A stretch of 63,564 nucleotides of DNA, counting the filler, from Coriobacteriales bacterium (GTDB lineage Bacteria > Actinomycetota > Coriobacteriia > Coriobacteriales > UBA8131): assembly GCA_031263105.1 (NCBI GenBank). It is 6 parts of 6 records of this genome, joined end to end, with 100 filler letters (N's around TTAATTAATTAA, not from the genome) between each part and the next. Parts side by side here need not be neighbours in the genome. Positions count along the whole stretch, not along the records: positions 10,902 to 36,778 come from JAISGJ010000029.1; 5 more parts are not named here. One strand, 5' to 3'. Made by a program: the position numbers and the translations under genes. The notes under the pieces are model-generated. The model saw only the letters and a program-made list of their open reading frames with translations. It was not told the DNA's origin and did no database searches. Shown here piece by piece: positions 1 through 63,564 of this stretch (its first letter is position 1; each line of letters starts with the position of its first letter).

Positions 1-194
1 GCGCGCGCCCCCCCGCGGCGCCGGCGCCCCGGGCCCCGCCCGGCCGGCGGCCCCCCCGCGCCCCCCCCCCGCGGGGCGGCCGCCCCCCAGTGAGTGTGAC
101 GCAGTAACGAAACGAACCCGGAAGTGGAAGACTTGGCGCGGGTCCTCCATACCTCTGTCGTCTGTGTTAGAATTGCACCTGCTCACCGTCGTGT

Positions 195-270
195 GGGGAT
201 GTAGCTCAGCTGGGAGAGCAATAGCTTTGCAAGCTATAGGTCGTGGGTTCGAATCCCATCATCTCCACCA
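195..270 (+). tRNA. tRNA-Ala(TGC)
   Basis: GGGGATG/CATCTCC acceptor with G3:U70, anticodon arm ATAGC-TTTGCAA-GCTAT, GTTCGAATC T-loop, encoded CCA. Confidence 0.97.
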
Positions 271-330
271 TACATCATCTCCACCACAAGATTCTTGTTA
301 TGGTGTAGACACGGGGCGGAAGTCGGCGGA

Positions 331-1626
331 ATGATGACAGAGACCTTGACACATCCTTGGCCTGCGGTCTATGACGGCGCGTCGCGCGTCCTCGTCCTCG
401 GGACCTTTCCTTCGCCGCGCTCCCGGGCCGAGGGGTTCTACTTCGGGCATCCGCAGAACCTGTTCTGGTCTGCGCTGGCCGACTCTTTGCAGGTGCCGCG
501 CCTGCCTGCCAACGCGACGATTGCAGACAAGACCGCGATGCTTCTGGATAACCACGTGGCGCTTTGGGACGTCCTGCGCTCCTGCCGCATCGAGGGGGCT
601 GCCGACAGCAGCATCAGCGAGCCCGTGCCCCACCGCTTTGCACCGCTGCTCGCCGACTCGCAGATAGAGGCGGTCTTTGCCACGGGACGCACGGCCACCT
701 CCCTCTTCAATCGTCTGGCGGCCCACGAAGCGGAGATGCGAGCCGCCTACGTTCCCTCGACCAGCCCGGCCAACCGCGCCTCACAGGCACGCCCCGAGTT
801 CGCGCAGCGCTGGGGTGCCGTCGGGCGCGTGCTGCGCGGCGAGGTCGTCTCGGCCTTGGGCATGAAGGCCGCCGACCGTCACACCGTCACGCAGCTCGGG
901 GTGCCTTCGCTTGAGCTCATGGAGCGTGCCGCACGAGCGGTCGTGCACGAGCTGCTCCACAAAGGGAACGGCTTTGACCTCGCACGGGTGCTCTGCGTCT
1001 GTGGCACCGGCAACAACGGCGGCGACGGGCTGGCGGCAGCGCGGCTCCTCCACGCCCAAGGGGTCAGCGCCCGTGCCGTGCTCGTGGGCGACCCCGAACG
1101 GCTCACCTCGGAGACCCGGCAGCAGCTGGCCTGGGCACGGGAGGCAGGCGTTGCGGTTCAGTTCTGCGGCGCGGCGTCTCGGGCCTCCACTGGCGACACG
1201 CTGCCGCCTCGGGGTGCCGACGCCTCAAGCGATGCCCTGCCCGTTGCCCCCGCCGCTGCCGCATCACTGCCCGAGGCCCTGGCCGCCATCGGCAGATCCT
1301 CGACGCTGGTGGACGCCCTTTTCGGCATCGGCATCGTCCGTCCGCTTGCCGGCTCGCACCGCCGCATCGTGCAAGCGATGAACGACGCGCGCGCCCGAAG
1401 CGGAGGGGCTGCCAAGGTGTTGGCCGTGGACGCCCCCTCCGGCATCAGCGCCGACAGCGGCGAGGTGCTCGGTGCCGCAGTGAGGGCCGACCGTACCGTG
1501 ACCTTCGCCTACCCCAAGCTCGGCATGACCTTGGAGCCCGGGCGCAGCCACGCAGGCCAAGTCACAGTCGCCGACATCGGCATCGTCAGGCCGCCGCTTC
1601 TCAGACGGGAGGACCCAGGACGATGA
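331..1626 (+). CDS. Fusion of UDG-superfamily DNA-deoxyinosine glycosylase-like domain and NAD(P)H-hydrate epimerase (YjeF_N/NnrE)
   Basis: N-half GTFPS..FYFGHPQNLFW..LWDV..PSTSPAN; C-half LMERAA, GTGNNGGDG, VDALFGIG, AVDAPSG, VTF..K, DIGI; start at ATG 331 chosen over TTG 295. Confidence 0.85.
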   Translation: MMTETLTHPWPAVYDGASRVLVLGTFPSPRSRAEGFYFGHPQNLFWSALADSLQVPRLPANATIADKTAMLLDNHVALWDVLRSCRIEGAADSSISEPVPHRFAPLLADSQIEAVFATGRTATSLFNRLAAHEAEMRAAYVPSTSPANRASQARPEFAQRWGAVGRVLRGEVVSALGMKAADRHTVTQLGVPSLELMERAARAVVHELLHKGNGFDLARVLCVCGTGNNGGDGLAAARLLHAQGVSARAVLVGDPERLTSETRQQLAWAREAGVAVQFCGAASRASTGDTLPPRGADASSDALPVAPAAAASLPEALAAIGRSSTLVDALFGIGIVRPLAGSHRRIVQAMNDARARSGGAAKVLAVDAPSGISADSGEVLGAAVRADRTVTFAYPKLGMTLEPGRSHAGQVTVADIGIVRPPLLRREDPGR

Positions 1627-1994
1627 CGGCGATAGAGGTGTCTTGCTCGCAATGCGGGGCGAACGAGTACCGGCTCGTCGACGAGCGCACGGGCGAGGTC
1701 GCCTGTCAGTACTGCCGCAGCCAATGGGTCGTTCCTGAGCTCGCGCGTAAGACCGAGACCGAGAAGTTCCTTGAACAACAGGCCCAGCAGCCACGGGTCA
1801 TTCACGACAACACGACCGAGACCGACCGGCAGCTGATGGGCATGATCGCCAGCCTGGCGGGCGGCGGGCTCTTCGCAGGCCTTCGCACAGGACTGAGACG
1901 CATTGCCAAGGCGCTCGTTATCGTTGCCGTCCTTGCCGTCACCGTTGTCGTCGGGGTGCTCGTCTACGCGCTGCTCGTCCGGGGCGCTCTCTGA
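1623..1994 (+). CDS. Zn-ribbon membrane protein
   Basis: CSQC..CQYC plus C-terminal hydrophobic helix; ATGA overlap with upstream stop. Confidence 0.7.
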   Translation: MTAIEVSCSQCGANEYRLVDERTGEVACQYCRSQWVVPELARKTETEKFLEQQAQQPRVIHDNTTETDRQLMGMIASLAGGGLFAGLRTGLRRIAKALVIVAVLAVTVVVGVLVYALLVRGAL

Positions 1995-2037
1995 CGGGAT
2001 TTCGGGACGGACAGCCCGAGCTCGTCGAACTTCTCAC

Positions 2038-2294
2038 GTTACCGTTCACACCCACTGTCACTCCGAGCCCCGCCGAGGAATCTTTGGACACGCAGTGTCC
2101 AACCGCAGGTCAGGGGATCCTTCGACCTGCGGTCGACCGCTGGCGCGGCCGAGGATTCCTCGACAGGCTCGGAATGACAGTGGGGCTCGGAACGACAGTG
2201 GGGCTCGGAACGACAGTGGGGCTCGGAACGACAGTGGGGCTCGGAACGACAGTGGGGGTGTGAACTGTAAGACAGTGAGGGTGTGAACGGTAGC
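2038..2294. repeat. Palindromic GTCATTCCGAGC-family repeat with 5x 18-bp tandem end
   Basis: GTTCACACCCACTGTCA..GACAGTGGGGGTGTGAAC termini; GGCTCGGAA(T/C)GACAGTGG x5 at 2166-2255. Confidence 0.9.
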
Positions 2295-2427
2295 CTTGGA
2301 GAGCTTGGAAGTGGTCCGGGCGACCCGATATCCTTGCCTCATGCCGGACTAGCTCCTATACTGGGCTGTATCCTATAGGGTGCCCCTAAAGGCCCCTGAG
2401 TCGGCACGACACGGAAGGCGGAGCGAG

Positions 2428-2763
2428 ATGTCTGAGACCTATTACAGCCCTGACGATTTGGCGAAGTTCGGCAACGTCGGCGACCATGCGCCGCAGTTGT
2501 GGGAGAAGTTCATGGGCTACTACGGGGCGGTCTTCGAGGACGGCGCGTTGAGCGCACGGGAAAAGGCGCTCATAGCGCTGGCCGTCGCACACGCCGTGCA
2601 GTGCCCCTACTGCATCGACTCCTACACGAACGCCGCCCTTGAGAAGGGGGCCGACCTCGAGCAGCTCACCGAGGCCATCCATGTCGCCTGCGCCATCCGG
2701 GGCGGGGCGGCGCTCGCGCACGGCATCCAGATGAACAACATAGCCGACGGCCTGGAGTTCTGA
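2428..2763 (+). CDS. CMD/AhpD-family peroxidase-like protein (radical SAM/ArsS-associated type)
   Basis: GALSAREKALIALAVAHAVQCPYCID motif; adjacent to ArsS-like gene. Confidence 0.88.
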   Translation: MSETYYSPDDLAKFGNVGDHAPQLWEKFMGYYGAVFEDGALSAREKALIALAVAHAVQCPYCIDSYTNAALEKGADLEQLTEAIHVACAIRGGAALAHGIQMNNIADGLEF

Positions 2764-3866
2764 TGCAGCCGTTGCAGCCGTTCGCGGAGCGCGTCGCCGG
2801 GCTGGGGCGTCCCGAGTGGCTGCGCACGCGCGAGACGCTCGACACCCTTCAGATCAACATCACCACGGCCTGCAACCTGCGCTGCCGCCACTGCCACGTA
2901 CAGGCGGGCCCCGGGCGCAGCGACAGGATGGCGCATGCCACGCTGGAGGCCTGCCTCAGGCTCTTTGCCGAAGGCGGCTTCTCCGTGCTGGACGTCACCG
3001 GCGGCGCACCCGAGCTGAACCCGGAGTACCGCTGGCTCATCGAGGAGGCGACACGGATAGCGCACGCCGCAGGCCCCGTGGACGGGGCGGCGGCGGGCGG
3101 GGCGGGCGGCGGCGGGGCGGCGGACAGCGGCCCAGGTGCCCCGAACCCCACAACCGCCAACGTCCCGGACTCCCCCACTGCCCGCAAGGTCATCACGCGC
3201 ACCAACCTCGTGATACTCACCGAGGACGGCTACGGCGACCTGCCGGCCTTCTGGGCCACACGCGGCGTCGAGGTCGTAGGCTCGCTGCCGTCGTGGGAGA
3301 AGCGCAACACCGACCGCCAGCGCGGGGAGGGCGTCTTCGAGCGCGCCCTTGTCGGCCTGCGCCTGCTCAACGAGGCGGGGTACGGGACGGGAAGGACGAA
3401 CGGCGCAGGGCAGCCCCTGAGCCTGAGCATCGTGGTGAACCCCGGCGGCGCCTTCCTGCCGCCCTCGCAGCAAAGCGCCGAGCGCGAGTTCCGTCAGAAG
3501 CTCGAAGAGCAGCACGGCGTGCGCTTCGACCACCTGCTGACGATAACGAACAACCCCGTGGGGCGCTTCGGGGCACTGTTGAAAGAGCGCGACAAGTACG
3601 AACCCTACCTGAAGCGGCTCTCGGACAGCTTCAACCCTGCGACGGTCGAGAACATGATGTGCCGCTCGCAGGTCTCGGTCTCGTGGGACGGGCGCACCTT
3701 CGACTGCGACTTCAACCAGGCGACGGACTGGCCGCTGGAAGAGCAGCCCACGGTGTTCTCCCTTGTCGAACAGGGCGTAAGGCCACGGCCGCTGCGCCTG
3801 GGGGACCACTGCTACGCCTGCACCGCCGGAGCCGGCTCAAGCTGCGGCGGCGCCACCGCCGAGTAG
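2763..3866 (+). CDS. arsS: ArsS-like radical SAM protein
   Basis: CNLRCRHC, DVTGGAPELNP, MCRSQVSV..DCDFNQ, terminal HCYACTAGAGSSCGG. Confidence 0.85.
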   Translation: MQPLQPFAERVAGLGRPEWLRTRETLDTLQINITTACNLRCRHCHVQAGPGRSDRMAHATLEACLRLFAEGGFSVLDVTGGAPELNPEYRWLIEEATRIAHAAGPVDGAAAGGAGGGGAADSGPGAPNPTTANVPDSPTARKVITRTNLVILTEDGYGDLPAFWATRGVEVVGSLPSWEKRNTDRQRGEGVFERALVGLRLLNEAGYGTGRTNGAGQPLSLSIVVNPGGAFLPPSQQSAEREFRQKLEEQHGVRFDHLLTITNNPVGRFGALLKERDKYEPYLKRLSDSFNPATVENMMCRSQVSVSWDGRTFDCDFNQATDWPLEEQPTVFSLVEQGVRPRPLRLGDHCYACTAGAGSSCGGATAE

Positions 3867-3887
3867 GGGCCGGGCGGCAGGGGCGCC

Positions 3888-4577
3888 CTACAGCGCAAGC
3901 AATGCGTCGCGGACGGCATCGCCCAAGCCCTCTTTGCTGGCACAGATGACCGTGTCGCCCGGGCGCAGGACGGTCGCCCCCGTGACGACCTCGAGCGAGT
4001 CCCCCCTGCCAACGGCGACGAGCAGGCTCCCCTCGGGCAGCGTGATGTCGGCGACCCGGTGCCCGGGCGCGTCGGCCTCCTGCTCCTCATCGAAGGCCCT
4101 GACGTGCTTGGGGATGCTCACCTCGGTCAGCATCAGGTTGCCCTGCGTGAGCGACATGATGGCGTGCACCGCCCCCTCGGTCGCCTCCGCCTCTATCAGG
4201 CGCGTTATCACCGTGGTCGAGGACACCGCCTCGATGCCCACCCTGCGGAAGATCCGCTCGTTCTTCGGGTTGTTGACCCGCGCGATGGTCCGAGGCACGT
4301 CGAACACCAGGCTCGCGATCTCGCAGGACACCAGGTTCACGTCGTCCGACCCCGTCGTCGCAACGAATATGTCGGCGCCGTCCATTCCCGCATCGGCCTG
4401 ATAGACCGAGTCGCAGCCGTCTCCAAGGATCATCAGCGCCGTGCCCGGCAGGGCAAGCGCCAGATGGTCGATCCGCTTCGCGCTCTGTTCGATGATGGCC
4501 ACCTCGTGCCGGTTGCCCAGCAGCTTGGTGGCGAGGTACTCGCCGATCTTGCCCCCACCGTTGATGACCACATACAT
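3888..4577 (-). CDS. trkA: TrkA-family K+ uptake NAD-binding protein
   Basis: GGGKIG Rossmann motif, GDG, ARVNNP, TrkA_C domain. Confidence 0.9.
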   Translation of the reverse strand: MYVVINGGGKIGEYLATKLLGNRHEVAIIEQSAKRIDHLALALPGTALMILGDGCDSVYQADAGMDGADIFVATTGSDDVNLVSCEIASLVFDVPRTIARVNNPKNERIFRRVGIEAVSSTTVITRLIEAEATEGAVHAIMSLTQGNLMLTEVSIPKHVRAFDEEQEADAPGHRVADITLPEGSLLVAVGRGDSLEVVTGATVLRPGDTVICASKEGLGDAVRDALLAL

Positions 4578-4601
4578 GGATGCCTCCCAGCCCGCCCGTC
4601 C

Positions 4602-5258
4602 TCAGCCGAGCATGTAGCGCTTGAAGCGGTCTATCAGATCGACGCGCACGCAGGCCAGCACGATGTCGCCCGCACGCAGCACGCTCTCCTCGGAGGGAAT
4701 CGAGCTTTGCCCCGACTCCTTGCGCTCGAACGCTATGATCCGTATCTCGTGCTCGCGCTCCAGCTCGCTGACCCTGACGGACTCGCGCCCCTCGGCACCG
4801 AGGTCGAGGGAGAAGCGCAGCACCTCGAAGTCCCCGAAGGTATCCACATGGCTGCCATGCCCGGCGACCACCTTGGAGTACATCTCCTCCGCGACAAGCG
4901 CCGTGCCGCAGACGTAGTCGAGCCCCAGCTGCATATAGGCGCTCTCGCGGTCGGGGTTGTAGAGCCGGGTGAGAACATGCGGCACCTCGAAGAGCCTGCG
5001 TCCCACCTCCGAGATCATGAGGTTCGTGTTGTCCACGTCGGTCGCGGCGACGAGGACGTCGCACTCCTCGATCCCCGCGCTGATGAGCACCTCCTCGTCG
5101 AAGCCGATGCCGACGATGGTGCGTCCCTCGAAGTTGCGTCCCAGACCGATGAACGAGTCGGGATCCACGTCGACGACCGCGACGTCGTCCTTTTTGTCCG
5201 AGAAGAGCGTGGCGAGCCGTGAGCCGACTCTCCCGCATCCCACGATGATGATGTTCAT
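4602..5258 (-). CDS. trkA: TrkA-family K+ uptake NAD-binding protein
   Basis: MNIIIVGCGRVG, AATDVDNTN. Confidence 0.9.
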   Translation of the reverse strand: MNIIIVGCGRVGSRLATLFSDKKDDVAVVDVDPDSFIGLGRNFEGRTIVGIGFDEEVLISAGIEECDVLVAATDVDNTNLMISEVGRRLFEVPHVLTRLYNPDRESAYMQLGLDYVCGTALVAEEMYSKVVAGHGSHVDTFGDFEVLRFSLDLGAEGRESVRVSELEREHEIRIIAFERKESGQSSIPSEESVLRAGDIVLACVRVDLIDRFKRYMLG

Positions 5259-5266
5259 GCGACGTC

Positions 5267-7981
5267 TTAGCTGTTCTTTATCGTCTCGATGAGCAACGCC
5301 ACCGTGTCCTCGAGGTTGCTCTCCTTCAGGCGGGAGACCTCGTCGTCCGACCAGCGCCAACCAACGGGAGCCTGCCTGCCCAGCCCCATGATCGAGATCG
5401 CCCGTCCTCCTCGCCTGAGCGTCTCGGTACCGTCGGTCGAGAACGCAGAGAAGCTCACCGGCCCGATGGGAATGGCCATGTTCTGTGCGGCGCTCGCGAT
5501 AAGGCTTTGCATGCGATGGTCGGTCTGTGCGGGACGGTAGTTGCCTTCGGAGACCGTGAACACCAGGTCGCCCACACCGACGCCCAACAGGTTGACGAAC
5601 AGGGCGCTCTTCAGCTCGTTGTCGTGGTTGGCGAACAGGTTGGCGAGGCCGGCGTTCTTGGACTCGTTCGCCCCGAGCGCCACAAGCCAGACCTCTTTGT
5701 CCAAGAGCTCGCGGCTCAGGCTCATCATGGCCCCTGCGTTCTCCTCAAAGCTCGCGCCGCCAAAGGCACCGCCGCTCCAGCCCTCGTCGTCGTCCTCGTT
5801 GAAGTTGTCCCATGAACCTATGTCGTGGCCCTCCTTGCGCGCGTCGAAGCGCTCGTCCACGCCCAGCCACTTCGCGGGAGACGAGTCGAGCGCCTCCTTC
5901 TTCCTGCCCGAGAGACGGTCCCCCATCGAGCCAAGGAACGACTTCATCCTCGAATCGGGGATGTTCACCCTGTCCGGCTCCGAGTACTCGCCGGTCTTTG
6001 AATAGTGCTCGGAGATATAGGTGTCGTCAGCGTCGGGAACGAAGATCTCGCCCTCCTCGTGGTAGGCGAGCAAATCCTCGCCGACCGGCTTCATGACGCC
6101 CGTCGTTCCCAAGGGCACGAACGAGCCCGTCGCACTTACGACGGAGTCCTCGGTGGAGAACAGGGAGAAGATGTCCTCCTTCGCGACCGGCTCGGCATCG
6201 AGCGTCGCCTGCTGCACGGGGATGCCCCCCGTGTTCTCGATCGCGACGTTCGGCAGGCTATGGAGCCTGTTGCGCAGTTCCGCCAGCTCGGGCGGGGGGG
6301 CCGCAGAGGCCGCTTCCGGCTCGGCCTTCGACGGGGCGTCACCGACGGTCGCGTCACGGGTCTCTGCCGGAACGATGACCGCGCCGCCGGCCTCCCTCTC
6401 GCCGGGAAGCACCTTGAACGCCTGGCGGTCCAGGCCCGAGAAGTCCGGCCGCAGCGTCACCGGAACGACGGCCCGTCTCTCGGCCGATGCAAGCGAGTCG
6501 GGCTGCGCGGCAGTCGTGCCTCCGTCCGCCTCGTCCAACGTGGCCGGGCCTGCCGCAGGCGCAGGCGCCTCTGCGGCCTTTGCCGCCCCGTCCGCCGCAG
6601 GCACGGGCGCTTCCGCAGCACCGCCCGCAGCCACGGCCGCAGCACCGTCCGCTCCGCCCGCAGCGGCCGCCGCAGCGGCCGCCTTCTCCGACACAGGCCG
6701 CCCCTGCACGGCGCCGTCCGCCTCCCCTTCAGGTGCCTGCGGGCCTCCCAGAATCGGAAGGTCGGCAAAGCGCGAACGCACGATCTCCGACTCGTCGGAG
6801 TCGCCGCGCCTGCGCTCCGCCCGTTTCTCGGCGTTCTTCTTGGCGTTTACGAACCAGAGGGGCTTGCCGTTCTCCGCACGACCCTCTTCTTCCTTTGCCC
6901 GTCTCCTCTGCTCCTCCAGGCGCCGCATGCGCTCCTCGTTCCGCTGGCGGCTCGCCTCTTCGACCTCCGAGAGCGGCGGGCGCTGCGAGACGAAAGGGCT
7001 CGCCAGGCTGTCCGCCACGGACTTGACGATACCTCTCGCGGGCACCGCTGGCACAGCGGCACTCTGGGCAGGCCTGTCCTTATCGGATCCGTCCCCCTCG
7101 GCAGGGGCATCCGGCGCGACGGCCGTTTTGGCCTGTCTCGCCTCGCGCTCGGCAGCGGATGCCGTGGCTTTCCTGTCCTTTCGGTCTGCCGCACGAGAAC
7201 CTGGCCTTTGCGGGGCCTTCTGCCCCTTCGCAGCGACCGCCCTGCGAATGCCGGCGACGTCGGTGCCGGAGGCGAGCGCCTGGGCAAGCCCGTACAGCAC
7301 GCCGATGCTGGAGCCGTTGCAGTTCGCGCCTTGGTTGTACGGCATAAAGAAATTGACGACCTCCACGAGCAGGGCGACGAGCAGCACTGCCGCCATGACC
7401 CCCGTAACGGCCACAAGGACCGTGACGACAATCTCGGGAAACGGGACGAGCGTCGCGACCGCGCACACGGTAAGCACGATCGTTGCGACGCGGATACACC
7501 GGCGCAACAGCGCGTAGTGGGCGACAAGGGACGGGGCCGCCTGGAGCATCGTCCGCGCAGAGTCGTAATGGGCAAGGACGACCACCTTCCTGCTGCGGGC
7601 CGACGGCTCGACGCCCGGCGGAAGGTAGCGCGCGACGACGTTCTGGCTCAGGCTGCCCTTCGAGAGGGAGAACAGCGGGTTCCTCCCAAGAAAGTCGAGC
7701 AGCATGAACACCGCGCCGATGGCGACGAGCACGACCCCGACGACGCGAAGCATCGCAAAGAAGATGATGAGTGCCGCACCGCCGACGCACAGCGCATAAT
7801 ACAGGGCACGGACCCAACCGATGTTCCGTGCGCAGGGAAACTCCTCGATGTCCACCCTCATGCCGAACCCATCGAGCCGCGCGGCGATCATCTCCGCCGC
7901 TTGGTGCTCCTGCTGTGTGCCCGCAGGCCGTGGGCCTATTTCTTGGATAAGCTCATCGACGTACTCGACCAGATGTGCCAT
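5267..7981 (-). CDS. Membrane M28-peptidase-like protein with large disordered insertion, probably inactive
   Basis: IGPRPAGT..E, SQNVVA, LAHYDS, GANCN; about 4 TM helices; C-terminal half of the fold follows the insert. Confidence 0.75.
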   Translation of the reverse strand: MAHLVEYVDELIQEIGPRPAGTQQEHQAAEMIAARLDGFGMRVDIEEFPCARNIGWVRALYYALCVGGAALIIFFAMLRVVGVVLVAIGAVFMLLDFLGRNPLFSLSKGSLSQNVVARYLPPGVEPSARSRKVVVLAHYDSARTMLQAAPSLVAHYALLRRCIRVATIVLTVCAVATLVPFPEIVVTVLVAVTGVMAAVLLVALLVEVVNFFMPYNQGANCNGSSIGVLYGLAQALASGTDVAGIRRAVAAKGQKAPQRPGSRAADRKDRKATASAAEREARQAKTAVAPDAPAEGDGSDKDRPAQSAAVPAVPARGIVKSVADSLASPFVSQRPPLSEVEEASRQRNEERMRRLEEQRRRAKEEEGRAENGKPLWFVNAKKNAEKRAERRRGDSDESEIVRSRFADLPILGGPQAPEGEADGAVQGRPVSEKAAAAAAAAGGADGAAAVAAGGAAEAPVPAADGAAKAAEAPAPAAGPATLDEADGGTTAAQPDSLASAERRAVVPVTLRPDFSGLDRQAFKVLPGEREAGGAVIVPAETRDATVGDAPSKAEPEAASAAPPPELAELRNRLHSLPNVAIENTGGIPVQQATLDAEPVAKEDIFSLFSTEDSVVSATGSFVPLGTTGVMKPVGEDLLAYHEEGEIFVPDADDTYISEHYSKTGEYSEPDRVNIPDSRMKSFLGSMGDRLSGRKKEALDSSPAKWLGVDERFDARKEGHDIGSWDNFNEDDDEGWSGGAFGGASFEENAGAMMSLSRELLDKEVWLVALGANESKNAGLANLFANHDNELKSALFVNLLGVGVGDLVFTVSEGNYRPAQTDHRMQSLIASAAQNMAIPIGPVSFSAFSTDGTETLRRGGRAISIMGLGRQAPVGWRWSDDEVSRLKESNLEDTVALLIETIKNS

Positions 7982-8026
7982 CGATCCTCCCAACAGGTAT
8001 CTGTTGTCGTACACACCATTATAGGC

Positions 8027-9250
8027 CTAAAACCCTTGGACATCGACACCGAGGTAGGCGCGGATGTATACGTCGGCGTCGGCGGCCTGGGAGCGCGCGG
8101 TCTTGTAGTCCTCACGAAGCTGTCCGGTCGCCGACTCGTATGCCTTGACGACGATGTCGAGCGGGTCGGCAGGGATCTCTGCCGCCTTCTGTACCACTTC
8201 TGCATCCTTGGAGACGAACTCCTCGTTCTTGGCATAGGCGATATCGTAGTCTTCTGCAAGAAAGGCCTCGTCCGACGCAAGGGCAAGCTCGGCGGACGCA
8301 GCCTTCGTCTCAAGATAGTCGCGCAGCACCTGGAGGTCCAGTTCCGGGAACAGGCCCGCGGCGGCAGCAAGCGCCTCGCGCGCCTGGGCGAGCTTGTCGG
8401 AGGCGCCCTGGTTGTAGTCGTGCGACTCTGTGACCGCGTTCGCCTCCCCTGCCGCCATCACCTCGGCCGCTGAACGCATGTCGGCATCGGCATCGACGAT
8501 GAGCGCCCAGCCTCGCTCGAGCTCGAGCGCGCTCTTCATGGCTGCGATGTCGTAGACGATAAGCCGACTGCTCGTCTCGAGCATCTGTTTGCGATGGCTT
8601 GCGGCGTCTTGGGCGTGTCGCGCCAGCTCCTGTCGCTCCGTCTCCAAGAAGACCCCCTCCGCCTGTTGTGCCTTGGCGATGGCGGCATCGAGGGAGCCCT
8701 GTGCGCTCTCACGCTGGTCGACCAGCGCTTCAAGCCGGGGAATGTCCGCCTCGGCGACCTGGCTCTCGTTCGCCTTGTCCAGCTCGACGATGACCCTGTC
8801 TGCCTCTTGGATGAGTGCGATCGACTCGTCGAGATAGCCGTTTCCCTCCCGTTGGATCGTCGCACGCTCTTCGGCCTGGGCCGCCAAAAGCCACCGGTTG
8901 AAGGCCGTGAGCCCTCCCGTCAGCACCAGGAACACGACGATGGCGCCGACAACAAGCGGCCAGATGTGAACCTTGTGGAAGAAGGGAAACCCCTCGACGA
9001 AGGAGGGCTCCTCGCTGCCGTGCGCAGGACGGGCAGCTGCCGGTGCGAGCGCTGCCGACACGACCACAGGCGGCGCGGGCGCAAGCGCGGGCGGCGGCGC
9101 GGGCGGCGCGGGCGGCGGTTCCGCAAGCCCAAGGCCCGCGTCTGGGCTCGCCTCTTCGGTCGCAGTGCCCAGGATCTCGCGCAGCAACGAGTCGACCAAG
9201 TCGTGCGAGTCGAGGGGGGGGTCCTCCTGCTTCAGGTGTTTTCCGCTCAC
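8027..9250 (-). CDS. Hypothetical single-TM helical protein
   Basis: Pro/Ala N-region, one TM helix, long amphipathic helical region; GTG start inferred just after purA stop. Confidence 0.65.
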   Translation of the reverse strand: MSGKHLKQEDPPLDSHDLVDSLLREILGTATEEASPDAGLGLAEPPPAPPAPPPALAPAPPVVVSAALAPAAARPAHGSEEPSFVEGFPFFHKVHIWPLVVGAIVVFLVLTGGLTAFNRWLLAAQAEERATIQREGNGYLDESIALIQEADRVIVELDKANESQVAEADIPRLEALVDQRESAQGSLDAAIAKAQQAEGVFLETERQELARHAQDAASHRKQMLETSSRLIVYDIAAMKSALELERGWALIVDADADMRSAAEVMAAGEANAVTESHDYNQGASDKLAQAREALAAAAGLFPELDLQVLRDYLETKAASAELALASDEAFLAEDYDIAYAKNEEFVSKDAEVVQKAAEIPADPLDIVVKAYESATGQLREDYKTARSQAADADVYIRAYLGVDVQGF

Positions 9251-9257
9251 GGCTGGC

Positions 9258-10580
9258 TCACAGGCCTCTTTCGCCCTGAACGGCACCCTCTCCTTGGCGG
9301 GTGCTCCAGCCCCGCATGATGGTCTGGCTGCGGTCGGGGCCCACGGCGATGAGGGACGCCGGGACGCCCGCCAGCTCCTCGATGCGGGCGATGTAGTCCT
9401 GCGCCTGACGGGGCAGCTCCTCGAAACTGCGGCAACCCGTGATGTCGGTCCGCCAGCCGGGCATCTCCTCATAGACCGGCTGCGCGTAATGGAAGGCCGT
9501 CTGCGAGCCCGGCACGGTGGTGTAGCGCCTGCCGTCGTGCTCGTAGGCGACACAGATCTTGATGGTGTCGAGGCAGCTCAGCACGTCGAGCTTCGTGATG
9601 CAGAGGTCGGTCAGGCCGTTGACCTCGGCGGCATACCTCATGATGACGGCGTCGTACCAGCCGCAACGCCGTGCACGCCCCGTGGTCACACCGAACTCCG
9701 CGCCCACGTCGCCGAGCAGCGCACCGGTCTCGTCGGAAAGCTCGGTCGGGAAGGGCCCCGAGCCGACCCTGGTGATATACGCCTTTGCTATGCCCAGCAC
9801 CTTGCTGATGGTGGTGGGCCCCACCCCGCTGCCGATGGCGGCGCCCCCGGCCGTGCACGACGAGCTCGTGACAAAGGGATAGGTCCCGTGGTCGATGTCG
9901 AGCAAGGTGCCCTGCGCGCCCTCGAACAGCACCCACTGCCCCAGGCGCAGGGCCTCGTTGAGCAGCTGGCCCGACTCGGTGATGTGGGGGATGATGCGCG
10001 GCGCATAGGAGAGGTACTCGTCGCAGACCGCATCGGCATCGAAGGGCTGGGCCCCGTAGAGCTTCACGAGCAAGTCGTTCTTCTCCACAAGCGCGGTCCG
10101 TACCTTCAGGCGGAAGATATGCTCGTCGAGCAGGTCCTGCACCCGGATGCCCGAGCGCGCGGCCTTGTCCTGGTAGGCAGGGCCGATGCCCCGCTTGGTG
10201 GTGCCGATCTCGTTCGAGCCGAGACGCCGCTCGCTCTCCGCGTCCAGGGCACGGTGATAGGGCATGATGAGGTGGGCGTTTCCCGAGACGAGCAGGCGCT
10301 CGGTGGAAAGGCCGTCCTTCTCGAGCATGTCCATCTCCTCGATGAGCACGCGCGGGTCGATGACGCAGCCGTTGCCGATGAGCGGCGTGATGGAGGGATA
10401 CATGATTCCCGAGGGAATGAGGTGCAGCGCAAGCCGCCTGTCGCCATGGATGACGGTATGCCCCGCGTTGTTGCCGCCCTGAAAGCGCACCACGTAATCG
10501 AAGTCACGTGCGATAAGGTCGGTGACCTTGCCCTTGCCCTCGTCGCCCCACTGGGTGCCCACCAATACGATTCCCGGCAT
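9258..10580 (-). CDS. purA: Adenylosuccinate synthetase
   Basis: [45 protein letters not shown]. Confidence 0.98.
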
Positions 10581-10673
10581 TCTCTCTCCTTGCCTGTGTC
10601 TGCGTCGCACGCCGCGCCGCACCTGCGCCACGTCTTTTTTGCGCGTCCAAGTATAGCGCAGTGCCTCTTCCCC

Positions 10674-10801
10674 GTAGGGGACGGCGGCCATGAGGGCCGC
10701 CAGCCACGGAAACACCGAGCAGTGCCCCTTCCCCGTAGGGGACGGCGTCCCCGACGTCCCGCCGGGGCGGGACGGACTCGCGACGGGCCGATTGTATCCC
10801 C
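10674..10801. repeat. GTAG-type REP-like palindromes; 10683-10801 is the reverse complement of 63446-63564
   Basis: Two GTAGGGGACGGCG-headed hairpins; exact reverse-complement match to the window end. Confidence 0.8.
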
Positions 10802-10901
10802 NNNNNNNNNNNNNNNNNNNNNNNNNNNNNNNNNNNNNNNNNNNNTTAATTAATTAANNNNNNNNNNNNNNNNNNNNNNNNNNNNNNNNNNNNNNNNNNN
10901 N

Positions 10902-11068
10902 CCACTGTCATTCCGAGCCCCCACTGTCATTCCGAGCCTGTCGAGGAATCCTCGACCGCACCAGCGGCCGACCGCAGGTCGAAGGGCCCACTGGCCTGCC
11001 GTTGGACACTGCGTGTCCAAGGATTCCTCGGCGGAGCTCGGAATGACAGTGGGGGTGTGACGTGTAAC
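10902..11068. repeat. Palindromic GTCATTCCGAGC-family repeat
   Basis: CCACTGTCATTCCGAGCC..GCTCGGAATGACAGTGG. Confidence 0.9.
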
Positions 11069-11350
11069 CATAAGTCGGCTGTCAGTTCCCTGATACGGTA
11101 ACCAAAAGAGAGGGCTTGGGTGTGCTGAGTCTTGCTCTTCAAGACGCGAAGGGATACGGCAGAATTTCTCCTTGAACGCGACGACGCAGGCCAATGGCAC
11201 TGGGCTGTCATGCTTTAAGCGCTCATCTGATAGCGTTCGCTGCAGAACTGCTTGAAATCCTCAGTGACAAAATCCTCGGAGTCATCGCTGTCCTCCGAGT
11301 TGAAGTACAGCCAAGTATCCACGTTATCCGAAATGAAGCTTCTAATAGCA

Positions 11351-11380
11351 CGAAAACCCCTGATAGCAGGGATTTTCGAT
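11351..11380 (-). terminator. Hairpin downstream of tRNA-Ala(CGC)
   Basis: CGAAAACCCCTGATAGCAGGGATTTTCG inverted repeat. Confidence 0.6.
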
Positions 11381-11389
11381 TGGATTTCA

Positions 11390-11465
11390 TGGTGGAGATG
11401 ATGGGACTCGAACCCACGACTTCCACGTTGCGAACGTGGCGCTCTCCCAGCTGAGCTACATCCCC
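11390..11465 (-). tRNA. tRNA-Ala(CGC)
   Basis: Reverse complement GGGGATGTAGCTCAGCTGGGAGAGCGCCACGTTCGCAACGTGG..CATCTCCACCA. Confidence 0.96.
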
Positions 11466-11588
11466 AGAACCGGTACTGCCCAAAAGGGGCAAGGGGTATT
11501 CTAGCACACCTTTGCGCCGTTCGTGATATACTCTCAGTCCTGCGGTTTTGCCGCAGTCCCACAGCCTTATGGTTGTGCGGTGCGACAC

Positions 11589-11666
11589 GGTGGGTGTAGC
11601 TCAGTTGGTTAGAGTGCCAGGTTGTGGCCCTGGAGGTCGTGGGTTCGAGCCCCATCATCCACCCCA
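11589..11666 (+). tRNA. tRNA-His(GTG)
   Basis: G-1, C73 discriminator, anticodon arm CCAGG-TTGTGGC-CCTGG, CCA. Confidence 0.96.
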
Positions 11667-11859
11667 GAAAACCTTGACGGCTTCTGCCTTGGGGTACCTG
11701 CCGCATGAGAAGACGGGACTCGAAGCCAGACATGGGGCGAGGCGTTATGCGAAGGTGCCGGCGGCACCTTCGTAGCCGAGCGTCCGAAATGAGCAGCGCG
11801 AACGAGGACACCAGACGTGAGCGTAGCGAACGGCTGTTCGAGCCCCGTCATCCACCCCA
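11667..11859 (+). repeat. tRNA-linked element ending in a 24-bp copy of the tRNA-His 3' end
   Basis: 11836-11859 matches 11643-11666 with one mismatch; internal palindrome at 11750-11772. Confidence 0.7.
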
Positions 11860-11935
11860 AGTCCCCCAAAGAGGTATCGAGAGCCCCTGAAGCCAGGGAC
11901 TCTCTCGTGTTTTCTCAGATCTCGGCGAGAAGATG

Positions 11936-12095
11936 GTTACAGTTCACACCCCGCTGTCATCCCGAGCCTGTCGAGGGATCTTCGACCGCGCAAGCGGTCG
12001 ACTGCGGCCGGAAGACGCTTCGACCTGCGGTCGGCTGCTTCGCAGCCGCAGATCCCTCGGCCGGCTCGGGATGACAGCGGGGTGTGAACTGTAAC
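11936..12095. repeat. Palindromic repeat, cleanest copy (160 bp, perfect 33-bp terminal inverted repeats)
   Basis: GTTACAGTTCACACCCCGCTGTCATCCCGAGCC at 11936-11968 and its reverse complement at 12063-12095. Confidence 0.93.
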
Positions 12096-12673
12096 AGAAA
12101 TTGCGTATCGAGGAGGACTATCTGGGCGCTGCCCACTTCGATGGCCGCGCCCGGCACAAGGCAGCGGGTGCCCTTCAGGGGGATGCCGTCGATCGATGCC
12201 TGCTGCGTCGAGCCCCTGTCCTCTATCCACACGGATCCTTGGGAACAATACAGCCTGAGGACATGCCGCCTTGACTCGGTATGGGGCAGCACGATGTCGT
12301 TGTCCCGTGCGCAGCCTATCGTGAGTTGCGCCCCCTCGGTCCCTCGCAGGTAGACGTCGTAACCGAAAAGCCCCGAGACCGTAACGTGGAAGCGGAGCTG
12401 TGGGGGCGGGGCGGCGTCCGGGGCGGGGGCGGGGGCATCGGGGCTGTCGCCCGCATCGAGGGCAGGGGCGGCGTCCCGTGGCTCCTCGACGAAGAGGTCG
12501 GCGTACTCGTCGGCATAGCCGTCGATGCCGTCTCCGCCGTCCGAAGGCGCATGGGGTGCCAGCGGGGGCGAGGATGAGAGCGGGGGCAACGCACCGACGA
12601 AGGGTTGCAGGCATCCGTAACAGACGCCTGTGTCCTCGAAAGCGGTGCTTGCGCAATGGGGGCAGGTCCTCAT
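11957..12673 (-). CDS. Zn-ribbon plus FHA-domain protein; C-terminus read through the repeat
   Basis: CPHC..CYGC; LTIG..DNDIVL..SRRH..IEDRGST FHA-like motifs. Confidence 0.7.
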   Translation of the reverse strand: MRTCPHCASTAFEDTGVCYGCLQPFVGALPPLSSSPPLAPHAPSDGGDGIDGYADEYADLFVEEPRDAAPALDAGDSPDAPAPAPDAAPPPQLRFHVTVSGLFGYDVYLRGTEGAQLTIGCARDNDIVLPHTESRRHVLRLYCSQGSVWIEDRGSTQQASIDGIPLKGTRCLVPGAAIEVGSAQIVLLDTQFLLQFTPRCHPEPAEGSAAAKQPTAGRSVFRPQSTACAVEDPSTGSG

Positions 12674-13020
12674 CGCCCCTCGCCTCCTGCTCCACAGGCC
12701 GTAAGCCCGATGTCGTCGCCGGGTTCGAACCACGGCTCCGTCTCACGGCAGCGGCGCTCAAGGGTGCAGGCCGCCCCTCTGCAGGAGAGGCGGCGGCACG
12801 GCACAAGCCCTCGCACCGACTTGAGCACACGCCCCCTCCGGTCGACGAAGGCGATGTCCAAGGGCTCCCGCATGCCGAAGGTGTGTATGCGGGCGCACGG
12901 TGCCAGCACGAGAATCTCCCCTTGCGCGCAGACGGCAGGGTTCAGCAGTCCCTTCATGCGGCCTGTCAGGCTTGTGGCAAGCACGAACGCGCTGCCGTCC
13001 CCTGCGGTTGCAGTACCCAT
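12670..13020 (-). CDS. DUF192-family protein
   Basis: RMKGLL..IHTFGMREPLDIAFVD. Confidence 0.85.
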   Translation of the reverse strand: MGTATAGDGSAFVLATSLTGRMKGLLNPAVCAQGEILVLAPCARIHTFGMREPLDIAFVDRRGRVLKSVRGLVPCRRLSCRGAACTLERRCRETEPWFEPGDDIGLTACGAGGEGR

Positions 13021-13032
13021 TTCAAGCCTTTC

Positions 13033-13509
13033 TCACAGAAGCTCGGCGACGACCGAGGTGCCCTCGCCGCATTCGGAGCAGACGAACAGGACGTAAACCC
13101 AGGGAAGGTCGGCGGACATATCCTTTCGCACATAGCTTGCGATGCCCTGGGCGTTCATCTCAAGCGCCTCCCAACCCTGCGAGCGCATGACACCGTCGAG
13201 GCACAGCAGTGTCTGGGACACGTCGCCCTCGGCCGCATACCCCACGACCGCTCCCTCCTGCGCGATCCCTACGATCTCGAAGCCTGCGGGGAGGAGGCCG
13301 AGCGGGTCGTCGAGGCCGCCGCTGTCGCCCGCGCCCGACTCGGCACCGCCATCCAAGCCGGAAGCCAGCAGGAAGTCAAAGGCCCCGGGTGCCCGCTCGC
13401 ACCGTTCAAGGCCCTGCTGTACGGCGAGCAGCACCAAGAGGGCGCCGAACGCGGCAAGGAACGCAAGCACGGGGCGCATACGGCCCCTCTGACGCACGGT
13501 GCCCCTCAT
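13033..13509 (-). CDS. Hypothetical Tad-locus membrane-anchored protein
   Basis: N-terminal TM helix; translationally coupled within the operon. Confidence 0.6.
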   Translation of the reverse strand: MRGTVRQRGRMRPVLAFLAAFGALLVLLAVQQGLERCERAPGAFDFLLASGLDGGAESGAGDSGGLDDPLGLLPAGFEIVGIAQEGAVVGYAAEGDVSQTLLCLDGVMRSQGWEALEMNAQGIASYVRKDMSADLPWVYVLFVCSECGEGTSVVAELL

Positions 13510-14102
13510 AGCAGGGCACCCGGTCGAAAGGGGTCTATGGTGAAGCTGCGCGTATGGGTGACCCCCGAGAACCTGACCCCGAAAAACGAGTTCCCGAACC
13601 CCCACGGGCGGTACTCCAAGGTGCATATGTAGACCTCCTGATGGGGGACGAGCGCGAAGGAAGGGCCCTCCTGCCGCGAGGACGGGGAGCCGTCGGAGCC
13701 GAGGGCGTAGGCCCTGACCGAGGGGCGCAGGTAGTCGGCCTGCCCCTCGAGCATCTCCTCCAAGGCCTGCTCCACCCGCTCGCGCGAGCTGGCAAGCCCG
13801 TATCCGCCTGCGGCAGGCGAGGTCGCCGCGCTCCTCACCACCTCGGCCGCCATGCGGTCGAAACGCGCGCACTCGCCCAAGAACACCATGACGTTGAAGC
13901 TGACGGCGACCAGCGCAAGGACGACAGGGATGCAGACGGCCAGCTCCACGGACATCTGCCCTCCCCTGCCGAGGGCGCCCAGAGCGGCGGCCCTCTGGGC
14001 GGCGGCCCCCCGGACGGCCGCAACTCCTCGGGCAGAGGCCCCCCGGGCGTCGGCGAGTCCCCGAACTGCGGCAAACCCTCGGGCCCTACTCCCAGACGTC
14101 AT
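13506..14102 (-). CDS. TadE-like pseudopilin
   Basis: GQMSVELA prepilin motif followed by a hydrophobic helix. Confidence 0.75.
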   Translation of the reverse strand: MTSGSRARGFAAVRGLADARGASARGVAAVRGAAAQRAAALGALGRGGQMSVELAVCIPVVLALVAVSFNVMVFLGECARFDRMAAEVVRSAATSPAAGGYGLASSRERVEQALEEMLEGQADYLRPSVRAYALGSDGSPSSRQEGPSFALVPHQEVYICTLEYRPWGFGNSFFGVRFSGVTHTRSFTIDPFRPGALL

Positions 14103-16386
14103 GCCCGCCTCCCCCTCCTATCCTCGACGGCACGAGCGAAAGGAGCTCGTCCAGAAGCCCCTTGCCCGCATCGACGACCGACGACGGAAGCGTCACCTTG
14201 ACGGGTATCTGGGGCAGGCCCGGCGCGTCGCCGAACGAGATGGTGAAGAGGGTGAACTCCCCTTCGAGCTGTGCCGAGCCGCGCCTGCGCACCTCCGCAA
14301 GCAGGCTGCCGATGGGGTCCGTCGCCAGGCTGCTGCGGCCTGCCCCCGGCAAGGCCGAGAGCGCCTCCTTCGCGCGCACGAGGCCGGCGGCGGCACTCGA
14401 GCCGCTGCTGCGCAGGACGTGGATGCTGTTGACCAGCACGGGCTTGGGCGTGTCGAGCTCGACCTCCTGCAGCCCCACCGCCTCTATCGCCTCGTGCAGG
14501 GCGTCCTCGCACCAAGACGCAAGCGGCGTCGCGTTCACCAGCGGAACCGAGCGCAGGACGTCGCCCATCCCTCGCGTCAACGACCCGACCCCCTCGTTAT
14601 AGAAGAGGAGCGTCCCGCCCCAGAGGTCGAACACCTGGTCGAAGGCCCCCAGCGACCTTCCCAACGCACTGTCCCAGTCGGCATCCTCCTTGGCCTTCTC
14701 AAGGAACGACCCTATGAGGTTGCCGCTGTCGTCGGCGACGTCGTCGGCAAGCGCGGCAGCGGACAGGGCCATCCTCGGCTGCAAGAGCTGTCCGCCCCCT
14801 GCCGAGCCGCCTGCGGACAGGCGGGGAATCCCCTGCACGGTGGCATCGATGGCCACTGCGACACAGCCGTTGCGCCCCGGAGGACGGGGCGCGACACGCG
14901 GGGCATCGAGGGCAGCGAGCGCCTCTTCGAAGGTGCCCAGTGCACCCTCGGCACGCTCCTTCGCCTCGTCGGTCTCCTCCTGGTACGTCTGGGACGCCTG
15001 CTCATAGCGCTCGGCCGCCGCAGCGACGACACGGTAGTGGTACTCGAAGCCGTTCTCTATGGACGACGAGGCGCTGGCGACCCTGCCGATGGTGCCGAGG
15101 CCCAGGTTGCACTGGGAGCACGCATCGTATGAGCCCGCCTCCAAGTCGGCGATGGAGCCGTGGCCTGCGAGGTCGCCTTCCCAGCCCGGGCAGGACACGA
15201 CGCCATGGAGGCATCCCTCGGAATCGACGGGGAACACGCGGTCGGTGTACAGATGCGTCTCGCGCACCTCGGCATTGTTGCGTGCAAGCAGAGGGAAGTA
15301 TGCCGTAAGGACGCCGTCGGCGTCGGTATGCGCATAGCCTTGCGCCATCTCCTCGACCGCATAGGAGTAGAACATCCGTCGCGCGACCGAGCGGACCTGC
15401 TCCGCAAGCGTCGGGTCGGCCGGCGCCTCTGTCGCCAGACGCTTCTGGTAATAGGCCCTCGCCCGGTCGAGGGCGTAGTCGAACCGCCAAAGTTCGACCG
15501 AGGAGAACTGCGGGTTCTGTGCGCCCGCAAGCCCCGCAAGGCGTTGCGCACGTTCGAACATGCAGTAGTTGGGGTCCGCGCCGCAGTCTGCCTCGTAGCC
15601 CTCGCGCTTCGCCTCGTCCATCTCCTTGCGCGCCTCCTCGGCCTCTTCGGTCGCCTCGGAAGTCTCCCTGTTCTGCTCGTCGAGCGTATCGGCAGAGGCC
15701 TGCGCACCGTCGTCGTCGGGAAAGGCCATGCGCTCCCCTTCGAGGGGCACGAGTATCGCAAGCCCCCGATAGCGCACCTCGCCTGTGGGCGAGAAGCTGT
15801 TGGCGCCGATGGTGGCCGCCGCGTTGGCCACCGCAAGGAAGGGCAGCGCCTTCTGCAGCGTGTCAAGGGCGCTGACCGCCTGCTTCGCACAGGCGTCCCG
15901 TGCATCGAACACCCCGCGCCCGAAGTCCATGAGCTTCGCCCCTATCGCCTGACAGGAGGGGATGCAGCTCACCACGACAGCGACACCGAAGACCAGCAGG
16001 CCGAACAGGCTCAAGGAAAGGATGACCGCATCGGCCACGCGCGCAACGACGTAGTACTCGCCCACGACGTTCTCCGCAGCAAGCGCACCTGCATCGGCCG
16101 CGAACTGTATGTCGCCTGCGGTGGAGTTCACCCAGTACACCTGGGCAGTGGTAAGCAGCAGCGCAATCACCAGCAGCAAGGCGATGACCACGCCCACGCT
16201 GGTGAAGCCCCCCTCCCCCGTGACGAACCAGAAGTCCCGCCGCCTGTCCGACAGCGGCACCTGAGTGCCTTGCGGCAACGCCCGTCTGCCCGGCGACGCC
16301 TGCCCCTTCGACCGCTGTCGCCGGGCACCCGGCAGCTGCCGGGTGCCCGGCGGCGCCTGCCCGTCCCTCTGTGCCATCAGTCCCAT
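14086..16386 (-). CDS. Large TadG-like pseudopilin/adhesin
   Basis: EGGFTSV plus TM, IQFAADAGALAA Tad motif, Cys-rich large C-terminal region. Confidence 0.7.
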   Translation of the reverse strand: MGLMAQRDGQAPPGTRQLPGARRQRSKGQASPGRRALPQGTQVPLSDRRRDFWFVTGEGGFTSVGVVIALLLVIALLLTTAQVYWVNSTAGDIQFAADAGALAAENVVGEYYVVARVADAVILSLSLFGLLVFGVAVVVSCIPSCQAIGAKLMDFGRGVFDARDACAKQAVSALDTLQKALPFLAVANAAATIGANSFSPTGEVRYRGLAILVPLEGERMAFPDDDGAQASADTLDEQNRETSEATEEAEEARKEMDEAKREGYEADCGADPNYCMFERAQRLAGLAGAQNPQFSSVELWRFDYALDRARAYYQKRLATEAPADPTLAEQVRSVARRMFYSYAVEEMAQGYAHTDADGVLTAYFPLLARNNAEVRETHLYTDRVFPVDSEGCLHGVVSCPGWEGDLAGHGSIADLEAGSYDACSQCNLGLGTIGRVASASSSIENGFEYHYRVVAAAAERYEQASQTYQEETDEAKERAEGALGTFEEALAALDAPRVAPRPPGRNGCVAVAIDATVQGIPRLSAGGSAGGGQLLQPRMALSAAALADDVADDSGNLIGSFLEKAKEDADWDSALGRSLGAFDQVFDLWGGTLLFYNEGVGSLTRGMGDVLRSVPLVNATPLASWCEDALHEAIEAVGLQEVELDTPKPVLVNSIHVLRSSGSSAAAGLVRAKEALSALPGAGRSSLATDPIGSLLAEVRRRGSAQLEGEFTLFTISFGDAPGLPQIPVKVTLPSSVVDAGKGLLDELLSLVPSRIGGGGGHDVWE

Positions 16387-17012
16387 TGCTCCACCCAATC
16401 CTGCGGCGTTCCTGCTCCCGCATCGTGTGCCCATTCCGGCTGCGAAGGCGCCGATGCCTCGACCTCTTGGGTCAGATAGCCCCGCGCGTCGCACATCCCC
16501 AACAGCTCCGCCCCCCAGCCGAGCAAGGGCAGGGGCCTGACCTTGTTGACGATCCGCACGGACACGACGGCGGCGTTCTCGTCTCCCCGTTGCTCTATCT
16601 TCCACGAACGCGTCACCCCGCGCACATGGAAGATGTCGACAGGAGGAATCGCCGCCAGACGCCTCCTGATGTACTCCTCGTACCGCTCGTCCGAATAGCT
16701 CCCCTGCACCGTCTTGGTCGCAAGCAGGCGGCAGCCCTCGTATGCGGCGTTCTCCATGACCATCCGGTTATACAGGAGGATGCCCGGCTGACAGAGCATC
16801 AGTATCAGCAGGAACATGAGCGGGATGAAGACGGCCGCCTCGACCGTGCCCTGCCCCCGCGACGAACACAGGGCCGTGCCCGCCCTTCTGCACAGGCGAC
16901 GCGCAGGAGGGGCGCCGGACGCTTCGGCCCCAAGCCGGAGCATCCCCTGTTCAGGCATCCCCTGTTCAGGCGTCCCCTGTTCAGGCGTCCCCTGTTCAAT
17001 ACAGCAGCACAT
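16377..17012 (-). CDS. tadE: TadE-family pseudopilin
   Basis: RGQGTVEAA plus TM, AAYEGCR; 15-bp tandem repeat near the N-terminus (16941-16998); start uncertain. Confidence 0.78.
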   Translation of the reverse strand: MCCCIEQGTPEQGTPEQGMPEQGMLRLGAEASGAPPARRLCRRAGTALCSSRGQGTVEAAVFIPLMFLLILMLCQPGILLYNRMVMENAAYEGCRLLATKTVQGSYSDERYEEYIRRRLAAIPPVDIFHVRGVTRSWKIEQRGDENAAVVSVRIVNKVRPLPLLGWGAELLGMCDARGYLTQEVEASAPSQPEWAHDAGAGTPQDWVEQWD

Positions 17013-17190
17013 CGCCCACCGACCCTACCGGGTTGCCGGCTATGGTATGCGAGGCGCTCTGGGCGGCATGCTCGACGAAAAGGCCGGCATCGAGCACCCG
17101 CATGAGCAGGCCAAGCGCCACGACGAGCACGACGAGCACGGTGCCGACGACGACGTACTCGACCATTGCCTGCCCGAGCCTATTTCCCAT
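16996..17190 (-). CDS. Small Flp/TadE-like prepilin
   Basis: GQAMVEY followed by a hydrophobic helix. Confidence 0.75.
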   Translation of the reverse strand: MGNRLGQAMVEYVVVGTVLVVLVVALGLLMRVLDAGLFVEHAAQSASHTIAGNPVGSVGDVLLY

Positions 17191-17830
17191 GGCCGTCCTC
17201 CTGTTCCTCGGCAAACTCGTTCGGATGGTCCACAGAGGGCTGTTGAGAGGCCGCAGTGCGCACCAAGGTCATCCGAAGGGGGTTCGACCCGTCGCGTTCC
17301 CGCAGAAGCCTCTCGGGGACGAGCGTGATGCTGAGCGAGGCCTCCCCATGGTCCCTGAGCACGCAGCCCCACGCCTCGCCGAACAGGTCGAGGTAGTCGG
17401 CCTCGACGAGCTCCATGCCGCTCTCGCGAAGCCGCAGGAGCAGTTCCCGGGCGACCTCCCTGCACGAACCGTCGCTGACGGCCCTCCAGGTCTCGACATA
17501 CGTCCCCTTCTCGTATCCTCTCGGTCGAAGCGAGGCGGGAAGCGCGAACGGCGGGGGCCGGGAGAACAGCCTGTCCTCGTCGAGGGCCTCCCCTTCCCCC
17601 TCCCCACGTCCCCGCACGGCATCCCCTGCGTGCGAACCGGAGGAGGAGCGAGCCGTGCCACCGACAGGCGCATCCGTCGGCTCGACGGATGCGCCCGGCA
17701 CCGCCTGCATGCGCAGGACAAGGACGGACACGGCCACCGCCGCAAGGAGGCAGAGCGCGACCTGCCGAGTCCGCCTTGCCCTGCGCATCTCCTCGCCCCT
17801 CACCGTCGGCCCCTTGTCATCGGCCCGCAT
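17180..17830 (-). CDS. Hypothetical Tad-locus membrane-anchored protein
   Basis: N-terminal TM; YLDLFGEAWGC segment; operon position. Confidence 0.6.
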   Translation of the reverse strand: MRADDKGPTVRGEEMRRARRTRQVALCLLAAVAVSVLVLRMQAVPGASVEPTDAPVGGTARSSSGSHAGDAVRGRGEGEGEALDEDRLFSRPPPFALPASLRPRGYEKGTYVETWRAVSDGSCREVARELLLRLRESGMELVEADYLDLFGEAWGCVLRDHGEASLSITLVPERLLRERDGSNPLRMTLVRTAASQQPSVDHPNEFAEEQEDGHGK

Positions 17831-17831
17831 C

Positions 17832-18056
17832 CTACAGCCCGTTGATTCCCTCGGATATCTCGTTCCAAAGCTCTTCGAGCCTGCCCCTGAACGCAACAAG
17901 GGCGATTATCGCTATCACCACCAGGACGCCGACCAAGATGGCGTACTCGGTCGTGCCCTGCCCCTTGGCCTCGGCGAGCTTCTGCCTCCCCGTAAGCCAT
18001 GCCCGCACCATCCGCTCGTTCACGTGCCTGCCTGCTTTCTTCCACATGACAATCAT
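17832..18056 (-). CDS. flp: Flp type IVb pilin
   Basis: GQGTTEYAILV Flp motif plus hydrophobic helix. Confidence 0.85.
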   Translation of the reverse strand: MIVMWKKAGRHVNERMVRAWLTGRQKLAEAKGQGTTEYAILVGVLVVIAIIALVAFRGRLEELWNEISEGINGL

Positions 18057-18742
18057 CCCATCTTCCTCATCAGGTCCAATACGATCGGCCCCATCACCAG
18101 CAGCAGCATCGCCGGCAGCACCAGCACGCCGGTCGGCAGCAGCATCTTCACGGGGGCCTTTGCCACCAGTTCCTGCCGCTTGGCGCGATACTCCTTCCGT
18201 GCCTCCTGCGCAAGGTCCAACAGGAGCTGGGTCATGGGCGCGCCGAAACGCAGGGCGCGCAGCACGCTGGAGCAGAAATGCTGGAACGACGGCGTGCCCA
18301 CCCGTTCCGCCAGCTCGCGCATCCCCTCGTCACGGCCCTTGAGCCCTCGTTGCCATACGCGCAACGACTCCTGGCAACAGCGCGCCAACGGTGTCTCGAA
18401 GCGCTCCGTGTACAGGGCGAATGCCTGCTCGAAGCCCATGCCCGCCTGCATCCCCAGCGCGACGACCTCGAGCAGGGCCGGCAGGTCCCGCTCAAAGGAC
18501 AGCGCGCGCCGTTCCCTCTCGCGCCGCTTCGACCGAGGGCCGAACGGCAGCCTCCCCAGAAAGGCCGCCAAGCCCTTGGGCATCCGGCCCTGCCCCGCCC
18601 CCTCGACGGCGCCCAGGCGGCGCTTGGCCTCCCCCTTGCTGTGCGCCCTGTCCCGTGCCTGAAGCCATTCATAGCCGAGAAGGCCGGCGGCAAAGGCCCC
18701 CATGAGAAGCGCCAAGGATAGCGCCGGCAGCAAAAACGACAT
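18053..18742 (-). CDS. tadC: TadC (T2SS F-family) platform protein
   Basis: LPALLEVVALGMQAG, KAPVKMLLP; AAGGAGG RBS upstream. Confidence 0.88.
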   Translation of the reverse strand: MSFLLPALSLALLMGAFAAGLLGYEWLQARDRAHSKGEAKRRLGAVEGAGQGRMPKGLAAFLGRLPFGPRSKRRERERRALSFERDLPALLEVVALGMQAGMGFEQAFALYTERFETPLARCCQESLRVWQRGLKGRDEGMRELAERVGTPSFQHFCSSVLRALRFGAPMTQLLLDLAQEARKEYRAKRQELVAKAPVKMLLPTGVLVLPAMLLLVMGPIVLDLMRKMG

Positions 18743-18757
18743 CACGAACACCTCCTT

Positions 18758-18856
18758 GGGAGACGACGGTCAATGCCTGTGTGCCGGATTCCGAGTCAGT
18801 CTGCCCCGTCCCCGTTCGGGCGGACGGCGGCATGCAGGCATTGACCGTCGTCTCCC
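18758..18856. repeat. Long intergenic inverted repeat between tadB and tadC
   Basis: GGGAGACGACGGTCAATGCCTG and its perfect reverse complement (22 bp). Confidence 0.8.
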
Positions 18857-19923
18857 TACCCAAGATCGACACCCAGTATCCTACGGATGGCGCACACGCC
18901 AAGAAGCTCCATCCCCGAGGCGACGGCCAGGATGGCAAGGCCCTGTGTGGAGGAGAAGAAGCTCTGGAGATAACCCTCCATCGCCATCGAGAGCACGGCG
19001 ACCAGCACCAAGGGCAGGATGATGACGATCCTTGCGGAAAGACGGGCCTGGGCGGTCTGCACGCCGAGCTGCCTGCGCAGGTCGGCCGATGCGAGCACCG
19101 CATCGGCGGCATTCTCCAAAAGCTCCTGGAGGCCGCCGCCGGTACGATGCTGGATCTCGAGCGAGACGAGGGCGAAGCGCAAATCCGCCGTCTTCGCCCG
19201 CGCCTCAAGGGCAGACAGCGCCTCCTCGATGCCCTTGCCTGCCCGGATGTCGAAGCAGACCTGCGTCAGCTCGGATCCCAACGGGTCGGAGGTGTCCTCG
19301 GCCACCTGCTCGAACGCCTGTTGCAGGGAGTAACCCGCATTGAAGCAGATGCCGAGCGAGCGCAGGGCATCCGGTATCTGCCCCACCAGCCGGCCCTCCC
19401 ACTGGTCGAGCACCTTCTGTGCCCTCCCGAACAGCAGGACGGCCGCCAGCACCGCAGCGCAGAGCGCCGTGACAGGCATCCCCGTGAGCACGAGCACTGC
19501 CAAGGCCAACAGGGAAAGGGCCACAAGAAGCGACTCGCAGACCGCCAGGTCGGCGATGTCGCCCGTGGCACGGGGACGGCCGGCGCCAAGGTCGAAGGCC
19601 GCATCGCCTGGGGCACCGTGGCCCTCAAGGCCCTTGACCTCCAAGGCCCTGCGACAGACATGGCACTTCTCATGGAGCCAGCGGACGCGCAACAGCAGGC
19701 GGGCAAGCGGCCTGAGCGCAGGAACGCCCCGCCGGGCCGGGCCGAAAGGAAAGGCGGCCCCGCGAGCGGCACGGGCATCCTTGCCGTCGATGAGCCGCGT
19801 CTGGAGGCGCGAGCGACGGAGTCCTTGGACGCCCTGCCCGAGGACGACAGGCAGGGCAAACGCCCCACAGAGGGCAGCGGCGACAAGGGAGACGGTCAGG
19901 ACAACAGCAGGGACGAACGCCAC
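18856..19923 (-). CDS. tadB: TadB (T2SS F-family) platform protein
   Basis: QIPDALR, IQHRTGGGL, TAQARLSA; GTG start inferred. Confidence 0.88.
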   Translation of the reverse strand: MAFVPAVVLTVSLVAAALCGAFALPVVLGQGVQGLRRSRLQTRLIDGKDARAARGAAFPFGPARRGVPALRPLARLLLRVRWLHEKCHVCRRALEVKGLEGHGAPGDAAFDLGAGRPRATGDIADLAVCESLLVALSLLALAVLVLTGMPVTALCAAVLAAVLLFGRAQKVLDQWEGRLVGQIPDALRSLGICFNAGYSLQQAFEQVAEDTSDPLGSELTQVCFDIRAGKGIEEALSALEARAKTADLRFALVSLEIQHRTGGGLQELLENAADAVLASADLRRQLGVQTAQARLSARIVIILPLVLVAVLSMAMEGYLQSFFSSTQGLAILAVASGMELLGVCAIRRILGVDLG

Positions 19924-21215
19924 GCTTCCACCTCGCCTTCCGTCAGGGAACAGGCCTGTGCGAGCACCGAGAGCCAGGGAGGCGCCGCGTGCCAGACATA
20001 GGCCTGCAAAGAGACGTCCCAGCTGACCAGGGGCATGAGCCTGACGCGCCCTTGCCGACCCTCGCAGCTGCACAGCTGCGTGACGCGGCGCCTGCCCGAG
20101 GCCGAGCGGTCGACCTGCACGATGAGGTCGAGCGCGGCGCCTATCTGCTCCTCGATGACCTCGACGGGCAGATCCATGCCGTAGCGCGCCATCATGACCA
20201 GGCGGGAGACGACGTCTGCGGGTGAGTTCGCATGCAGGGTCGTCAGCGAGCCGTCATGCCCGGTGTTCATCGCCTGGAGCATGTCGAGGGCCTCCGCCCC
20301 CCGGCACTCCCCTACAACGATACGGTCGGGGCGCATACGGAGCGCGTTGAGCACCAGGTCGCGGATGCTTATCTCGCCGTTGCCCTCGATGTTCCTCATG
20401 CGCGCCTCCAGCCGGACGACATGGGGGTGCACCGAAAAGCGCAGCTCTGCGGCGTCCTCGATGGTGATGACCCGCTCCCAAGGCGGAATCTCGACCGAGA
20501 GAGCGTTGAGCAGGGTGGTCTTGCCGCTGCCCGTGCCGCCGCTGACCGCGATGTTCCTGCGCCCTACCACCGACCAGCGCAGCAGTTGGGCTATCCGCGC
20601 CTCCATGCTCCCCTTGCCGGTCAGCTCTTCGAGGGTGAACACCTCGTCCCTGAACTTGCGGATGGTCAGGATCGGCCCATCGAGCGACAAGGGCGGAATC
20701 ACCACATTGACCCTGTGCCCCTGCTCCAGCCGTGCGCTCACAAGAGGGCACTGCTCGTCCACCCGCCTCCCTAAAGGCCCGACGATACGGTCGATCACCA
20801 TGCGGAGCTGCTGTTCGTCATCGAAGACGACATCGCTCGCATGCAGGCGTCCCTGCCGCTCAAAGAAGACGTGCCCGGGGCCGTTCACCATGATCTCGGT
20901 CACCGTTGGGTCGTCGAGCAGCTTCTCCAGAGGGCCCAGCCCCACGACAAGGTGCAGCACCTCCTGGACGAGGCAACGGCGCTGCTGGGCGTCCGTGCCC
21001 CTATAGCGCGCATCGAGCGTCAGCTGCTCAAGGACGGCAGACACCTCGCGCTCGGCATGCGCCCTGTCCCTCACGAGGAGCTGCGCTATGCGCTCACTGG
21101 ACAGCCTTTGGTACAGGGCGTCCTGCAGCTGCGACTTGCGCCCGCGCCATTCCTCGTCCAAACCCGCCTGCGCAAGGCTCCCGGGCATCTCCCGTAGGTA
21201 CTCAAGGAGCGACAC
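19896..21215 (-). CDS. cpaF: CpaF/TadA pilus assembly ATPase
   Basis: GGTGSGKTT, IEDAAEL, ALRMRPDRIVVGECRG, MNTGHDG. Confidence 0.95.
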   Translation of the reverse strand: MSLLEYLREMPGSLAQAGLDEEWRGRKSQLQDALYQRLSSERIAQLLVRDRAHAEREVSAVLEQLTLDARYRGTDAQQRRCLVQEVLHLVVGLGPLEKLLDDPTVTEIMVNGPGHVFFERQGRLHASDVVFDDEQQLRMVIDRIVGPLGRRVDEQCPLVSARLEQGHRVNVVIPPLSLDGPILTIRKFRDEVFTLEELTGKGSMEARIAQLLRWSVVGRRNIAVSGGTGSGKTTLLNALSVEIPPWERVITIEDAAELRFSVHPHVVRLEARMRNIEGNGEISIRDLVLNALRMRPDRIVVGECRGAEALDMLQAMNTGHDGSLTTLHANSPADVVSRLVMMARYGMDLPVEVIEEQIGAALDLIVQVDRSASGRRRVTQLCSCEGRQGRVRLMPLVSWDVSLQAYVWHAAPPWLSVLAQACSLTEGEVEAWRSSLLLS

Positions 21216-22686
21216 GGCGCGCCCCCTCGAAGAAGCCGCGCAGGGCGGCAAGGTCGAATATCCTCGCCTTGTGCCCCGAGGGCTGTCCCGAGGCCTGTCC
21301 CGAGGTCTGCCACAGCTCCCCTTCGACCAAGGACAGCGCCTGATAGCCCACCAGGCCGTCAAGGAAGTCCTCCAAGGAGGAGACGAAGGCATTGCCGCTC
21401 GTAAGCAGCTCCCACGGGCAGCCGAGCGCAAGCAGCTCGTCGACCAAGGAGCCGCCGTCGGCAAGCCCGCAGACCTCGACCCCGCCGAGGGCAAGGCTGA
21501 CGTCCTGCACCGTCAGTGCGGCATGCCTCCCGCAGCCGTTCAGCAGGTAGTGGAAGCGTGCCTGCGGCGTCTGGAGCCTGAGACAGAGGTCGACGGCCTG
21601 TTTACATGCCTCGATCGACGTCGCCCGCTGGTCCATGAGGAACACGAGGTGGTCGCACTGCTGCGCCACCTGCGCGTGGACGTCCATCCAAAACGAGCCG
21701 GTGTTGAGCACGACCAGGTCGCGTTGGGACGAAAGCCTGTCAAGCAGGGACGGGATGGCGGATACGAGCCGCTCGCCCTGTTCGGGCTGCTCGGGCGCGG
21801 AAACGAGCACGAGGCCGTCGTCCGGCAACGGGGGCATCTCCTGTTGGGCGCAGAGCTGCGCAAGCGGAAGGCGCCTGATGCGGCCCGCAGGCTCCTTGCC
21901 GGCCAGGTAGTCCATGTCCCCGAACTGCAAATCGAGGTCGACGAGCGCGACCGACATGCCGCGCCTCTGCGCCGCCAGGGCCGCCATCAGGGACACCGTG
22001 CTCTTGCCGACCCCTCCCCTGCCCGAGAACACCCCGACGATGCGCCCCTGCCCGGACGGGGGCGGCACCGGAACAGGCTCCGAGGCGGGCTTCGGGGAGG
22101 CCTCATGGACACGCACCGAAGCAGATCCAAGGACAGGCTCTGGGGAGGATGCCGGGGACAGCGCCATGGCAGGTGCCGGAACGGGCTCCGAGACGGGCTG
22201 CGAGGGGGGCTCCGGGGCGGACGCCGGAACGGGCTCCGGGGCGGGCACCCGGAACGGCACCCGGACAAACTCCGAAGCAGGCTCCGAAGCAGGCATCCCG
22301 ACAGGAACCATGCGGCCCCGGCCGACGGCAAGGAGCTTCTCCACCTGCGCGTGGTCGAGGATGCCCCGTATGCCCGCCCGGTACGCACGGTACGCCAGCG
22401 ACTCGGTCGGCACGTCCTCCATCAGATAGACGTCCCGCTCCGGTGCGTCCGCGCACAGGGCCGCCGCCAAGTTGATGGGCGTGACCGTCCCCGCGCCGTT
22501 GCAGACGACGACGGGCACCATGGAGGGCGTATGCCGCAAGACCGCGCGGCACTGCTCGCTTGACGCGAACATCGTGATGCTCCCCTTGTCGCCCATGCTG
22601 TCGCCCGACTGCCCGCCTCCCCCCAAGCTGCCGTCGCCTCCTTGGGAAGGCGGGGTGAACGAGTACGCGACCACCTGCTCATTCAT
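21202..22686 (-). CDS. cpaE: CpaE/TadZ-like ATPase
   Basis: Degenerate receiver domain, Pro-rich linker, GRGGVGKST, VDLDLQFGD. Confidence 0.85.
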   Translation of the reverse strand: MNEQVVAYSFTPPSQGGDGSLGGGGQSGDSMGDKGSITMFASSEQCRAVLRHTPSMVPVVVCNGAGTVTPINLAAALCADAPERDVYLMEDVPTESLAYRAYRAGIRGILDHAQVEKLLAVGRGRMVPVGMPASEPASEFVRVPFRVPAPEPVPASAPEPPSQPVSEPVPAPAMALSPASSPEPVLGSASVRVHEASPKPASEPVPVPPPSGQGRIVGVFSGRGGVGKSTVSLMAALAAQRRGMSVALVDLDLQFGDMDYLAGKEPAGRIRRLPLAQLCAQQEMPPLPDDGLVLVSAPEQPEQGERLVSAIPSLLDRLSSQRDLVVLNTGSFWMDVHAQVAQQCDHLVFLMDQRATSIEACKQAVDLCLRLQTPQARFHYLLNGCGRHAALTVQDVSLALGGVEVCGLADGGSLVDELLALGCPWELLTSGNAFVSSLEDFLDGLVGYQALSLVEGELWQTSGQASGQPSGHKARIFDLAALRGFFEGARRVAP

Positions 22687-23362
22687 CGAGGGCACCCCCT
22701 GGCAGCACAAGGTACAGATCCCTCGTGCGCGAAGCCGCTATCAGCTCCTGCGCAGTATCCGTCTCGACCGCCAAGGTCACCCAGGAGAGCCTTCCACGGG
22801 TGCCCGAGGCACCGAAGAGCCCCGAGTCGGCGCCGGATGCGGCCTGGGAGCCGTTGCTGGTCTCCAGGACAAGCACCTCCTCGGCTATCATCTCGACAAT
22901 CGAGGCATCGGCCGCATAGACCGTCACGAAGGTCCCTGCCTGGATCGCCCCACCGACCGCCAGCACGTCCTCGGAGGGAATGCTCACCGCACAGAGGCCC
23001 TCGGGCACATTCACGGGCCCACCCGTCTCCCCGAGCTTCGCGGCGACTATCGGCTCGTTCTTCATGAGGGGCACCACCGTCCGTTGCCCGAGCACCTCGC
23101 CCTGCTCGTGGAGTGCGCCCACAGGGAGCAGGTCGGCCAGCCAAAGCTGTAAAGAGACGTTCTCGCTCGAAAGCTCCTCCCCTACGGCGATGTCGCGCGT
23201 GGCGGTATAGACCTCGATCTGATCCCCTCCATAGGACGAGAGGGCCTGTTGCCGCGTCTGGGTCGCCTCAGCCCGCACCTCCGCCGCATACCAGGCCATG
23301 GAGGCTGCCGCGATGGCCCCGCAGGCAAGTGCGAGTATGAGCCGCTTCTTCGCCTTGATCAC
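22679..23362 (-). CDS. cpaB: CpaB/RcpC pilus assembly protein
   Basis: TM, SAF domain (ATRDIAVGE), AVGGAIQAG..V; GTG start. Confidence 0.85.
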   Translation of the reverse strand: MIKAKKRLILALACGAIAAASMAWYAAEVRAEATQTRQQALSSYGGDQIEVYTATRDIAVGEELSSENVSLQLWLADLLPVGALHEQGEVLGQRTVVPLMKNEPIVAAKLGETGGPVNVPEGLCAVSIPSEDVLAVGGAIQAGTFVTVYAADASIVEMIAEEVLVLETSNGSQAASGADSGLFGASGTRGRLSWVTLAVETDTAQELIAASRTRDLYLVLPGGALDE

Positions 23363-23703
23363 CGCTCGACCTTCCTGTCCTGTGCAAAAGGGGGTATCTG
23401 GACGTTCCAGAAGTATGCGCCCCTGTCCTGTGACCGAGGCTGAACCGCAGCGGAACGGAAGATGCCCGGACGATGACCCGGAACCGAACGGCCGCTGAAC
23501 GGGCGTGGAAGCCCCAGCCCACGGCCTCGCGTCAGCGATAATCCAAGAGGAACCTGTTGGGGAGAAGGGAGCGCCCGCCTCGGGCCGGCCCAAGAATCGA
23601 AGGGGCGAACGGCATATCGAGGGCACCGAACGGCATCCTCGCCCGCCCCTCGCCCGCGTATCGGGTATGGTGATGCAATGCAGGAATACGGAAGGGCAGC
23701 CCT

Positions 23704-24231
23704 ATGACCGACCTTTACGCGAGTATCGGGCAGCAGCTCGAGCCTTTCGCCGCCCATATGGCCGGCAACCCCCTTGCCTCGCTCGTGGCCGTCAAGGGGA
23801 TGCCCGGCAGGGCCGAGCGCGACGGCGGCACGCCCTTCAGCGGCGAGGACGGGTTTGCCCTCGACAAGGCGTTCGGCAGGCTCGGCTGGGGCTTCGGCAG
23901 CCAGGACACGCGTGTCTGGCTGGGCATACTGTTGCCGCCCGCCTCCGAGGAATCACCGAGGGGCGGCCGTTCCGCCCTCGACCTGCGCCTCGTCTGCGAG
24001 ATCGTCGACCCCTTGGCCATCGTCGCGCTCGACGAGCCGGCACGCATCGCGCTCATCGATGCCTTCGGGCCGTCCGAAGGCAGCCTCCCCACCGAGCTTG
24101 CGCCCGGCGCGGAGGCCCAGGCACTGGGCCGCCGTCTCGTGAGCGTGGAGGACTTCGAGGCCTCCCTGGCAGACGAGGCGGCCAAGCAGAAGGCCTGGGC
24201 GCAGCTGAAACGCTGCACCTTCCCCCAATGA
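23704..24231 (+). CDS. Hypothetical protein, possibly a degenerate UDG-like fold
   Basis: Good codon usage; GNP, PFSG, EIVDP..IVALD, KQKAWAQLK resemble family-4 UDG layout. Confidence 0.6.
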   Translation: MTDLYASIGQQLEPFAAHMAGNPLASLVAVKGMPGRAERDGGTPFSGEDGFALDKAFGRLGWGFGSQDTRVWLGILLPPASEESPRGGRSALDLRLVCEIVDPLAIVALDEPARIALIDAFGPSEGSLPTELAPGAEAQALGRRLVSVEDFEASLADEAAKQKAWAQLKRCTFPQ

Positions 24232-24355
24232 GGGCCGTCAGATGCAGACGGGGCGGAGGGCAGGGCAGGAAGGGGACAGGAGACAGGAAGAACGAGTTGA
24301 CGGAGTTGACGGAGTTGGCAAGGGTGACGGAGTCGACAAAGGGGCGGTATGTTTG

Positions 24356-25744
24356 TCAACCCGTCCGCGGCGGGCGGATAAGGAAGGCCGCGACGACGGC
24401 TGCCACCGCGAACGCCGCCAACAGGAGGAAGCCGTAGCGGTATGAGCCGCCCATGGTCTCGATGAGGCCTATGAGCGGCGGCCCGACGAGGGCGGCCGGG
24501 ACGAAGTCCATATAGGCGACGGCGAGGTTGCTCGCATAGTTCCTCTGCCCGTAAAACCGGTTCGTCACGGCCGCAAGCACCGTCGATATGGAGCCGAAGC
24601 CCAGGCCGACGAACATGTACCCGCAGAACACGAGGGGCACCGCCCGCATGCCGGTCGCCACGAACAGCAGCAGCGAGGCCACCACATACGCCACCGAGAT
24701 GCCGATAAGGCTCAAGCGGTAGCCGAAGCGGTCGAAGAACAGGCCCGAGCCCAGACGCCCCACGCCGTCGAACAGCGAGATGAAGCCCACCATGAAGGTC
24801 GCCAGATGCATGGCCGCGCCCACCTCGAGCGCTATCTGCTTGGCGTTTCCCATGACGGAAAGATAGGTCGCTGCGACCATGATCGACCAGAAGAACGTGA
24901 GGTAGAACACCTTTGTGCGCAGCATCTGGCGCGTCGTGTAGTCGCGTTCCTCGACCTCCTCGCCGCCCCAGGCCCCGCCGCCCCAGGCCTCGCCAGGGCC
25001 GTCCTTGTGCGCACGGAAGGGCAGGAAGGGCAGCCGGCGATGCACGCGGCGCAGCCCCACGGAGGACGCAGAGGGCGGTCGGGAAGGCTCCGCAGGAGAC
25101 GTGCGGGGCCGCCGGCCCGCCGCAGAGGCAGGCGGCGGCAGCGGCTGCCCTGGGGCAGGGATGCGCACAAAGAACGAGGCGGCGACCATCACGAGCGCCG
25201 TCGCCGCACCGATCGCGCGGAACGACCAGCGCCAGCCGAGTGCGCTTATCCCCATGCCTGCCACCATGCCTATGACGAGGCTCCCCAGCCCGAAGCCGAG
25301 GGTCAGAAGGCCGGACGAGGTCCCCACCTTGTCGGGGAACCAGCGGTTCACGCTGCTTAGGAACGCGTTGTGGGCCATGCCCGTGCTGCCTCCGACGGAC
25401 GCCCCGTAGGCGGCCGTCAAAACACCGAGCCCCTCGGCGGTCACCGAGGCGGAGACAAGGTAGCCGCCTGTCAGCAGGAACGCCGCAATGAGAACCGTCA
25501 CCTGCGGAGAGATGCGGCGCGTTATCTGGCTGCCGACAAGCCCGCCGACGCAGAACATCGCCATCGAGGTCGTCCACACCACCGCGAGCTGGGCGCTCGT
25601 CCATGCGAACTCCTCCTGGAGCGGCACTGCAAGGATCGACCACCCGTAGATGAAGCCCAGCAGCAACAGAGAGAAGGCGCCGATGGCAAGGTACAGCCAC
25701 CGGCGCCTCAATGCAGCGGAATACTCGAGCACGCGCTCGACCAC
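24356..25744 (-). CDS. MFS transporter, OFA-like family
   Basis: GFIYGWSI, WFPDKVG, 12 TM helices. Confidence 0.88.
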   Translation of the reverse strand: MVERVLEYSAALRRRWLYLAIGAFSLLLLGFIYGWSILAVPLQEEFAWTSAQLAVVWTTSMAMFCVGGLVGSQITRRISPQVTVLIAAFLLTGGYLVSASVTAEGLGVLTAAYGASVGGSTGMAHNAFLSSVNRWFPDKVGTSSGLLTLGFGLGSLVIGMVAGMGISALGWRWSFRAIGAATALVMVAASFFVRIPAPGQPLPPPASAAGRRPRTSPAEPSRPPSASSVGLRRVHRRLPFLPFRAHKDGPGEAWGGGAWGGEEVEERDYTTRQMLRTKVFYLTFFWSIMVAATYLSVMGNAKQIALEVGAAMHLATFMVGFISLFDGVGRLGSGLFFDRFGYRLSLIGISVAYVVASLLLFVATGMRAVPLVFCGYMFVGLGFGSISTVLAAVTNRFYGQRNYASNLAVAYMDFVPAALVGPPLIGLIETMGGSYRYGFLLLAAFAVAAVVAAFLIRPPRTG

Positions 25745-25751
25745 AGGGGCC

Positions 25752-26402
25752 CTACCTCCTCAGCGCCTTGACCTTGTCTCCCGGCACGCCCTCGGAATCG
25801 ATGTCGGCCTGCAGGGCCTCGATGACGGGCAGGACGCTTCGCAGGTCCTCAAGAACCTCCTGGTAGAAGCGCTTGCCGTCCTCCCATGTATAGACATACG
25901 GCTTGTACTGCTCGATGATGCGGTAGAAGCTCGCATTGTTGAGGAAGCGGCGCTCCTTGTACAGGTCGTCCAGATCCTTGCCGACCTCGCGCAGGTAGAC
26001 GGCGAACAGCTGCGGCAGCTTGTCGGGGTCGATATAGGTGTCGATGAACTCGGACACGACCGTCTCGTCGGCGAACTCCGCACGGAAGCGCTCGAGCATG
26101 TCCGCGAGCTTCGGCGGGGCCTGCGGGGCCTCTTGGGGATGCCCTGCATACATATAACCCTTCAGTATCAGGTCGACGCCGTGGGTGACCATGTACATCA
26201 AAGGAACCGTGGCGATAAAATCGCTCGTGCCGTACTCCAACTCCTCCGCCTGCTGCAGGTAGTCGCCGTAGACGCCCTGGCGCATGTAGGAGTCGATATT
26301 GCCGTCCTCGGCACCCATCTCGGCCAGCTTCTCTGCCAGCTGCAAAGCCTCACGCGCGGACATCCATGACGACTTGGCGTGAATATAACGATACGTTTCC
26401 AT
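25752..26402 (-). CDS. Hypothetical helical protein, weak HEPN-like motif
   Basis: C-terminal 216 aa of the listed ORF, from METYRY; PLMYMVTHGVDLILKG. Confidence 0.65.
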   Translation of the reverse strand: METYRYIHAKSSWMSAREALQLAEKLAEMGAEDGNIDSYMRQGVYGDYLQQAEELEYGTSDFIATVPLMYMVTHGVDLILKGYMYAGHPQEAPQAPPKLADMLERFRAEFADETVVSEFIDTYIDPDKLPQLFAVYLREVGKDLDDLYKERRFLNNASFYRIIEQYKPYVYTWEDGKRFYQEVLEDLRSVLPVIEALQADIDSEGVPGDKVKALRR

Positions 26403-26416
26403 AAGCTGCTTCCGTC

Positions 26417-27703
26417 CTACGAGAGCTCGTCTTGTATCTTCGCAAGGTCTGTGCGGTATGCCTTGCCGAACAGGAGGGCGAAGAGCAGCGCCACGACCGC
26501 CAGCACCGCAAGCAGCCCATAGACGGTCACGTCGCCCGCGTCCGCCGTGGTGGTGATCGAGCCGAACAGCGCCACGATGACGATGTTCAGGAGGGCCGCA
26601 GAGGCGATGTTGAGGTTGGCGATGCCCAGGTTCTTCGCGAAGCCGACCGCCCCGTACCGTTGCCGCGCATACGCCGAGGCCATGACCGGCACGCCCGAGT
26701 AGGGGAAGGCGACCAGGATGCCCGCGACCACATAGACGGGCCACAGCAAGGTCGAGAACGCCAAGGCAAGCCCTCCCATCGTCACGATGGCGAGAACGGC
26801 ACCGACGACCATGACGGGGACGAGGCCGAAGCGGTCGAAGAGCGCACCGTTGATGACGCGCCCCACGCCGTTGAGCGTGGAGACAAGCCCGACGAGCAGG
26901 AAGGAGAGGCCCGGGTCGAAGCCGGTCGCCACGGCACCCTGCTTCGCGGTGCCGATAAGGGTGAGGCCGCAGGCGATGACGATGGTCGCCCAGACGCAGT
27001 ACAGCCAGAACACCTTGGTCGTGAGGATGCCCTGCTGCTGGGTCGCAGACGCCTTGGGGGCGCCTGATGCGGCAGACGACGCCGCGCCGGTCAGTATCTG
27101 GTCGATGTTTGCGGGGGCAGGCTTGACGACGAGCGCCAGCGCAACCATGACAGCCATGCCGACGACGGCGATGAGGACGAACACCGCCTGCCACGGTATG
27201 ATGCCGAACAGGAACTCAGCCAATGAGCCGAAGATCAGGCTCGCGAGCCCGAAGCCCATCATCTGCACGCCGGAGGCGAAGCCTATCCTGTCGGGCCACC
27301 ACGGGTTGACCAGCGAGATGATGGCATTGTAGGCGATGCCGCAGCCCGAGCCCGCAAGGATGCTGTAGAACACGAACAGCGTCCACACGCCCCAGCCCGC
27401 GCCGACGGCGGTGAGCACGAAGCCGGCCCCCAGCAGAACGGCCGCGACGATGATGGCCAGTTTGGCGGAGGTCCTCTTTATGAGCTGGGCGCCGAACAGC
27501 GCCGAGACGCAGAACGCGAACATCGAAACCTGGAAGACCTGCTGAAAAAGCCCCTGGTACGCAGGGAAGTCAGTGCCGAGCGGGCTTGCGAAGATGGACC
27601 ACGCATAGATAAGCCCCAGCACCAAGAGGGTAAGGGTGGCAAACACCAGGTAGAGCATTCGCCTTGACTTGACGGTGGCAAGGGAGAGTTCTGTCGTACT
27701 CAT
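26417..27703 (-). CDS. MFS transporter, OFA-like family
   Basis: GLIYAWSIF, WWPDRIG, 12 TM helices. Confidence 0.9.
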   Translation of the reverse strand: MSTTELSLATVKSRRMLYLVFATLTLLVLGLIYAWSIFASPLGTDFPAYQGLFQQVFQVSMFAFCVSALFGAQLIKRTSAKLAIIVAAVLLGAGFVLTAVGAGWGVWTLFVFYSILAGSGCGIAYNAIISLVNPWWPDRIGFASGVQMMGFGLASLIFGSLAEFLFGIIPWQAVFVLIAVVGMAVMVALALVVKPAPANIDQILTGAASSAASGAPKASATQQQGILTTKVFWLYCVWATIVIACGLTLIGTAKQGAVATGFDPGLSFLLVGLVSTLNGVGRVINGALFDRFGLVPVMVVGAVLAIVTMGGLALAFSTLLWPVYVVAGILVAFPYSGVPVMASAYARQRYGAVGFAKNLGIANLNIASAALLNIVIVALFGSITTTADAGDVTVYGLLAVLAVVALLFALLFGKAYRTDLAKIQDELS

Positions 27704-27772
27704 GCATTGGCTCCTAACTGACCGGTCGCTACGTCCTGAGACACCCTACACGAAATTCAAAGCTGCCTGCCA

Positions 27773-27813
27773 AAGCTGCCCGGAGGGGCACCCTCGATGC
27801 CCCTCCGGGCAGC
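27773..27813 (-). terminator. GC-rich hairpin followed by TTT
   Basis: GCTGCCCGGAGGGGCA/TGCCCCTCCGGGCAGC 16-bp stem. Confidence 0.65.
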
Positions 27814-27817
27814 CTGG

Positions 27818-28000
27818 TCACCGTGTCCCCGGTGTGACCCTCTTGGCCTCCGTGTGCACGATGACCGCACCGCACTTCTTGCAGACCTTCGCGCTGGGGC
27901 TGTTGAAGGTCTTGCATTCCTCGCAGTAGCCTCGCGGCACGATCTTCGTCTCGAAGCCGCCTTGGCACCTCCCGCAGCCGGAACACCCGTACCCGCACAC
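27818..28000 (-). CDS. 60-aa Cys-rich double Zn-ribbon-like miniprotein
   Basis: [11 protein letters not shown] plus CEEC..CKKC; AAGGAGG RBS before GTG. Confidence 0.72.
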
Positions 28001-28188
28001 GATACCCCTCCTTCACAGGGCCTTCACAACCCAAGAAAGGGCCCACGCAACAACGGAAACTGTCACATGGGCCCGTTCCCTTCTCAAGATGCCGCGACAC
28101 GATGGGGGTGCCTCTGCCGAACATGGCATACGCCGACACGAATCCCTCGCGGCCAGCTACTCGACGTACAAGAGCAGACGCAGGTCTT

Positions 28189-28533
28189 TCAGACGCCAGG
28201 GGCGCCAGGCGGCCTGGGGGCGCCGGGGGCACCCGGGGCACCGGGGGGCCTGGGGGCGCCGGGGGGCCTGGGGGCACCGGGGGCGCCGGGAGGCCCGGGC
28301 GGCCTGGGGGCGCCGGGAGGGCCGGGCACGCCGGGGGGCTTGGGCATCCCCGGAGGGCCGGCGGCACCGGGTGCGCCGCCTCCCCCATAGCCCATCTCTT
28401 CTGCATACTTGGCAAGATCAGCCTTGCAGAAGGGACACTTCTTCATGACGACGCCGCCGATGGCCTGGAGCTTCTTTCCGCACTCAGGGCAAATCGGGTC
28501 GGGCAAATCGACACCTGCTGGCCTGAAACACAT
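28189..28533 (-). CDS. Zn-ribbon miniprotein with Pro/Gly repeat tail
   Basis: MCFRP, CPEC..CPFC, then PPG/APG repeats. Confidence 0.75.
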
Positions 28534-28609
28534 ACTCGGTCTCGCTTTCTGTTCGTCCGTCTTTCACTGGTCTTTTGAGCTCGGCCTCTATCCTCGTTTG
28601 GGACAGCAC

Positions 28610-28873
28610 CTATTCTATCTTAGTCCCTCCGATGATGCCAGCATCGTCGGCCTTCTCGTTCCCGGAAAGACGGGTGGTCTGATACCCGCGCATCGGCTTT
28701 ATCATAAAGCTCTTTCTCGGCGGCACATAGAAGATACCGACCTTGCCAAGACCAGCCTTGTCGGTTCCGAGCTCCGCATAGACGTCATCGGGGGACTTTC
28801 CGGCGGCCAACTGGTCGTTGAGCCACTTCCCCTGCTCCTCAGTCGCAAGCTCGATGAACTCGTTTAAAGTCAT
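28610..28873 (-). CDS. Hypothetical 87-aa protein
   Basis: GGAGG RBS; co-oriented downstream of the Fe-S subunit. Confidence 0.65.
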   Translation of the reverse strand: MTLNEFIELATEEQGKWLNDQLAAGKSPDDVYAELGTDKAGLGKVGIFYVPPRKSFMIKPMRGYQTTRLSGNEKADDAGIIGGTKIE

Positions 28874-29058
28874 TGCAAACCTCCCTGAGTCTCATGTATA
28901 TTCCCTGTTGACTATATAGTAACAGAAAATACCAAGTTTCAGAGATCGTTTCAGACTGCCTGTCTGCCTCCAATCTTTCTCGTCATGTGCCACTACCTAA
29001 GGCCTTCATGTCTCGGGGCAAGCCCAAAGAACACAGTCTGAAACAATCTCTCGTTATG

Positions 29059-29412
29059 CTACGGCTTGAAGATGCTGACCTTGTGACCGATCTCGGCAGC
29101 ACGCTTGGCAAGCTCGTCTATGGGGCCGTACTCGATGCACTTTGCCAGGCAGTGATGCACGCAGGTCGGCTGCTTGCCAACGTCAAGGCGCTTCGCGCAC
29201 AAGTCGCATTGGGCAGTCGGCACGGGGATGTACTTCCAGTCCCACGCGTCCGAGTTGCCCTCTTCGAGCTGATAGGGGCCAAGCTCCAGCACGACGATGC
29301 CGGGCTTCTTGGCGATATCGGTCCCGAGGTAGTTCTTGCATGCCACTTCGCACGTATGGCAATTGGAGCAGTACTTATAGTCGAACAGAAGAGCGTAGTC
29401 TTCGTATGCCAT
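29059..29412 (-). CDS. 4Fe-4S ferredoxin-type subunit of the molybdoenzyme
   Basis: CSNCHTCEVAC, CDLC, PTCVHHC. Confidence 0.9.
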   Translation of the reverse strand: MAYEDYALLFDYKYCSNCHTCEVACKNYLGTDIAKKPGIVVLELGPYQLEEGNSDAWDWKYIPVPTAQCDLCAKRLDVGKQPTCVHHCLAKCIEYGPIDELAKRAAEIGHKVSIFKP

Positions 29413-29443
29413 TGTTCCAACCTCCTTTTCTGGTGTTCAGACG

Positions 29444-31858
29444 TCAGTCCAAGTTCCTGTGCCAGGCATGGAGCTCGACGAGGTTGTTGAGGTCAACGCC
29501 CTCCTCCTTGACGAGCTCGTCCTGGTCCTTGACGATATCGTAGGACTTCTTGACCACAAGGTCGTCAAGGTTATCGACCTTCTTGATGGAGCAGAAGACG
29601 CTCTTGAACGGAGCGCCGAAGCCAAGGCGGCCGATATCGAAGTGCGGCACCAGGTTGTTGACGTTGGACTTCCAGACACCGAAGAGGTTGGGCTCCTCGC
29701 CGTCCTGCTCGGGATACCACCAGCCGTGACGGGTATGGACCACGCGGGGGTCGATGGTGATGACGAGGCTTGCCTTCTGGCGGGCGCGCCCGAAGGGGTT
29801 CTCGACCTCTACCCAGTCGCCTTCCTTGATGCCGTACTTGGCAGCGGTGTCGGGATGGATCTCGATGTCCGGATACTCGCGGAAGTGACGCAGGGTCGGA
29901 TACATACGGTGCTCGGAATGGAAGGTGTTGTACTCGCGGCTGCCGGAGGTCATCATGAACGGATACTTGTCGGCAAGCTCCGGGTGGCTGATGGGGCTCC
30001 AGCGCGGCTCCTCGTAGTAAGGCATGGGATCCTCGCCCCAGGCCTCGAACAGGGTCGAGTACAGCTCGACAAGGCCGGTGACGGTGTTGAAGCCCTGCTC
30101 GCCGTCGAAGCGCAGCATGCCCTTCTCGTACTTGCGATAGTCATATCCGGGCTGATACAGACCGATGTGGCGCAGCTCGTCGAAATCGAAGCCGAGCTGG
30201 TCGACCGTCTGTTTGCTGAAGAAGTCCGGCACGAACTTGTCGCGCGTGTCGCCCTCGAAGATGTCCCACGTCGAGGTGCCGTCAGGGCCGGCGTTGTTGA
30301 GGCGCTTGCCGAACTCGATGCAGATCTCGACGTCCGACTTCGTCTCGCCGACGCGCAGCGCCTCGTTCATCGCGCCCAGGAAGACCGTGTTGCGGCCATA
30401 GTGGGTGATGACGATGCCGTCGTGCTCGGCGACGGTGGGCAGCGGCAGGAAGACGTCGGCGCAGGCCATGGCCGTCGGGGTCATGGTGAGGTCCTGCACG
30501 ACGTTGAAGTCCGTCTTGATCAGCGCGTCGTGCCAACGGATGGGCGCGGCCGAGCAGGTCGGTGCCAACAGGTTGGACGAGTTGAACCAGACCATGTGGA
30601 TCTGGTAGGGCTTGCCTGTCTCAAGGACGTCGAGCGTGTAGTCCGGGTGGGTGGTCGCCATCGCGTTGGACAGCGCGGGATACTCGCCGGAGCCGAGACG
30701 CTTGTCCCAGAGGCCCGGGGTGACCTCGAGGTCCTTGCGGGTCTCCATGCGCCACTTGCCCAGAAGGGCCGACGGGGGACCGAGGGTCAGGCCGCCGGGG
30801 ATGTCGAGGTTGCCGGTGATGGCCTGCAGGGCGATGGTGATGTGGCCGACCTGCGTGCCGTTCGGGTTCTGGTCGACGGCGAGGCCCCAGGCAATGGAGA
30901 CGGGCTTGAGCGCCATCAGGCGGGCGACCTTGCGAATCTGCTCGGCGGGTGCCCAGGTGTACTCCTCGACCAGCTCGGGCGTGTAGAGCTTGGCGCGCTC
31001 TGCGAACTCCTCGAAGCCGAAGCACCACTTCTCGACGAACTCGTGGTCGTAGAGGTCCTCCTCGATGATGACGTTCGCGAGGCCGAGGCCGATGGCCGCG
31101 TCGGAGCCGGGCTTGATCTGGAGGTTGATGTTGCCCTCCATGGCGCCCAGCCAGGTGATGCGCGGGTCTATCATGATGATTCTCGTCCCAAGCTTCATCA
31201 TGTCGATGAGGGCATGGCCGAACAGGCCGTCACCATTGGACGACAGCGGCATCTTGCCCCAACAGACCACGTACTTGGGAAGCTCGAACTCAGGATTGTC
31301 ATAGCGGTCCTCGAAGTAGCCGGCGAAGTCGATCTCGGGATACCCGGCGCCGAGGATGTAGTCGGTGATGGAGCAGCGGGGGCCGTAGCAGGACCACCCG
31401 GACTGGGCGTAGCAGACGTTGGGGGTCTGCAGGGTCGAGAAGCCCAGCGGGTAGTAATAGATGCAGGCCTCACGGCCGGTGCCGCCGAAGACGAGGATGG
31501 ACTCCGCTCCGTACTCCTCCTTGAAGTAGTTGACCTTGCCGCACACCAGGTCGAAGGTCTCGTCCCAGGAGATGCGCTCCCATTTGTCCTTGCCGCGGTC
31601 CTCGCGGGCGCGCTTCATCGGATAGACGATACGCTTGTCGGAATGCACGATCTCCGGCAGGTCAAGGGCGCGTATGCACAGACGGCCGTTGGTGATCGGA
31701 TGCTCCGGATCGCCCTCGACGTCTATGAGCTTGCCGTCCTTGACGGTCAGCAACAGGCCGCATCCCACCGGATGGTCGCCGGGGGGCGACCAGCAGCTGG
31801 AGCGAACGGTCACCGACCCGTCCGGATTCTCACGCTTCCACTCTTTACTCATTGCCAT
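29444..31858 (-). CDS. Bis-MGD (DMSO reductase family) oxidoreductase, acetylene hydratase/catechol dehydroxylase-like clade
   Basis: CWSPPGDHPVGC..GRLC, RIVYPMKR, SCYGPR, FHSEHR, IHPDTA, HGWWYPE; no Tat signal. Confidence 0.9.
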   Translation of the reverse strand: MAMSKEWKRENPDGSVTVRSSCWSPPGDHPVGCGLLLTVKDGKLIDVEGDPEHPITNGRLCIRALDLPEIVHSDKRIVYPMKRAREDRGKDKWERISWDETFDLVCGKVNYFKEEYGAESILVFGGTGREACIYYYPLGFSTLQTPNVCYAQSGWSCYGPRCSITDYILGAGYPEIDFAGYFEDRYDNPEFELPKYVVCWGKMPLSSNGDGLFGHALIDMMKLGTRIIMIDPRITWLGAMEGNINLQIKPGSDAAIGLGLANVIIEEDLYDHEFVEKWCFGFEEFAERAKLYTPELVEEYTWAPAEQIRKVARLMALKPVSIAWGLAVDQNPNGTQVGHITIALQAITGNLDIPGGLTLGPPSALLGKWRMETRKDLEVTPGLWDKRLGSGEYPALSNAMATTHPDYTLDVLETGKPYQIHMVWFNSSNLLAPTCSAAPIRWHDALIKTDFNVVQDLTMTPTAMACADVFLPLPTVAEHDGIVITHYGRNTVFLGAMNEALRVGETKSDVEICIEFGKRLNNAGPDGTSTWDIFEGDTRDKFVPDFFSKQTVDQLGFDFDELRHIGLYQPGYDYRKYEKGMLRFDGEQGFNTVTGLVELYSTLFEAWGEDPMPYYEEPRWSPISHPELADKYPFMMTSGSREYNTFHSEHRMYPTLRHFREYPDIEIHPDTAAKYGIKEGDWVEVENPFGRARQKASLVITIDPRVVHTRHGWWYPEQDGEEPNLFGVWKSNVNNLVPHFDIGRLGFGAPFKSVFCSIKKVDNLDDLVVKKSYDIVKDQDELVKEEGVDLNNLVELHAWHRNLD

Positions 31859-31982
31859 AACATGAACCTCCTTAAGATCTGCTTTGGCTCTGACACACAT
31901 GCATACTCACGTTCGACCGGCGGGCCCGTCGGCACTCGGTCGGCGGGCCCGCCGATGCAAAACCTACTCCTACTTCCTACTC

Positions 31983-32195
31983 CTACTTCTTACCGCCCTT
32001 GGCAATCTCCATGCCAGCAAAGATGAAGAAATGGATGAAGGGCAGCACCAGGGCCAGGATCATCAGGGGCAGCCTGACGGCCACATAGCCAGGGTTACCC
32101 GCGAAGGCGATCGGGCAGAAGATGCAGACGATCAACATGTAGGCCAAGATCACCATCATGCTCCAGAACGCCACACTGTTCTCTTGCTTTTCCAT
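31983..32195 (-). CDS. Small 2-TM membrane protein
   Basis: Two hydrophobic segments; lies between MFS and molybdoenzyme. Confidence 0.65.
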   Translation of the reverse strand: MEKQENSVAFWSMMVILAYMLIVCIFCPIAFAGNPGYVAVRLPLMILALVLPFIHFFIFAGMEIAKGGKK

Positions 32196-32273
32196 ACGTA
32201 GCTCCATTCCGCCGCGTCACAGCGGCACAATCAGTGAGGGAAAATAGCGCGCTACTGCTCTCGCACTGCTCCC

Positions 32274-33818
32274 CTACGCCTCCACGGTCTCGGCAACGAG
32301 CGTGTCGAGGTCCTTGCCGCTGGTCTCGCGACGGACGAAGACGATGGTGCAGAGCAGGCCGATTGCAGCGGGAGCCAGCAACAGGAGCATGATGTTGTTC
32401 CAGTTCCCTGCGAAGATGGGCGTGATGGCACTGAAGACGATGGGCGCTGCGGCACCGCCGAAGCGCGCGAACGCCTGGCACCACGACACGCCCGTGTTCC
32501 TGACGAGCGTCGGATAGCTCTCGGGCATCAGCGGCTGGACGCCGGTGATCGCGAAGTTCATCGCGAAGCCGATCAGGAAGAACAGGAACATGCAGTAGGC
32601 GAAGGCGCCCGGGCCGACCGTCAGCGCGAAGATCACGACGGCAACCATCAGGAATATCCAGGAGAAGATAAGGGTCCGCTTCCTCCCGAACCGGTCGGAC
32701 AGGAAGCCGACGGTGACGTTCGAGCAGATGGCGGCGACGTTGTTGAACGTCTGCATGGCCGACGCCTGCTGGGGCGTGTACTCGAAGCCCGTCATCATCG
32801 GGACCATCCACGGGTTGAGGCCGTAGACGAATACCTGGCCGATGAAGTACATGGTCCAGATCGCCGCAGTCGCCACGATGAAGTTCCTCGTGAACAGCAC
32901 CTTGGGGCTTGCGCTCTTGAGCTTCGGCGGGACGACGAGGTTGGCGACCTCGAGCTTGCCGATGCTCACCTTGCTCTGACGCCCGGCGAGGTCGTTGAGG
33001 CGCGCGACGGCCTTGTCGGCGAAGCCGGCGTTCGCATACCAATGCGGGGTCTCCTTCATGAAGAGGCCGAGCAGGACCCCGTACAGGACGGGGATGACGC
33101 CGATCAGATAGGCAACACGCCAGTTCTGGGTCTGTCCCTCCAGGACCGAGCCGTCAGCGCCCGTGAGCGAATAGATCTCCCCTGCGCCCGCAGGTGCGAA
33201 CGGGATGACGATGGGGTCATGGATACCGTTGAGGAACGTGATGACGAGGCCGGCGATGACCCAGCCGAAGACCATGAAGGCCATACCGAAGGTGACGAAG
33301 ACGCCACGGTTCTTCGAGGGGATGGTCTCCGAGAAACAGGTCGTCACCACAGGGATGCACGAGCCCACACCAAGACCGGCGATGAACCGGGTGGCCGCGT
33401 AGAACGCGAAGTCCGTGGCATAGGCCTGGGGAAGCGTGAAGGCGCCATAGAAGATAATGGCGATCACGAGCATCTTCTTGCGGCCGATCTTGTCGGAGAC
33501 GATGCCGCCGATGGCACCGCCGATGACCATGCCGAGAAGGCCCCAGGACGATATCGAGCTGCCCAGGGCCTGCAATTGGGCCCTGCCGTCCGCAATGGCG
33601 ACGATCGACGTGTCGGTCGGATTGCCGCCTATGGCAACAAAGTGCTGCAGCGTGTTGGCCACGTTCGCGGTCGTCTGGCTCGCGACCATGAAGTCGTAAC
33701 CGTCGAAGATCATCGCCAGCCCAAGAAAGGCGAACATGGCCCAGGTGAACTTGCTGATGCCCAGGCTGTCGATGACATCGGATACCGAAAACTTCTTCCC
33801 TTCAAAAAGTCCTGACAT
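32274..33818 (-). CDS. MFS transporter, aromatic acid:H+ symporter-like
   Basis: IFDGYD, SDKIGRK, SDRFGRK, PESYPT..RNTG. Confidence 0.88.
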   Translation of the reverse strand: MSGLFEGKKFSVSDVIDSLGISKFTWAMFAFLGLAMIFDGYDFMVASQTTANVANTLQHFVAIGGNPTDTSIVAIADGRAQLQALGSSISSWGLLGMVIGGAIGGIVSDKIGRKKMLVIAIIFYGAFTLPQAYATDFAFYAATRFIAGLGVGSCIPVVTTCFSETIPSKNRGVFVTFGMAFMVFGWVIAGLVITFLNGIHDPIVIPFAPAGAGEIYSLTGADGSVLEGQTQNWRVAYLIGVIPVLYGVLLGLFMKETPHWYANAGFADKAVARLNDLAGRQSKVSIGKLEVANLVVPPKLKSASPKVLFTRNFIVATAAIWTMYFIGQVFVYGLNPWMVPMMTGFEYTPQQASAMQTFNNVAAICSNVTVGFLSDRFGRKRTLIFSWIFLMVAVVIFALTVGPGAFAYCMFLFFLIGFAMNFAITGVQPLMPESYPTLVRNTGVSWCQAFARFGGAAAPIVFSAITPIFAGNWNNIMLLLLAPAAIGLLCTIVFVRRETSGKDLDTLVAETVEA

Positions 33819-34057
33819 TATCCCTCCTTCAAAAAGAGTGCCTGCACGTACGCTCCGCATTGAAAGGCCCCACCTGGACAGGTCGTTCCTGTGCGCTCGG
33901 GTTGCAGCCGGACCTCCTACTTGCCCAAGCAGACGTCTGAAAACACGGAGTAGAGCGGGGGGTTCACCTCCTCCAAGGAACTCGATGTTGCGTTGTAAGA
34001 AAATTGATTTGCCTGTCCGATTCTAGAGGGGATGCGTGCAGGAATCCAGCGACATAT

Positions 34058-34171
34058 TCATACGCTGGAATTGATTTGGGCATATCCGCCATCATACGCT
34101 ACGGTATAAATCGTTCCCTGGCAGGCAGAGCGGGGCCTTGCCCGTATCGAAATATCATACGCAGTATATGA
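34058..34171. promoter_or_regulatory. Three TCATACGC boxes in the divergent MFS/LuxR intergenic region
   Basis: Copies at 34058, 34092 and 34155. Confidence 0.5.
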
Positions 34172-34526
34172 CTGTGCTCCCTTGCCCGGCGATGGAAGCC
34201 ATTGTATAGTGGGAGGCGTTCCGAGGGTTGCAGTTGTTACAAGGTTCTCCTAGAGGAAGCTCGGTGCGCAGGAGTGCGCGGGCCTGTGTGGGTCAGCCTG
34301 TCCGCAGCGCTGGTTTCGCATGGACTTGTCTTCAGGATGGGAGGAGGTGGTAGCGCCCACAGAGCGAGTCATCGAACCTACATCGAAGGGGGCCGTCTGA
34401 CGGGGACTGCCCCCTTTATGCTCTATGAGCAGTTGCTCTGAGTGGTTGCTGGCGGCGGGCGGTGTGGGGCATTATACGTGTTCAGTGTTCAGACGCATTG
34501 CGATTCCCGAAGGGCAACTTGGCCAC

Positions 34527-36215
34527 ATGCTCAAGGACTTCAGAGAAAACCGCGTTTTCAGGAAACTCTTCCTCGACAACGACCGGCTCATCGACCCGAG
34601 CATGGTGCTCGGCTTCGGCTTCCACCTTGCGTGGGGCTACATGGTCGTCTATATGGCCTTCCCCTCGTTCGTCTTCGACGGCCAACCGATCGAGACGCTC
34701 TTTCGGAACCTGAACAGCATCACCTGGGTGGTCTCGATCGTCGTCATGCTGTTCATGGCATGGACCCTCAACCAGATCACCTATACCATCCGCAGACAGA
34801 ACCTGCAGATAAGCATCGCCTGCATGATGTCCATCGGCACCATCTTCCTGTTCGTCGCCGAGTATGTTCCCTTTATCCCCCTCATCGTCGCAGGCAACGT
34901 CCTCGCAGGAGCTTCCTCCGCATTCCTCTTCCTCATCTGGGGAGAGGCGTTCAGGCGCCAGGAGACCCCTTCCATCGCGGCGAACACGATACTGAGCTGC
35001 ATCGTCGCATTGCTCAGTTATGGGATAATGGCGGTCCTTCCCACGGACGTGACCAGCGCCGTCCTCTGCATCATGCCCCTGTTCGTCGTCACGGGCCTGT
35101 TCTTCGTCCTGCACGGCGGCAACGCGTTCTTCGGCAAGCAGGAGTTCCTCATCAACGACGAGGGGCAGCGCATGCCCATCTTCGGCATACGGGAGGTTCC
35201 CACCTTCCGCAAGCTCAGGGTGCACAGAGGCAAGCTGATGATCCGCCTCGCCATCCCGAGCTTCCTGTTCGGTGTGGCCTTTGGGCCCTTGACCCTTCAG
35301 ACCTTCACCTTGATACGGGAGCAGGCCGCATCGTCGACGAACCTGATGGTCACGATAGCAGGCGCCTGCGCGGTCGCGGTCGCCCTCGTCATCACCTTGC
35401 TGATCATCAACCGCGACGAGGACTACATGCGGTTCTACCGCTTCATCATCCCGGTTTTGGCCATCACGGTCTTCTTCATCAACTTCCTGGAAGACGGCCT
35501 CACGCTCAACCTGTTCACCTTCGTGACCTTCATCTGCTTCTCGTTCATGATGTGGGTGGAGTTCAGCGAGCTTTCGCGGCGCTACCGCATATCCCCCATC
35601 CTGATATTCGGTTTTGGGAGGGCGGCGGCAGTGACCGCGCAGTTCATCAGCATCGTCGTGCTGGAGACCCTCCATATCGACCAGTTCTTCTCCGCCAACG
35701 GGAACGTCCTGAGCACCCTTCTCATCCTGGCGATGCTCCTGGGCTACTTCTTCCTGCCCCGCGACAAGGCCATCCGGGAGATGGCCATCATGGACTACCT
35801 CGACCCCGCAAAGGCGAACGCGGAGGACTCGGGCCCGAAGGAGGCAGGCAAGGGGCGCTTCATCGTCCGCTGCGAGCACGTCGCGAACACCTACCTGCTC
35901 TCAAGCCGCGAGGCCGACGTGCTCTACCTGCTGGCCAAGGGGCGCAACGCGGCCTATATCGCCCAGAAGCTCTTCATCTCCGAGGGAACCGTCCATACGC
36001 ATACCTGGCGCATCTACCGCAAGATGAACGTGCATGCGCAGCAGGAGCTCATGGACCTTGTGGACAGTTACTTCGTCCACGACGACGGGCGGGTGGAGAA
36101 GTCGCCGAAGCGCCTGGACGCGCAACGGCCTTCCGGGCCTTCCGGGCCTTCCGGGCCGTCCGCTCCGTCCGAGGCGGAGCCGCAGACGGAGCGCAAGGCC
36201 AAGAAACGGGGGTAG
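34527..36215 (+). CDS. Transmembrane (about 12 TM) LuxR-family one-component regulator
   Basis: MFS-like hydrophobic N-domain plus LSSREADVL..GRN..IAQKLFISEGTVHTH..IYRK. Confidence 0.92.
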   Translation: MLKDFRENRVFRKLFLDNDRLIDPSMVLGFGFHLAWGYMVVYMAFPSFVFDGQPIETLFRNLNSITWVVSIVVMLFMAWTLNQITYTIRRQNLQISIACMMSIGTIFLFVAEYVPFIPLIVAGNVLAGASSAFLFLIWGEAFRRQETPSIAANTILSCIVALLSYGIMAVLPTDVTSAVLCIMPLFVVTGLFFVLHGGNAFFGKQEFLINDEGQRMPIFGIREVPTFRKLRVHRGKLMIRLAIPSFLFGVAFGPLTLQTFTLIREQAASSTNLMVTIAGACAVAVALVITLLIINRDEDYMRFYRFIIPVLAITVFFINFLEDGLTLNLFTFVTFICFSFMMWVEFSELSRRYRISPILIFGFGRAAAVTAQFISIVVLETLHIDQFFSANGNVLSTLLILAMLLGYFFLPRDKAIREMAIMDYLDPAKANAEDSGPKEAGKGRFIVRCEHVANTYLLSSREADVLYLLAKGRNAAYIAQKLFISEGTVHTHTWRIYRKMNVHAQQELMDLVDSYFVHDDGRVEKSPKRLDAQRPSGPSGPSGPSAPSEAEPQTERKAKKRG

Positions 36216-36222
36216 GGGCCTC

Positions 36223-36411
36223 TCAGTCCTCCTCGATATCCTCTATGGCGCCCATGGGGCACTCCTCCATGCACTCCCCACAGGCAGAACACTCGTCCTC
36301 GTTCACGACGGTCGCGGCATCATGGACGATGTCGAGGACGCCCTGCGGACAGACATCGACGCATATCCCACAGGCGGAACACTCATCCGCATTGATGATT
36401 GGATGTGGCAT
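36223..36411 (-). CDS. 2x[4Fe-4S] ferredoxin
   Basis: Two CxxCxxCxxxCP motifs in 62 aa. Confidence 0.93.
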   Translation of the reverse strand: MPHPIINADECSACGICVDVCPQGVLDIVHDAATVVNEDECSACGECMEECPMGAIEDIEED

Positions 36412-36600
36412 GCATACTCCTTTCGATGGGGTTCGCCGCACCGACGATGATGAGGCCCCCTGCGCACACTGTTTTCAACCCGCCCGGAATATATATGAAA
36501 GGCCTGTGCTATGCAAGCTACTTTCTGGAAAATGTTGGGCAGGGACGGCAACGGAATAGCAACAGTGCGCCCGTATCGCAGGTTTCTTGCGCGGCCACCC

Positions 36601-36774
36601 GTTACTGTACACACCCCCACTGTCATTCCGAGCCCCGCCGTGGAATCTTTGGACACGCAGTGTCCAACGGCAGGTCGCAGGGCCCTTCGACCAGCGGTCG
36701 ACCGCTGGCGCGGTCGAAGATCTCTCGGCAGGCTCGGAATGACAGTGGGGTATCCGTGGGGCGTGAACTGTAAC
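36601..36774. repeat. Palindromic GTCATTCCGAGC-family repeat
   Basis: Same termini and GCGGTCGACCGC core as other copies. Confidence 0.9.
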
Positions 36775-37039
36775 GCATNNNNNNNNNNNNNNNNNNNNNN
36801 NNNNNNNNNNNNNNNNNNNNNNTTAATTAATTAANNNNNNNNNNNNNNNNNNNNNNNNNNNNNNNNNNNNNNNNNNNNTTGCCCGGATACCGCCACACAC
36901 ACCCGCACAACCCCCCCCCCTGCTGGGCGGGCGCCGCGCCGCGCCGGCCCGGGTAACCCCCCCCCCTGTACCGGCCCCGTTCCCCCCCCCCCCCCCCCCC
37001 CCCCCAGCCAGCCATCAACCCTTCGGTTGCGCTCAGGGC

Positions 37040-37390
37040 AGGTTCCGGGGCGATGCCCCGCAGCCCGCTGTCATCCCGAGCGGAGGGGCCGCAGGCCCCG
37101 CAGCCGAGGGATCTTTGGCCACGAAGTGGCCAACCCATGCCGGGAGCCCGCGCAGCGGGCGACACGAGGTTCGCCGCCGCACACAAGATGCCGTCGCGCC
37201 CTCACGAGCGCTCTCAGCGAAGGCGGGCGCTGCCGCGCCCGCAGATCCCTCGGCTGCCGGGCCTGCGGCCCCTCCGCTCGGGATGACAGCGGGCTGCGGG
37301 GCCTGCGGCCCCTCCGCTCGGGATGACAGGGGGCTGCGGGGCCTGCGGGGCCTCCGCTCGGGATGACAGCGGGCTGCGGGGCATCGCGAC
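37040..37390. repeat. Variant palindromic repeat with triplicated right end
   Basis: CGCTGTCATCCCGAGCGGAGGGGCCGCAGGCC and three CCTCCGCTCGGGATGACAG units. Confidence 0.8.
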
Positions 37391-37412
37391 GGGGCGGCAG
37401 CGGCCGCTCTCC

Positions 37413-38486
37413 TCATGCGAACTCGCCCATGCGGCGGCTTGCCCCGTCGCGGCCGTAGCGCACTGCCGTGATCTCCGCGAAGACGGCCAGGGCTATCTCC
37501 TCGGGGGAGCGCCCGCCGAGGTCCAGGCCTATCGGCCCAAAGATGCGCGCAAGGCTGGCGGGAGGGACGCCGCGCTCGGCCAGCGCCCGATGGCGTTGAC
37601 GCTGCGTCGTCGGGCGTCCGAGCGAGCCTACATAAAAGGCAGGCGAGGCCACGGCAAGCTCCAGGGCGGGGACGTCTATCTTGGGGTCGTGGGTCAGCAC
37701 GCAGACGGCGGTCTCGCGGGTCAGCGCAACCTCCTTGAAGGCCTCCTGCGGCCATGCGTGAAGGAGCGTGTCGACATGGGGGAAGCGCGACTCCGTGGCG
37801 AACAGCCCGCGAGGGTCGATCAGGGTCGTCGCATAGCCGAGCGGATAGGCGATCTGGGTGAGGAAGACCGCCACGTGCGTGCCGCCGACGCAGACGAGCT
37901 GCGGACGCGTGCGCTCACGTGAGAACGAGAACCCCAGCAGGCCTCCTTGCACGGCGACCTCGACAAAGCCCGAGGTCTCGCTGAAGGGGATCTCCGCGAA
38001 GGCCGCCTGCAGGGCGCGGGTCGTCTCACCGTCGAGCGCGGAGTAGAGCAGGCCCTCGGCATCCATGAGGACGGCCTTCCCGAGCAGCTCCTCGCTGCCT
38101 GCGGCCAAGGTCAGCCGAGCGTAGCCCCGGTCGTCGTCCAGGGCCTGCCGCTCGGCGCGATGGCGCTCCTCGTCAAGCATCTGGACGAGCACCTCGATCT
38201 CGCCGCCGCAGGAGAGCCCGACGTCCCAGGCCGCCTGATAGCTGGCCGTGAAGGAGAGGAGCCGGGCCTTCCCTGTCTCAAGGACCTCTGCGGCCGCTCG
38301 GGCGACGGCGCCCTCCACACAGCCGCCGGAGACGGAGCCCACCATGTCGCCCTGTGCCGTGAAGGCCATCATGGCCCCTACGGGACGCGGCGAGGAGCCC
38401 CAGGTGCGCGTCACGGTCGCTATGGCTATGGCTGCGCCTGCGGCAAGCCAGGCATCGAGGGTGTCAGCGATCGGCTTCAGGGTCAT
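37413..38486 (-). CDS. xdhC: XdhC/CoxI-family Moco chaperone
   Basis: TWGSSPRPVG, GSVSGGCVE, GLSCGG, THDPKID, PIGLDLGGRSPEEIA. Confidence 0.93.
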   Translation of the reverse strand: MTLKPIADTLDAWLAAGAAIAIATVTRTWGSSPRPVGAMMAFTAQGDMVGSVSGGCVEGAVARAAAEVLETGKARLLSFTASYQAAWDVGLSCGGEIEVLVQMLDEERHRAERQALDDDRGYARLTLAAGSEELLGKAVLMDAEGLLYSALDGETTRALQAAFAEIPFSETSGFVEVAVQGGLLGFSFSRERTRPQLVCVGGTHVAVFLTQIAYPLGYATTLIDPRGLFATESRFPHVDTLLHAWPQEAFKEVALTRETAVCVLTHDPKIDVPALELAVASPAFYVGSLGRPTTQRQRHRALAERGVPPASLARIFGPIGLDLGGRSPEEIALAVFAEITAVRYGRDGASRRMGEFA

Positions 38487-38776
38487 GGAGCGTCGGGTGT
38501 GGAAGGCGCGGGGGCGGCCGTCGAGCCCGCCTCCATATCCGTTCCCTCCGACTGTGTGGAACGTATGACCTTTCCTGCCTCCGTGTCGGTGACGGTCGGC
38601 GAGGTGCCCGTCTCGACGCTGTCGTTGTCGACGCTGATCGGCAGGTCCTGCTCCTGGGAGTCGGACACGCCGCTTGGGGCGCCACACGCCGCCAGCGTCA
38701 GGCAAAGAAGCAGCGATGCCGCCGCCAAAGCAAGATGTCTGAGGTACCTCTGTGCACTCATACTGCGTGTACTCAT
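38483..38776 (-). CDS. Small lipoprotein
   Basis: Signal peptide with lipobox LAAC; acidic Ser/Thr tail. Confidence 0.6.
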   Translation of the reverse strand: MSTRSMSAQRYLRHLALAAASLLLCLTLAACGAPSGVSDSQEQDLPISVDNDSVETGTSPTVTDTEAGKVIRSTQSEGTDMEAGSTAAPAPSTPDAP

Positions 38777-38807
38777 ATCCAGTCCTCTCGTGAAGCAAAT
38801 CGGGGGT

Positions 38808-39869
38808 TCATGAAGCCTGCAGGGGCTCAAGGACGGCTGCGAGCGCCGTCCTGTCATGGCCGACGACATGGGTGGCGAAGGCCCGCAGGCCCGTCTCCTT
38901 GGGTCCGAGGCTCACGTCCGGCCGCGCCTCGCGCAGCACGACCTGGGTGGGCCGGGGACAGTCGGCCAGCTCGGAGCGCGAGCGCACCTCCTGACGCTTG
39001 TCGAGCGAGGCGTACTCCAACGAGGAGAGGTGCTCCACCATCAGGTCGGGGGCACGCATGCTCTTCTTGGAGCGTTGCGCTATGACCGGGACGACGGCAG
39101 GGTCGTCCACCTTGTACAGGAGCAGCACGCGGTGGCAGACCTGCCGTGCGGTGTTTCCTCCCGAGGTGAAGTCACGCGCCCTGCAAGGCTGCGTGTACGA
39201 GACGATCTCCGTCGAGTGCTCGAACTTGTAGGCGAAGCAGGAGCCCGACGTGGTGACGAAAAGCGCCTCGGGCAGACGGTAGTCCCTTGAGGCCGCCTGC
39301 GCACCGAGCACGATGCGGTCCGTCGGGCGGGCCTCGAACGCCCCTTCCGCCACCCTCTGGACAGCGTGGAACCCGACCGGCCCGAGCAGCTCGATGAGCC
39401 CATAGGCGACCCACGCCTCGTACAGATAGCGGTCGGTCTCGGCCAGATGCGCCGGAACCTCCTTCTTGACGAACGCCACGAGCCCCTTGGCATCCATGCG
39501 CCCCTGCAGGAGCCGTATCGCGGCACCGAAGAGCAGGCGCGCGGCAGTCGAGCGGGCGTCATGGCGGTAGTCGTCGAGGGTCCGCGACAGCTCGACCCCG
39601 ACGATGCCGGCCGTGGCCTTGAGCGAGGCCTCCACCTCGTCGAAACGCTGCTGCGCAGACGTCCTCAAAAGCCCCGGCACCGGTGCCAGGTACTCGTCGA
39701 CCAATGCGGACGTCAGGTCGTCAAGATGCCCGTAGAAGGCCTGCTTCGCCTCGGCGTCGCCGAAGGAGAGCGCGTCTCTCCCCACGCTGATGGACGGGTT
39801 CGCCTTCATGAGGCCCCGGAGGGCACGGTATGAGTCCTCCCATGCCCTCTGTCGCGTGTCCGTGACCAT
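38808..39869 (-). CDS. Hypothetical 353-aa protein in the molybdoenzyme operon
   Basis: From MVTDTRQ; co-oriented between the FAD subunit and xdhC. Confidence 0.65.
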   Translation of the reverse strand: MVTDTRQRAWEDSYRALRGLMKANPSISVGRDALSFGDAEAKQAFYGHLDDLTSALVDEYLAPVPGLLRTSAQQRFDEVEASLKATAGIVGVELSRTLDDYRHDARSTAARLLFGAAIRLLQGRMDAKGLVAFVKKEVPAHLAETDRYLYEAWVAYGLIELLGPVGFHAVQRVAEGAFEARPTDRIVLGAQAASRDYRLPEALFVTTSGSCFAYKFEHSTEIVSYTQPCRARDFTSGGNTARQVCHRVLLLYKVDDPAVVPVIAQRSKKSMRAPDLMVEHLSSLEYASLDKRQEVRSRSELADCPRPTQVVLREARPDVSLGPKETGLRAFATHVVGHDRTALAAVLEPLQAS

Positions 39870-39901
39870 ACGTCTGCGTCTCTTTGCAATCGGGCGACGC
39901 G

Positions 39902-40840
39902 TCAGGCGATCTCGAGCAGCGTCCGGCCGACCAGCGCACGGGCTATCTCGACCTTGTAGGCGTTCTTCGACAGGGGCTTTGCCAAAGCCACGACCGCATC
40001 GGCTGCGGCGCCTGCCGAGCCCTCGGAGATCCCACCGGCCAGTGCGGCCTCGGCATCGGGCATGCGCAACGGCATGGGGAAGACCCCTCCGAGCACCAGG
40101 CGGACGCCTTCCGAGCTTGACGCGGCGGCGCAGTTGACGAGCGGGAAGTCGATCGCCTTGCGTTCGGCGAACTTCTGGAAGGCGCTTCGTGTCTCGCGGT
40201 TGGGTATCTGTATCTCGGTGACGACCTCCCCGTCCTGAAGGACGTTCGAGCGGGCCCCGTTGACCGCGAAGAAGTCGGCGGCAGAATACGACGCCGAGGT
40301 CGTCTGTATGGTCGCGTCGAGCGCGATGAGCGCGGGGGCCGTGTCGTGGGGCGAGGCGGCGATGCATCCCTGCTCCGCCCCGAAGATAGAATGGTAGCGG
40401 CTGTCGCCGGTGAAGGCGAAGCAGGTGTCCCCTCCCTTGCGCAGGCACGGGAAGCGGTTCTCCGGGGTGCGGAAATACCAGCAACGGTGCATCTGGCAGA
40501 TGTTGCCGCCGATGGTCCCCATCTTGCGCTGCGTGGGGCCGGAGACGCGCTCGGCGGCGGCGGCCAGACAGGCGAAACGGCTTCTGACGGTCTCGTCCTC
40601 AGCAAGGGCCTCAAGCGTGACGAGCGGGCCTATCTTGACGACGTCGCCCTCCTCTTTGATGTAGTCGAGGCCCTCGATGCTCTTGAGGTTCACGAGCCGC
40701 CTTGGGTACGTAGGCAGTATCTCGTCTTTGAGGGTGCCGAGCACATCGGTCCCCCCGGCGATGAACAGGGCTCCTCCGGCGGAGGCGGTTGATGCGGCGT
40801 CGCTTGTGGAGGACGCGTCGAAATGGGTGAACGGTCTCAT
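39902..40840 (-). CDS. Xanthine oxidase family FAD-binding subunit (PaoB/HcrB-like, with Fe-S insert)
   Basis: AGGTD, GTIGGNICQMHRCWYFR..C..KGG..C, RKAIDF. Confidence 0.92.
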   Translation of the reverse strand: MRPFTHFDASSTSDAASTASAGGALFIAGGTDVLGTLKDEILPTYPRRLVNLKSIEGLDYIKEEGDVVKIGPLVTLEALAEDETVRSRFACLAAAAERVSGPTQRKMGTIGGNICQMHRCWYFRTPENRFPCLRKGGDTCFAFTGDSRYHSIFGAEQGCIAASPHDTAPALIALDATIQTTSASYSAADFFAVNGARSNVLQDGEVVTEIQIPNRETRSAFQKFAERKAIDFPLVNCAAASSSEGVRLVLGGVFPMPLRMPDAEAALAGGISEGSAGAAADAVVALAKPLSKNAYKVEIARALVGRTLLEIA

Positions 40841-40853
40841 GGTCTCATCCTCC

Positions 40854-43136
40854 TCAGTCGATCTTCCCGAGGGCCTTGAGGACCTTCTCGGGGGTAAGCG
40901 GCACGGACTCGGGCCAGGCGCCGATGGCGTTGGCGACCGCCATGAGGGGCAGGGCGCGGTTGAGATGGGCGTGCGCCACGCCGCTCGAGCCGTAGGCCCC
41001 CACCCCGAGACGGGACTCGACGGACACGGTCTCTATGGGCGGCGTGTCGAGGCGCGTCGGCACCTTGTAGTCGATGACGTTGCCGTTCAGGAGCACGCCG
41101 GTGTCCTCGTCCCAGACCACGACCTCCCCTTGGGCGATGCCGTTGAGCATCGCGACCATGTTCTCGATCTGCCCGGCCGCCGAACTGAGGCGGAACAGCT
41201 TGCCGAAGTCGTGCGCCACGAGGTAGTCGAGCACCTCGACGCCGCCGGTCCCAGGATCCACCGCCACCTCGCAGAACGCCATGCTCATGGTCTTGGGAAT
41301 CTTGCCCTGCATGGGCGAGAGGTCGTCTGAGAAGGCGGCGATGTGCCCGAGCGCACCGAGCGGCATCGCCTGGGAGGGATCCGCCTTGAGCACGAGCAGG
41401 GAGTCGACGATGTCCACCTCTGCGGGGCCGGACGCGCCGAGGCGCACGAAGCCGGCGCCCAGGATGCGTTCCCTCAGCATGACGGCGGCCTCCTTGGCGC
41501 CGTAGGTGGCGGACTTGGCGTGATCGGAGGACGAGCCGGGATTCCAGTTGGGGTAATGGGGCGAGAAGTAGCAGATGACGTCCTCGAGCCTCATCCCCAC
41601 CTCCTCGGCGATGACCATCTGGCACATCTCCGCCCAGTACGACCCCAGGACGGCCTCGGAGAAGGGCAGGTACACCTTGCCGTCCTCCTTCAGGGCGAGG
41701 GTGATGTTGTAGCGGTCGCCTGGCCCGTTGGAGTTGTCCCCGTAGCGCATCGCCGCGCCGTGCAGCCGCCCGTCGGGCAGCGTGCGGGCGCCCGGCCTAT
41801 GCGACTTCTCCGCCCAGCCGAACTCCTTGAGTCCTGCGTCCATGCACATCGTGAGCGAGGCGTTCTCCCTCATGTTGAGCCGGTAGACGTCCGCGACGTC
41901 CAGGTCGAGGGTCTCCGCGATCTTCTGCAGGGCGACCGTGACGACGTCGATCTCCTTGGCGGAAGGCTCGGAGGAGATGCAGGTGCCGTTGGTGTAGGTC
42001 TGCTCGAGCGTGGAGTAGAGGTTCTCACAGTTCGTGACCTCGAATCCCGACGCCCCGAACGTGACCGCGATGTTGGGGCCGCCCACGCGAAGCGACATCG
42101 TGGAGCGCACGCCCGTCTGGTGGACCTGATGGCTCTGGACGGCCGTCAGGCGCCCCTCGGCGGTGAAGCCGATCTTCTGGTGGAAGTAGTTCTGCGGGGT
42201 GCAGTAGTCGAACTCGTCGCGCCGGGAGTACACATAGCGGACGGGCACGCCGAGGCGTTTGGAGAGATACGGCGCCAGGCATATCCCGCGCTTGTTGTGG
42301 TAGTTGCAGTAGCAGCCCCCGATATAGGGGGTGGTGGAGCGCACGTGGTCGAGGTCGAGGCCCATCGTCTGACGCGCGAAGCCGTAGAAGCCGTCGTCGC
42401 CGAAGACGCGCGCGCCGTTGATGTAGAGCACCTCCCCATAGTCCGCCGTTCCCCAGGGGTCGGGCTCCCAGTAGGCGAGATAGGCCGGCGGCGTCGCCCG
42501 GAACGTGGTGTGGTTCGGCCAGCTGTAGTCGTACTCGATGATGTGGTCGGCCTCCTTGAAGCCCTCCACGACGTTGCCCTCCTCCCAGAGGTTGGCGTCC
42601 GCCCAGAGGAAGCCGCCGATGTTGCCTGCGGGGTTCATGTCGGGGAAGAGCAGCGGGGCGTCGGGCTGGGCGGCGACACGGGGGTCGAGCACGTGGGGAA
42701 GCACCGTCCATTTGACCTCGACGAGGTCCAAGGCCCTGCGGCAGAGCTCGTCTGTCCGCGCGACGACGACTGCCCCGCACTCGTCGCCCTCGTACTCGCC
42801 TTTGTCGGAGAGTATCGGCATCCAGCCGAGCGCCTCCCAGTTGTTGGGGTACTTCTGAAGGTCCTCGTCGTCCCAGCGGATGACGGCGAGCACGCCCTCG
42901 AGCTCCTCGGCCGCCGTCGTGTCGAGGACCTCCACGGTGGCGCGCCCATAGGGGCAGCGCAGGGAGCGGGCGTAGTACATGCCCTCCTTGACCATGTCCC
43001 GGGGGAACTTGGCGACGCCTTTGCCCATGTCCCAGGACTGGCGTCCCGGCTGGGAGAGCTGCCCGCAGTACTTGAACTCGGAACGGTCGTCGTTGGTGCC
43101 CGGATGTTGGGCAAGATCCATCTCGACAGGGCTCAT
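40854..43136 (-). CDS. Xanthine oxidase family molybdopterin-binding subunit, divergent
   Basis: LRCPYGRA, EVAVDPGTG, AHDFG, GQIE, DYKVPT; start MSPVEM overlaps upstream stop. Confidence 0.88.
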   Translation of the reverse strand: MSPVEMDLAQHPGTNDDRSEFKYCGQLSQPGRQSWDMGKGVAKFPRDMVKEGMYYARSLRCPYGRATVEVLDTTAAEELEGVLAVIRWDDEDLQKYPNNWEALGWMPILSDKGEYEGDECGAVVVARTDELCRRALDLVEVKWTVLPHVLDPRVAAQPDAPLLFPDMNPAGNIGGFLWADANLWEEGNVVEGFKEADHIIEYDYSWPNHTTFRATPPAYLAYWEPDPWGTADYGEVLYINGARVFGDDGFYGFARQTMGLDLDHVRSTTPYIGGCYCNYHNKRGICLAPYLSKRLGVPVRYVYSRRDEFDYCTPQNYFHQKIGFTAEGRLTAVQSHQVHQTGVRSTMSLRVGGPNIAVTFGASGFEVTNCENLYSTLEQTYTNGTCISSEPSAKEIDVVTVALQKIAETLDLDVADVYRLNMRENASLTMCMDAGLKEFGWAEKSHRPGARTLPDGRLHGAAMRYGDNSNGPGDRYNITLALKEDGKVYLPFSEAVLGSYWAEMCQMVIAEEVGMRLEDVICYFSPHYPNWNPGSSSDHAKSATYGAKEAAVMLRERILGAGFVRLGASGPAEVDIVDSLLVLKADPSQAMPLGALGHIAAFSDDLSPMQGKIPKTMSMAFCEVAVDPGTGGVEVLDYLVAHDFGKLFRLSSAAGQIENMVAMLNGIAQGEVVVWDEDTGVLLNGNVIDYKVPTRLDTPPIETVSVESRLGVGAYGSSGVAHAHLNRALPLMAVANAIGAWPESVPLTPEKVLKALGKID

Positions 43137-43855
43137 TGGCTGCCACCTCCCATGACCCTCACGGCCTCCTGTATGGCGAGAGGGTGACGTTGGTACGTTC
43201 CGCAACGGCAGATGTTGCCGGCCATCTCGTTGACGATCTGCTCGTCGGTGGGACTCCCGTACTTGTCGATGACGTACTTCGCCATCACAATCTGCCCCGG
43301 CGAGCAATAGCCGCACTGCATCCCGTCGTGGTTCGCGAACGCATCGAAGAGGGGCTGCCACTTCTCTTCGGCGGCGATGCCCTCGATGGTCTCGATCGCC
43401 CGTCCCTCGCATTCGATGGCGAGCATCGTGCAGGACAGGGCGGGGACGCCGTCGATGAGCACCGTGCACGAGCCGCAGCCTCCCCTGTCGCACATGGTCT
43501 TGGCGCCCGTGAGGCCCAGGGCGTGCTGCAGGGCCTCCTGCAGGGTCCACTGGGGCTCGACCTGCACCTGAAGGACGGCGCCGTTGACCGTGAGCGGCAT
43601 CACCTCGGGTATCGCGTCCTGCGGATGGTTCTGCTCGAAATGCTCCCTCATCGCGTCGTAGGAGGCAAAGCGCTTCCCGTCGATGGGACAGGTGTACAGC
43701 GTCTCCACCTCGACCGACGCAGCGACCGCCTCCTCCGCGCAGCCGACAAGCGTCCCCGCGCCGAGCGTCACGGCGCCGCCCGCTGCGGCCAGTCCTCCGT
43801 ATTTGAGGAAGTCGCGGCGGCTGACCTGCCCTGTGTCGAGCCTCTTGTCCTTCAT
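43133..43855 (-). CDS. [2Fe-2S] subunit with Tat signal and lipobox (PaoA-like)
   Basis: SRRDFLK, LVGC, CDRGGCGSC, QCGYC, GNICRC. Confidence 0.92.
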   Translation of the reverse strand: MKDKRLDTGQVSRRDFLKYGGLAAAGGAVTLGAGTLVGCAEEAVAASVEVETLYTCPIDGKRFASYDAMREHFEQNHPQDAIPEVMPLTVNGAVLQVQVEPQWTLQEALQHALGLTGAKTMCDRGGCGSCTVLIDGVPALSCTMLAIECEGRAIETIEGIAAEEKWQPLFDAFANHDGMQCGYCSPGQIVMAKYVIDKYGSPTDEQIVNEMAGNICRCGTYQRHPLAIQEAVRVMGGGSQ

Positions 43856-43984
43856 ACACGCTCCTTTCCCGTTTCCCGTGCAGCCTTTTGCAACAGCGCC
43901 TCCCAGTCTATTGTGAGCGGAAGGCGCGGGATAGTACGCATTTGTAGTAGGAGGTGAGGTATCTTTCTGGGATGGTGGGTACTA

Positions 43985-44137
43985 CCGAGCCCCCACTGTC
44001 ATTCCGAGCCTGTCGAGGAATCTTTGGTCGCGAAGCGACCAACGGTAGGTCGGAGGGCCATTCAACCTGCGGTCGACCGCAGACGCGGTCGAAGATTCCT
44101 CGACAAGCTCGGAATGACAGTGGGGGGGGGGGCTCGG
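43985..44137. repeat. Palindromic GTCATTCCGAGC-family repeat
   Basis: Termini and core as other copies. Confidence 0.9.
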
Positions 44138-44149
44138 ATACGTGCCGGG

Positions 44150-46821
44150 TCAGTCCCTGACCTGCAGGAGCAGCTGTGTGCGCGAATGGACGCCGTGCTT
44201 CCGGTAGATGTTCGCGACGTGCTTGCGGACGGTCTGTCGGGAGATGCACAGGCGGGTCGCGATCTCCTCCATCGCATAGCCTGATACCAGCAGGTAGAGC
44301 ACATCGCTCTCGCGGGACGTGAGCCTGACCTTGCCTGCGTCGCTCACCATCTGGCGCTCGCCTTTGGAGATGCGGAGCATGGTGGCGGCCAGGTCGGAAG
44401 GGAAGCCCGCTTGCAGCCTCCGGTGTCCGAGGCGTTCGAGGATGGGGGCGACACGGCGATGCTCGTTGTAGAACACCTGGCTCAGATGCTCGGGGGCGGC
44501 GGCCTCCATGGCATGGAGCAGGGCCTGTTCCGCCTCGCCCCTTCGCCCGGACTCCTCCTCAAAGAGGGACAGGAGCAGATGTGCGAGGACCGTGTCGAGT
44601 CGTCGCTCGGGCTCGATCCCCGCAATCGACGAGCGCAGCTCCTCGGCCTGTCCGTGGTCTCCGGCCAAAAACCCCGCCATGAAGCCCAGACGCCGGTACT
44701 CGTGGCTGTGCCCGTATGCGGCACGGGTCTTCTCGAGAAAGCCCTCGAACGGCACGAGCCTCTCACCGACGGATTCCAGGAAATCCAGAGGCAACGGTGC
44801 GATGACAAGGCCATGAGGGGAGACCTGCAGCGACTCGGCCATCGCCTCCAAGGCATCCTCGCGTTGCCCGCGCACGAACAGGAACAGCGCCCGAAAGGCG
44901 ACGGAGAGCGAGAGGAGGTCCACGTTGAAGTTCCTCCTGGTGATGGTATGGTGCTGCTCCTGGCTGAGCTCGGCCTCGGCGATGTTCCCCCGATGGAAGG
45001 CCGCCATCAGCCTGACAAGGTACATGTTCATATAGGTCACCCGATAGGGGTAGGTCGCCTTCTTCGGCAGGGCGAGGGCCTTGTCCGTGCATTCCAGGGC
45101 CTTGGTGAAGTTTCCCAGATAGGCCTCCGAGACGCCGAGGAAGGCATAGTTGTTGCAGGTGTAGATGGTGTCGCCGTAGACCGAGACCTTCCCGAGTATC
45201 TCTTGGACGACTCGGGCATGCTCAAGCCAGTCGGGCACCGAGGACGCGACCACGCGGGTCTGCAGCATGCTGCTGCGCAGGAAGTGATCGGACGGCGGTA
45301 TGAGGCGCATGGCCTGATCGACCGCCTCAAGCGACTCGTCATAGCGTCGCAGCAGCTGAAGGACCTGGGCCCTGACGGCTATGAACTCCGTATAGCCCTC
45401 GACCGCCTCCTCCGTGAAATGCTCCGATGCCCGTTCCATGCAAAGCGACACCAGCGGCATGTCGTCCTCAAGGAGCGCAGGGAGCGCGAGGATGGCACAG
45501 AGCAGCGGGTTTGCCATGAGAACCTCGTGCGGCAGCAGCTTCGCCCATTGGTAGAACATGTAGGAGTTGTCCTCCCGGTACATGACCCGCCAGTGCTCGG
45601 TCATCAGACGCTCGACATGGCCCCAGTCCCTGATCCTCACGGCGCACCGAACCGACTGGTTGAGGTTCCCGTGCCCGCCGTACCATGCGCTTGCCCTCTT
45701 AAGGACATGCTCGACCTGCAGGACGTCCGTCCAGAGCGCCTGACGGCGCAAGGCCGTCGCAAGAAAGGGGACGTAGCTGTACCAGGTCTCGTTCCCGGCC
45801 CTCTGCGTCTCCTCGACGATGACGCCGTCCGCGCAGAGCCTCGCGATCGTCCTGAGAACGGCCGCATGCCCGCTGCCGGTCATCGCCTCGGCCAACGAGG
45901 CGCAGAACACCTCCACTTGCGCAGTGACGGCGAGGAAGCGGCCCGTCGTCCCGTCAAGCTGCCCGAGCAGCTCCTCGACGAGATACTCGCAGACGGCATT
46001 CGAGATATCGGCATGCCCGCCGTCCGGGGCATTCGGGGCATTCGGGGCGCCCGCGCCCTTCCGCCTGCCTGCCTCAAGGGCAAGGAGCCGAACGATCGCC
46101 GGCCAGCCCTTCGTGTGCTCCCAGACGTCCTGTGCGCACGCATCGTTCAAGACCACGTGCTGCCGCGAGTACGCCTCCACGATCTCGTCACGGGTGAGGC
46201 ACAGCTCCTTTTGGGAGAGGACGACGAGGCGGTCCTCGAACAGCCATTTGGTCAGCCCGAGACGAGGGTAGGAGCGCGAAGAGACGATGAGTCGCAGATT
46301 GTCCGGCATATGCGACACCAGATAGGAGAGCACCTGATGAGAGGGGCCCTGTTCGCTCAGCACGTGGCAGTTGTCAAGAACAAGGAGGCAGGCGTCACGC
46401 GCGGCGTCGATGGCGGAAAGCAGCGCATCCACCCGGTCGATCGCGTCCTCCACCGAGTCGCACGCGCCCTGCGGCCCCGTGCTCGAAGGCGGAGGCGGGA
46501 CGGAGGCGGAGGCGCCCTCCGGGAAGGCCAGTGCCGCACACAGGTAGCCCATGAAGCGAGAAAGCCGTTCGTCCTGACCGTCCAGGCTGAGCCAGGCCGA
46601 CCGCAAGGGCTTCGAACGCGCAAGCCACGCCGAGGCCAGCATCGTCTTGCCATAGCCGGTCGGCGCGACGCGCACGACGGCCCTCACCCCCCCCCCCCCC
46701 CCTCGGTCAGACGGTTGAGGCGGGCATGGAGGCGCGGACGCCCGAGGATCTCCTTTGAGACCGACGGTGCGGAGACCTTCATCCGCAGAAACGAGCTATG
46801 TGTTGCCGAATCCTCAGACAT
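44150..46821 (-). pseudogene. MalT-like STAND ATPase-LuxR regulator, frameshifted at a G16 tract (46687-46702)
   Basis: N-terminal KVSAP..RPRL in one frame; APTGYGKT, AWLSLD, GWPA and C-terminal LuxR HTH in another; could be a sequencing error. Confidence 0.8.
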
Positions 46822-46891
46822 GGCATCCCTTATCCCAGAAAGTGTCCCGTATCCGTATGATATACGAAAAGCGCACAGGGGGCACCTCCTC

Positions 46892-46932
46892 TTGACAGGT
46901 CGCAGCAAGGTGTTATACTTAACTATAAGACC
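46892..46932 (+). promoter_or_regulatory. Sigma70 promoter with overlapping GntR/YtrA-type operator
   Basis: TTGACA-16-TATACT with extended TG; GGTGTTATA-N6-TATAAGACC inverted repeat. Confidence 0.75.
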
Positions 46933-47021
46933 ATAAAGGCAAAGTGGCGGAGGGGCGGCCGCGCATGAGGCCTTTTGGGCACACCGGACACAGGCTCACG
47001 GAAAGGATCGGACACAGCCCC

Positions 47022-47420
47022 ATGCAGCCTGCACTGGACAACGACCGACCCATCTTCCTGCAAATCAAGGAGGCCGTCGAGGGCGACATCCTCGCGGGGC
47101 TGCTCGCGCCTGACGACCAGATACCCTCCAACAGCCAGCTGGTCGCCTTCTTCGGCGTCAACCCCGTGACGGTGCACCGGGGCGTGAGCCTGCTGCTCGA
47201 GGAGGGCATCGTCTACAAGAAGCGCGGCCTAGGGATGTTCGTGGACCCAAAGGCCCCCGCCCTGCTCCGCACGAGGGAGCGCGGCAGCTTCGAGCAGGAC
47301 CTCGTCGTGCCCTTGACGCGCCGGGCGGCCCTGCTGGGAATCGACCGTGACGCGCTGCACGCCTGCATCGACAGGGCCTGGGCAGACGCCGAACATAAGG
47401 AGAGGAACGACCATGACTGA
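47022..47420 (+). CDS. GntR (YtrA subfamily) regulator
   Basis: PIFLQI, IPS, VNPVTV, KKRGLGMFV. Confidence 0.9.
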   Translation: MQPALDNDRPIFLQIKEAVEGDILAGLLAPDDQIPSNSQLVAFFGVNPVTVHRGVSLLLEEGIVYKKRGLGMFVDPKAPALLRTRERGSFEQDLVVPLTRRAALLGIDRDALHACIDRAWADAEHKERNDHD

Positions 47421-48162
47421 CGTGAGCTACGCCATCGAATGCACCGACCTGCGCCTGCGCTACCCCCACCAGCGCACCGAGGCGCTGGCGGGCGTGAGCC
47501 TCGCGGTGCCAAAGGGGGCCGTCTGCGGGCTGTTCGGGCGCAACGGCGCAGGCAAGACCTCGCTGATGGCGCTTCTGGCGGGGCTGCGACGGCCGAGCGG
47601 CGGCAGCGTCCGCGTGCTGGGCGAGGATCCCTGGGAGAACCCCCGTATCGCGCCGCAGGTGGCCTTCGTCTACTCCAAGGACAGTCCCGACGCCACCGTC
47701 AACTCGTTCACGCCGCACAACCTGCTGAAGATGGGGGCGCTCTTCCGCCCCAACTGGGACGCGGGCCTCGCCGAGCACCTCCTCAAGCGCTTCGACGTGC
47801 CGCCCAAGAAGACCGTGTCCAAGATGAGCAAGGGGCAGGCGGCCGCCCTGCGCTGCGCCGTGGGACTGGCTGCTCGCGCGCCGCTGACCATCTTCGACGA
47901 GGCCTACCTCGGCATGGACGCCGTCTACCGCAAGGTGTTCATCGACGAGCTCTTGGCGGACTACCTTGCGCACCCGCGCACCATCCTGTTCTCGACACAC
48001 TACATATCCGAGATGGAGCGCCTGTTCAGCGAGGCGGCCGTCATCGACGCCGGAAAGGTGCTGGTGCATGACGACGCCGACACGCTGCGTGAGAGGGGCA
48101 AGACCCTGCAGGACCTGTTCATCGCCCTGACGCTCAAGGAAGGTGAGAGCTATGGCAACTGA
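47413..48162 (+). CDS. ABC transporter ATP-binding protein
   Basis: GRNGAGKT, MSKGQ, FDEAYLGMD, STH. Confidence 0.92.
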   Translation: MTDVSYAIECTDLRLRYPHQRTEALAGVSLAVPKGAVCGLFGRNGAGKTSLMALLAGLRRPSGGSVRVLGEDPWENPRIAPQVAFVYSKDSPDATVNSFTPHNLLKMGALFRPNWDAGLAEHLLKRFDVPPKKTVSKMSKGQAAALRCAVGLAARAPLTIFDEAYLGMDAVYRKVFIDELLADYLAHPRTILFSTHYISEMERLFSEAAVIDAGKVLVHDDADTLRERGKTLQDLFIALTLKEGESYGN

Positions 48163-48937
48163 AGACTACGGCATGGCCGGGACAGGGGCCGGGGTGCCCG
48201 GCACTGCGGCCGACAGCGGCAGCGGTGCGGGCAACGACGGCGGCGCGGTCGGCAGAAGGCCCGGGGCGCCCGACGTGAGGCACGCGCTCGTCTACTACCT
48301 GCGCTCCATGGGCCTTGCCACCGCCTGCTTCCTGGGAATCCTCGTGCTGCTCTCGCTGCTGTTCGACCTCCTCATTCTCACCACCAACGTCTTGGAGCTG
48401 TTCGACCGGTCGGAACTCCAGGCGCTCCCGACCTTCGTCGCGATGCTCCTCACCTCGAGCAACGTCTTTCTGCTGGTCATGGGCATCGTCATGCAGACCT
48501 ATCTCGAGACCATGCTAGGCTTTGGACTCACGCGCAAACAGAACTCCTGTGCGCTCCTGCTGGCCAGCGCCCTCATGGCGCTCGTCCTTGCCCTCGTCGG
48601 CGCCCTCGGGTTCCTGCTGGGCGGGCAGTTCGAGCTGCTAGGGAGCCTGCAGGCCTTCACGGGCGGCTGGCTGTCGTACCTGATAGGCTGGTTCATCGTC
48701 ATCGGCTATCAGTACCGTCGCGTCCTTGCCGCCGCCCTCTCGACCGCGCTCGGGGCTGCGCTGTTCTGGCTCGTCGCCTCCTATGGGTCGTTGCTGCTCG
48801 TGCCGCTGATGATGCGGATCGACGCCCTGGGCAGGGAGGAGGCCTCGGCACTGGCCTACGGCCTCTCCCTGCTGGTCGGCCTCGCCCTCATCCCCGCCAT
48901 CCTCGCCCTCGCCCGCCGCATCCCCCTCAAGGTGTAA
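48152..48937 (+). CDS. ABC-2-type permease-like membrane protein
   Basis: About 6 TM helices; follows the ATPase. Confidence 0.75.
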   Translation: MATEDYGMAGTGAGVPGTAADSGSGAGNDGGAVGRRPGAPDVRHALVYYLRSMGLATACFLGILVLLSLLFDLLILTTNVLELFDRSELQALPTFVAMLLTSSNVFLLVMGIVMQTYLETMLGFGLTRKQNSCALLLASALMALVLALVGALGFLLGGQFELLGSLQAFTGGWLSYLIGWFIVIGYQYRRVLAAALSTALGAALFWLVASYGSLLLVPLMMRIDALGREEASALAYGLSLLVGLALIPAILALARRIPLKV

Positions 48938-49134
48938 TCCGGTTCACCCCCCCCCCCCCCCCCCCGCCCCACCCCCCGGGGGGGGGGGGGGGGCGCGGCC
49001 GGGGGGGGGGGGGGGGGGGGGGGGGGGCGCGCCGNNNNNNNNNNNNNNNNNNNNNNNNNNNNNNNNNNNNNNNNNNNNTTAATTAATTAANNNNNNNNNN
49101 NNNNNNNNNNNNNNNNNNNNNNNNNNNNNNNNNN

Positions 49135-49253
49135 TCATTCCGAGCCTGTCGAGGAATCTTCGACCGCGCCAGCGGTCGACCGCACGTTGAGGGACCCGCC
49201 GACCCAAAGATTCCTCGACAGGCTCGGAATGACAGTGGGGTGTGAACAGTAAC
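49135..49253. repeat. Palindromic repeat, truncated at contig start
   Basis: TCATTCCGAGCC..GGAATGACAGTGGGGTGTGAAC. Confidence 0.88.
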
Positions 49254-49436
49254 CGCGCGAGCGATTGTCCTGATTTCGGGCAGGGTTCTCATTGCTATTT
49301 GGCGGTCAGTTGGGGCATAATGGGCATTGGCGCATTTCTTTGGAACGAACAGTGCGCATGAAGTGTGCACGAGGTGGGCGGAATGGCCGTGTGAAGGCGG
49401 ACCATTTCCAAATTTCTTACAGGAAAAGAGGGCATC

Positions 49437-50591
49437 ATGGCGGTAACTCTGCGCGTGGCATTCACGGAGGAGATAGACGAGCTCGACGTTGCCTTGGAGG
49501 AGATACTCGATCAGCTGAAGCCCGAGGAGCTCAAGGAACACACGCTCGGCATCCTGTACAGCCACTTCGAGTTCATAGAAAGCGGCGTGGCCGCACACAT
49601 CTCCCGTGAGCTGCCGTTCGATGTGATAGGCATGTCGAGCCTGGCAAGCGCCTCGCTTGGGGACAAGGGCTCCTATCGGCTGACACTCACCGTGCTCACA
49701 AGCGATGACGTGCACTTTGCTGCCGTCTCCACTCCGTCCCTGTCGGTGGACGGCTACCAGCAGGCCTTCGCCGAGGCCTGGCAGGAGGCCGCCGCAGGCA
49801 TCGGGGCGCCGGCGCGCTTCGCCATAGGCTTCTTCCCCTTCTCCAGGGATATCGCGGGACAGGAGATGCTCGATGCCTTCGACGAGGCATCCGGCCACGT
49901 TCCCCTGTGGGGCAGCATCGCCAGTGGCAGCGACATGACCTATAGCGACTGCTACACGATCCACAACGGCAACGTAGGGCAGAGCAGCGCGGTGTTTGCC
50001 TTGGCAGAAGGCGCCATCGAGCCCGAGTTCGTGGTGACCTCGATACCCGAGCGCAACATCTACGAGCACAAGGCCGTCATCACCAAGTCACAGGGCTGCG
50101 TGCTCAGCGAGGTCAATGACGTGCCGGTGTTGGATTATATGCGCAAGCTCGGCATCCTCTTGGACCAGAGCGACCAGACCACCATACCGCTCCTGGTGGA
50201 CTATCGCGACGGGTCCCAGCCGGTCGCGCTGGCCGCCTACGCCTTCTTCGATGACGGCAGCATCCTTTGCGGCGGCGTGGTGCCCCAAGGCGCCCTTCTG
50301 TCTTTGGGGGAGATAGATTCGCAGGGAATCCTCGAGACCGCACAGACAAGCCTCGACAAGCTGCTTGCATGTTCGGACAAGAGCGGGTTCCTCATGTGCC
50401 CTTGCATCACCCGCTTTATCATGCTTGCTCCTCGGCAGGAGGACGAGATGGCAGGCGTCATCGAAAGGCTCGAAGGGAAGGCCCCGTACATGTTGGGTTA
50501 CTCGGGCGGCGAGCTTTGCCCGGTAAAGGCCGAAGACGGCAGCTGGCACAACCGGTTCCATAACTTCACGTTTACGGCCTGTGCCCTTTAG
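49437..50591 (+). CDS. FIST N/C domain protein
   Basis: [30 protein letters not shown]. Confidence 0.88.
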
Positions 50592-50635
50592 GGAGTGCGG
50601 CGTGTGAGATATCGGGCACGAAAACGGAAGACCTG

Positions 50636-52492
50636 ATGGATCGCGATGCATCGACAGAGTCGCAGATACCCTCATCGGCAGAACCGCTGACGGCTGAGGA
50701 CAGCGGACTCCTGGACCAGGTCAAGGAACTTCAGAAGGCGAACAGGAAGGCCGAGCGTGAGATCGGTCGCCTGATAAAGGCACTCGACCAGGAAAAGACC
50801 ATCGCTGTGTCCCGTGCCAACCAGCAGGTGGCACGCACGCAGGCGCAACGCGAGAGCGCCCGCTACCTCAAGCTGTTGCTCACGAGCTCCCAGAGCAGCA
50901 TACTGCTGCTCGATCGTGGCGAGAGGCTTACCTATTTCACGGACTATTTTCTCCGCATAACCGGGCTCACCAGGGACGAGGTGAACATGCAGCCCGTCCG
51001 CGACGTGCTCGCCAAGTTCCTCGACGGCGATGCCTGCCATGTGATGGAGGAGATACTCGACGAGGCCGCCCAAAAGAACGCCACCTTTGTGAAGGACCTG
51101 TGGGTCGACGGGGGCGATGCCGGTACACGGCAGAAATACGTGGTGAACATCTCTCCCATGTTCAGTGACGCAGGCGAGAACGAGGGCATGTTGCTTCTGT
51201 TCCACGACGTCACCGACCTCGAGCATGCGCGGGAAGAGGCAGAGGCCGCCAACCGGGCCAAAAGCGAGTTCCTCTCGAACATGAGCCATGAGATACGCAC
51301 GCCGATGAACGCCATCACCGGCATGACGGCCATCGGCCTGAATGCGACCACGCTGGAGCGCAAGAACTATGCCTTCGACAAAGTCAAAGATGCTTCGGTG
51401 CATCTGCTCGGGGTCATCAACGACGTGTTGGACATGTCGAAGATAGAGGCCAACAAGTTCGAGCTCGCCCCTACGGATTACCTGTTCAGGGGCATGGTGC
51501 AACGGGTGAGCGACCTCATGAGCTTCAAGGCCAACGAGCGTGACCAGCACTTCACCGTTCGGGTGGATGACCGCATACCTGCCTTGGTCTTCGGGGACGA
51601 ACAGCGTCTTTCCCAGGTCTTGGTCAACCTGCTGTCGAATGCCGTCAAGTTCACGCCGGAAGGGGGCACCGTATCCCTTGAGGCGGATCTGGTCGAAGCG
51701 ACGGGTGCAGGGGACGGCGGTGCCGGAAAGGGCGGCGTGGACGGTGCGGATGCCGCAGACAGCGCGGGCGACGCGGGCGGCGAGGCTGGCGAGGAGAGCG
51801 GCAAGACCTGCGTTCTGAGCTTCAGGGTCTCCGATACGGGCATAGGCATCACGCCCGAGCAACAGGCACGGCTTTTCCAGGCGTTCTCACAGGCAGAAAG
51901 CAGCACGTCACGTAAATACGGAGGCACTGGCCTCGGGCTTGCCATATCGAAAAGCATCATCGAACTGATGGGAGGTTCCATCAGCGTCGAGTCGCAAGAG
52001 AGCAAGGGTTCAACATTCTCATTTAGCGTCAAGATACTGGAGAGGGACGAGACGCTTGCGGCAGGGCTGTTGCCCGAAGACGATGCAATCGAGCAAACGG
52101 ACCTGAGTTCTTATCAGGTCCTGCTCGCTGAGGACGTGGAGATCAACCGCGAGATCGTCTATGCGCTGTTCGAGCCGACCGGGCTACGCCTGCAAGATGC
52201 CGAGAACGGGGTCGAGGCCGTGGGCCTGTTCGTAGCCGAGCCACGGGCATTCGACCTCATTTTCATGGATATGCAGATGCCTGAGATGGACGGGCTTGAG
52301 GCGACCCGTCGCATAAGGGCGCTCGATGACCCGTGGGCCAAAGAGGTGCCCATCATCGCCATGACGGCCAACGTGTTCAAGGAGGACATCGAGCGCTGTC
52401 TTGCCGCCGGCATGAACGACCACGTAGGAAAGCCGATCGACTTCAAAGAGGTGCTCCAAAAGCTCCACGAGTACCTGCCCCTTGCTGTCTGA
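50636..52492 (+). CDS. Soluble PAS hybrid histidine kinase/receiver
   Basis: [37 protein letters not shown]. Confidence 0.95.
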
Positions 52493-52568
52493 GGGATCCT
52501 AGAGGCCCATGGGGGTTCTTGGGCCCATGACCCCGTTGACCCCGTTTTGCCCGCACCCTCCTAAACGT

Positions 52569-52613
52569 AATAAACGCCCCAGCGGCGACTCGGCTCACGC
52601 TAGGGCGTTTATT
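52569..52613. terminator. Bidirectional terminator between kinase and tRNA-Ile
   Basis: AATAAACGCCC..GGGCGTTTATT. Confidence 0.7.
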
Positions 52614-52621
52614 GCAAAGAA

Positions 52622-52698
52622 TGGTGGGCCCGATTGGATTCGAACCAATGACCTCACGGTTATCAGCCGTGCGCTCTAACCAACTGAGCTACGGGCCC
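52622..52698 (-). tRNA. tRNA-Ile(GAT)
   Basis: Reverse complement GGGCCCGTAGCTCAG..CACGG-CTGATAA-CCGTG..CGGGCCCACCA. Confidence 0.96.
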
Positions 52699-52789
52699 GT
52701 AGCGCAGGAAAGCGCTCGACTACTCTATAACAGTATGCCGTTTTTGTCCAATAAAATCCAGAGGTTTTCCTCCTAATGGGAGTTTATTC

Positions 52790-53330
52790 GTTACGGTTCA
52801 CACCCCCCACTGTCTACACCCCCCACTGTCACCCCGAGCCTGCCGAGGGATCCTCGACCGCGCCAGCGGTCGACTGCGGCCAGAGGGCGCCTCGACCCGC
52901 AGTCGGCTGCTCCGCGTCCCGTGGGCCTGTCGGTTCCATGGGCTCACCCGTTCAGGGCCTCATGCGCTCAGGGGCTCACCCGCTCAGGGGCTCCCCCGCT
53001 GCTTCGCAGCTTCGCCCGGAAACAGCCCACCGGGCTGTTTCCCAGTCCGCCGGACTGTCGCGCCGTCCTCGCTGAGAACGCGGTGCGTTTTCCGGGCGCT
53101 CGAAGTCCGTGGGCCTGTCGGCCCGTTCTCGCTGAAAACAGCCCACTGGACTGTTTTCCGGGCGCTCGAACCCAAGGATCCCTCGGCAGGCTCGGGATGA
53201 CAGTGGGACTCGGGATGACAGTGGGACTCGGGATGACAGTGGGACTCGGGATGACAGTGGGACTCGGGATGACAGTGGGACTCGGGATGACAGTGGGACT
53301 CGGGATGACAGTGGGGGTGTGGACAGTAAC
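52790..53330. repeat. Composite palindromic repeat with internal modules and 7x 18-bp tandem end
   Basis: CTCGGGATGACAGTGGGA x7 at 53191-53315; AAACAGCCCAC(C/T)GG(G/A)CTGTTT modules. Confidence 0.9.
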
Positions 53331-53376
53331 GTTTATTCAGAGAATCGTATCTCAAATCCCCTAAGGACACTCGATA

Positions 53377-53453
<77 letters not shown>

Positions 53454-53582
53454 ACATAAGATTCGACCGTTTGCGTGCGTCANNNNNNNNNNNNNNNNNN
53501 NNNNNNNNNNNNNNNNNNNNNNNNNNTTAATTAATTAANNNNNNNNNNNNNNNNNNNNNNNNNNNNNNNNNNNNNNNNNNNN

Positions 53583-53962
53583 GCCTGCGCGGCCGTGCCG
53601 TCCGTGCCCGCAGGGGCGCCTGCATCGGGTGCGCCTGCATCGCTCTCGCTCTCGCTCCCGCTTTCGTTCTCGCCTGCCGCGTCGGCATCCTCCTCGGTGC
53701 CTGCCTCGTCCGTTCCGTCGGTCCGGGCGCCTGTGCCGTCCTCGCCCACATCGGCAACAGGCGCGTCGATGCCCGCAGCTCCGTCGGTGTCCGCAGGCGC
53801 GTCGGTCCCGTCAGTCTGGATTGCTTGGGCACCTGCCTCGGATCCGTTGTCGCCCGGCCCCTCGGCAAGGGCTGTGACGGGGGTGCCCGCCATCCCAAGG
53901 ACGAGAAGCAGGGTGAGCAGTGTGGATACGAGTGGCCGCAGCGCGTTCTTTGGCATGTTCAT
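53583..53962 (-). CDS. Secreted/surface protein, N-terminal fragment truncated at the gap
   Basis: Sec signal ending ALA, then acidic low-complexity region. Confidence 0.7.
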
Positions 53963-54035
53963 CGATGTTCCCTTTCAGTGACGTTCCTGTTGCTGTGCCC
54001 CGTCTCCGCCCAGGGAGAATGCGGGCAACAACGAC

Positions 54036-54250
54036 CGTTACTGCTCACACCCTCCACGGACACTTCACCGTCATTCCGAGCCCCACCGTCATTCCGAGCC
54101 TGCCGAGGAATCTTCGACCGCGCAAGCGGTCGACCGCAGGTCGAGGGTCCCCCCGGCCTACCGTTGGTCGCTTCGCAATCAAGGATTCCTCGACAGGCTC
54201 GGAATGACAGTGGGGGTGTGGCCTGTGACCAACGACCTTCGAATTGTAAC
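54036..54250. repeat. Palindromic GTCATTCCGAGC-family repeat
   Basis: Duplicated left end CACCGTCATTCCGAGCC. Confidence 0.88.
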
Positions 54251-54497
54251 ACGGGGAGCTTACGTTTCTTGTTCCATCTTAGGGAAGCATTTAACCAGCA
54301 CTTCCTGGGGAACTGTAGTAGGATGGTCAGAGGCGGTGCGCAACATGAGACTGCGTGTGGCATAAGGCTGCATGCGGTACGTGGCGTCGCTCGGGTGAGC
54401 CTCTGTTCGGAGAGATGTCTGGAGGGATCAAATCCTGGACGCTACAAGCCACACAAACGCCACAAACGGCACAGACGACACGAGGGATGCCGGCACT

Positions 54498-55217
54498 TTG
54501 GACGGCTTTGCCGACCTGGACTTTGCGCGGGAGGAGCGTTGCGGGTTCCCCGAGGTCGTCTTCGGGGCAGGCAAGACGCCTGCCCAGGTCGCCTCCATCA
54601 TGCAGGCGCTGGCCGCAGAGCATACCCGCGTGCTTTGCACCCGTGCGTCCGCCGAGCAGGCCGATACGGTGCAGGCGTTGCTGTCCGACGCGCAGTGGGT
54701 CTCCTCTTGCAACCTGCTGTATATCGATCGTCGTGCGGACGGGGCGCGGCTGAGGGGGACGACCGCTTCCGAGGTGCTTGTCGGCCCGCAGGGCGAGGGT
54801 TGTGTGGTCGTATGCTGCGCGGGTACGAGCGACCTTGCGGTCGCCCAGGAAGCCGCCCTGACCGCACGTCTCATGGGCTCCCACGTGAACCTGCTCACCG
54901 ATGTGGGCGTCTCGGGCGTGCATCGCGTGCTTGCCCATGCGGACGAGCTGCGCGACGCACGGGCGATAGTCGCCGTCGCCGGCATGGAAGGCGCCCTGCC
55001 CTCGTTGGTCGCCGGCATGGTGGACGTGCCGGTCGTCGCCGTGCCGACCTCGGTGGGCTACGGTGCGAGCTTCGGCGGCATCGCCGCACTGCTTGGCATG
55101 CTCAACTCCTGTGCGGGCGGCGTGAGCGTCGTCAACATCGACAACGGCTTCGGCGCAGGGGTCACCGCGCATCGCATAAACGTCCCGCCCGCGCGGTTCG
55201 CAGGAGCGCCCGCATGA
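54498..55217 (+). CDS. larB: Nickel-pincer cofactor biosynthesis protein LarB
   Basis: GFPEVVFGAGKT, AGTSD, DVGVSG, AGMEGALPS, PTSVGYG, VVNIDNGFGA; start uncertain. Confidence 0.93.
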   Translation: MDGFADLDFAREERCGFPEVVFGAGKTPAQVASIMQALAAEHTRVLCTRASAEQADTVQALLSDAQWVSSCNLLYIDRRADGARLRGTTASEVLVGPQGEGCVVVCCAGTSDLAVAQEAALTARLMGSHVNLLTDVGVSGVHRVLAHADELRDARAIVAVAGMEGALPSLVAGMVDVPVVAVPTSVGYGASFGGIAALLGMLNSCAGGVSVVNIDNGFGAGVTAHRINVPPARFAGAPA

Positions 55218-55332
55218 GCTTCCACAGCCGCAGCCACCACCGTGGGGGGCCGCGTTCCCGACGCCCCGACGCTTGCGGTCGCAGCCCCCGCTGCACCCCT
55301 GTCCATTGCGGCTTCCAAGAAGGCGACCGTCC

Positions 55333-56712
55333 ATGATCCTTCATTTCGACTTCTCCACGGGGGCCTCGGGAGACAAGGTCCTCGGTGCGCTGCTCGCGGT
55401 CGCCGAGCGCCTTGGCTGCGCCACGTTCGAGGAGCTTGAGCGGCTTGCTGGGGCGCTTGTGCCCGCCGTGCGCATCGAACGTCTCCCCATCCTACAGGGC
55501 GGCATACAGGCGACGGGCATCCGCGTCACCGAGGACGCGCCCAAGGTGCGCCACTGGCAGGGGATACGTGAGACGATCGAGAAGGCCGGTGCCGAGTGCC
55601 TGCTCTCCGAACGGGCCTGCACCCTCGCCCTCGACGCCTTCGGCGCAATAGCCGAGGCCGAGGCGGCCGTTCACGGCTGTGCGGTGGAGAAGGTGCACTT
55701 CCATGAGGTCGGGGCGGCGGATTCGATACTCGACATCTGTTGCAGCAGCTTCCTGTTCGACCGCCTGGCGCCGGAGGCGGTCTTTGCCACGCCGCTCGCC
55801 CTCGGCTTCGGCAGCTTCGTCTGTTCGCATGGGGAGATGCCCGTGCCCGCCTTTGCCACCGCCCGCCTCGTCGAGGGGCTGCCCGTCTACGCAGGGCCGC
55901 ACGAGGGAGAGCTTACCACCCCCACGGGCGCGGCGCTCGCACGCGTCTTCGTGGACGCCTTCGAGCCGCTGCCTCGCATGGTGCTGCGGGCGGTGGGCCA
56001 CGGCGCAGGGAGCCGCAGCATTCCGGGCACCGCGAACGTCGTGCGCGTCCTCGCGGGACAGAGCACAGAGGGACGGTTCTTTTGTGCTGCCACAACGGAT
56101 TCGGCTCCTCTCCGGGAGCACAAAAGAACCGTCCCTCTGTGCTCTCCTCTGTGCTCTCCTGCGGACGACGGCCTCCTCCTTGAGGGCTGCACGCTGTTGG
56201 AGACGAACATCGACCACCTCAGTGCCGAGGCCCTTGCCTTCGCCTGCGAGGAGCTGTTCGGCCTGGGCGCACTCGACGTGTGGCAGGAGCCCATCGTCAT
56301 GAAGAAGGGACGCCTGGCCGTGCGCCTCAGCGTGCTTGTCCGGGCGGGCGCGGCGCAGGAGCTCGCGGCGCACGTCATGGGAGTCACAGGCAGCCTGGGC
56401 GTGCGCACAAGCTCCGTGGAGCGCTTCCTCGTGCCGCGCACCGTCGTTGCCGAACAGACCCGTTTCGGCACGGTGCGCTATAAGACCGCCTGCGTGGCGA
56501 CGCCCGAGGGCCGCATCCGGTTCCGCCGCCCCGAATACGAGGACGTCGCCCGCATCGCCCGCGAGCAGCAGCTCGGCTTCAACGACCTCTCAGGCGAGCT
56601 CATGCAGCCCGGCGAGGCCGCTGTGGTCGAGGCGCGTGCGGTCGGCGAGGTCGAGAGGGCCGAGGCGCGTGCGACCGGGGTGGCCAGGGTGCCCGAGGAG
56701 GCCGAAGCGTGA
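55333..56712 (+). CDS. larC: Nickel-pincer cofactor biosynthesis protein LarC
   Basis: GASGD, AEAAVHG, HFHEVGAADS, GELTTPTGAA, ETNIDH, MKKGR, PEYED. Confidence 0.93.
   Translation: MILHFDFSTGASGDKVLGALLAVAERLGCATFEELERLAGALVPAVRIERLPILQGGIQATGIRVTEDAPKVRHWQGIRETIEKAGAECLLSERACTLALDAFGAIAEAEAAVHGCAVEKVHFHEVGAADSILDICCSSFLFDRLAPEAVFATPLALGFGSFVCSHGEMPVPAFATARLVEGLPVYAGPHEGELTTPTGAALARVFVDAFEPLPRMVLRAVGHGAGSRSIPGTANVVRVLAGQSTEGRFFCAATTDSAPLREHKRTVPLCSPLCSPADDGLLLEGCTLLETNIDHLSAEALAFACEELFGLGALDVWQEPIVMKKGRLAVRLSVLVRAGAAQELAAHVMGVTGSLGVRTSSVERFLVPRTVVAEQTRFGTVRYKTACVATPEGRIRFRRPEYEDVARIAREQQLGFNDLSGELMQPGEAAVVEARAVGEVERAEARATGVARVPEEAEA
56060..56157. repeat. Perfect 29-bp inverted repeat inserted in frame in larC
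   Basis: 56060-56088 and 56117-56145, plus 12-bp duplication CCTCTGTGCTCT. Confidence 0.88.
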
Positions 56713-56714
56713 CC

Positions 56715-57999
56715 ATGGCCCCCGCCCCCCCGCCCCGCCCCGCCCTCCTCACCGCCTGCCCCGCGCCCCCGCGCCCGCATCGCCGTCGTGACCATGGGCG
56801 TCAAGCTCGGAAGCGAGGCGCAGGGCTATACGCGCTTCCTCTCGCTCGCCGAGCAGCTTGCCGCCGCCGGCTACGAGGTCGAGCTCATAACCTCGGCGTT
56901 CCAGCATTGGGAGAAACGGCAACGTGCCACCGACGACCCCGCCTTCCACCGGTACCCCTTCAAGGTGGTCTTCATCGACGAACCCGGGTATCGGCGCAAC
57001 ATCGACCTCCGCCGCATTCTCAGCCACCGCAGGGCCGCGCGCAACCTCGCGGCCTACCTTGGGTCCAGTGCCCCCTTCGACCTCGTCTACTGCGAGGTTC
57101 CTCCCAACGACGTGGCGCGGCGTGCCTCTGAGTACGCGCACAGCCTCGGCATCCCCTTCATCGTCGACGTCAACGACCTGTGGCCGGAGGCCATGCGCAT
57201 GGTCCTCGACGTCCCCCTCGTCAGCGACGCCCTGTTCGCGCCCCTCGCACGCGATGCGCGGGTCGTCTATCGAAACGCCACCGCTATCGTAGGGACCTCG
57301 GACGAGTACGCGCGCCACCCCTTCCGCTACCGCCCGGACGACATCGAGCACCTGACGGTCTACGTGGGCAACGAGCTCGCGCAGTTCGACGACGCGGTGC
57401 GCGAGGAGGCCGTGCGAATCGAGAAGGCCCCCAGCGAGTTCTGGGTCACCTATGCAGGCACCCTGGGCGCGAGCTACGACATAGAGACGATGCTGCGTGC
57501 CTCCGCCGAGCTCAGGCGTCGCGGTTATTCAACCATCAAGACCCTCATCATCGGCGGCGGCCCCGACCAGGAGCGGTTTGAGGCCCTCGCGCAGTCCCTC
57601 GACGGCAACACGGCCTTCACCGGCTACCTCGACTACCCCCGGATGGCCGCCTGTCTCGCACGCTCCGACGTCCTCGTGAACTCGCTCGTGAGAAAGGCGC
57701 CGCAGTCCATCATCAACAAGATCGCGGACTACGTCGCTGCCGGCCGGCCGATGATCAACACGGGAGGCAGCCCGGAGCTCAAGACCCTCGTCGAGCACGA
57801 GGGCATCGGCGTGACCATCGAGGCGGAGAACGTCGGCGCACTTGTCGACGCGGTTCTCTCCCTGTTCGAGGACCCCGTGCGCCGCGAGGACATGGGGAGA
57901 CGCGCCCGCTGCCTCGCCGCAGACCGCTTCGATCGCGCAACGGCCTACCGCCCCATCCTCGACCTCATCGCCCGGCAATGCCAGGAGAGCCCTGTTTGA
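56715..57999 (+). CDS. GT4-family glycosyltransferase; probable frameshift in the C-rich 5' end
   Basis: DVNDLWPE, YAGTLG, NKIADY..AGRP; RIAVVTMG extends upstream of listed start 56788. Confidence 0.85.
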
Positions 58000-58377
58000 G
58001 CCCAGTCACTGCCGGGTCGACTGTGTAACGTAGAATCTTTCTTTGAGGGTCATAAGGAACTCCAAGTGGTGCAAGCTGTCGCGTTGCCTCGGCTACCCTT
58101 GACACCGGATTTTTGAATGCTCACAATGACTAAAGAAAACTAAAAAAGACTAAATTAGAACTTTCCCAATGAGTGAGACTATACCACTTGTTTTCGCGGC
58201 CTGCCCCGCTTCCTCTTCGGCGGCTCCTCCGCCTTGGGGATCAGGCCTAGGCTTTGGAGCACGAGCTCATGGGAGGGNNNNNNNNNNNNNNNNNNNNNNN
58301 NNNNNNNNNNNNNNNNNNNNNTTAATTAATTAANNNNNNNNNNNNNNNNNNNNNNNNNNNNNNNNNNNNNNNNNNNN

Positions 58378-58690
58378 CCCGAGCACCCACTGTCATCCCG
58401 AGCCTGCCGAAGGATCCTTGGGTCCGAGCGCCCGGAAAACGCACCGCGTTTTCAGCGAGGACGGGCCGGAAGGCCCACGGAACCCGAGCGCCCGGAGAAC
58501 GCACCGCGTTTTCAGCGAGGACGGGCCGGAAGGCCCACGGAGCGCAAAGCAGCCGAGCGTGGGCCGAGGCGCCCTCTGGCCACGCTCGACCGCTGACGCG
58601 GTCGAAGATTCCTCGACAGGCTCGGAATGACAGTGGGGGTGTGACCGGTAAAGCAGAGGTGTGACCGGTAAAGCAGAGGTGTGACCGGCA
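58378..58690. repeat. Composite palindromic repeat with 60-bp and 20-bp tandem units
   Basis: 60-bp unit x2 at 58424-58541; GGTGTGACCGGTAAAGCAGA x2.5 at 58638-58688. Confidence 0.88.
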
Positions 58691-58736
58691 ATACCGTGAC
58701 GGCAACCCGTGAGGTGCGATGCCGTATAATTGCCGC

Positions 58737-59483
58737 ATGGGACAACGGTCTTTGCACAGCGTTGAGCGCTTTCAGGATCCTCTGGGGGACCACATGAGGG
58801 CAGTCCTGCATGCCCATGGGCAACGCATGGGAAGCGTCGCGTCCGTTACCGATGTCTACGAGGGCTTCTATGGGGGGTTCAGGCCGCTGGGCAAAGAAGG
58901 AGACGCCTTCTTCGGAGGGGCGGAGGGCATCGTCGGCACCGAGCTTGGTCTTGGGCTGTCCGAGGAGGGCCTTGGCCTCATCGCACATGACGGCCGGAGG
59001 GTTGCGATGTTGGACGAGGCTGTCGGCGAAAGGCTGGCTGCGCTCCTGCAGCGGGGCTGGCGCGTCCACTGCATCCTGGCATTCGTTGCCTACAACGTCG
59101 AAAAGAAGTCCTTTGCGGGGGAACTCGCCTGCATCGGGTACGACCAAAGACTCGACGACAAGACGCAAGACGCGCTGGAGGTGTTTGTCGGCAACAGCAC
59201 GGAGCGCATCGCCAGCGCCTCCCGCCCTCTGCTCGCCTTGACCCAGGAGCAGTTCGTCAGGGTCGTCGAGAGCGGAGGAGCCTGGTTCCTCACCAAGGAG
59301 GAGCCATGGCCTGAGCTGCCAAGGGGCTCCGTCTTTTATCGTCGTCGAAGGACCCTTAACGACCGGCTTGTCGGTGCCGCGCTCAAAGGGAACACGGGCT
59401 GCCTTGTCGGTTCGTGGATAGGTGCGGCACTCGTCGTTGTGGCGGTCTTGGCAGCGGCCTGGCTTCTTTTCTTCTCAGGATAG
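58737..59483 (+). CDS. Hypothetical protein with C-terminal TM helix
   Basis: TATAAT 6 nt upstream of ATG 58737 suggests a leaderless start. Confidence 0.7.
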   Translation: MGQRSLHSVERFQDPLGDHMRAVLHAHGQRMGSVASVTDVYEGFYGGFRPLGKEGDAFFGGAEGIVGTELGLGLSEEGLGLIAHDGRRVAMLDEAVGERLAALLQRGWRVHCILAFVAYNVEKKSFAGELACIGYDQRLDDKTQDALEVFVGNSTERIASASRPLLALTQEQFVRVVESGGAWFLTKEEPWPELPRGSVFYRRRRTLNDRLVGAALKGNTGCLVGSWIGAALVVVAVLAAAWLLFFSG

Positions 59484-60176
59484 GGGAGAATCCTCCTCGT
59501 CCGTCGCAGCGACGGCACCTACGACGGCAGCGTCGAGCGCACCCTCGATGTCGCGAAGGACCTCGACCGCCGCTGCGGCGACGGCCTGTGCGGCGTCCCC
59601 GTCCCCGTCGATTGCGTCGGCTGTTACGGCGAGGCTCCGTGCGGCCTCTTCGAGCTGCTCCTCGACGGCATCGATCGTCGTCGAGGCCTTCTCTTCGTCG
59701 GCCAGGGCCGCAGCGTCGGCCTGTGGCGCGTTCTCGTCCACGACTTCGACGATGACGGTGGCCTTGACGTCACGATAGATGCTGACGACCGCAGGGTGCT
59801 CGCCTGCGGTCTTGATGGCGCCATGCAGGTCGATGCGCCGCCGGTCTATCTCGACGCCGAAGCGCTCGTTGATCGCATCGGCTATCTGGGCCGGCGTGAC
59901 GGATCCGAAGAGCTGCCCTTCCTCTCCGACCTTCGCGCTGATGCGGATGCGCTGCCCTTCGAGTGCCGACATAAGCCCGTCGGCGGTGTCGAGGCGTTCC
60001 GTCTCACGTTTTGCGATGTTGTGCTTGCGCAGCTCGAGCTGCTTGAGGTTGCCCTTGGTCGCCGCCAGCGCGATGCGCCGAGGGAACAGGAAGTTCACGG
60101 CATAGCCGGTCGCCACGTCGATGACATCGCCTTCGCCGCCGCGACCCTTGAGCTCATTCAAAAGTATAACCTTCAT
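59475..60176 (-). CDS. rplI: 50S ribosomal protein L9 with acidic C-terminal extension
   Basis: MKVILL..G..G..GYAVNFLFP, LFGSVT. Confidence 0.96.
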   Translation of the reverse strand: MKVILLNELKGRGGEGDVIDVATGYAVNFLFPRRIALAATKGNLKQLELRKHNIAKRETERLDTADGLMSALEGQRIRISAKVGEEGQLFGSVTPAQIADAINERFGVEIDRRRIDLHGAIKTAGEHPAVVSIYRDVKATVIVEVVDENAPQADAAALADEEKASTTIDAVEEQLEEAARSLAVTADAIDGDGDAAQAVAAAAVEVLRDIEGALDAAVVGAVAATDEEDSPLS

Positions 60177-60187
60177 CTATGCCTCTC

Positions 60188-60451
60188 CTAACCACGGCCT
60201 CTGCGGTCGATCCGTCCGCTGACAGCGGGAACCGCATAGGGAACCAATGCCATTTCGCGGGCACGTTTGATGGCAACCGCAAGCTCGTGCTGGTGCTGGG
60301 TGCAGGTACCGGTAACGCGACGCGGCTTGATCTTTCCCCGGTCGGTCATGTACTTGCGCATCAACATGGCATCCTTGTAGTCGATATAGTCCATCTTTTC
60401 CTTGCAGAACTGACAATATTTCTTGCGAGGTTGGCGTACGTATTCAGCCAC
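60188..60451 (-). CDS. rpsR: 30S ribosomal protein S18
   Basis: IDYKD, RGKIKPRRVTG, AIKRAR. Confidence 0.97.
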   Translation of the reverse strand: MAEYVRQPRKKYCQFCKEKMDYIDYKDAMLMRKYMTDRGKIKPRRVTGTCTQHQHELAVAIKRAREMALVPYAVPAVSGRIDRRGRG

Positions 60452-60542
60452 AACTCTCTCCTTTATCTTCTAAAAGCCCCACAGGCTGTCCAAGAAGGGC
60501 CGACCCCCGCTGCCTGCGCCACGGGCATCGGTCGTCGTCTCC

Positions 60543-60959
60543 CTAGAACGGGATGTCCTCGTCGTAGACCGTGACCTCCGGGGCCGGCGGAATCTCGGCG
60601 CTCTTTTGGGGGCGCGGCGCGGCAGAGCTGTCGCGTGACGAAAGGAACTCGATCTCGTCTATGATGACCTCGACCTTCGAGCGCTTCTGCCCGTCCCGCT
60701 CCCATTGGCTCCAGCGCAGCTTGCCTTCGATAGCTACCTTGGAGCCTTTCGAGAGATAGTGCGAGACGCTTTCCGCGCGGGTGCCGAACATCGTGCAGTC
60801 GATGAAGTTGGGATAGTCCTCCCACTCGCCGGTGCTTTGGTTCTTGCGGCGGTCGTTCACCGCTACGCCCAGCCCAAGAATGGGCATGCCGGTGGAGGTT
60901 GCGCGCAGTTCGGGGTCGCGGGTCAGGTTTCCGCTGATAACGACTCTGTTGATACTCAT
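60543..60959 (-). CDS. ssb: Single-stranded DNA-binding protein
   Basis: GNLTRDPELR, C-terminal DIPF. Confidence 0.97.
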   Translation of the reverse strand: MSINRVVISGNLTRDPELRATSTGMPILGLGVAVNDRRKNQSTGEWEDYPNFIDCTMFGTRAESVSHYLSKGSKVAIEGKLRWSQWERDGQKRSKVEVIIDEIEFLSSRDSSAAPRPQKSAEIPPAPEVTVYDEDIPF

Positions 60960-61024
60960 GTCCATCACCTTCTACTACTCGTTTGTGCCGGTTGGCCTTA
61001 CTGGCCTGTCATGTGTCGTCGGTG

Positions 61025-61336
61025 TCATGCAGCGTTGCTTTTTTTGTCGCGGTCTGCGCGACTGACGATCATGAAGCGCTTTACGGCATCGGTAATGCGT
61101 AGCACGCGGTCGAGCTCGGCGATGCTTGAGGGGTCCGCATGGAAGTCGACCAGGATATAGTCGCCGTCGGTCAGCCGGTCCACCTCGAAGGCAAGCTTCT
61201 TCTTGCCCCATTCCTCGACAGTGTCGACCAGGCCGTTTTGGGAGACGATGGTCGTCTCGACCTTTTTGAGTGCGGCCGTGCGCTCGTCTTCGGCCAATGT
61301 GGGACTAACGAAGTACAACAGTTCATAAGCCTTCAT
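61025..61336 (-). CDS. rpsF: 30S ribosomal protein S6
   Basis: MKAYE, WGKKKLAF, ELDRVLRI. Confidence 0.96.
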   Translation of the reverse strand: MKAYELLYFVSPTLAEDERTAALKKVETTIVSQNGLVDTVEEWGKKKLAFEVDRLTDGDYILVDFHADPSSIAELDRVLRITDAVKRFMIVSRADRDKKSNAA

Positions 61337-61400
61337 CTTTCACCTCCTCTGGACTCTACGGCTCAGGCGCTGAAGGCGATACCCGAGCAGGAAAAGTGCC
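61337..61400 (-). promoter_or_regulatory. S6:S18 ribosomal protein leader
   Basis: TCCT-GCTC..GAGC-CGTAG..GAGGAGG hairpin with CCG bulge that pairs with the rpsF RBS. Confidence 0.65.
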
Positions 61401-61475
61401 TGCGTAGTGTACCACTCGTTGCCGAAAGCTGCAAACGTGCGACTCGGGACGTCCCTGCCGGCCGTCCCTGCCGAG

Positions 61476-61651
61476 CTACAGTTCACGCCCCCACTGTCAT
61501 TCCGAGCCCCGCCGAGGAATCCTTGGACACGCAGTGTCCAACGGCAGGCCAGGGGGCCCTTCGACCTGCGGTCGACCGCTTGCGCGGTCGAGGATCCCTC
61601 GGCAGGCTCGGGATGACAGTGGGGGCGTCCGTGGAGGGTGTGAACGGTAAC
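61476..61651. repeat. Palindromic GTCATTCCGAGC-family repeat
   Basis: Termini and core as other copies. Confidence 0.9.
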
Positions 61652-61876
61652 CCTGCCGATGCCGTGGCACCTACGATAGCAGACGAGCCTTGCAAAACAA
61701 TGGCTCGAATGTGCCGCAGGGCTGCCACGAATCTGACCCATTCCTGCCACGGGGCTGAACCTGTCGGCACTACATGCTATGAATACATGCTATGCTTTCC
61801 TCATCCCAAGGAAGCACCGGCGCAGTCGGTTCCTCCCCAGGAGACGGGAACGTGCCGTGATTCGGAAGGGCCCCTT

Positions 61877-63226
61877 ATGTCAGACGAGATAACCAACGTG
61901 TTGCCCCAGAACATCGAGGCAGAGCGTGCCGTCCTTGCTGCGATGATACTCGACATCGACGAGAGGGTCGTGGACGAGGTGCTTGCCCGCCTTGTGCCCG
62001 AGGCGTTCTACCGCCCCGCGCACCAGAAGCTGTTCTCTGCGATGGTCGAGCTCTCCCAGGGCCGCACCCCCATCGACCAGATTTCGCTGGCGGCGCGTCT
62101 GGAGGCGCGTGGGGAGCTCCAGGCGGTCGGTGGCAAGGCCTATATCATCGAGGTCGCGAACAACGACTACGCGTTGTACAACTGGGAGCATCACGTCGAG
62201 ATCGTCAAGCGCGAGGCGCTCCTCAGGGACCTCATACGGGCAGCGCGCGACATACAGGCGCTCGGCTACAGCAACACGGACGACGCAGGGGAGGCGGTCG
62301 AGGAGGCCGAGAAGCTGCTGTTCAATATAACCAACAAGAGGATCGACTCGACCTTCCGCCCCATCGAGGACCTGCTGGGCGAGTCGATGACGATGCTTCA
62401 GACGATGGCGGAGAACGAGTCGCACCTGCTGGGCGTTCCCACGGGATTCGCCGACCTCGACCGCCTGCTCGCCGGCCTGCGCGGCGGCGACCTCGTCATC
62501 CTCGCAGCGCGCCCGAGCGTCGGCAAGACCTCGCTGGCCCTCAACATCGCCCTCAACGCGGCGAAGGAGGGCACGACCGTCGCGTTCTTCTCCTTGGAGA
62601 TGCCCGCCGTCCAGCTCACCCAGAGGGTCCTGAGTTCGGAGGCCTCGGTGAATGCCTCGAACATGCGCTCGGGCAACCTGTCCCCGGCGGACTGGAAAGA
62701 CATCATCGACGTGTGCAACGACCTGAGCGGCTACAAGTTCTACATCGACGACACCGCCGACCTCACGCTCATCGAGTTGCGCGCCAAGGCGCGACGGCAG
62801 CTCAACGGCGTGAAAAGCGGCATCATCGTCATCGACTACCTGCAGCTCATGCAGGACAAGGGGAGGGGCCAGCAGGACCGTTGGGTCACGGTGGGCGAGA
62901 TATCGCGCGGCCTCAAGGTGCTTGCAAAGGAGCTCAAGGTGCCCATCCTCGCGCTCAGCCAGCTCTCCCGTGCCGTCGAGAGCCGCAGGGACAAGCGCCC
63001 CATGCTCTCCGACCTCAGGGAGTCGGGCAACATCGAGCAGGACGCCGACGTGGTCCTCTTCGTCGACCGCTCCACCTCCGACGACGAGGCGAACAGCCCC
63101 GACCGCCCGGATCCCGGCATGGCAAAGCTCATCGTCGGGAAGAACCGCAACGGGGCCACCAAGGACATAGACCTGTATTTCGACGCCTCCTACACCCGCT
63201 TCCGCAGCTTCTACCGCGAGCGCTGA
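61877..63226 (+). CDS. dnaB: Replicative DNA helicase
   Basis: PQNIEAE, AARPSVGKT, FSLEM, IDYLQL, LSQLSR, SDLRESGNIEQDAD; no intein. Confidence 0.97.
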   Translation: MSDEITNVLPQNIEAERAVLAAMILDIDERVVDEVLARLVPEAFYRPAHQKLFSAMVELSQGRTPIDQISLAARLEARGELQAVGGKAYIIEVANNDYALYNWEHHVEIVKREALLRDLIRAARDIQALGYSNTDDAGEAVEEAEKLLFNITNKRIDSTFRPIEDLLGESMTMLQTMAENESHLLGVPTGFADLDRLLAGLRGGDLVILAARPSVGKTSLALNIALNAAKEGTTVAFFSLEMPAVQLTQRVLSSEASVNASNMRSGNLSPADWKDIIDVCNDLSGYKFYIDDTADLTLIELRAKARRQLNGVKSGIIVIDYLQLMQDKGRGQQDRWVTVGEISRGLKVLAKELKVPILALSQLSRAVESRRDKRPMLSDLRESGNIEQDADVVLFVDRSTSDDEANSPDRPDPGMAKLIVGKNRNGATKDIDLYFDASYTRFRSFYRER

Positions 63227-63239
63227 CAGAAGAGCCTGG

Positions 63240-63439
63240 GTTACTGTGTTCACACCACTGTCATCCCGAGCCCCCACTGTCATCCCGAGCCCCCACTGTC
63301 ATCCCGAGCCTGCCGAGGGTTCCTTGACCGCGCAAGCGGTCGACCGCAGGTAGAAAGGTTCCCTGACCTGCGGTTGGACACTGCGTGTCCAAAGATTCCT
63401 CGGCTCCGCTCGGAATGACAGTGCTGTGCGAACAGTAAC
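63240..63439. repeat. Palindromic repeat with 3x 18-bp left end
   Basis: CCACTGTCATCCCGAGCC x3. Confidence 0.9.
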
Positions 63440-63564
63440 GAACGTGGGGATACAATCGGCCCGTCGCGAGTCCGTCCCGCCCCGGCGGGACGTCGGGGAC
63501 GCCGTCCCCTACGGGGAAGGGGCACTGCTCGGTGTTTCCGTGGCTGGCGGCCCTCATGGCCGCC

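Follow-up and report, generated by a model that had tools for sequence, protein, structure and literature searches.

Gene content and organization of the locus

The analyzed window, a stretch of 63,564 nucleotides joined from six parts with filler between them, originates from an uncultured Coriobacteriia draft genome. The module described here spans positions 24356–36215, lies whole on one contig (window positions 10902–36778) and comprises a LuxR-type regulator gene divergent from a co-oriented run of minus-strand genes, with Tad-pilus genes at its downstream edge (Table 1). A first-pass annotation had described this gene run with its MFS transporters and small Fe-S subunit, as well as the membrane-spanning LuxR protein encoded divergently, and every gene was recovered at or near the position given there. 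Since the Mo-FeS gene pair is present in 70 of the 73 related loci and the wider gene order was seen again in the closest relatives as well as in loci of the hydrocaffeate dehydroxylase Gp Hcdh (Hcdh loci), this gene order is not due to chance.

Table 1. Features of the module and the evidence for their annotation (window positions).
Feature	Position	Strand	Evidence
LuxR-type membrane regulator	34425..36215	+	PF00196 GerE; 10 hydrophobic segments
Divergent intergenic region	33861..34424	.	three GCGTATGA copies
Aromatic-acid:H+ symporter-type MFS	32274..33860	-	PF07690, PF00083, TIGR00895
74-aa 2-TM protein	31983..32207	-	two hydrophobic segments
bis-MGD catalytic subunit (alpha, 804 aa)	29444..31858	-	PF00384, PF01568, PF04879
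Small Fe-S subunit (beta, 117 aa)	29059..29412	-	weak Fer4; DmsB C-terminal match
mini87 (87 aa)	28610..28873	-	synteny; matches no known family
Zinc-ribbon miniprotein (114 aa)	28189..28533	-	sub-threshold zinc-ribbon matches
Terminator-like hairpin	28039..28074	-	consensus scan only
Cys-rich miniprotein (60 aa)	27818..28000	-	Zn_ribbon_3 below cut-off
OFA-type MFS transporter 1	26417..27703	-	PF07690; SfMCT, TIGR00890 below cut-offs
Orphan protein, ~216 aa	25752..26402	-	homologues at same place in closest relatives
OFA-type MFS transporter 2	24356..25744	-	PF07690; SfMCT below cut-off

The terminator-like hairpin, deduced from a consensus scan only, consists of 16 pairs followed by a T-rich tail and may split the minus-strand run into two transcription units. 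Among the small proteins, the 114-aa miniprotein possesses a Pro/Gly/Ala-rich tail, and its homologues adjoin Mo genes in two Hcdh loci (L074, L075) and in locus L044. The 60-aa miniprotein features an 11-residue stretch followed by a CxxC...CxxC zinc ribbon (Zn_ribbon_3, E 3e-5) and is kept in 14 loci, Raoultibacter loci of the L044 type among them. The orphan protein matched no Pfam family; its homologues at the same position in the closest relatives are 31–48% identical. Genes for a membrane anchor, a quinol-oxidising subunit or an electron donor were not found at the window locus.

Regulator and transporters

The 596-aa ORF of the LuxR regulator encodes 10–12 N-terminal transmembrane segments, at least 10 of which appeared as hydrophobic segments in a crude hydropathy scan, and a C-terminal GerE helix-turn-helix (HTH) domain (E 3.4e-16, residues 492–545). 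Translation probably begins at the ATG around position 34527, past a hairpin at 34386–34416. The best matches in R. massiliensis and Ellagibacter (29–32% identity) are LuxR genes that likewise adjoin related Mo enzymes. Read on the operon strand, the three GCGTATGA copies of the divergent intergenic region sit at positions -302, -239 and -205 relative to the start of the MFS gene. These repeats, absent from the equivalent region of all 11 related loci that were checked, represent a candidate operator.

The first gene of the run encodes an MFS transporter resembling aromatic acid:H+ symporters (TIGR00895, 192.8 bits, cut-off 418), with matches to MhpT (128.6 bits) and PcaK (121.6 bits) that are also under their cut-offs. 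It is the presumed substrate importer. In nine related loci a 2-TM gene follows the MFS gene, and in Ellagibacter (L017) the 2-TM protein is fused in frame to the MFS C-terminus; it thus appears to be an accessory module of the aromatic-acid MFS. Furthermore, two OFA-type MFS transporters are encoded. The first reached 182.4 bits against SfMCT and 105.1 bits against TIGR00890, and a 39%-identical homologue is located beside the R. massiliensis Hcdh locus; the second features a long central loop and reached 199.5 bits against SfMCT.

Catalytic and Fe-S subunits

All three Pfam domains of alpha scored over their cut-offs. The protein begins with MAMSKEWKRENPDG, a terminus devoid of a twin-arginine signal and of any hydrophobic segment. 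Because sequence inspection and a hydropathy scan revealed no Tat signal in alpha and no transmembrane segments in alpha, beta or mini87, the enzyme is predicted to be cytoplasmic. The AF2 model of alpha has a pLDDT of 83.6. Acetylene hydratase was the best PDB match of alpha both by sequence (E 1.6e-63) and by fold (E 9.2e-53, TM 0.79/0.87), which bears out the first-pass classification as a Tat-less, acetylene-hydratase-related, catechol-dehydroxylase-like bis-MGD enzyme. In the NCBIfam search every match was far under its cut-off, and alpha does not side with the canonical enzymes for DMSO, nitrate or formate, also in line with that annotation.

Two motifs highlighted in the first-pass annotation are present in the sequence. 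The SCYGPR segment holds Cys157, which aligns with the cysteine of the acetylene hydratase segment MYMCIG and is the Mo ligand. The N-terminal Fe-S motif, C22-WSPPG-D28-HPVG-C33...C61, had been called atypical; the motif is real, but C..D..C..C is the most frequent state in the clade of the window enzyme. C22, D28, C33 and C61 are the probable ligands of the FS0 cluster; the FS0 loop is modelled with low confidence (mean pLDDT 61 over residues 21–30). The last ~40 residues of alpha likewise form a low-confidence C-terminal tail.

For beta, weak Fer4 matches and a match to the DmsB C-terminal domain (E 4e-13) were obtained. Eight cysteines (C15, C18, C21, C25, C69, C72, C84 and C88) are kept in at least 90% of 26 homologues and would be enough for two [4Fe-4S] clusters, suggesting that beta is a small electron-transfer subunit.

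The 87-aa protein mini87

In the mini87 protein, a helical domain resembling an HTH occupies the N-terminal part and a conserved segment (..FYV..KPMRGYQTT..SGNE) the C-terminal part, and no family was matched in Pfam or the PDB. Homologues are rare: in 1.84 billion proteins they make up just 58 representative clusters. The gene immediately follows beta in 23 of the 73 related loci, and the alpha proteins of these 23 all share at least 58% identity with the window alpha; a full-length copy at this place was found in no more distant locus. Considering only loci with alpha at least 58% identical and downstream sequence present, 23 of 26 possess it, the Hcdh lineage included.

The N-terminal 45 residues resemble the repeated sigma-70 region-4/GerE-type HTH units of multi-repeat proteins, and therefore mini87 could be a small HTH-type transcription factor, or else an unrelated passenger gene, instead of an enzyme subunit. 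The 185-bp gap between the beta and mini87 genes and the publication of Gp Hcdh as a two-subunit enzyme are compatible with such a role, which is nevertheless considered rather doubtful in view of the strict linkage to one enzyme clade, the fusion of the N-domain to the Fe-S subunit in three loci (L020, L021, L025) and the modelled complex with alpha. The latter scored 0.77 (three runs, 0.75–0.81; best control 0.00), the runs having at least 66% of contacts in common and a partner pLDDT of at least 76; the score mark applied is reached by 116 of 157 solved complexes and by 2 of 215 mismatched pairs. In the model, the conserved C-terminal segment sits on alpha. Hence, mini87 is predicted to bind the catalytic subunit and is a candidate third subunit or assembly/maturation factor.

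Phylogenetic placement and substrate

Alpha is a member of the clade of cytoplasmic catechol dehydroxylases published as 'Gordonibacter-type'. In the trees, computed without Dodh, Cldh and Eadh sequences, the window enzyme and the Gp Hcdh group were placed in a starred Coriobacteriia clade, with the Gs Vadh orthologue (picked by exact matches to both published RT-qPCR primers) outside. The nearest characterised relative is Gp Hcdh (58–59% identity), represented by an Ellagibacter protein (59% over 774 residues) that a published supplement assigned to the Gp Hcdh cluster.

This proximity would be compatible with a functional Gp Hcdh orthologue converting hydrocaffeic acid (3,4-dihydroxyphenylpropionate) to 3-(3-hydroxyphenyl)propionate, as would the identical gene order, miniproteins too, the nearly identical Mo-ligand segment SGWSCYGPRCSI, the MhpT-like similarity of the MFS and the pairing of the same enzyme, in three of the closest relatives, with an MFS 63–69% identical to that of Hcdh loci. 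Such a function is nonetheless judged unlikely. The identity is lower than the published cut-off for isofunctional clusters (72%), so that the substrate of Gp Hcdh is not transferable to the window enzyme. Moreover, R. massiliensis carries two paralogues, a true Hcdh (89% identical to the Ellagibacter protein) and an enzyme sharing 63% identity with the window alpha; therefore, lineages of ~60% identity coexist and probably differ in substrate. Because of these two findings and a sensor domain only ~29% identical to the Hcdh-locus regulators, the window enzyme is read as not isofunctional with Hcdh. In the tree, its group also branches on its own at a five-way polytomy, and it has retained Fe-S ligands that the Hcdh group lost.

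A further alternative is that the enzyme is no dehydroxylase but a different bis-MGD enzyme of the acetylene hydratase clade that transforms aromatic acids, e.g., as a hydratase, as a hydroxylase acting oxidatively or as a reductase of a non-catechol group. The clade is mostly uncharacterised outside gut Coriobacteriia (PMC7028382), orthologues of 60–66% identity in Desulfitobacterium, Sporomusa, Peptococcaceae and Geobacter have other regulators, and non-catechol chemistry of some superfamily relatives, e.g., corticoid dehydroxylation, was named in a review. However, the characterised Gordonibacter-type members in the cited literature are all catechol or phenol dehydroxylases, a dedicated Fe-S partner favours redox chemistry over hydration, and the gene order is that of a proven dehydroxylase locus, which makes this alternative very improbable.

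Proposed function

Gene content, homologies, the common gene order and clade membership are established for this module. Based on these results, it likely encodes a cytoplasmic catechol (phenolic-acid) dehydroxylase of the Gordonibacter type that is induced by its substrate, probably an imported plant-derived phenolic acid. The membrane LuxR protein would detect the phenolic substrate and switch on the divergent operon, and uptake would proceed through the aromatic-acid MFS, assisted by the 2-TM protein. Electrons would pass from the two [4Fe-4S] clusters of beta to FS0 of alpha, held by three cysteines and probably Asp28, and further to the Mo-bis-MGD centre ligated by Cys157, which would strip one ring hydroxyl as water. 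mini87 probably docks on alpha near the substrate funnel, and the OFA-type transporters may serve either product efflux or the uptake of a carboxylate as electron donor. The first-pass annotation also linked the module to anaerobic respiration, a role that would be drawn only by analogy with Gp Hcdh; any tie to energy conservation is likewise putative.

Comparison with known systems

Gordonibacter-type enzymes, being cytoplasmic and two-subunit with MFS and LuxR genes nearby, were reported in 2020 (PMC7028382) and 2025 (PMC12771579; PMC11887054); they are Tat-less and substrate-induced (PMC7028382, PMC12771579), and the phenolic-acid dehydroxylases group together in the published tree (PMC11887054). 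The window module, proposed in the first-pass annotation as a new kind, is accordingly of a published type. Its architecture is not new, because the Hcdh loci of G. faecis and R. massiliensis share the gene order, miniproteins included: LuxR and a divergent MFS-2TM-(Zn ribbon)-Mo-FeS-mini87 run. That annotation had further regarded a close orthologue with the same synteny as evidence against novelty; the synteny is shared with Gp Hcdh, the orthology is not close.

The hydrocaffeic acid dehydroxylase of Gordonibacter pamelaeae, Gp Hcdh ('Unk-9'; PMC11585353), was compared along with its loci in G. faecis, R. massiliensis and E. isourolithinifaciens. Shared features are a Tat-less alpha of ~770–800 aa, a second subunit of small size and, as third gene, one of the 87-aa type; identities amount to 58–59% for alpha, 34–39% for beta, 31–40% for mini87, 51–52% for the MFS and ~29% for the LuxR sensor. 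In contrast, the window alpha keeps C/D/C/C at the FS0 positions, where the Hcdh group has T/S/Y/N, and its beta keeps all eight conserved cysteines, seven of which are missing in the Hcdh group. The window alpha also has the additional C-terminal tail (~40 aa), and extra genes of the locus encode the 60-aa Cys-rich protein, another OFA transporter and the orphan. Beyond the cited literature go the finding that C..D..C..C is the commonest clade state, the loss of nearly all Fe-S ligands in the Hcdh lineage with their retention in the window enzyme, and the linkage of mini87 to the beta gene with its predicted binding to the catalytic subunit.

Dodh, Cldh, Gs Vadh and Eadh1-3 (PMC7028382, PMC11887054, PMC12771579) share the cytoplasmic two-subunit architecture, adjoining MFS transporters, substrate-responsive regulators and acetylene hydratase kinship, but are more distant than Gp Hcdh; the Gs Vadh orthologue is 49% identical to the window alpha and lacks mini87. 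The Eggerthella-type enzymes (Dadh, El Hcdh, Cadh) share superfamily, reaction class and LuxR-type membrane regulators. According to the cited papers, they are Tat-exported and ~1,190 aa long, with a four-cluster beta and a membrane anchor, none of which occurs at the window locus.

Orthologues from Bacillota and Desulfuromonadota (Desulfitobacterium hafniense, Sporomusa acidovorans, Peptococcaceae, Geobacter; 60–66% identity) form a sister clade in the trees, share C..D..C..C and keep the Mo-FeS-aromatic-acid-MFS core, with mini87 in two Peptococcaceae loci, but have a sigma-54 enhancer-binding protein as regulator instead of LuxR; Firmicutes relatives with this core and a sigma-54 activator are 63–65% identical. 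Acetylene hydratase is a stand-alone non-redox tungsten hydratase. The enzyme of Pelobacter acetylenicus (PDB 2e7z) is 26% identical to alpha (fold rmsd 3.1 A) and has a Cys metal ligand at the equivalent position; unlike it, the window alpha is accompanied by an Fe-S partner of its own, by transporters and by a sensor.

Organization of the Locus

The module is located entirely within one contig of the draft genome (window 10902-36778) and consists of the genes listed in the table below. All genes named in the first-pass annotation of this region were recovered, as a co-oriented run divergent from the LuxR gene. No Pfam-type match, or only a sub-threshold one, was obtained for the orphan, the 2-TM protein and the 60-aa protein encoded in the run. 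A terminator-like hairpin follows the first six genes and may split these from the remainder of the run.

Genes and sequence features of the module (window positions)
Feature	Position	Strand	Remarks
LuxR-type regulator	34425-36215	plus	divergent; GerE HTH and at least 10 hydrophobic segments
Aromatic-acid-type MFS	32274-33860	minus
2-TM protein	31983-32207	minus	74 aa
bis-MGD enzyme (alpha)	29444-31858	minus	804 aa, counted from MAMSKEW
Fe-S protein (beta)	29059-29412	minus	117 aa
Miniprotein (mini87)	28610-28873	minus	87 aa
Miniprotein	28189-28533	minus
Terminator-like hairpin	28039-28074		after the first six genes
Miniprotein	27818-28000	minus
OFA-type MFS	26417-27703	minus
Orphan	25752-26402	minus	between the two OFA genes
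OFA-type MFS	24356-25744	minus

Directly downstream of the module, a Tad/Flp-type pilus set was observed (window 18856-23626), comprising an RcpC/CpaB-like protein, a ParA-type ATPase, a T2SSE ATPase and a T2SSF membrane protein. Paired N runs join at least six contigs in the window (10802-10901, 36779-36878, 49035-49134, 53483-53582 and 58278-58377), and gene neighbourhood is not readable across these junctions.

Relationship of the Catalytic Subunit to Acetylene Hydratase

The bis-MGD enzyme, referred to as alpha, scored above the cut-offs of PF00384 (80.1 bits) and PF01568 (69.7 bits). Its AlphaFold2 model (pLDDT 83.6, pTM 0.87) matched 181 PDB chains at E <= 0.001 in a fold search, which places it in the DMSO reductase (bis-MGD) superfamily. 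Acetylene hydratase was the top match among PDB entries, both by sequence (E 1.6e-63; second match 8e-41) and by fold (E 9.2e-53, TM 0.79/0.87; second match 4.6e-40). Furthermore, Cys157 of the segment SCYGPR, invariant among 52 homologues, shares its alignment position with the Cys in the MYMCIG segment of acetylene hydratase, the metal ligand of that enzyme. Acetylene hydratase is a stand-alone enzyme without an electron-transfer partner. It (2e7z) shares only 26% identity with the window enzyme and, in contrast to acetylene hydratase, the window lineage features an adjoining gene for the Fe-S protein beta, which is present at 70 of the 73 related loci.

Canonical DMSO, nitrate, formate, thiosulfate and arsenate enzymes were rejected, as their NCBIfam scores were all far below the cut-offs; no NCBIfam model of a named reductase came near its cut-off for alpha. 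Pyrogallol transhydroxylase was likewise rejected, with a PDB sequence match of only E 9.5e-13. A selenocysteine enzyme was also dismissed: no in-frame stop interrupts the ORF, and 'anaerobic selenocysteine-containing dehydrogenase', as JGI labels it, is a generic name.

Regarding its architecture, alpha contains neither a twin-arginine signal nor a hydrophobic segment, based on direct reading of the N-terminus and on hydropathy, and thus is Tat-less as originally described. With this property and its length it corresponds to the Gordonibacter-type catechol dehydroxylases, i.e., cytoplasmic two-subunit enzymes of about 750-800 aa. The beta gene begins 31 bp downstream of alpha and encodes eight conserved Cys; the sole small membrane protein nearby goes with the MFS, leaving a small Fe-S partner and no anchor. 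Moreover, three MFS genes and the divergent membrane LuxR gene provide the neighbouring transporter and the putative substrate-responsive regulator typical of this class. The original identification as a catechol-dehydroxylase-like bis-MGD enzyme is upheld by the kinship with acetylene hydratase, the grouping with the cluster of hydrocaffeate dehydroxylase (Hcdh) and the exclusion of canonical enzymes. Based on sequence comparison, alpha is a predicted catechol dehydroxylase and an uncharacterised member of the known Gordonibacter-type class. A C-terminal tail of about 40 residues (approximately 765-804; window 29444-29570) is present in alpha of the window group and absent from relatives of 745-770 aa; it was modelled as low-confidence helices (pLDDT < 50).

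Relatives and Phylogenetic Placement

A search of 5.8 billion proteins, with 7,997 candidates scored, yielded 2,348 relatives at E <= 1e-20. The closest of these, showing 84-94% identity, originate from uncultured Coriobacteriales. Proteins of Desulfitobacterium hafniense, Sporomusa, Peptococcaceae, Moorellaceae and Geobacter, and also Eggerthellaceae proteins without the PF04879 domain, followed at 60-66% identity. Within the window genome itself (86% complete, 6.5% contaminated), 24 matches at E <= 1e-20 were detected, the next best paralogue being 49% identical. One record titled Gracilibacteraceae bacterium MAG and labelled Bacillota (locus L007) harbours the whole cluster, with 86% identity to the window enzyme, amid otherwise Coriobacteriales records, suggesting either mis-binning or a recent transfer.

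In the FastTree phylogeny of 188 sequences, two MAG proteins of Gordonibacter/Raoultibacter joined the window group in a starred clade. In the IQ-TREE 'quick' phylogeny of 49 sequences, this clade was one branch of a five-way split within a starred 22-row Coriobacteriia clade, next to the Hcdh group, the group of the Raoultibacter paralogue and two more. The sister clade consists of Bacillota/Desulfuromonadota proteins. The Gs Vadh orthologue, recognised after a genus-wide search by exact matches to both published primers, is 49% identical to the window enzyme and is placed outside the Coriobacteriia clade; only chance matches with three mismatches to the Gs Vadh primer were found in G. faecis, R. 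massiliensis and Ellagibacter, and none in the loci compared. No decarboxylase was present in the Ellagibacter locus L024 when it was sought as the ellagic-acid (eam) cluster, and hence no Eadh is labelled in the trees. The present trees, obtained by FastTree and a quick IQ-TREE search only, cover Hcdh-cluster members and the Gs Vadh orthologue, without acetylene hydratase, the Tat-exported Eggerthella-type enzymes (including Dadh and Cadh), Dodh, Cldh and Eadh1-3, and within this scope alpha groups with members of the characterised Gordonibacter-type Hcdh cluster.

Predicted Iron-Sulfur Ligands in Both Subunits

Alpha matched PF04879 with 41.6 bits (cut-off 22.7), whereas a review describes the Gordonibacter catalytic subunits as devoid of an Fe-S motif (PMC11574389). 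The predicted N-terminal cluster site (FS0) comprises only three Cys (22, 33, 61), with Asp28 at the position where paralogues carry Cys; the motif C22..D28..C33..C61, as well as SCYGPR, was present as first reported. It departs from the canonical form in spacing and, often, by the replacement of one Cys by Asp. To place this motif in context, the four FS0 positions were surveyed in 188 aligned sequences, 25 of which had a missing or truncated N-terminus, so that 163 were scored. C-D-C-C occurred in 92 of the 163 rows, followed by C-C-C-C (25), x-C-C-C (11) and C-E-C-C (2), and ligands were lost in the rows showing x-S-Y-N (23, Hcdh group), C-E-W-N (7), C-D-H-D (2) and C-E-W-G (1). The motif regarded as atypical is therefore real and represents the commonest state of the clade, not a peculiarity of the window gene. 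In beta, each of eight Cys positions is conserved in 90% or more of the 26 homologues compared, a number that would suffice for two [4Fe-4S] clusters.

A different situation was found at the Hcdh loci of Ellagibacter (L017:8004-10693), G. faecis (L074:8814-11500) and R. massiliensis (L075:8469-11154), where alpha has T/S/Y/N at the four FS0 ligand positions; in the small subunit of the Hcdh group, seven of the eight conserved beta Cys are replaced. Because these ligands are missing from the orthologues, the published Hcdh of Gordonibacter pamelaeae (Gp Hcdh) probably carries no canonical Fe-S cluster. A term search confined to the main text of the paper on Hcdh (PMC11585353) returned neither 'iron' nor 'Fe-S'; the second subunit is referred to there as 'accessory subunit'. 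The Raoultibacter paralogue has kept the beta Cys and lost three of the four FS0 ligands of alpha. One clade provides a natural series that starts with the full predicted Fe-S wire of the window enzyme, continues with the Raoultibacter paralogue, in which the loss is confined to alpha, and ends with Hcdh, in which both subunits are affected; this series bears on how a soluble cytoplasmic reductase obtains electrons and supports ATP formation.

A Conserved 87-aa Protein Predicted to Contact the Catalytic Subunit

Full-length mini87, the 87-aa miniprotein, is encoded directly 3' of beta in 23 of 73 loci, in all of which alpha is at least 58% identical to that of the window. Among the 26 loci featuring alpha at this identity and available downstream sequence, mini87 is missing from three (L009, L010, L062), and no full-length copy was found directly downstream of beta in any more distant locus of the 73. 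It was also present in both fetched Hcdh loci (G. faecis and R. massiliensis). Pfam (best E 0.014-0.056), the PDB profiles (best E 0.022) and the ESM Atlas gave no usable match, and a profile of mini87 run against 1.84 billion proteins retrieved no more than 58 representative clusters at E <= 0.001. The first 45 residues resemble sigma-70 region-4-type HTH units. Moreover, Fe-S subunits of about 236 aa with a C-terminal mini87 N-domain are encoded at L020:10409-11119 (E 7.5e-8), L021:7496-8206 (E 1.4e-3) and L025:2871-3578 (E 1.7e-4).

A complex of alpha (residues 1-770), beta and mini87 was modelled. Mini87 obtained a score of 0.77 (three runs, 0.75-0.81), compared to 0.00 for the best of three controls, with at least 66% of contacts agreeing between runs and a partner pLDDT of at least 76. 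Of 157 solved complexes, 116 attained the applied score mark, as did two of 215 mismatched pairs; these counts hold only roughly here, since the modelling relied on custom alignments and on three chains. Residues 39-79 of mini87 were modelled in contact with alpha residues 166, 170, 281, 361-378, 384, 390-401, 553-554 and 583-606, positions 166 and 170 being located just past the Mo-ligand segment. The model supports, and does not show, binding of mini87 to alpha. When loci with and without mini87 were compared, the alpha segments at the interface proved to be conserved throughout the superclade. Covariation between alpha and mini87 was rejected as an additional argument: the only difference seen, at alpha position 371, is too little to count. 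All 10 rows with mini87 have Met there, and Val or Ile is found in L009, in L010 and in three proteins of unassigned context.

Tentatively, and with the balance leaning somewhat against it, these results may be read jointly. Some enzymes of the clade, including Gp Hcdh as a characterised and highly expressed gut enzyme, would be three-protein enzymes, in which an unrecognised family of about 70-95 aa docks a conserved C-terminal segment on the catalytic subunit beside the substrate funnel and thereby shapes specificity or assembly. The window enzyme would possess a complete Fe-S wire with an Asp-ligated FS0, and the gut Hcdh lineage would have dropped nearly all Fe-S ligands of both subunits, implying a different route of electron delivery.

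Transporter, Regulator and Promoter Region

The MFS encoded first in the run falls into the aromatic-acid:H+ symporter type, with similarity to MhpT and PcaK, every score being below the cut-off. The 2-TM gene always follows the MFS gene and, in Ellagibacter (L017:1266-2987), its homologue forms an in-frame C-terminal fusion with the aromatic-acid MFS; the 2-TM protein is therefore assigned to the transporter and not to a reductase anchor. Homologues of the 114-aa zinc-ribbon miniprotein were found in the Hcdh loci and in L044, and the 60-aa Cys-rich protein recurs in 14 loci.

The Coriobacteriia membrane LuxR class features 10-12 N-terminal TM helices, a C-terminal LuxR/GerE HTH and a position divergent from the regulated reductase genes (PMC11585353). 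The window LuxR belongs to this class, with GerE at residues 492-545, at least 10 hydrophobic segments and a spacer of 565 bp to the divergent genes. In R. massiliensis, each of the two clade members is adjoined by its own membrane LuxR. Within the divergent promoter region of the window (34058-34171), the octamer TCATACGC (GCGTATGA on the operon strand) occurs in three copies in 115 bp and may represent the operator of the cognate LuxR. Since GCGTATGA was absent from the corresponding region of the 11 related loci checked, the triple repeat is regarded as a lead only. In the orthologous loci of Peptococcaceae and Sporomusa (L008:5222-7462, L010:4841-6997), a sigma-54 enhancer-binding protein encoded upstream of the Mo-FeS-MFS genes, with a PAS domain in Sporomusa, replaces the membrane LuxR. 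These Bacillota orthologues have kept the core of Mo enzyme, Fe-S protein and aromatic-acid MFS under a PAS-containing sigma-54 activator.

According to a PNAS 2025 paper (PMC12771579), catechol dehydroxylase genes are often adjoined by MFS and LuxR genes, and colocalised MFS are thought to import the substrates of cytoplasmic enzymes. For the window enzyme, the gene context points to an imported aromatic carboxylic acid as the predicted substrate. Phenolic-acid dehydroxylases neighbour one another in the tree of a JACS 2025 paper (PMC11887054). Three of the closest relatives (alpha 86-87% identical) carry a different MFS, which is 63-69% identical to that of the Hcdh loci.

Comparison with Hydrocaffeate Dehydroxylase Loci

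A protein of Ellagibacter isourolithinifaciens is listed in SSN cluster 9, the cluster of Gp Hcdh (PMC11585353 supplement). The L017 translation starts with the same residues as this protein, and the published Gp hcdh primer also fits its start. The Hcdh of G. faecis shows 91% identity to this protein and that of R. massiliensis 89%. The loci of these two species and the window share a common gene order, namely a divergent LuxR gene and genes for MFS, 2-TM protein, zinc-ribbon miniprotein, Mo enzyme, second subunit and an 87-aa-type protein; an OFA-type MFS is encoded near the R. massiliensis Hcdh locus as well. Identities to the window amount to 58% for alpha, 51% for the MFS, 38-39% for beta, 37-39% for the 2-TM protein, 31-38% for mini87, 43-44% for the LuxR HTH and about 29% for the LuxR sensor part.

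Given this shared gene order, hydrocaffeate itself was considered as the substrate. However, the window enzyme is only 58-59% identical to Hcdh (59% over 774 residues for the Ellagibacter protein), well below the cut-off applied by the authors of the Hcdh study for isofunctional clusters (at least 72% identity / alignment score 300; PMC11585353), and its group branches as a lineage separate from the Hcdh group in the tree. Moreover, R. massiliensis encodes a true Hcdh and, about 44 kb apart, a paralogue nearer to the window enzyme (G001:C9:1617268-1619520 and G001:C9:1661344-1663653), the paralogue being 57% identical to Hcdh and 63% to the window enzyme. Hydrocaffeate is thus considered a rather unlikely substrate.

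What becomes of plant polyphenols, and of some drugs, in anoxic guts depends on catechol dehydroxylases, and for 121 of 126 clusters of the family the substrate is unassigned according to the authors (PMC11585353). The locus adds an uncharacterised lineage of uncultured Coriobacteriia, kin of the hydrocaffeate enzyme, and would be a sensible choice for substrate screens with acids derived from lignin and polyphenols. Additional value arises from the way the C/D motif is distributed, from the Fe-S ligand loss of a characterised gut enzyme, and from the conserved small third protein, whose predicted binding to the catalytic subunit is a testable point on published enzymes. The claim that the module is of a new kind was not sustained, as its architecture has already been published: G. 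pamelaeae enzymes were described in an eLife 2020 paper as lacking a Tat signal and being smaller than Eggerthella enzymes, with homologues in Desulfitobacterium, Geobacter and other bacteria (PMC7028382), and the JACS 2025 paper applies the name 'Gordonibacter-type' (PMC11887054). The locus is a new, uncharacterised member of the Gordonibacter-type class and has its gene order in common with the Gp Hcdh locus.
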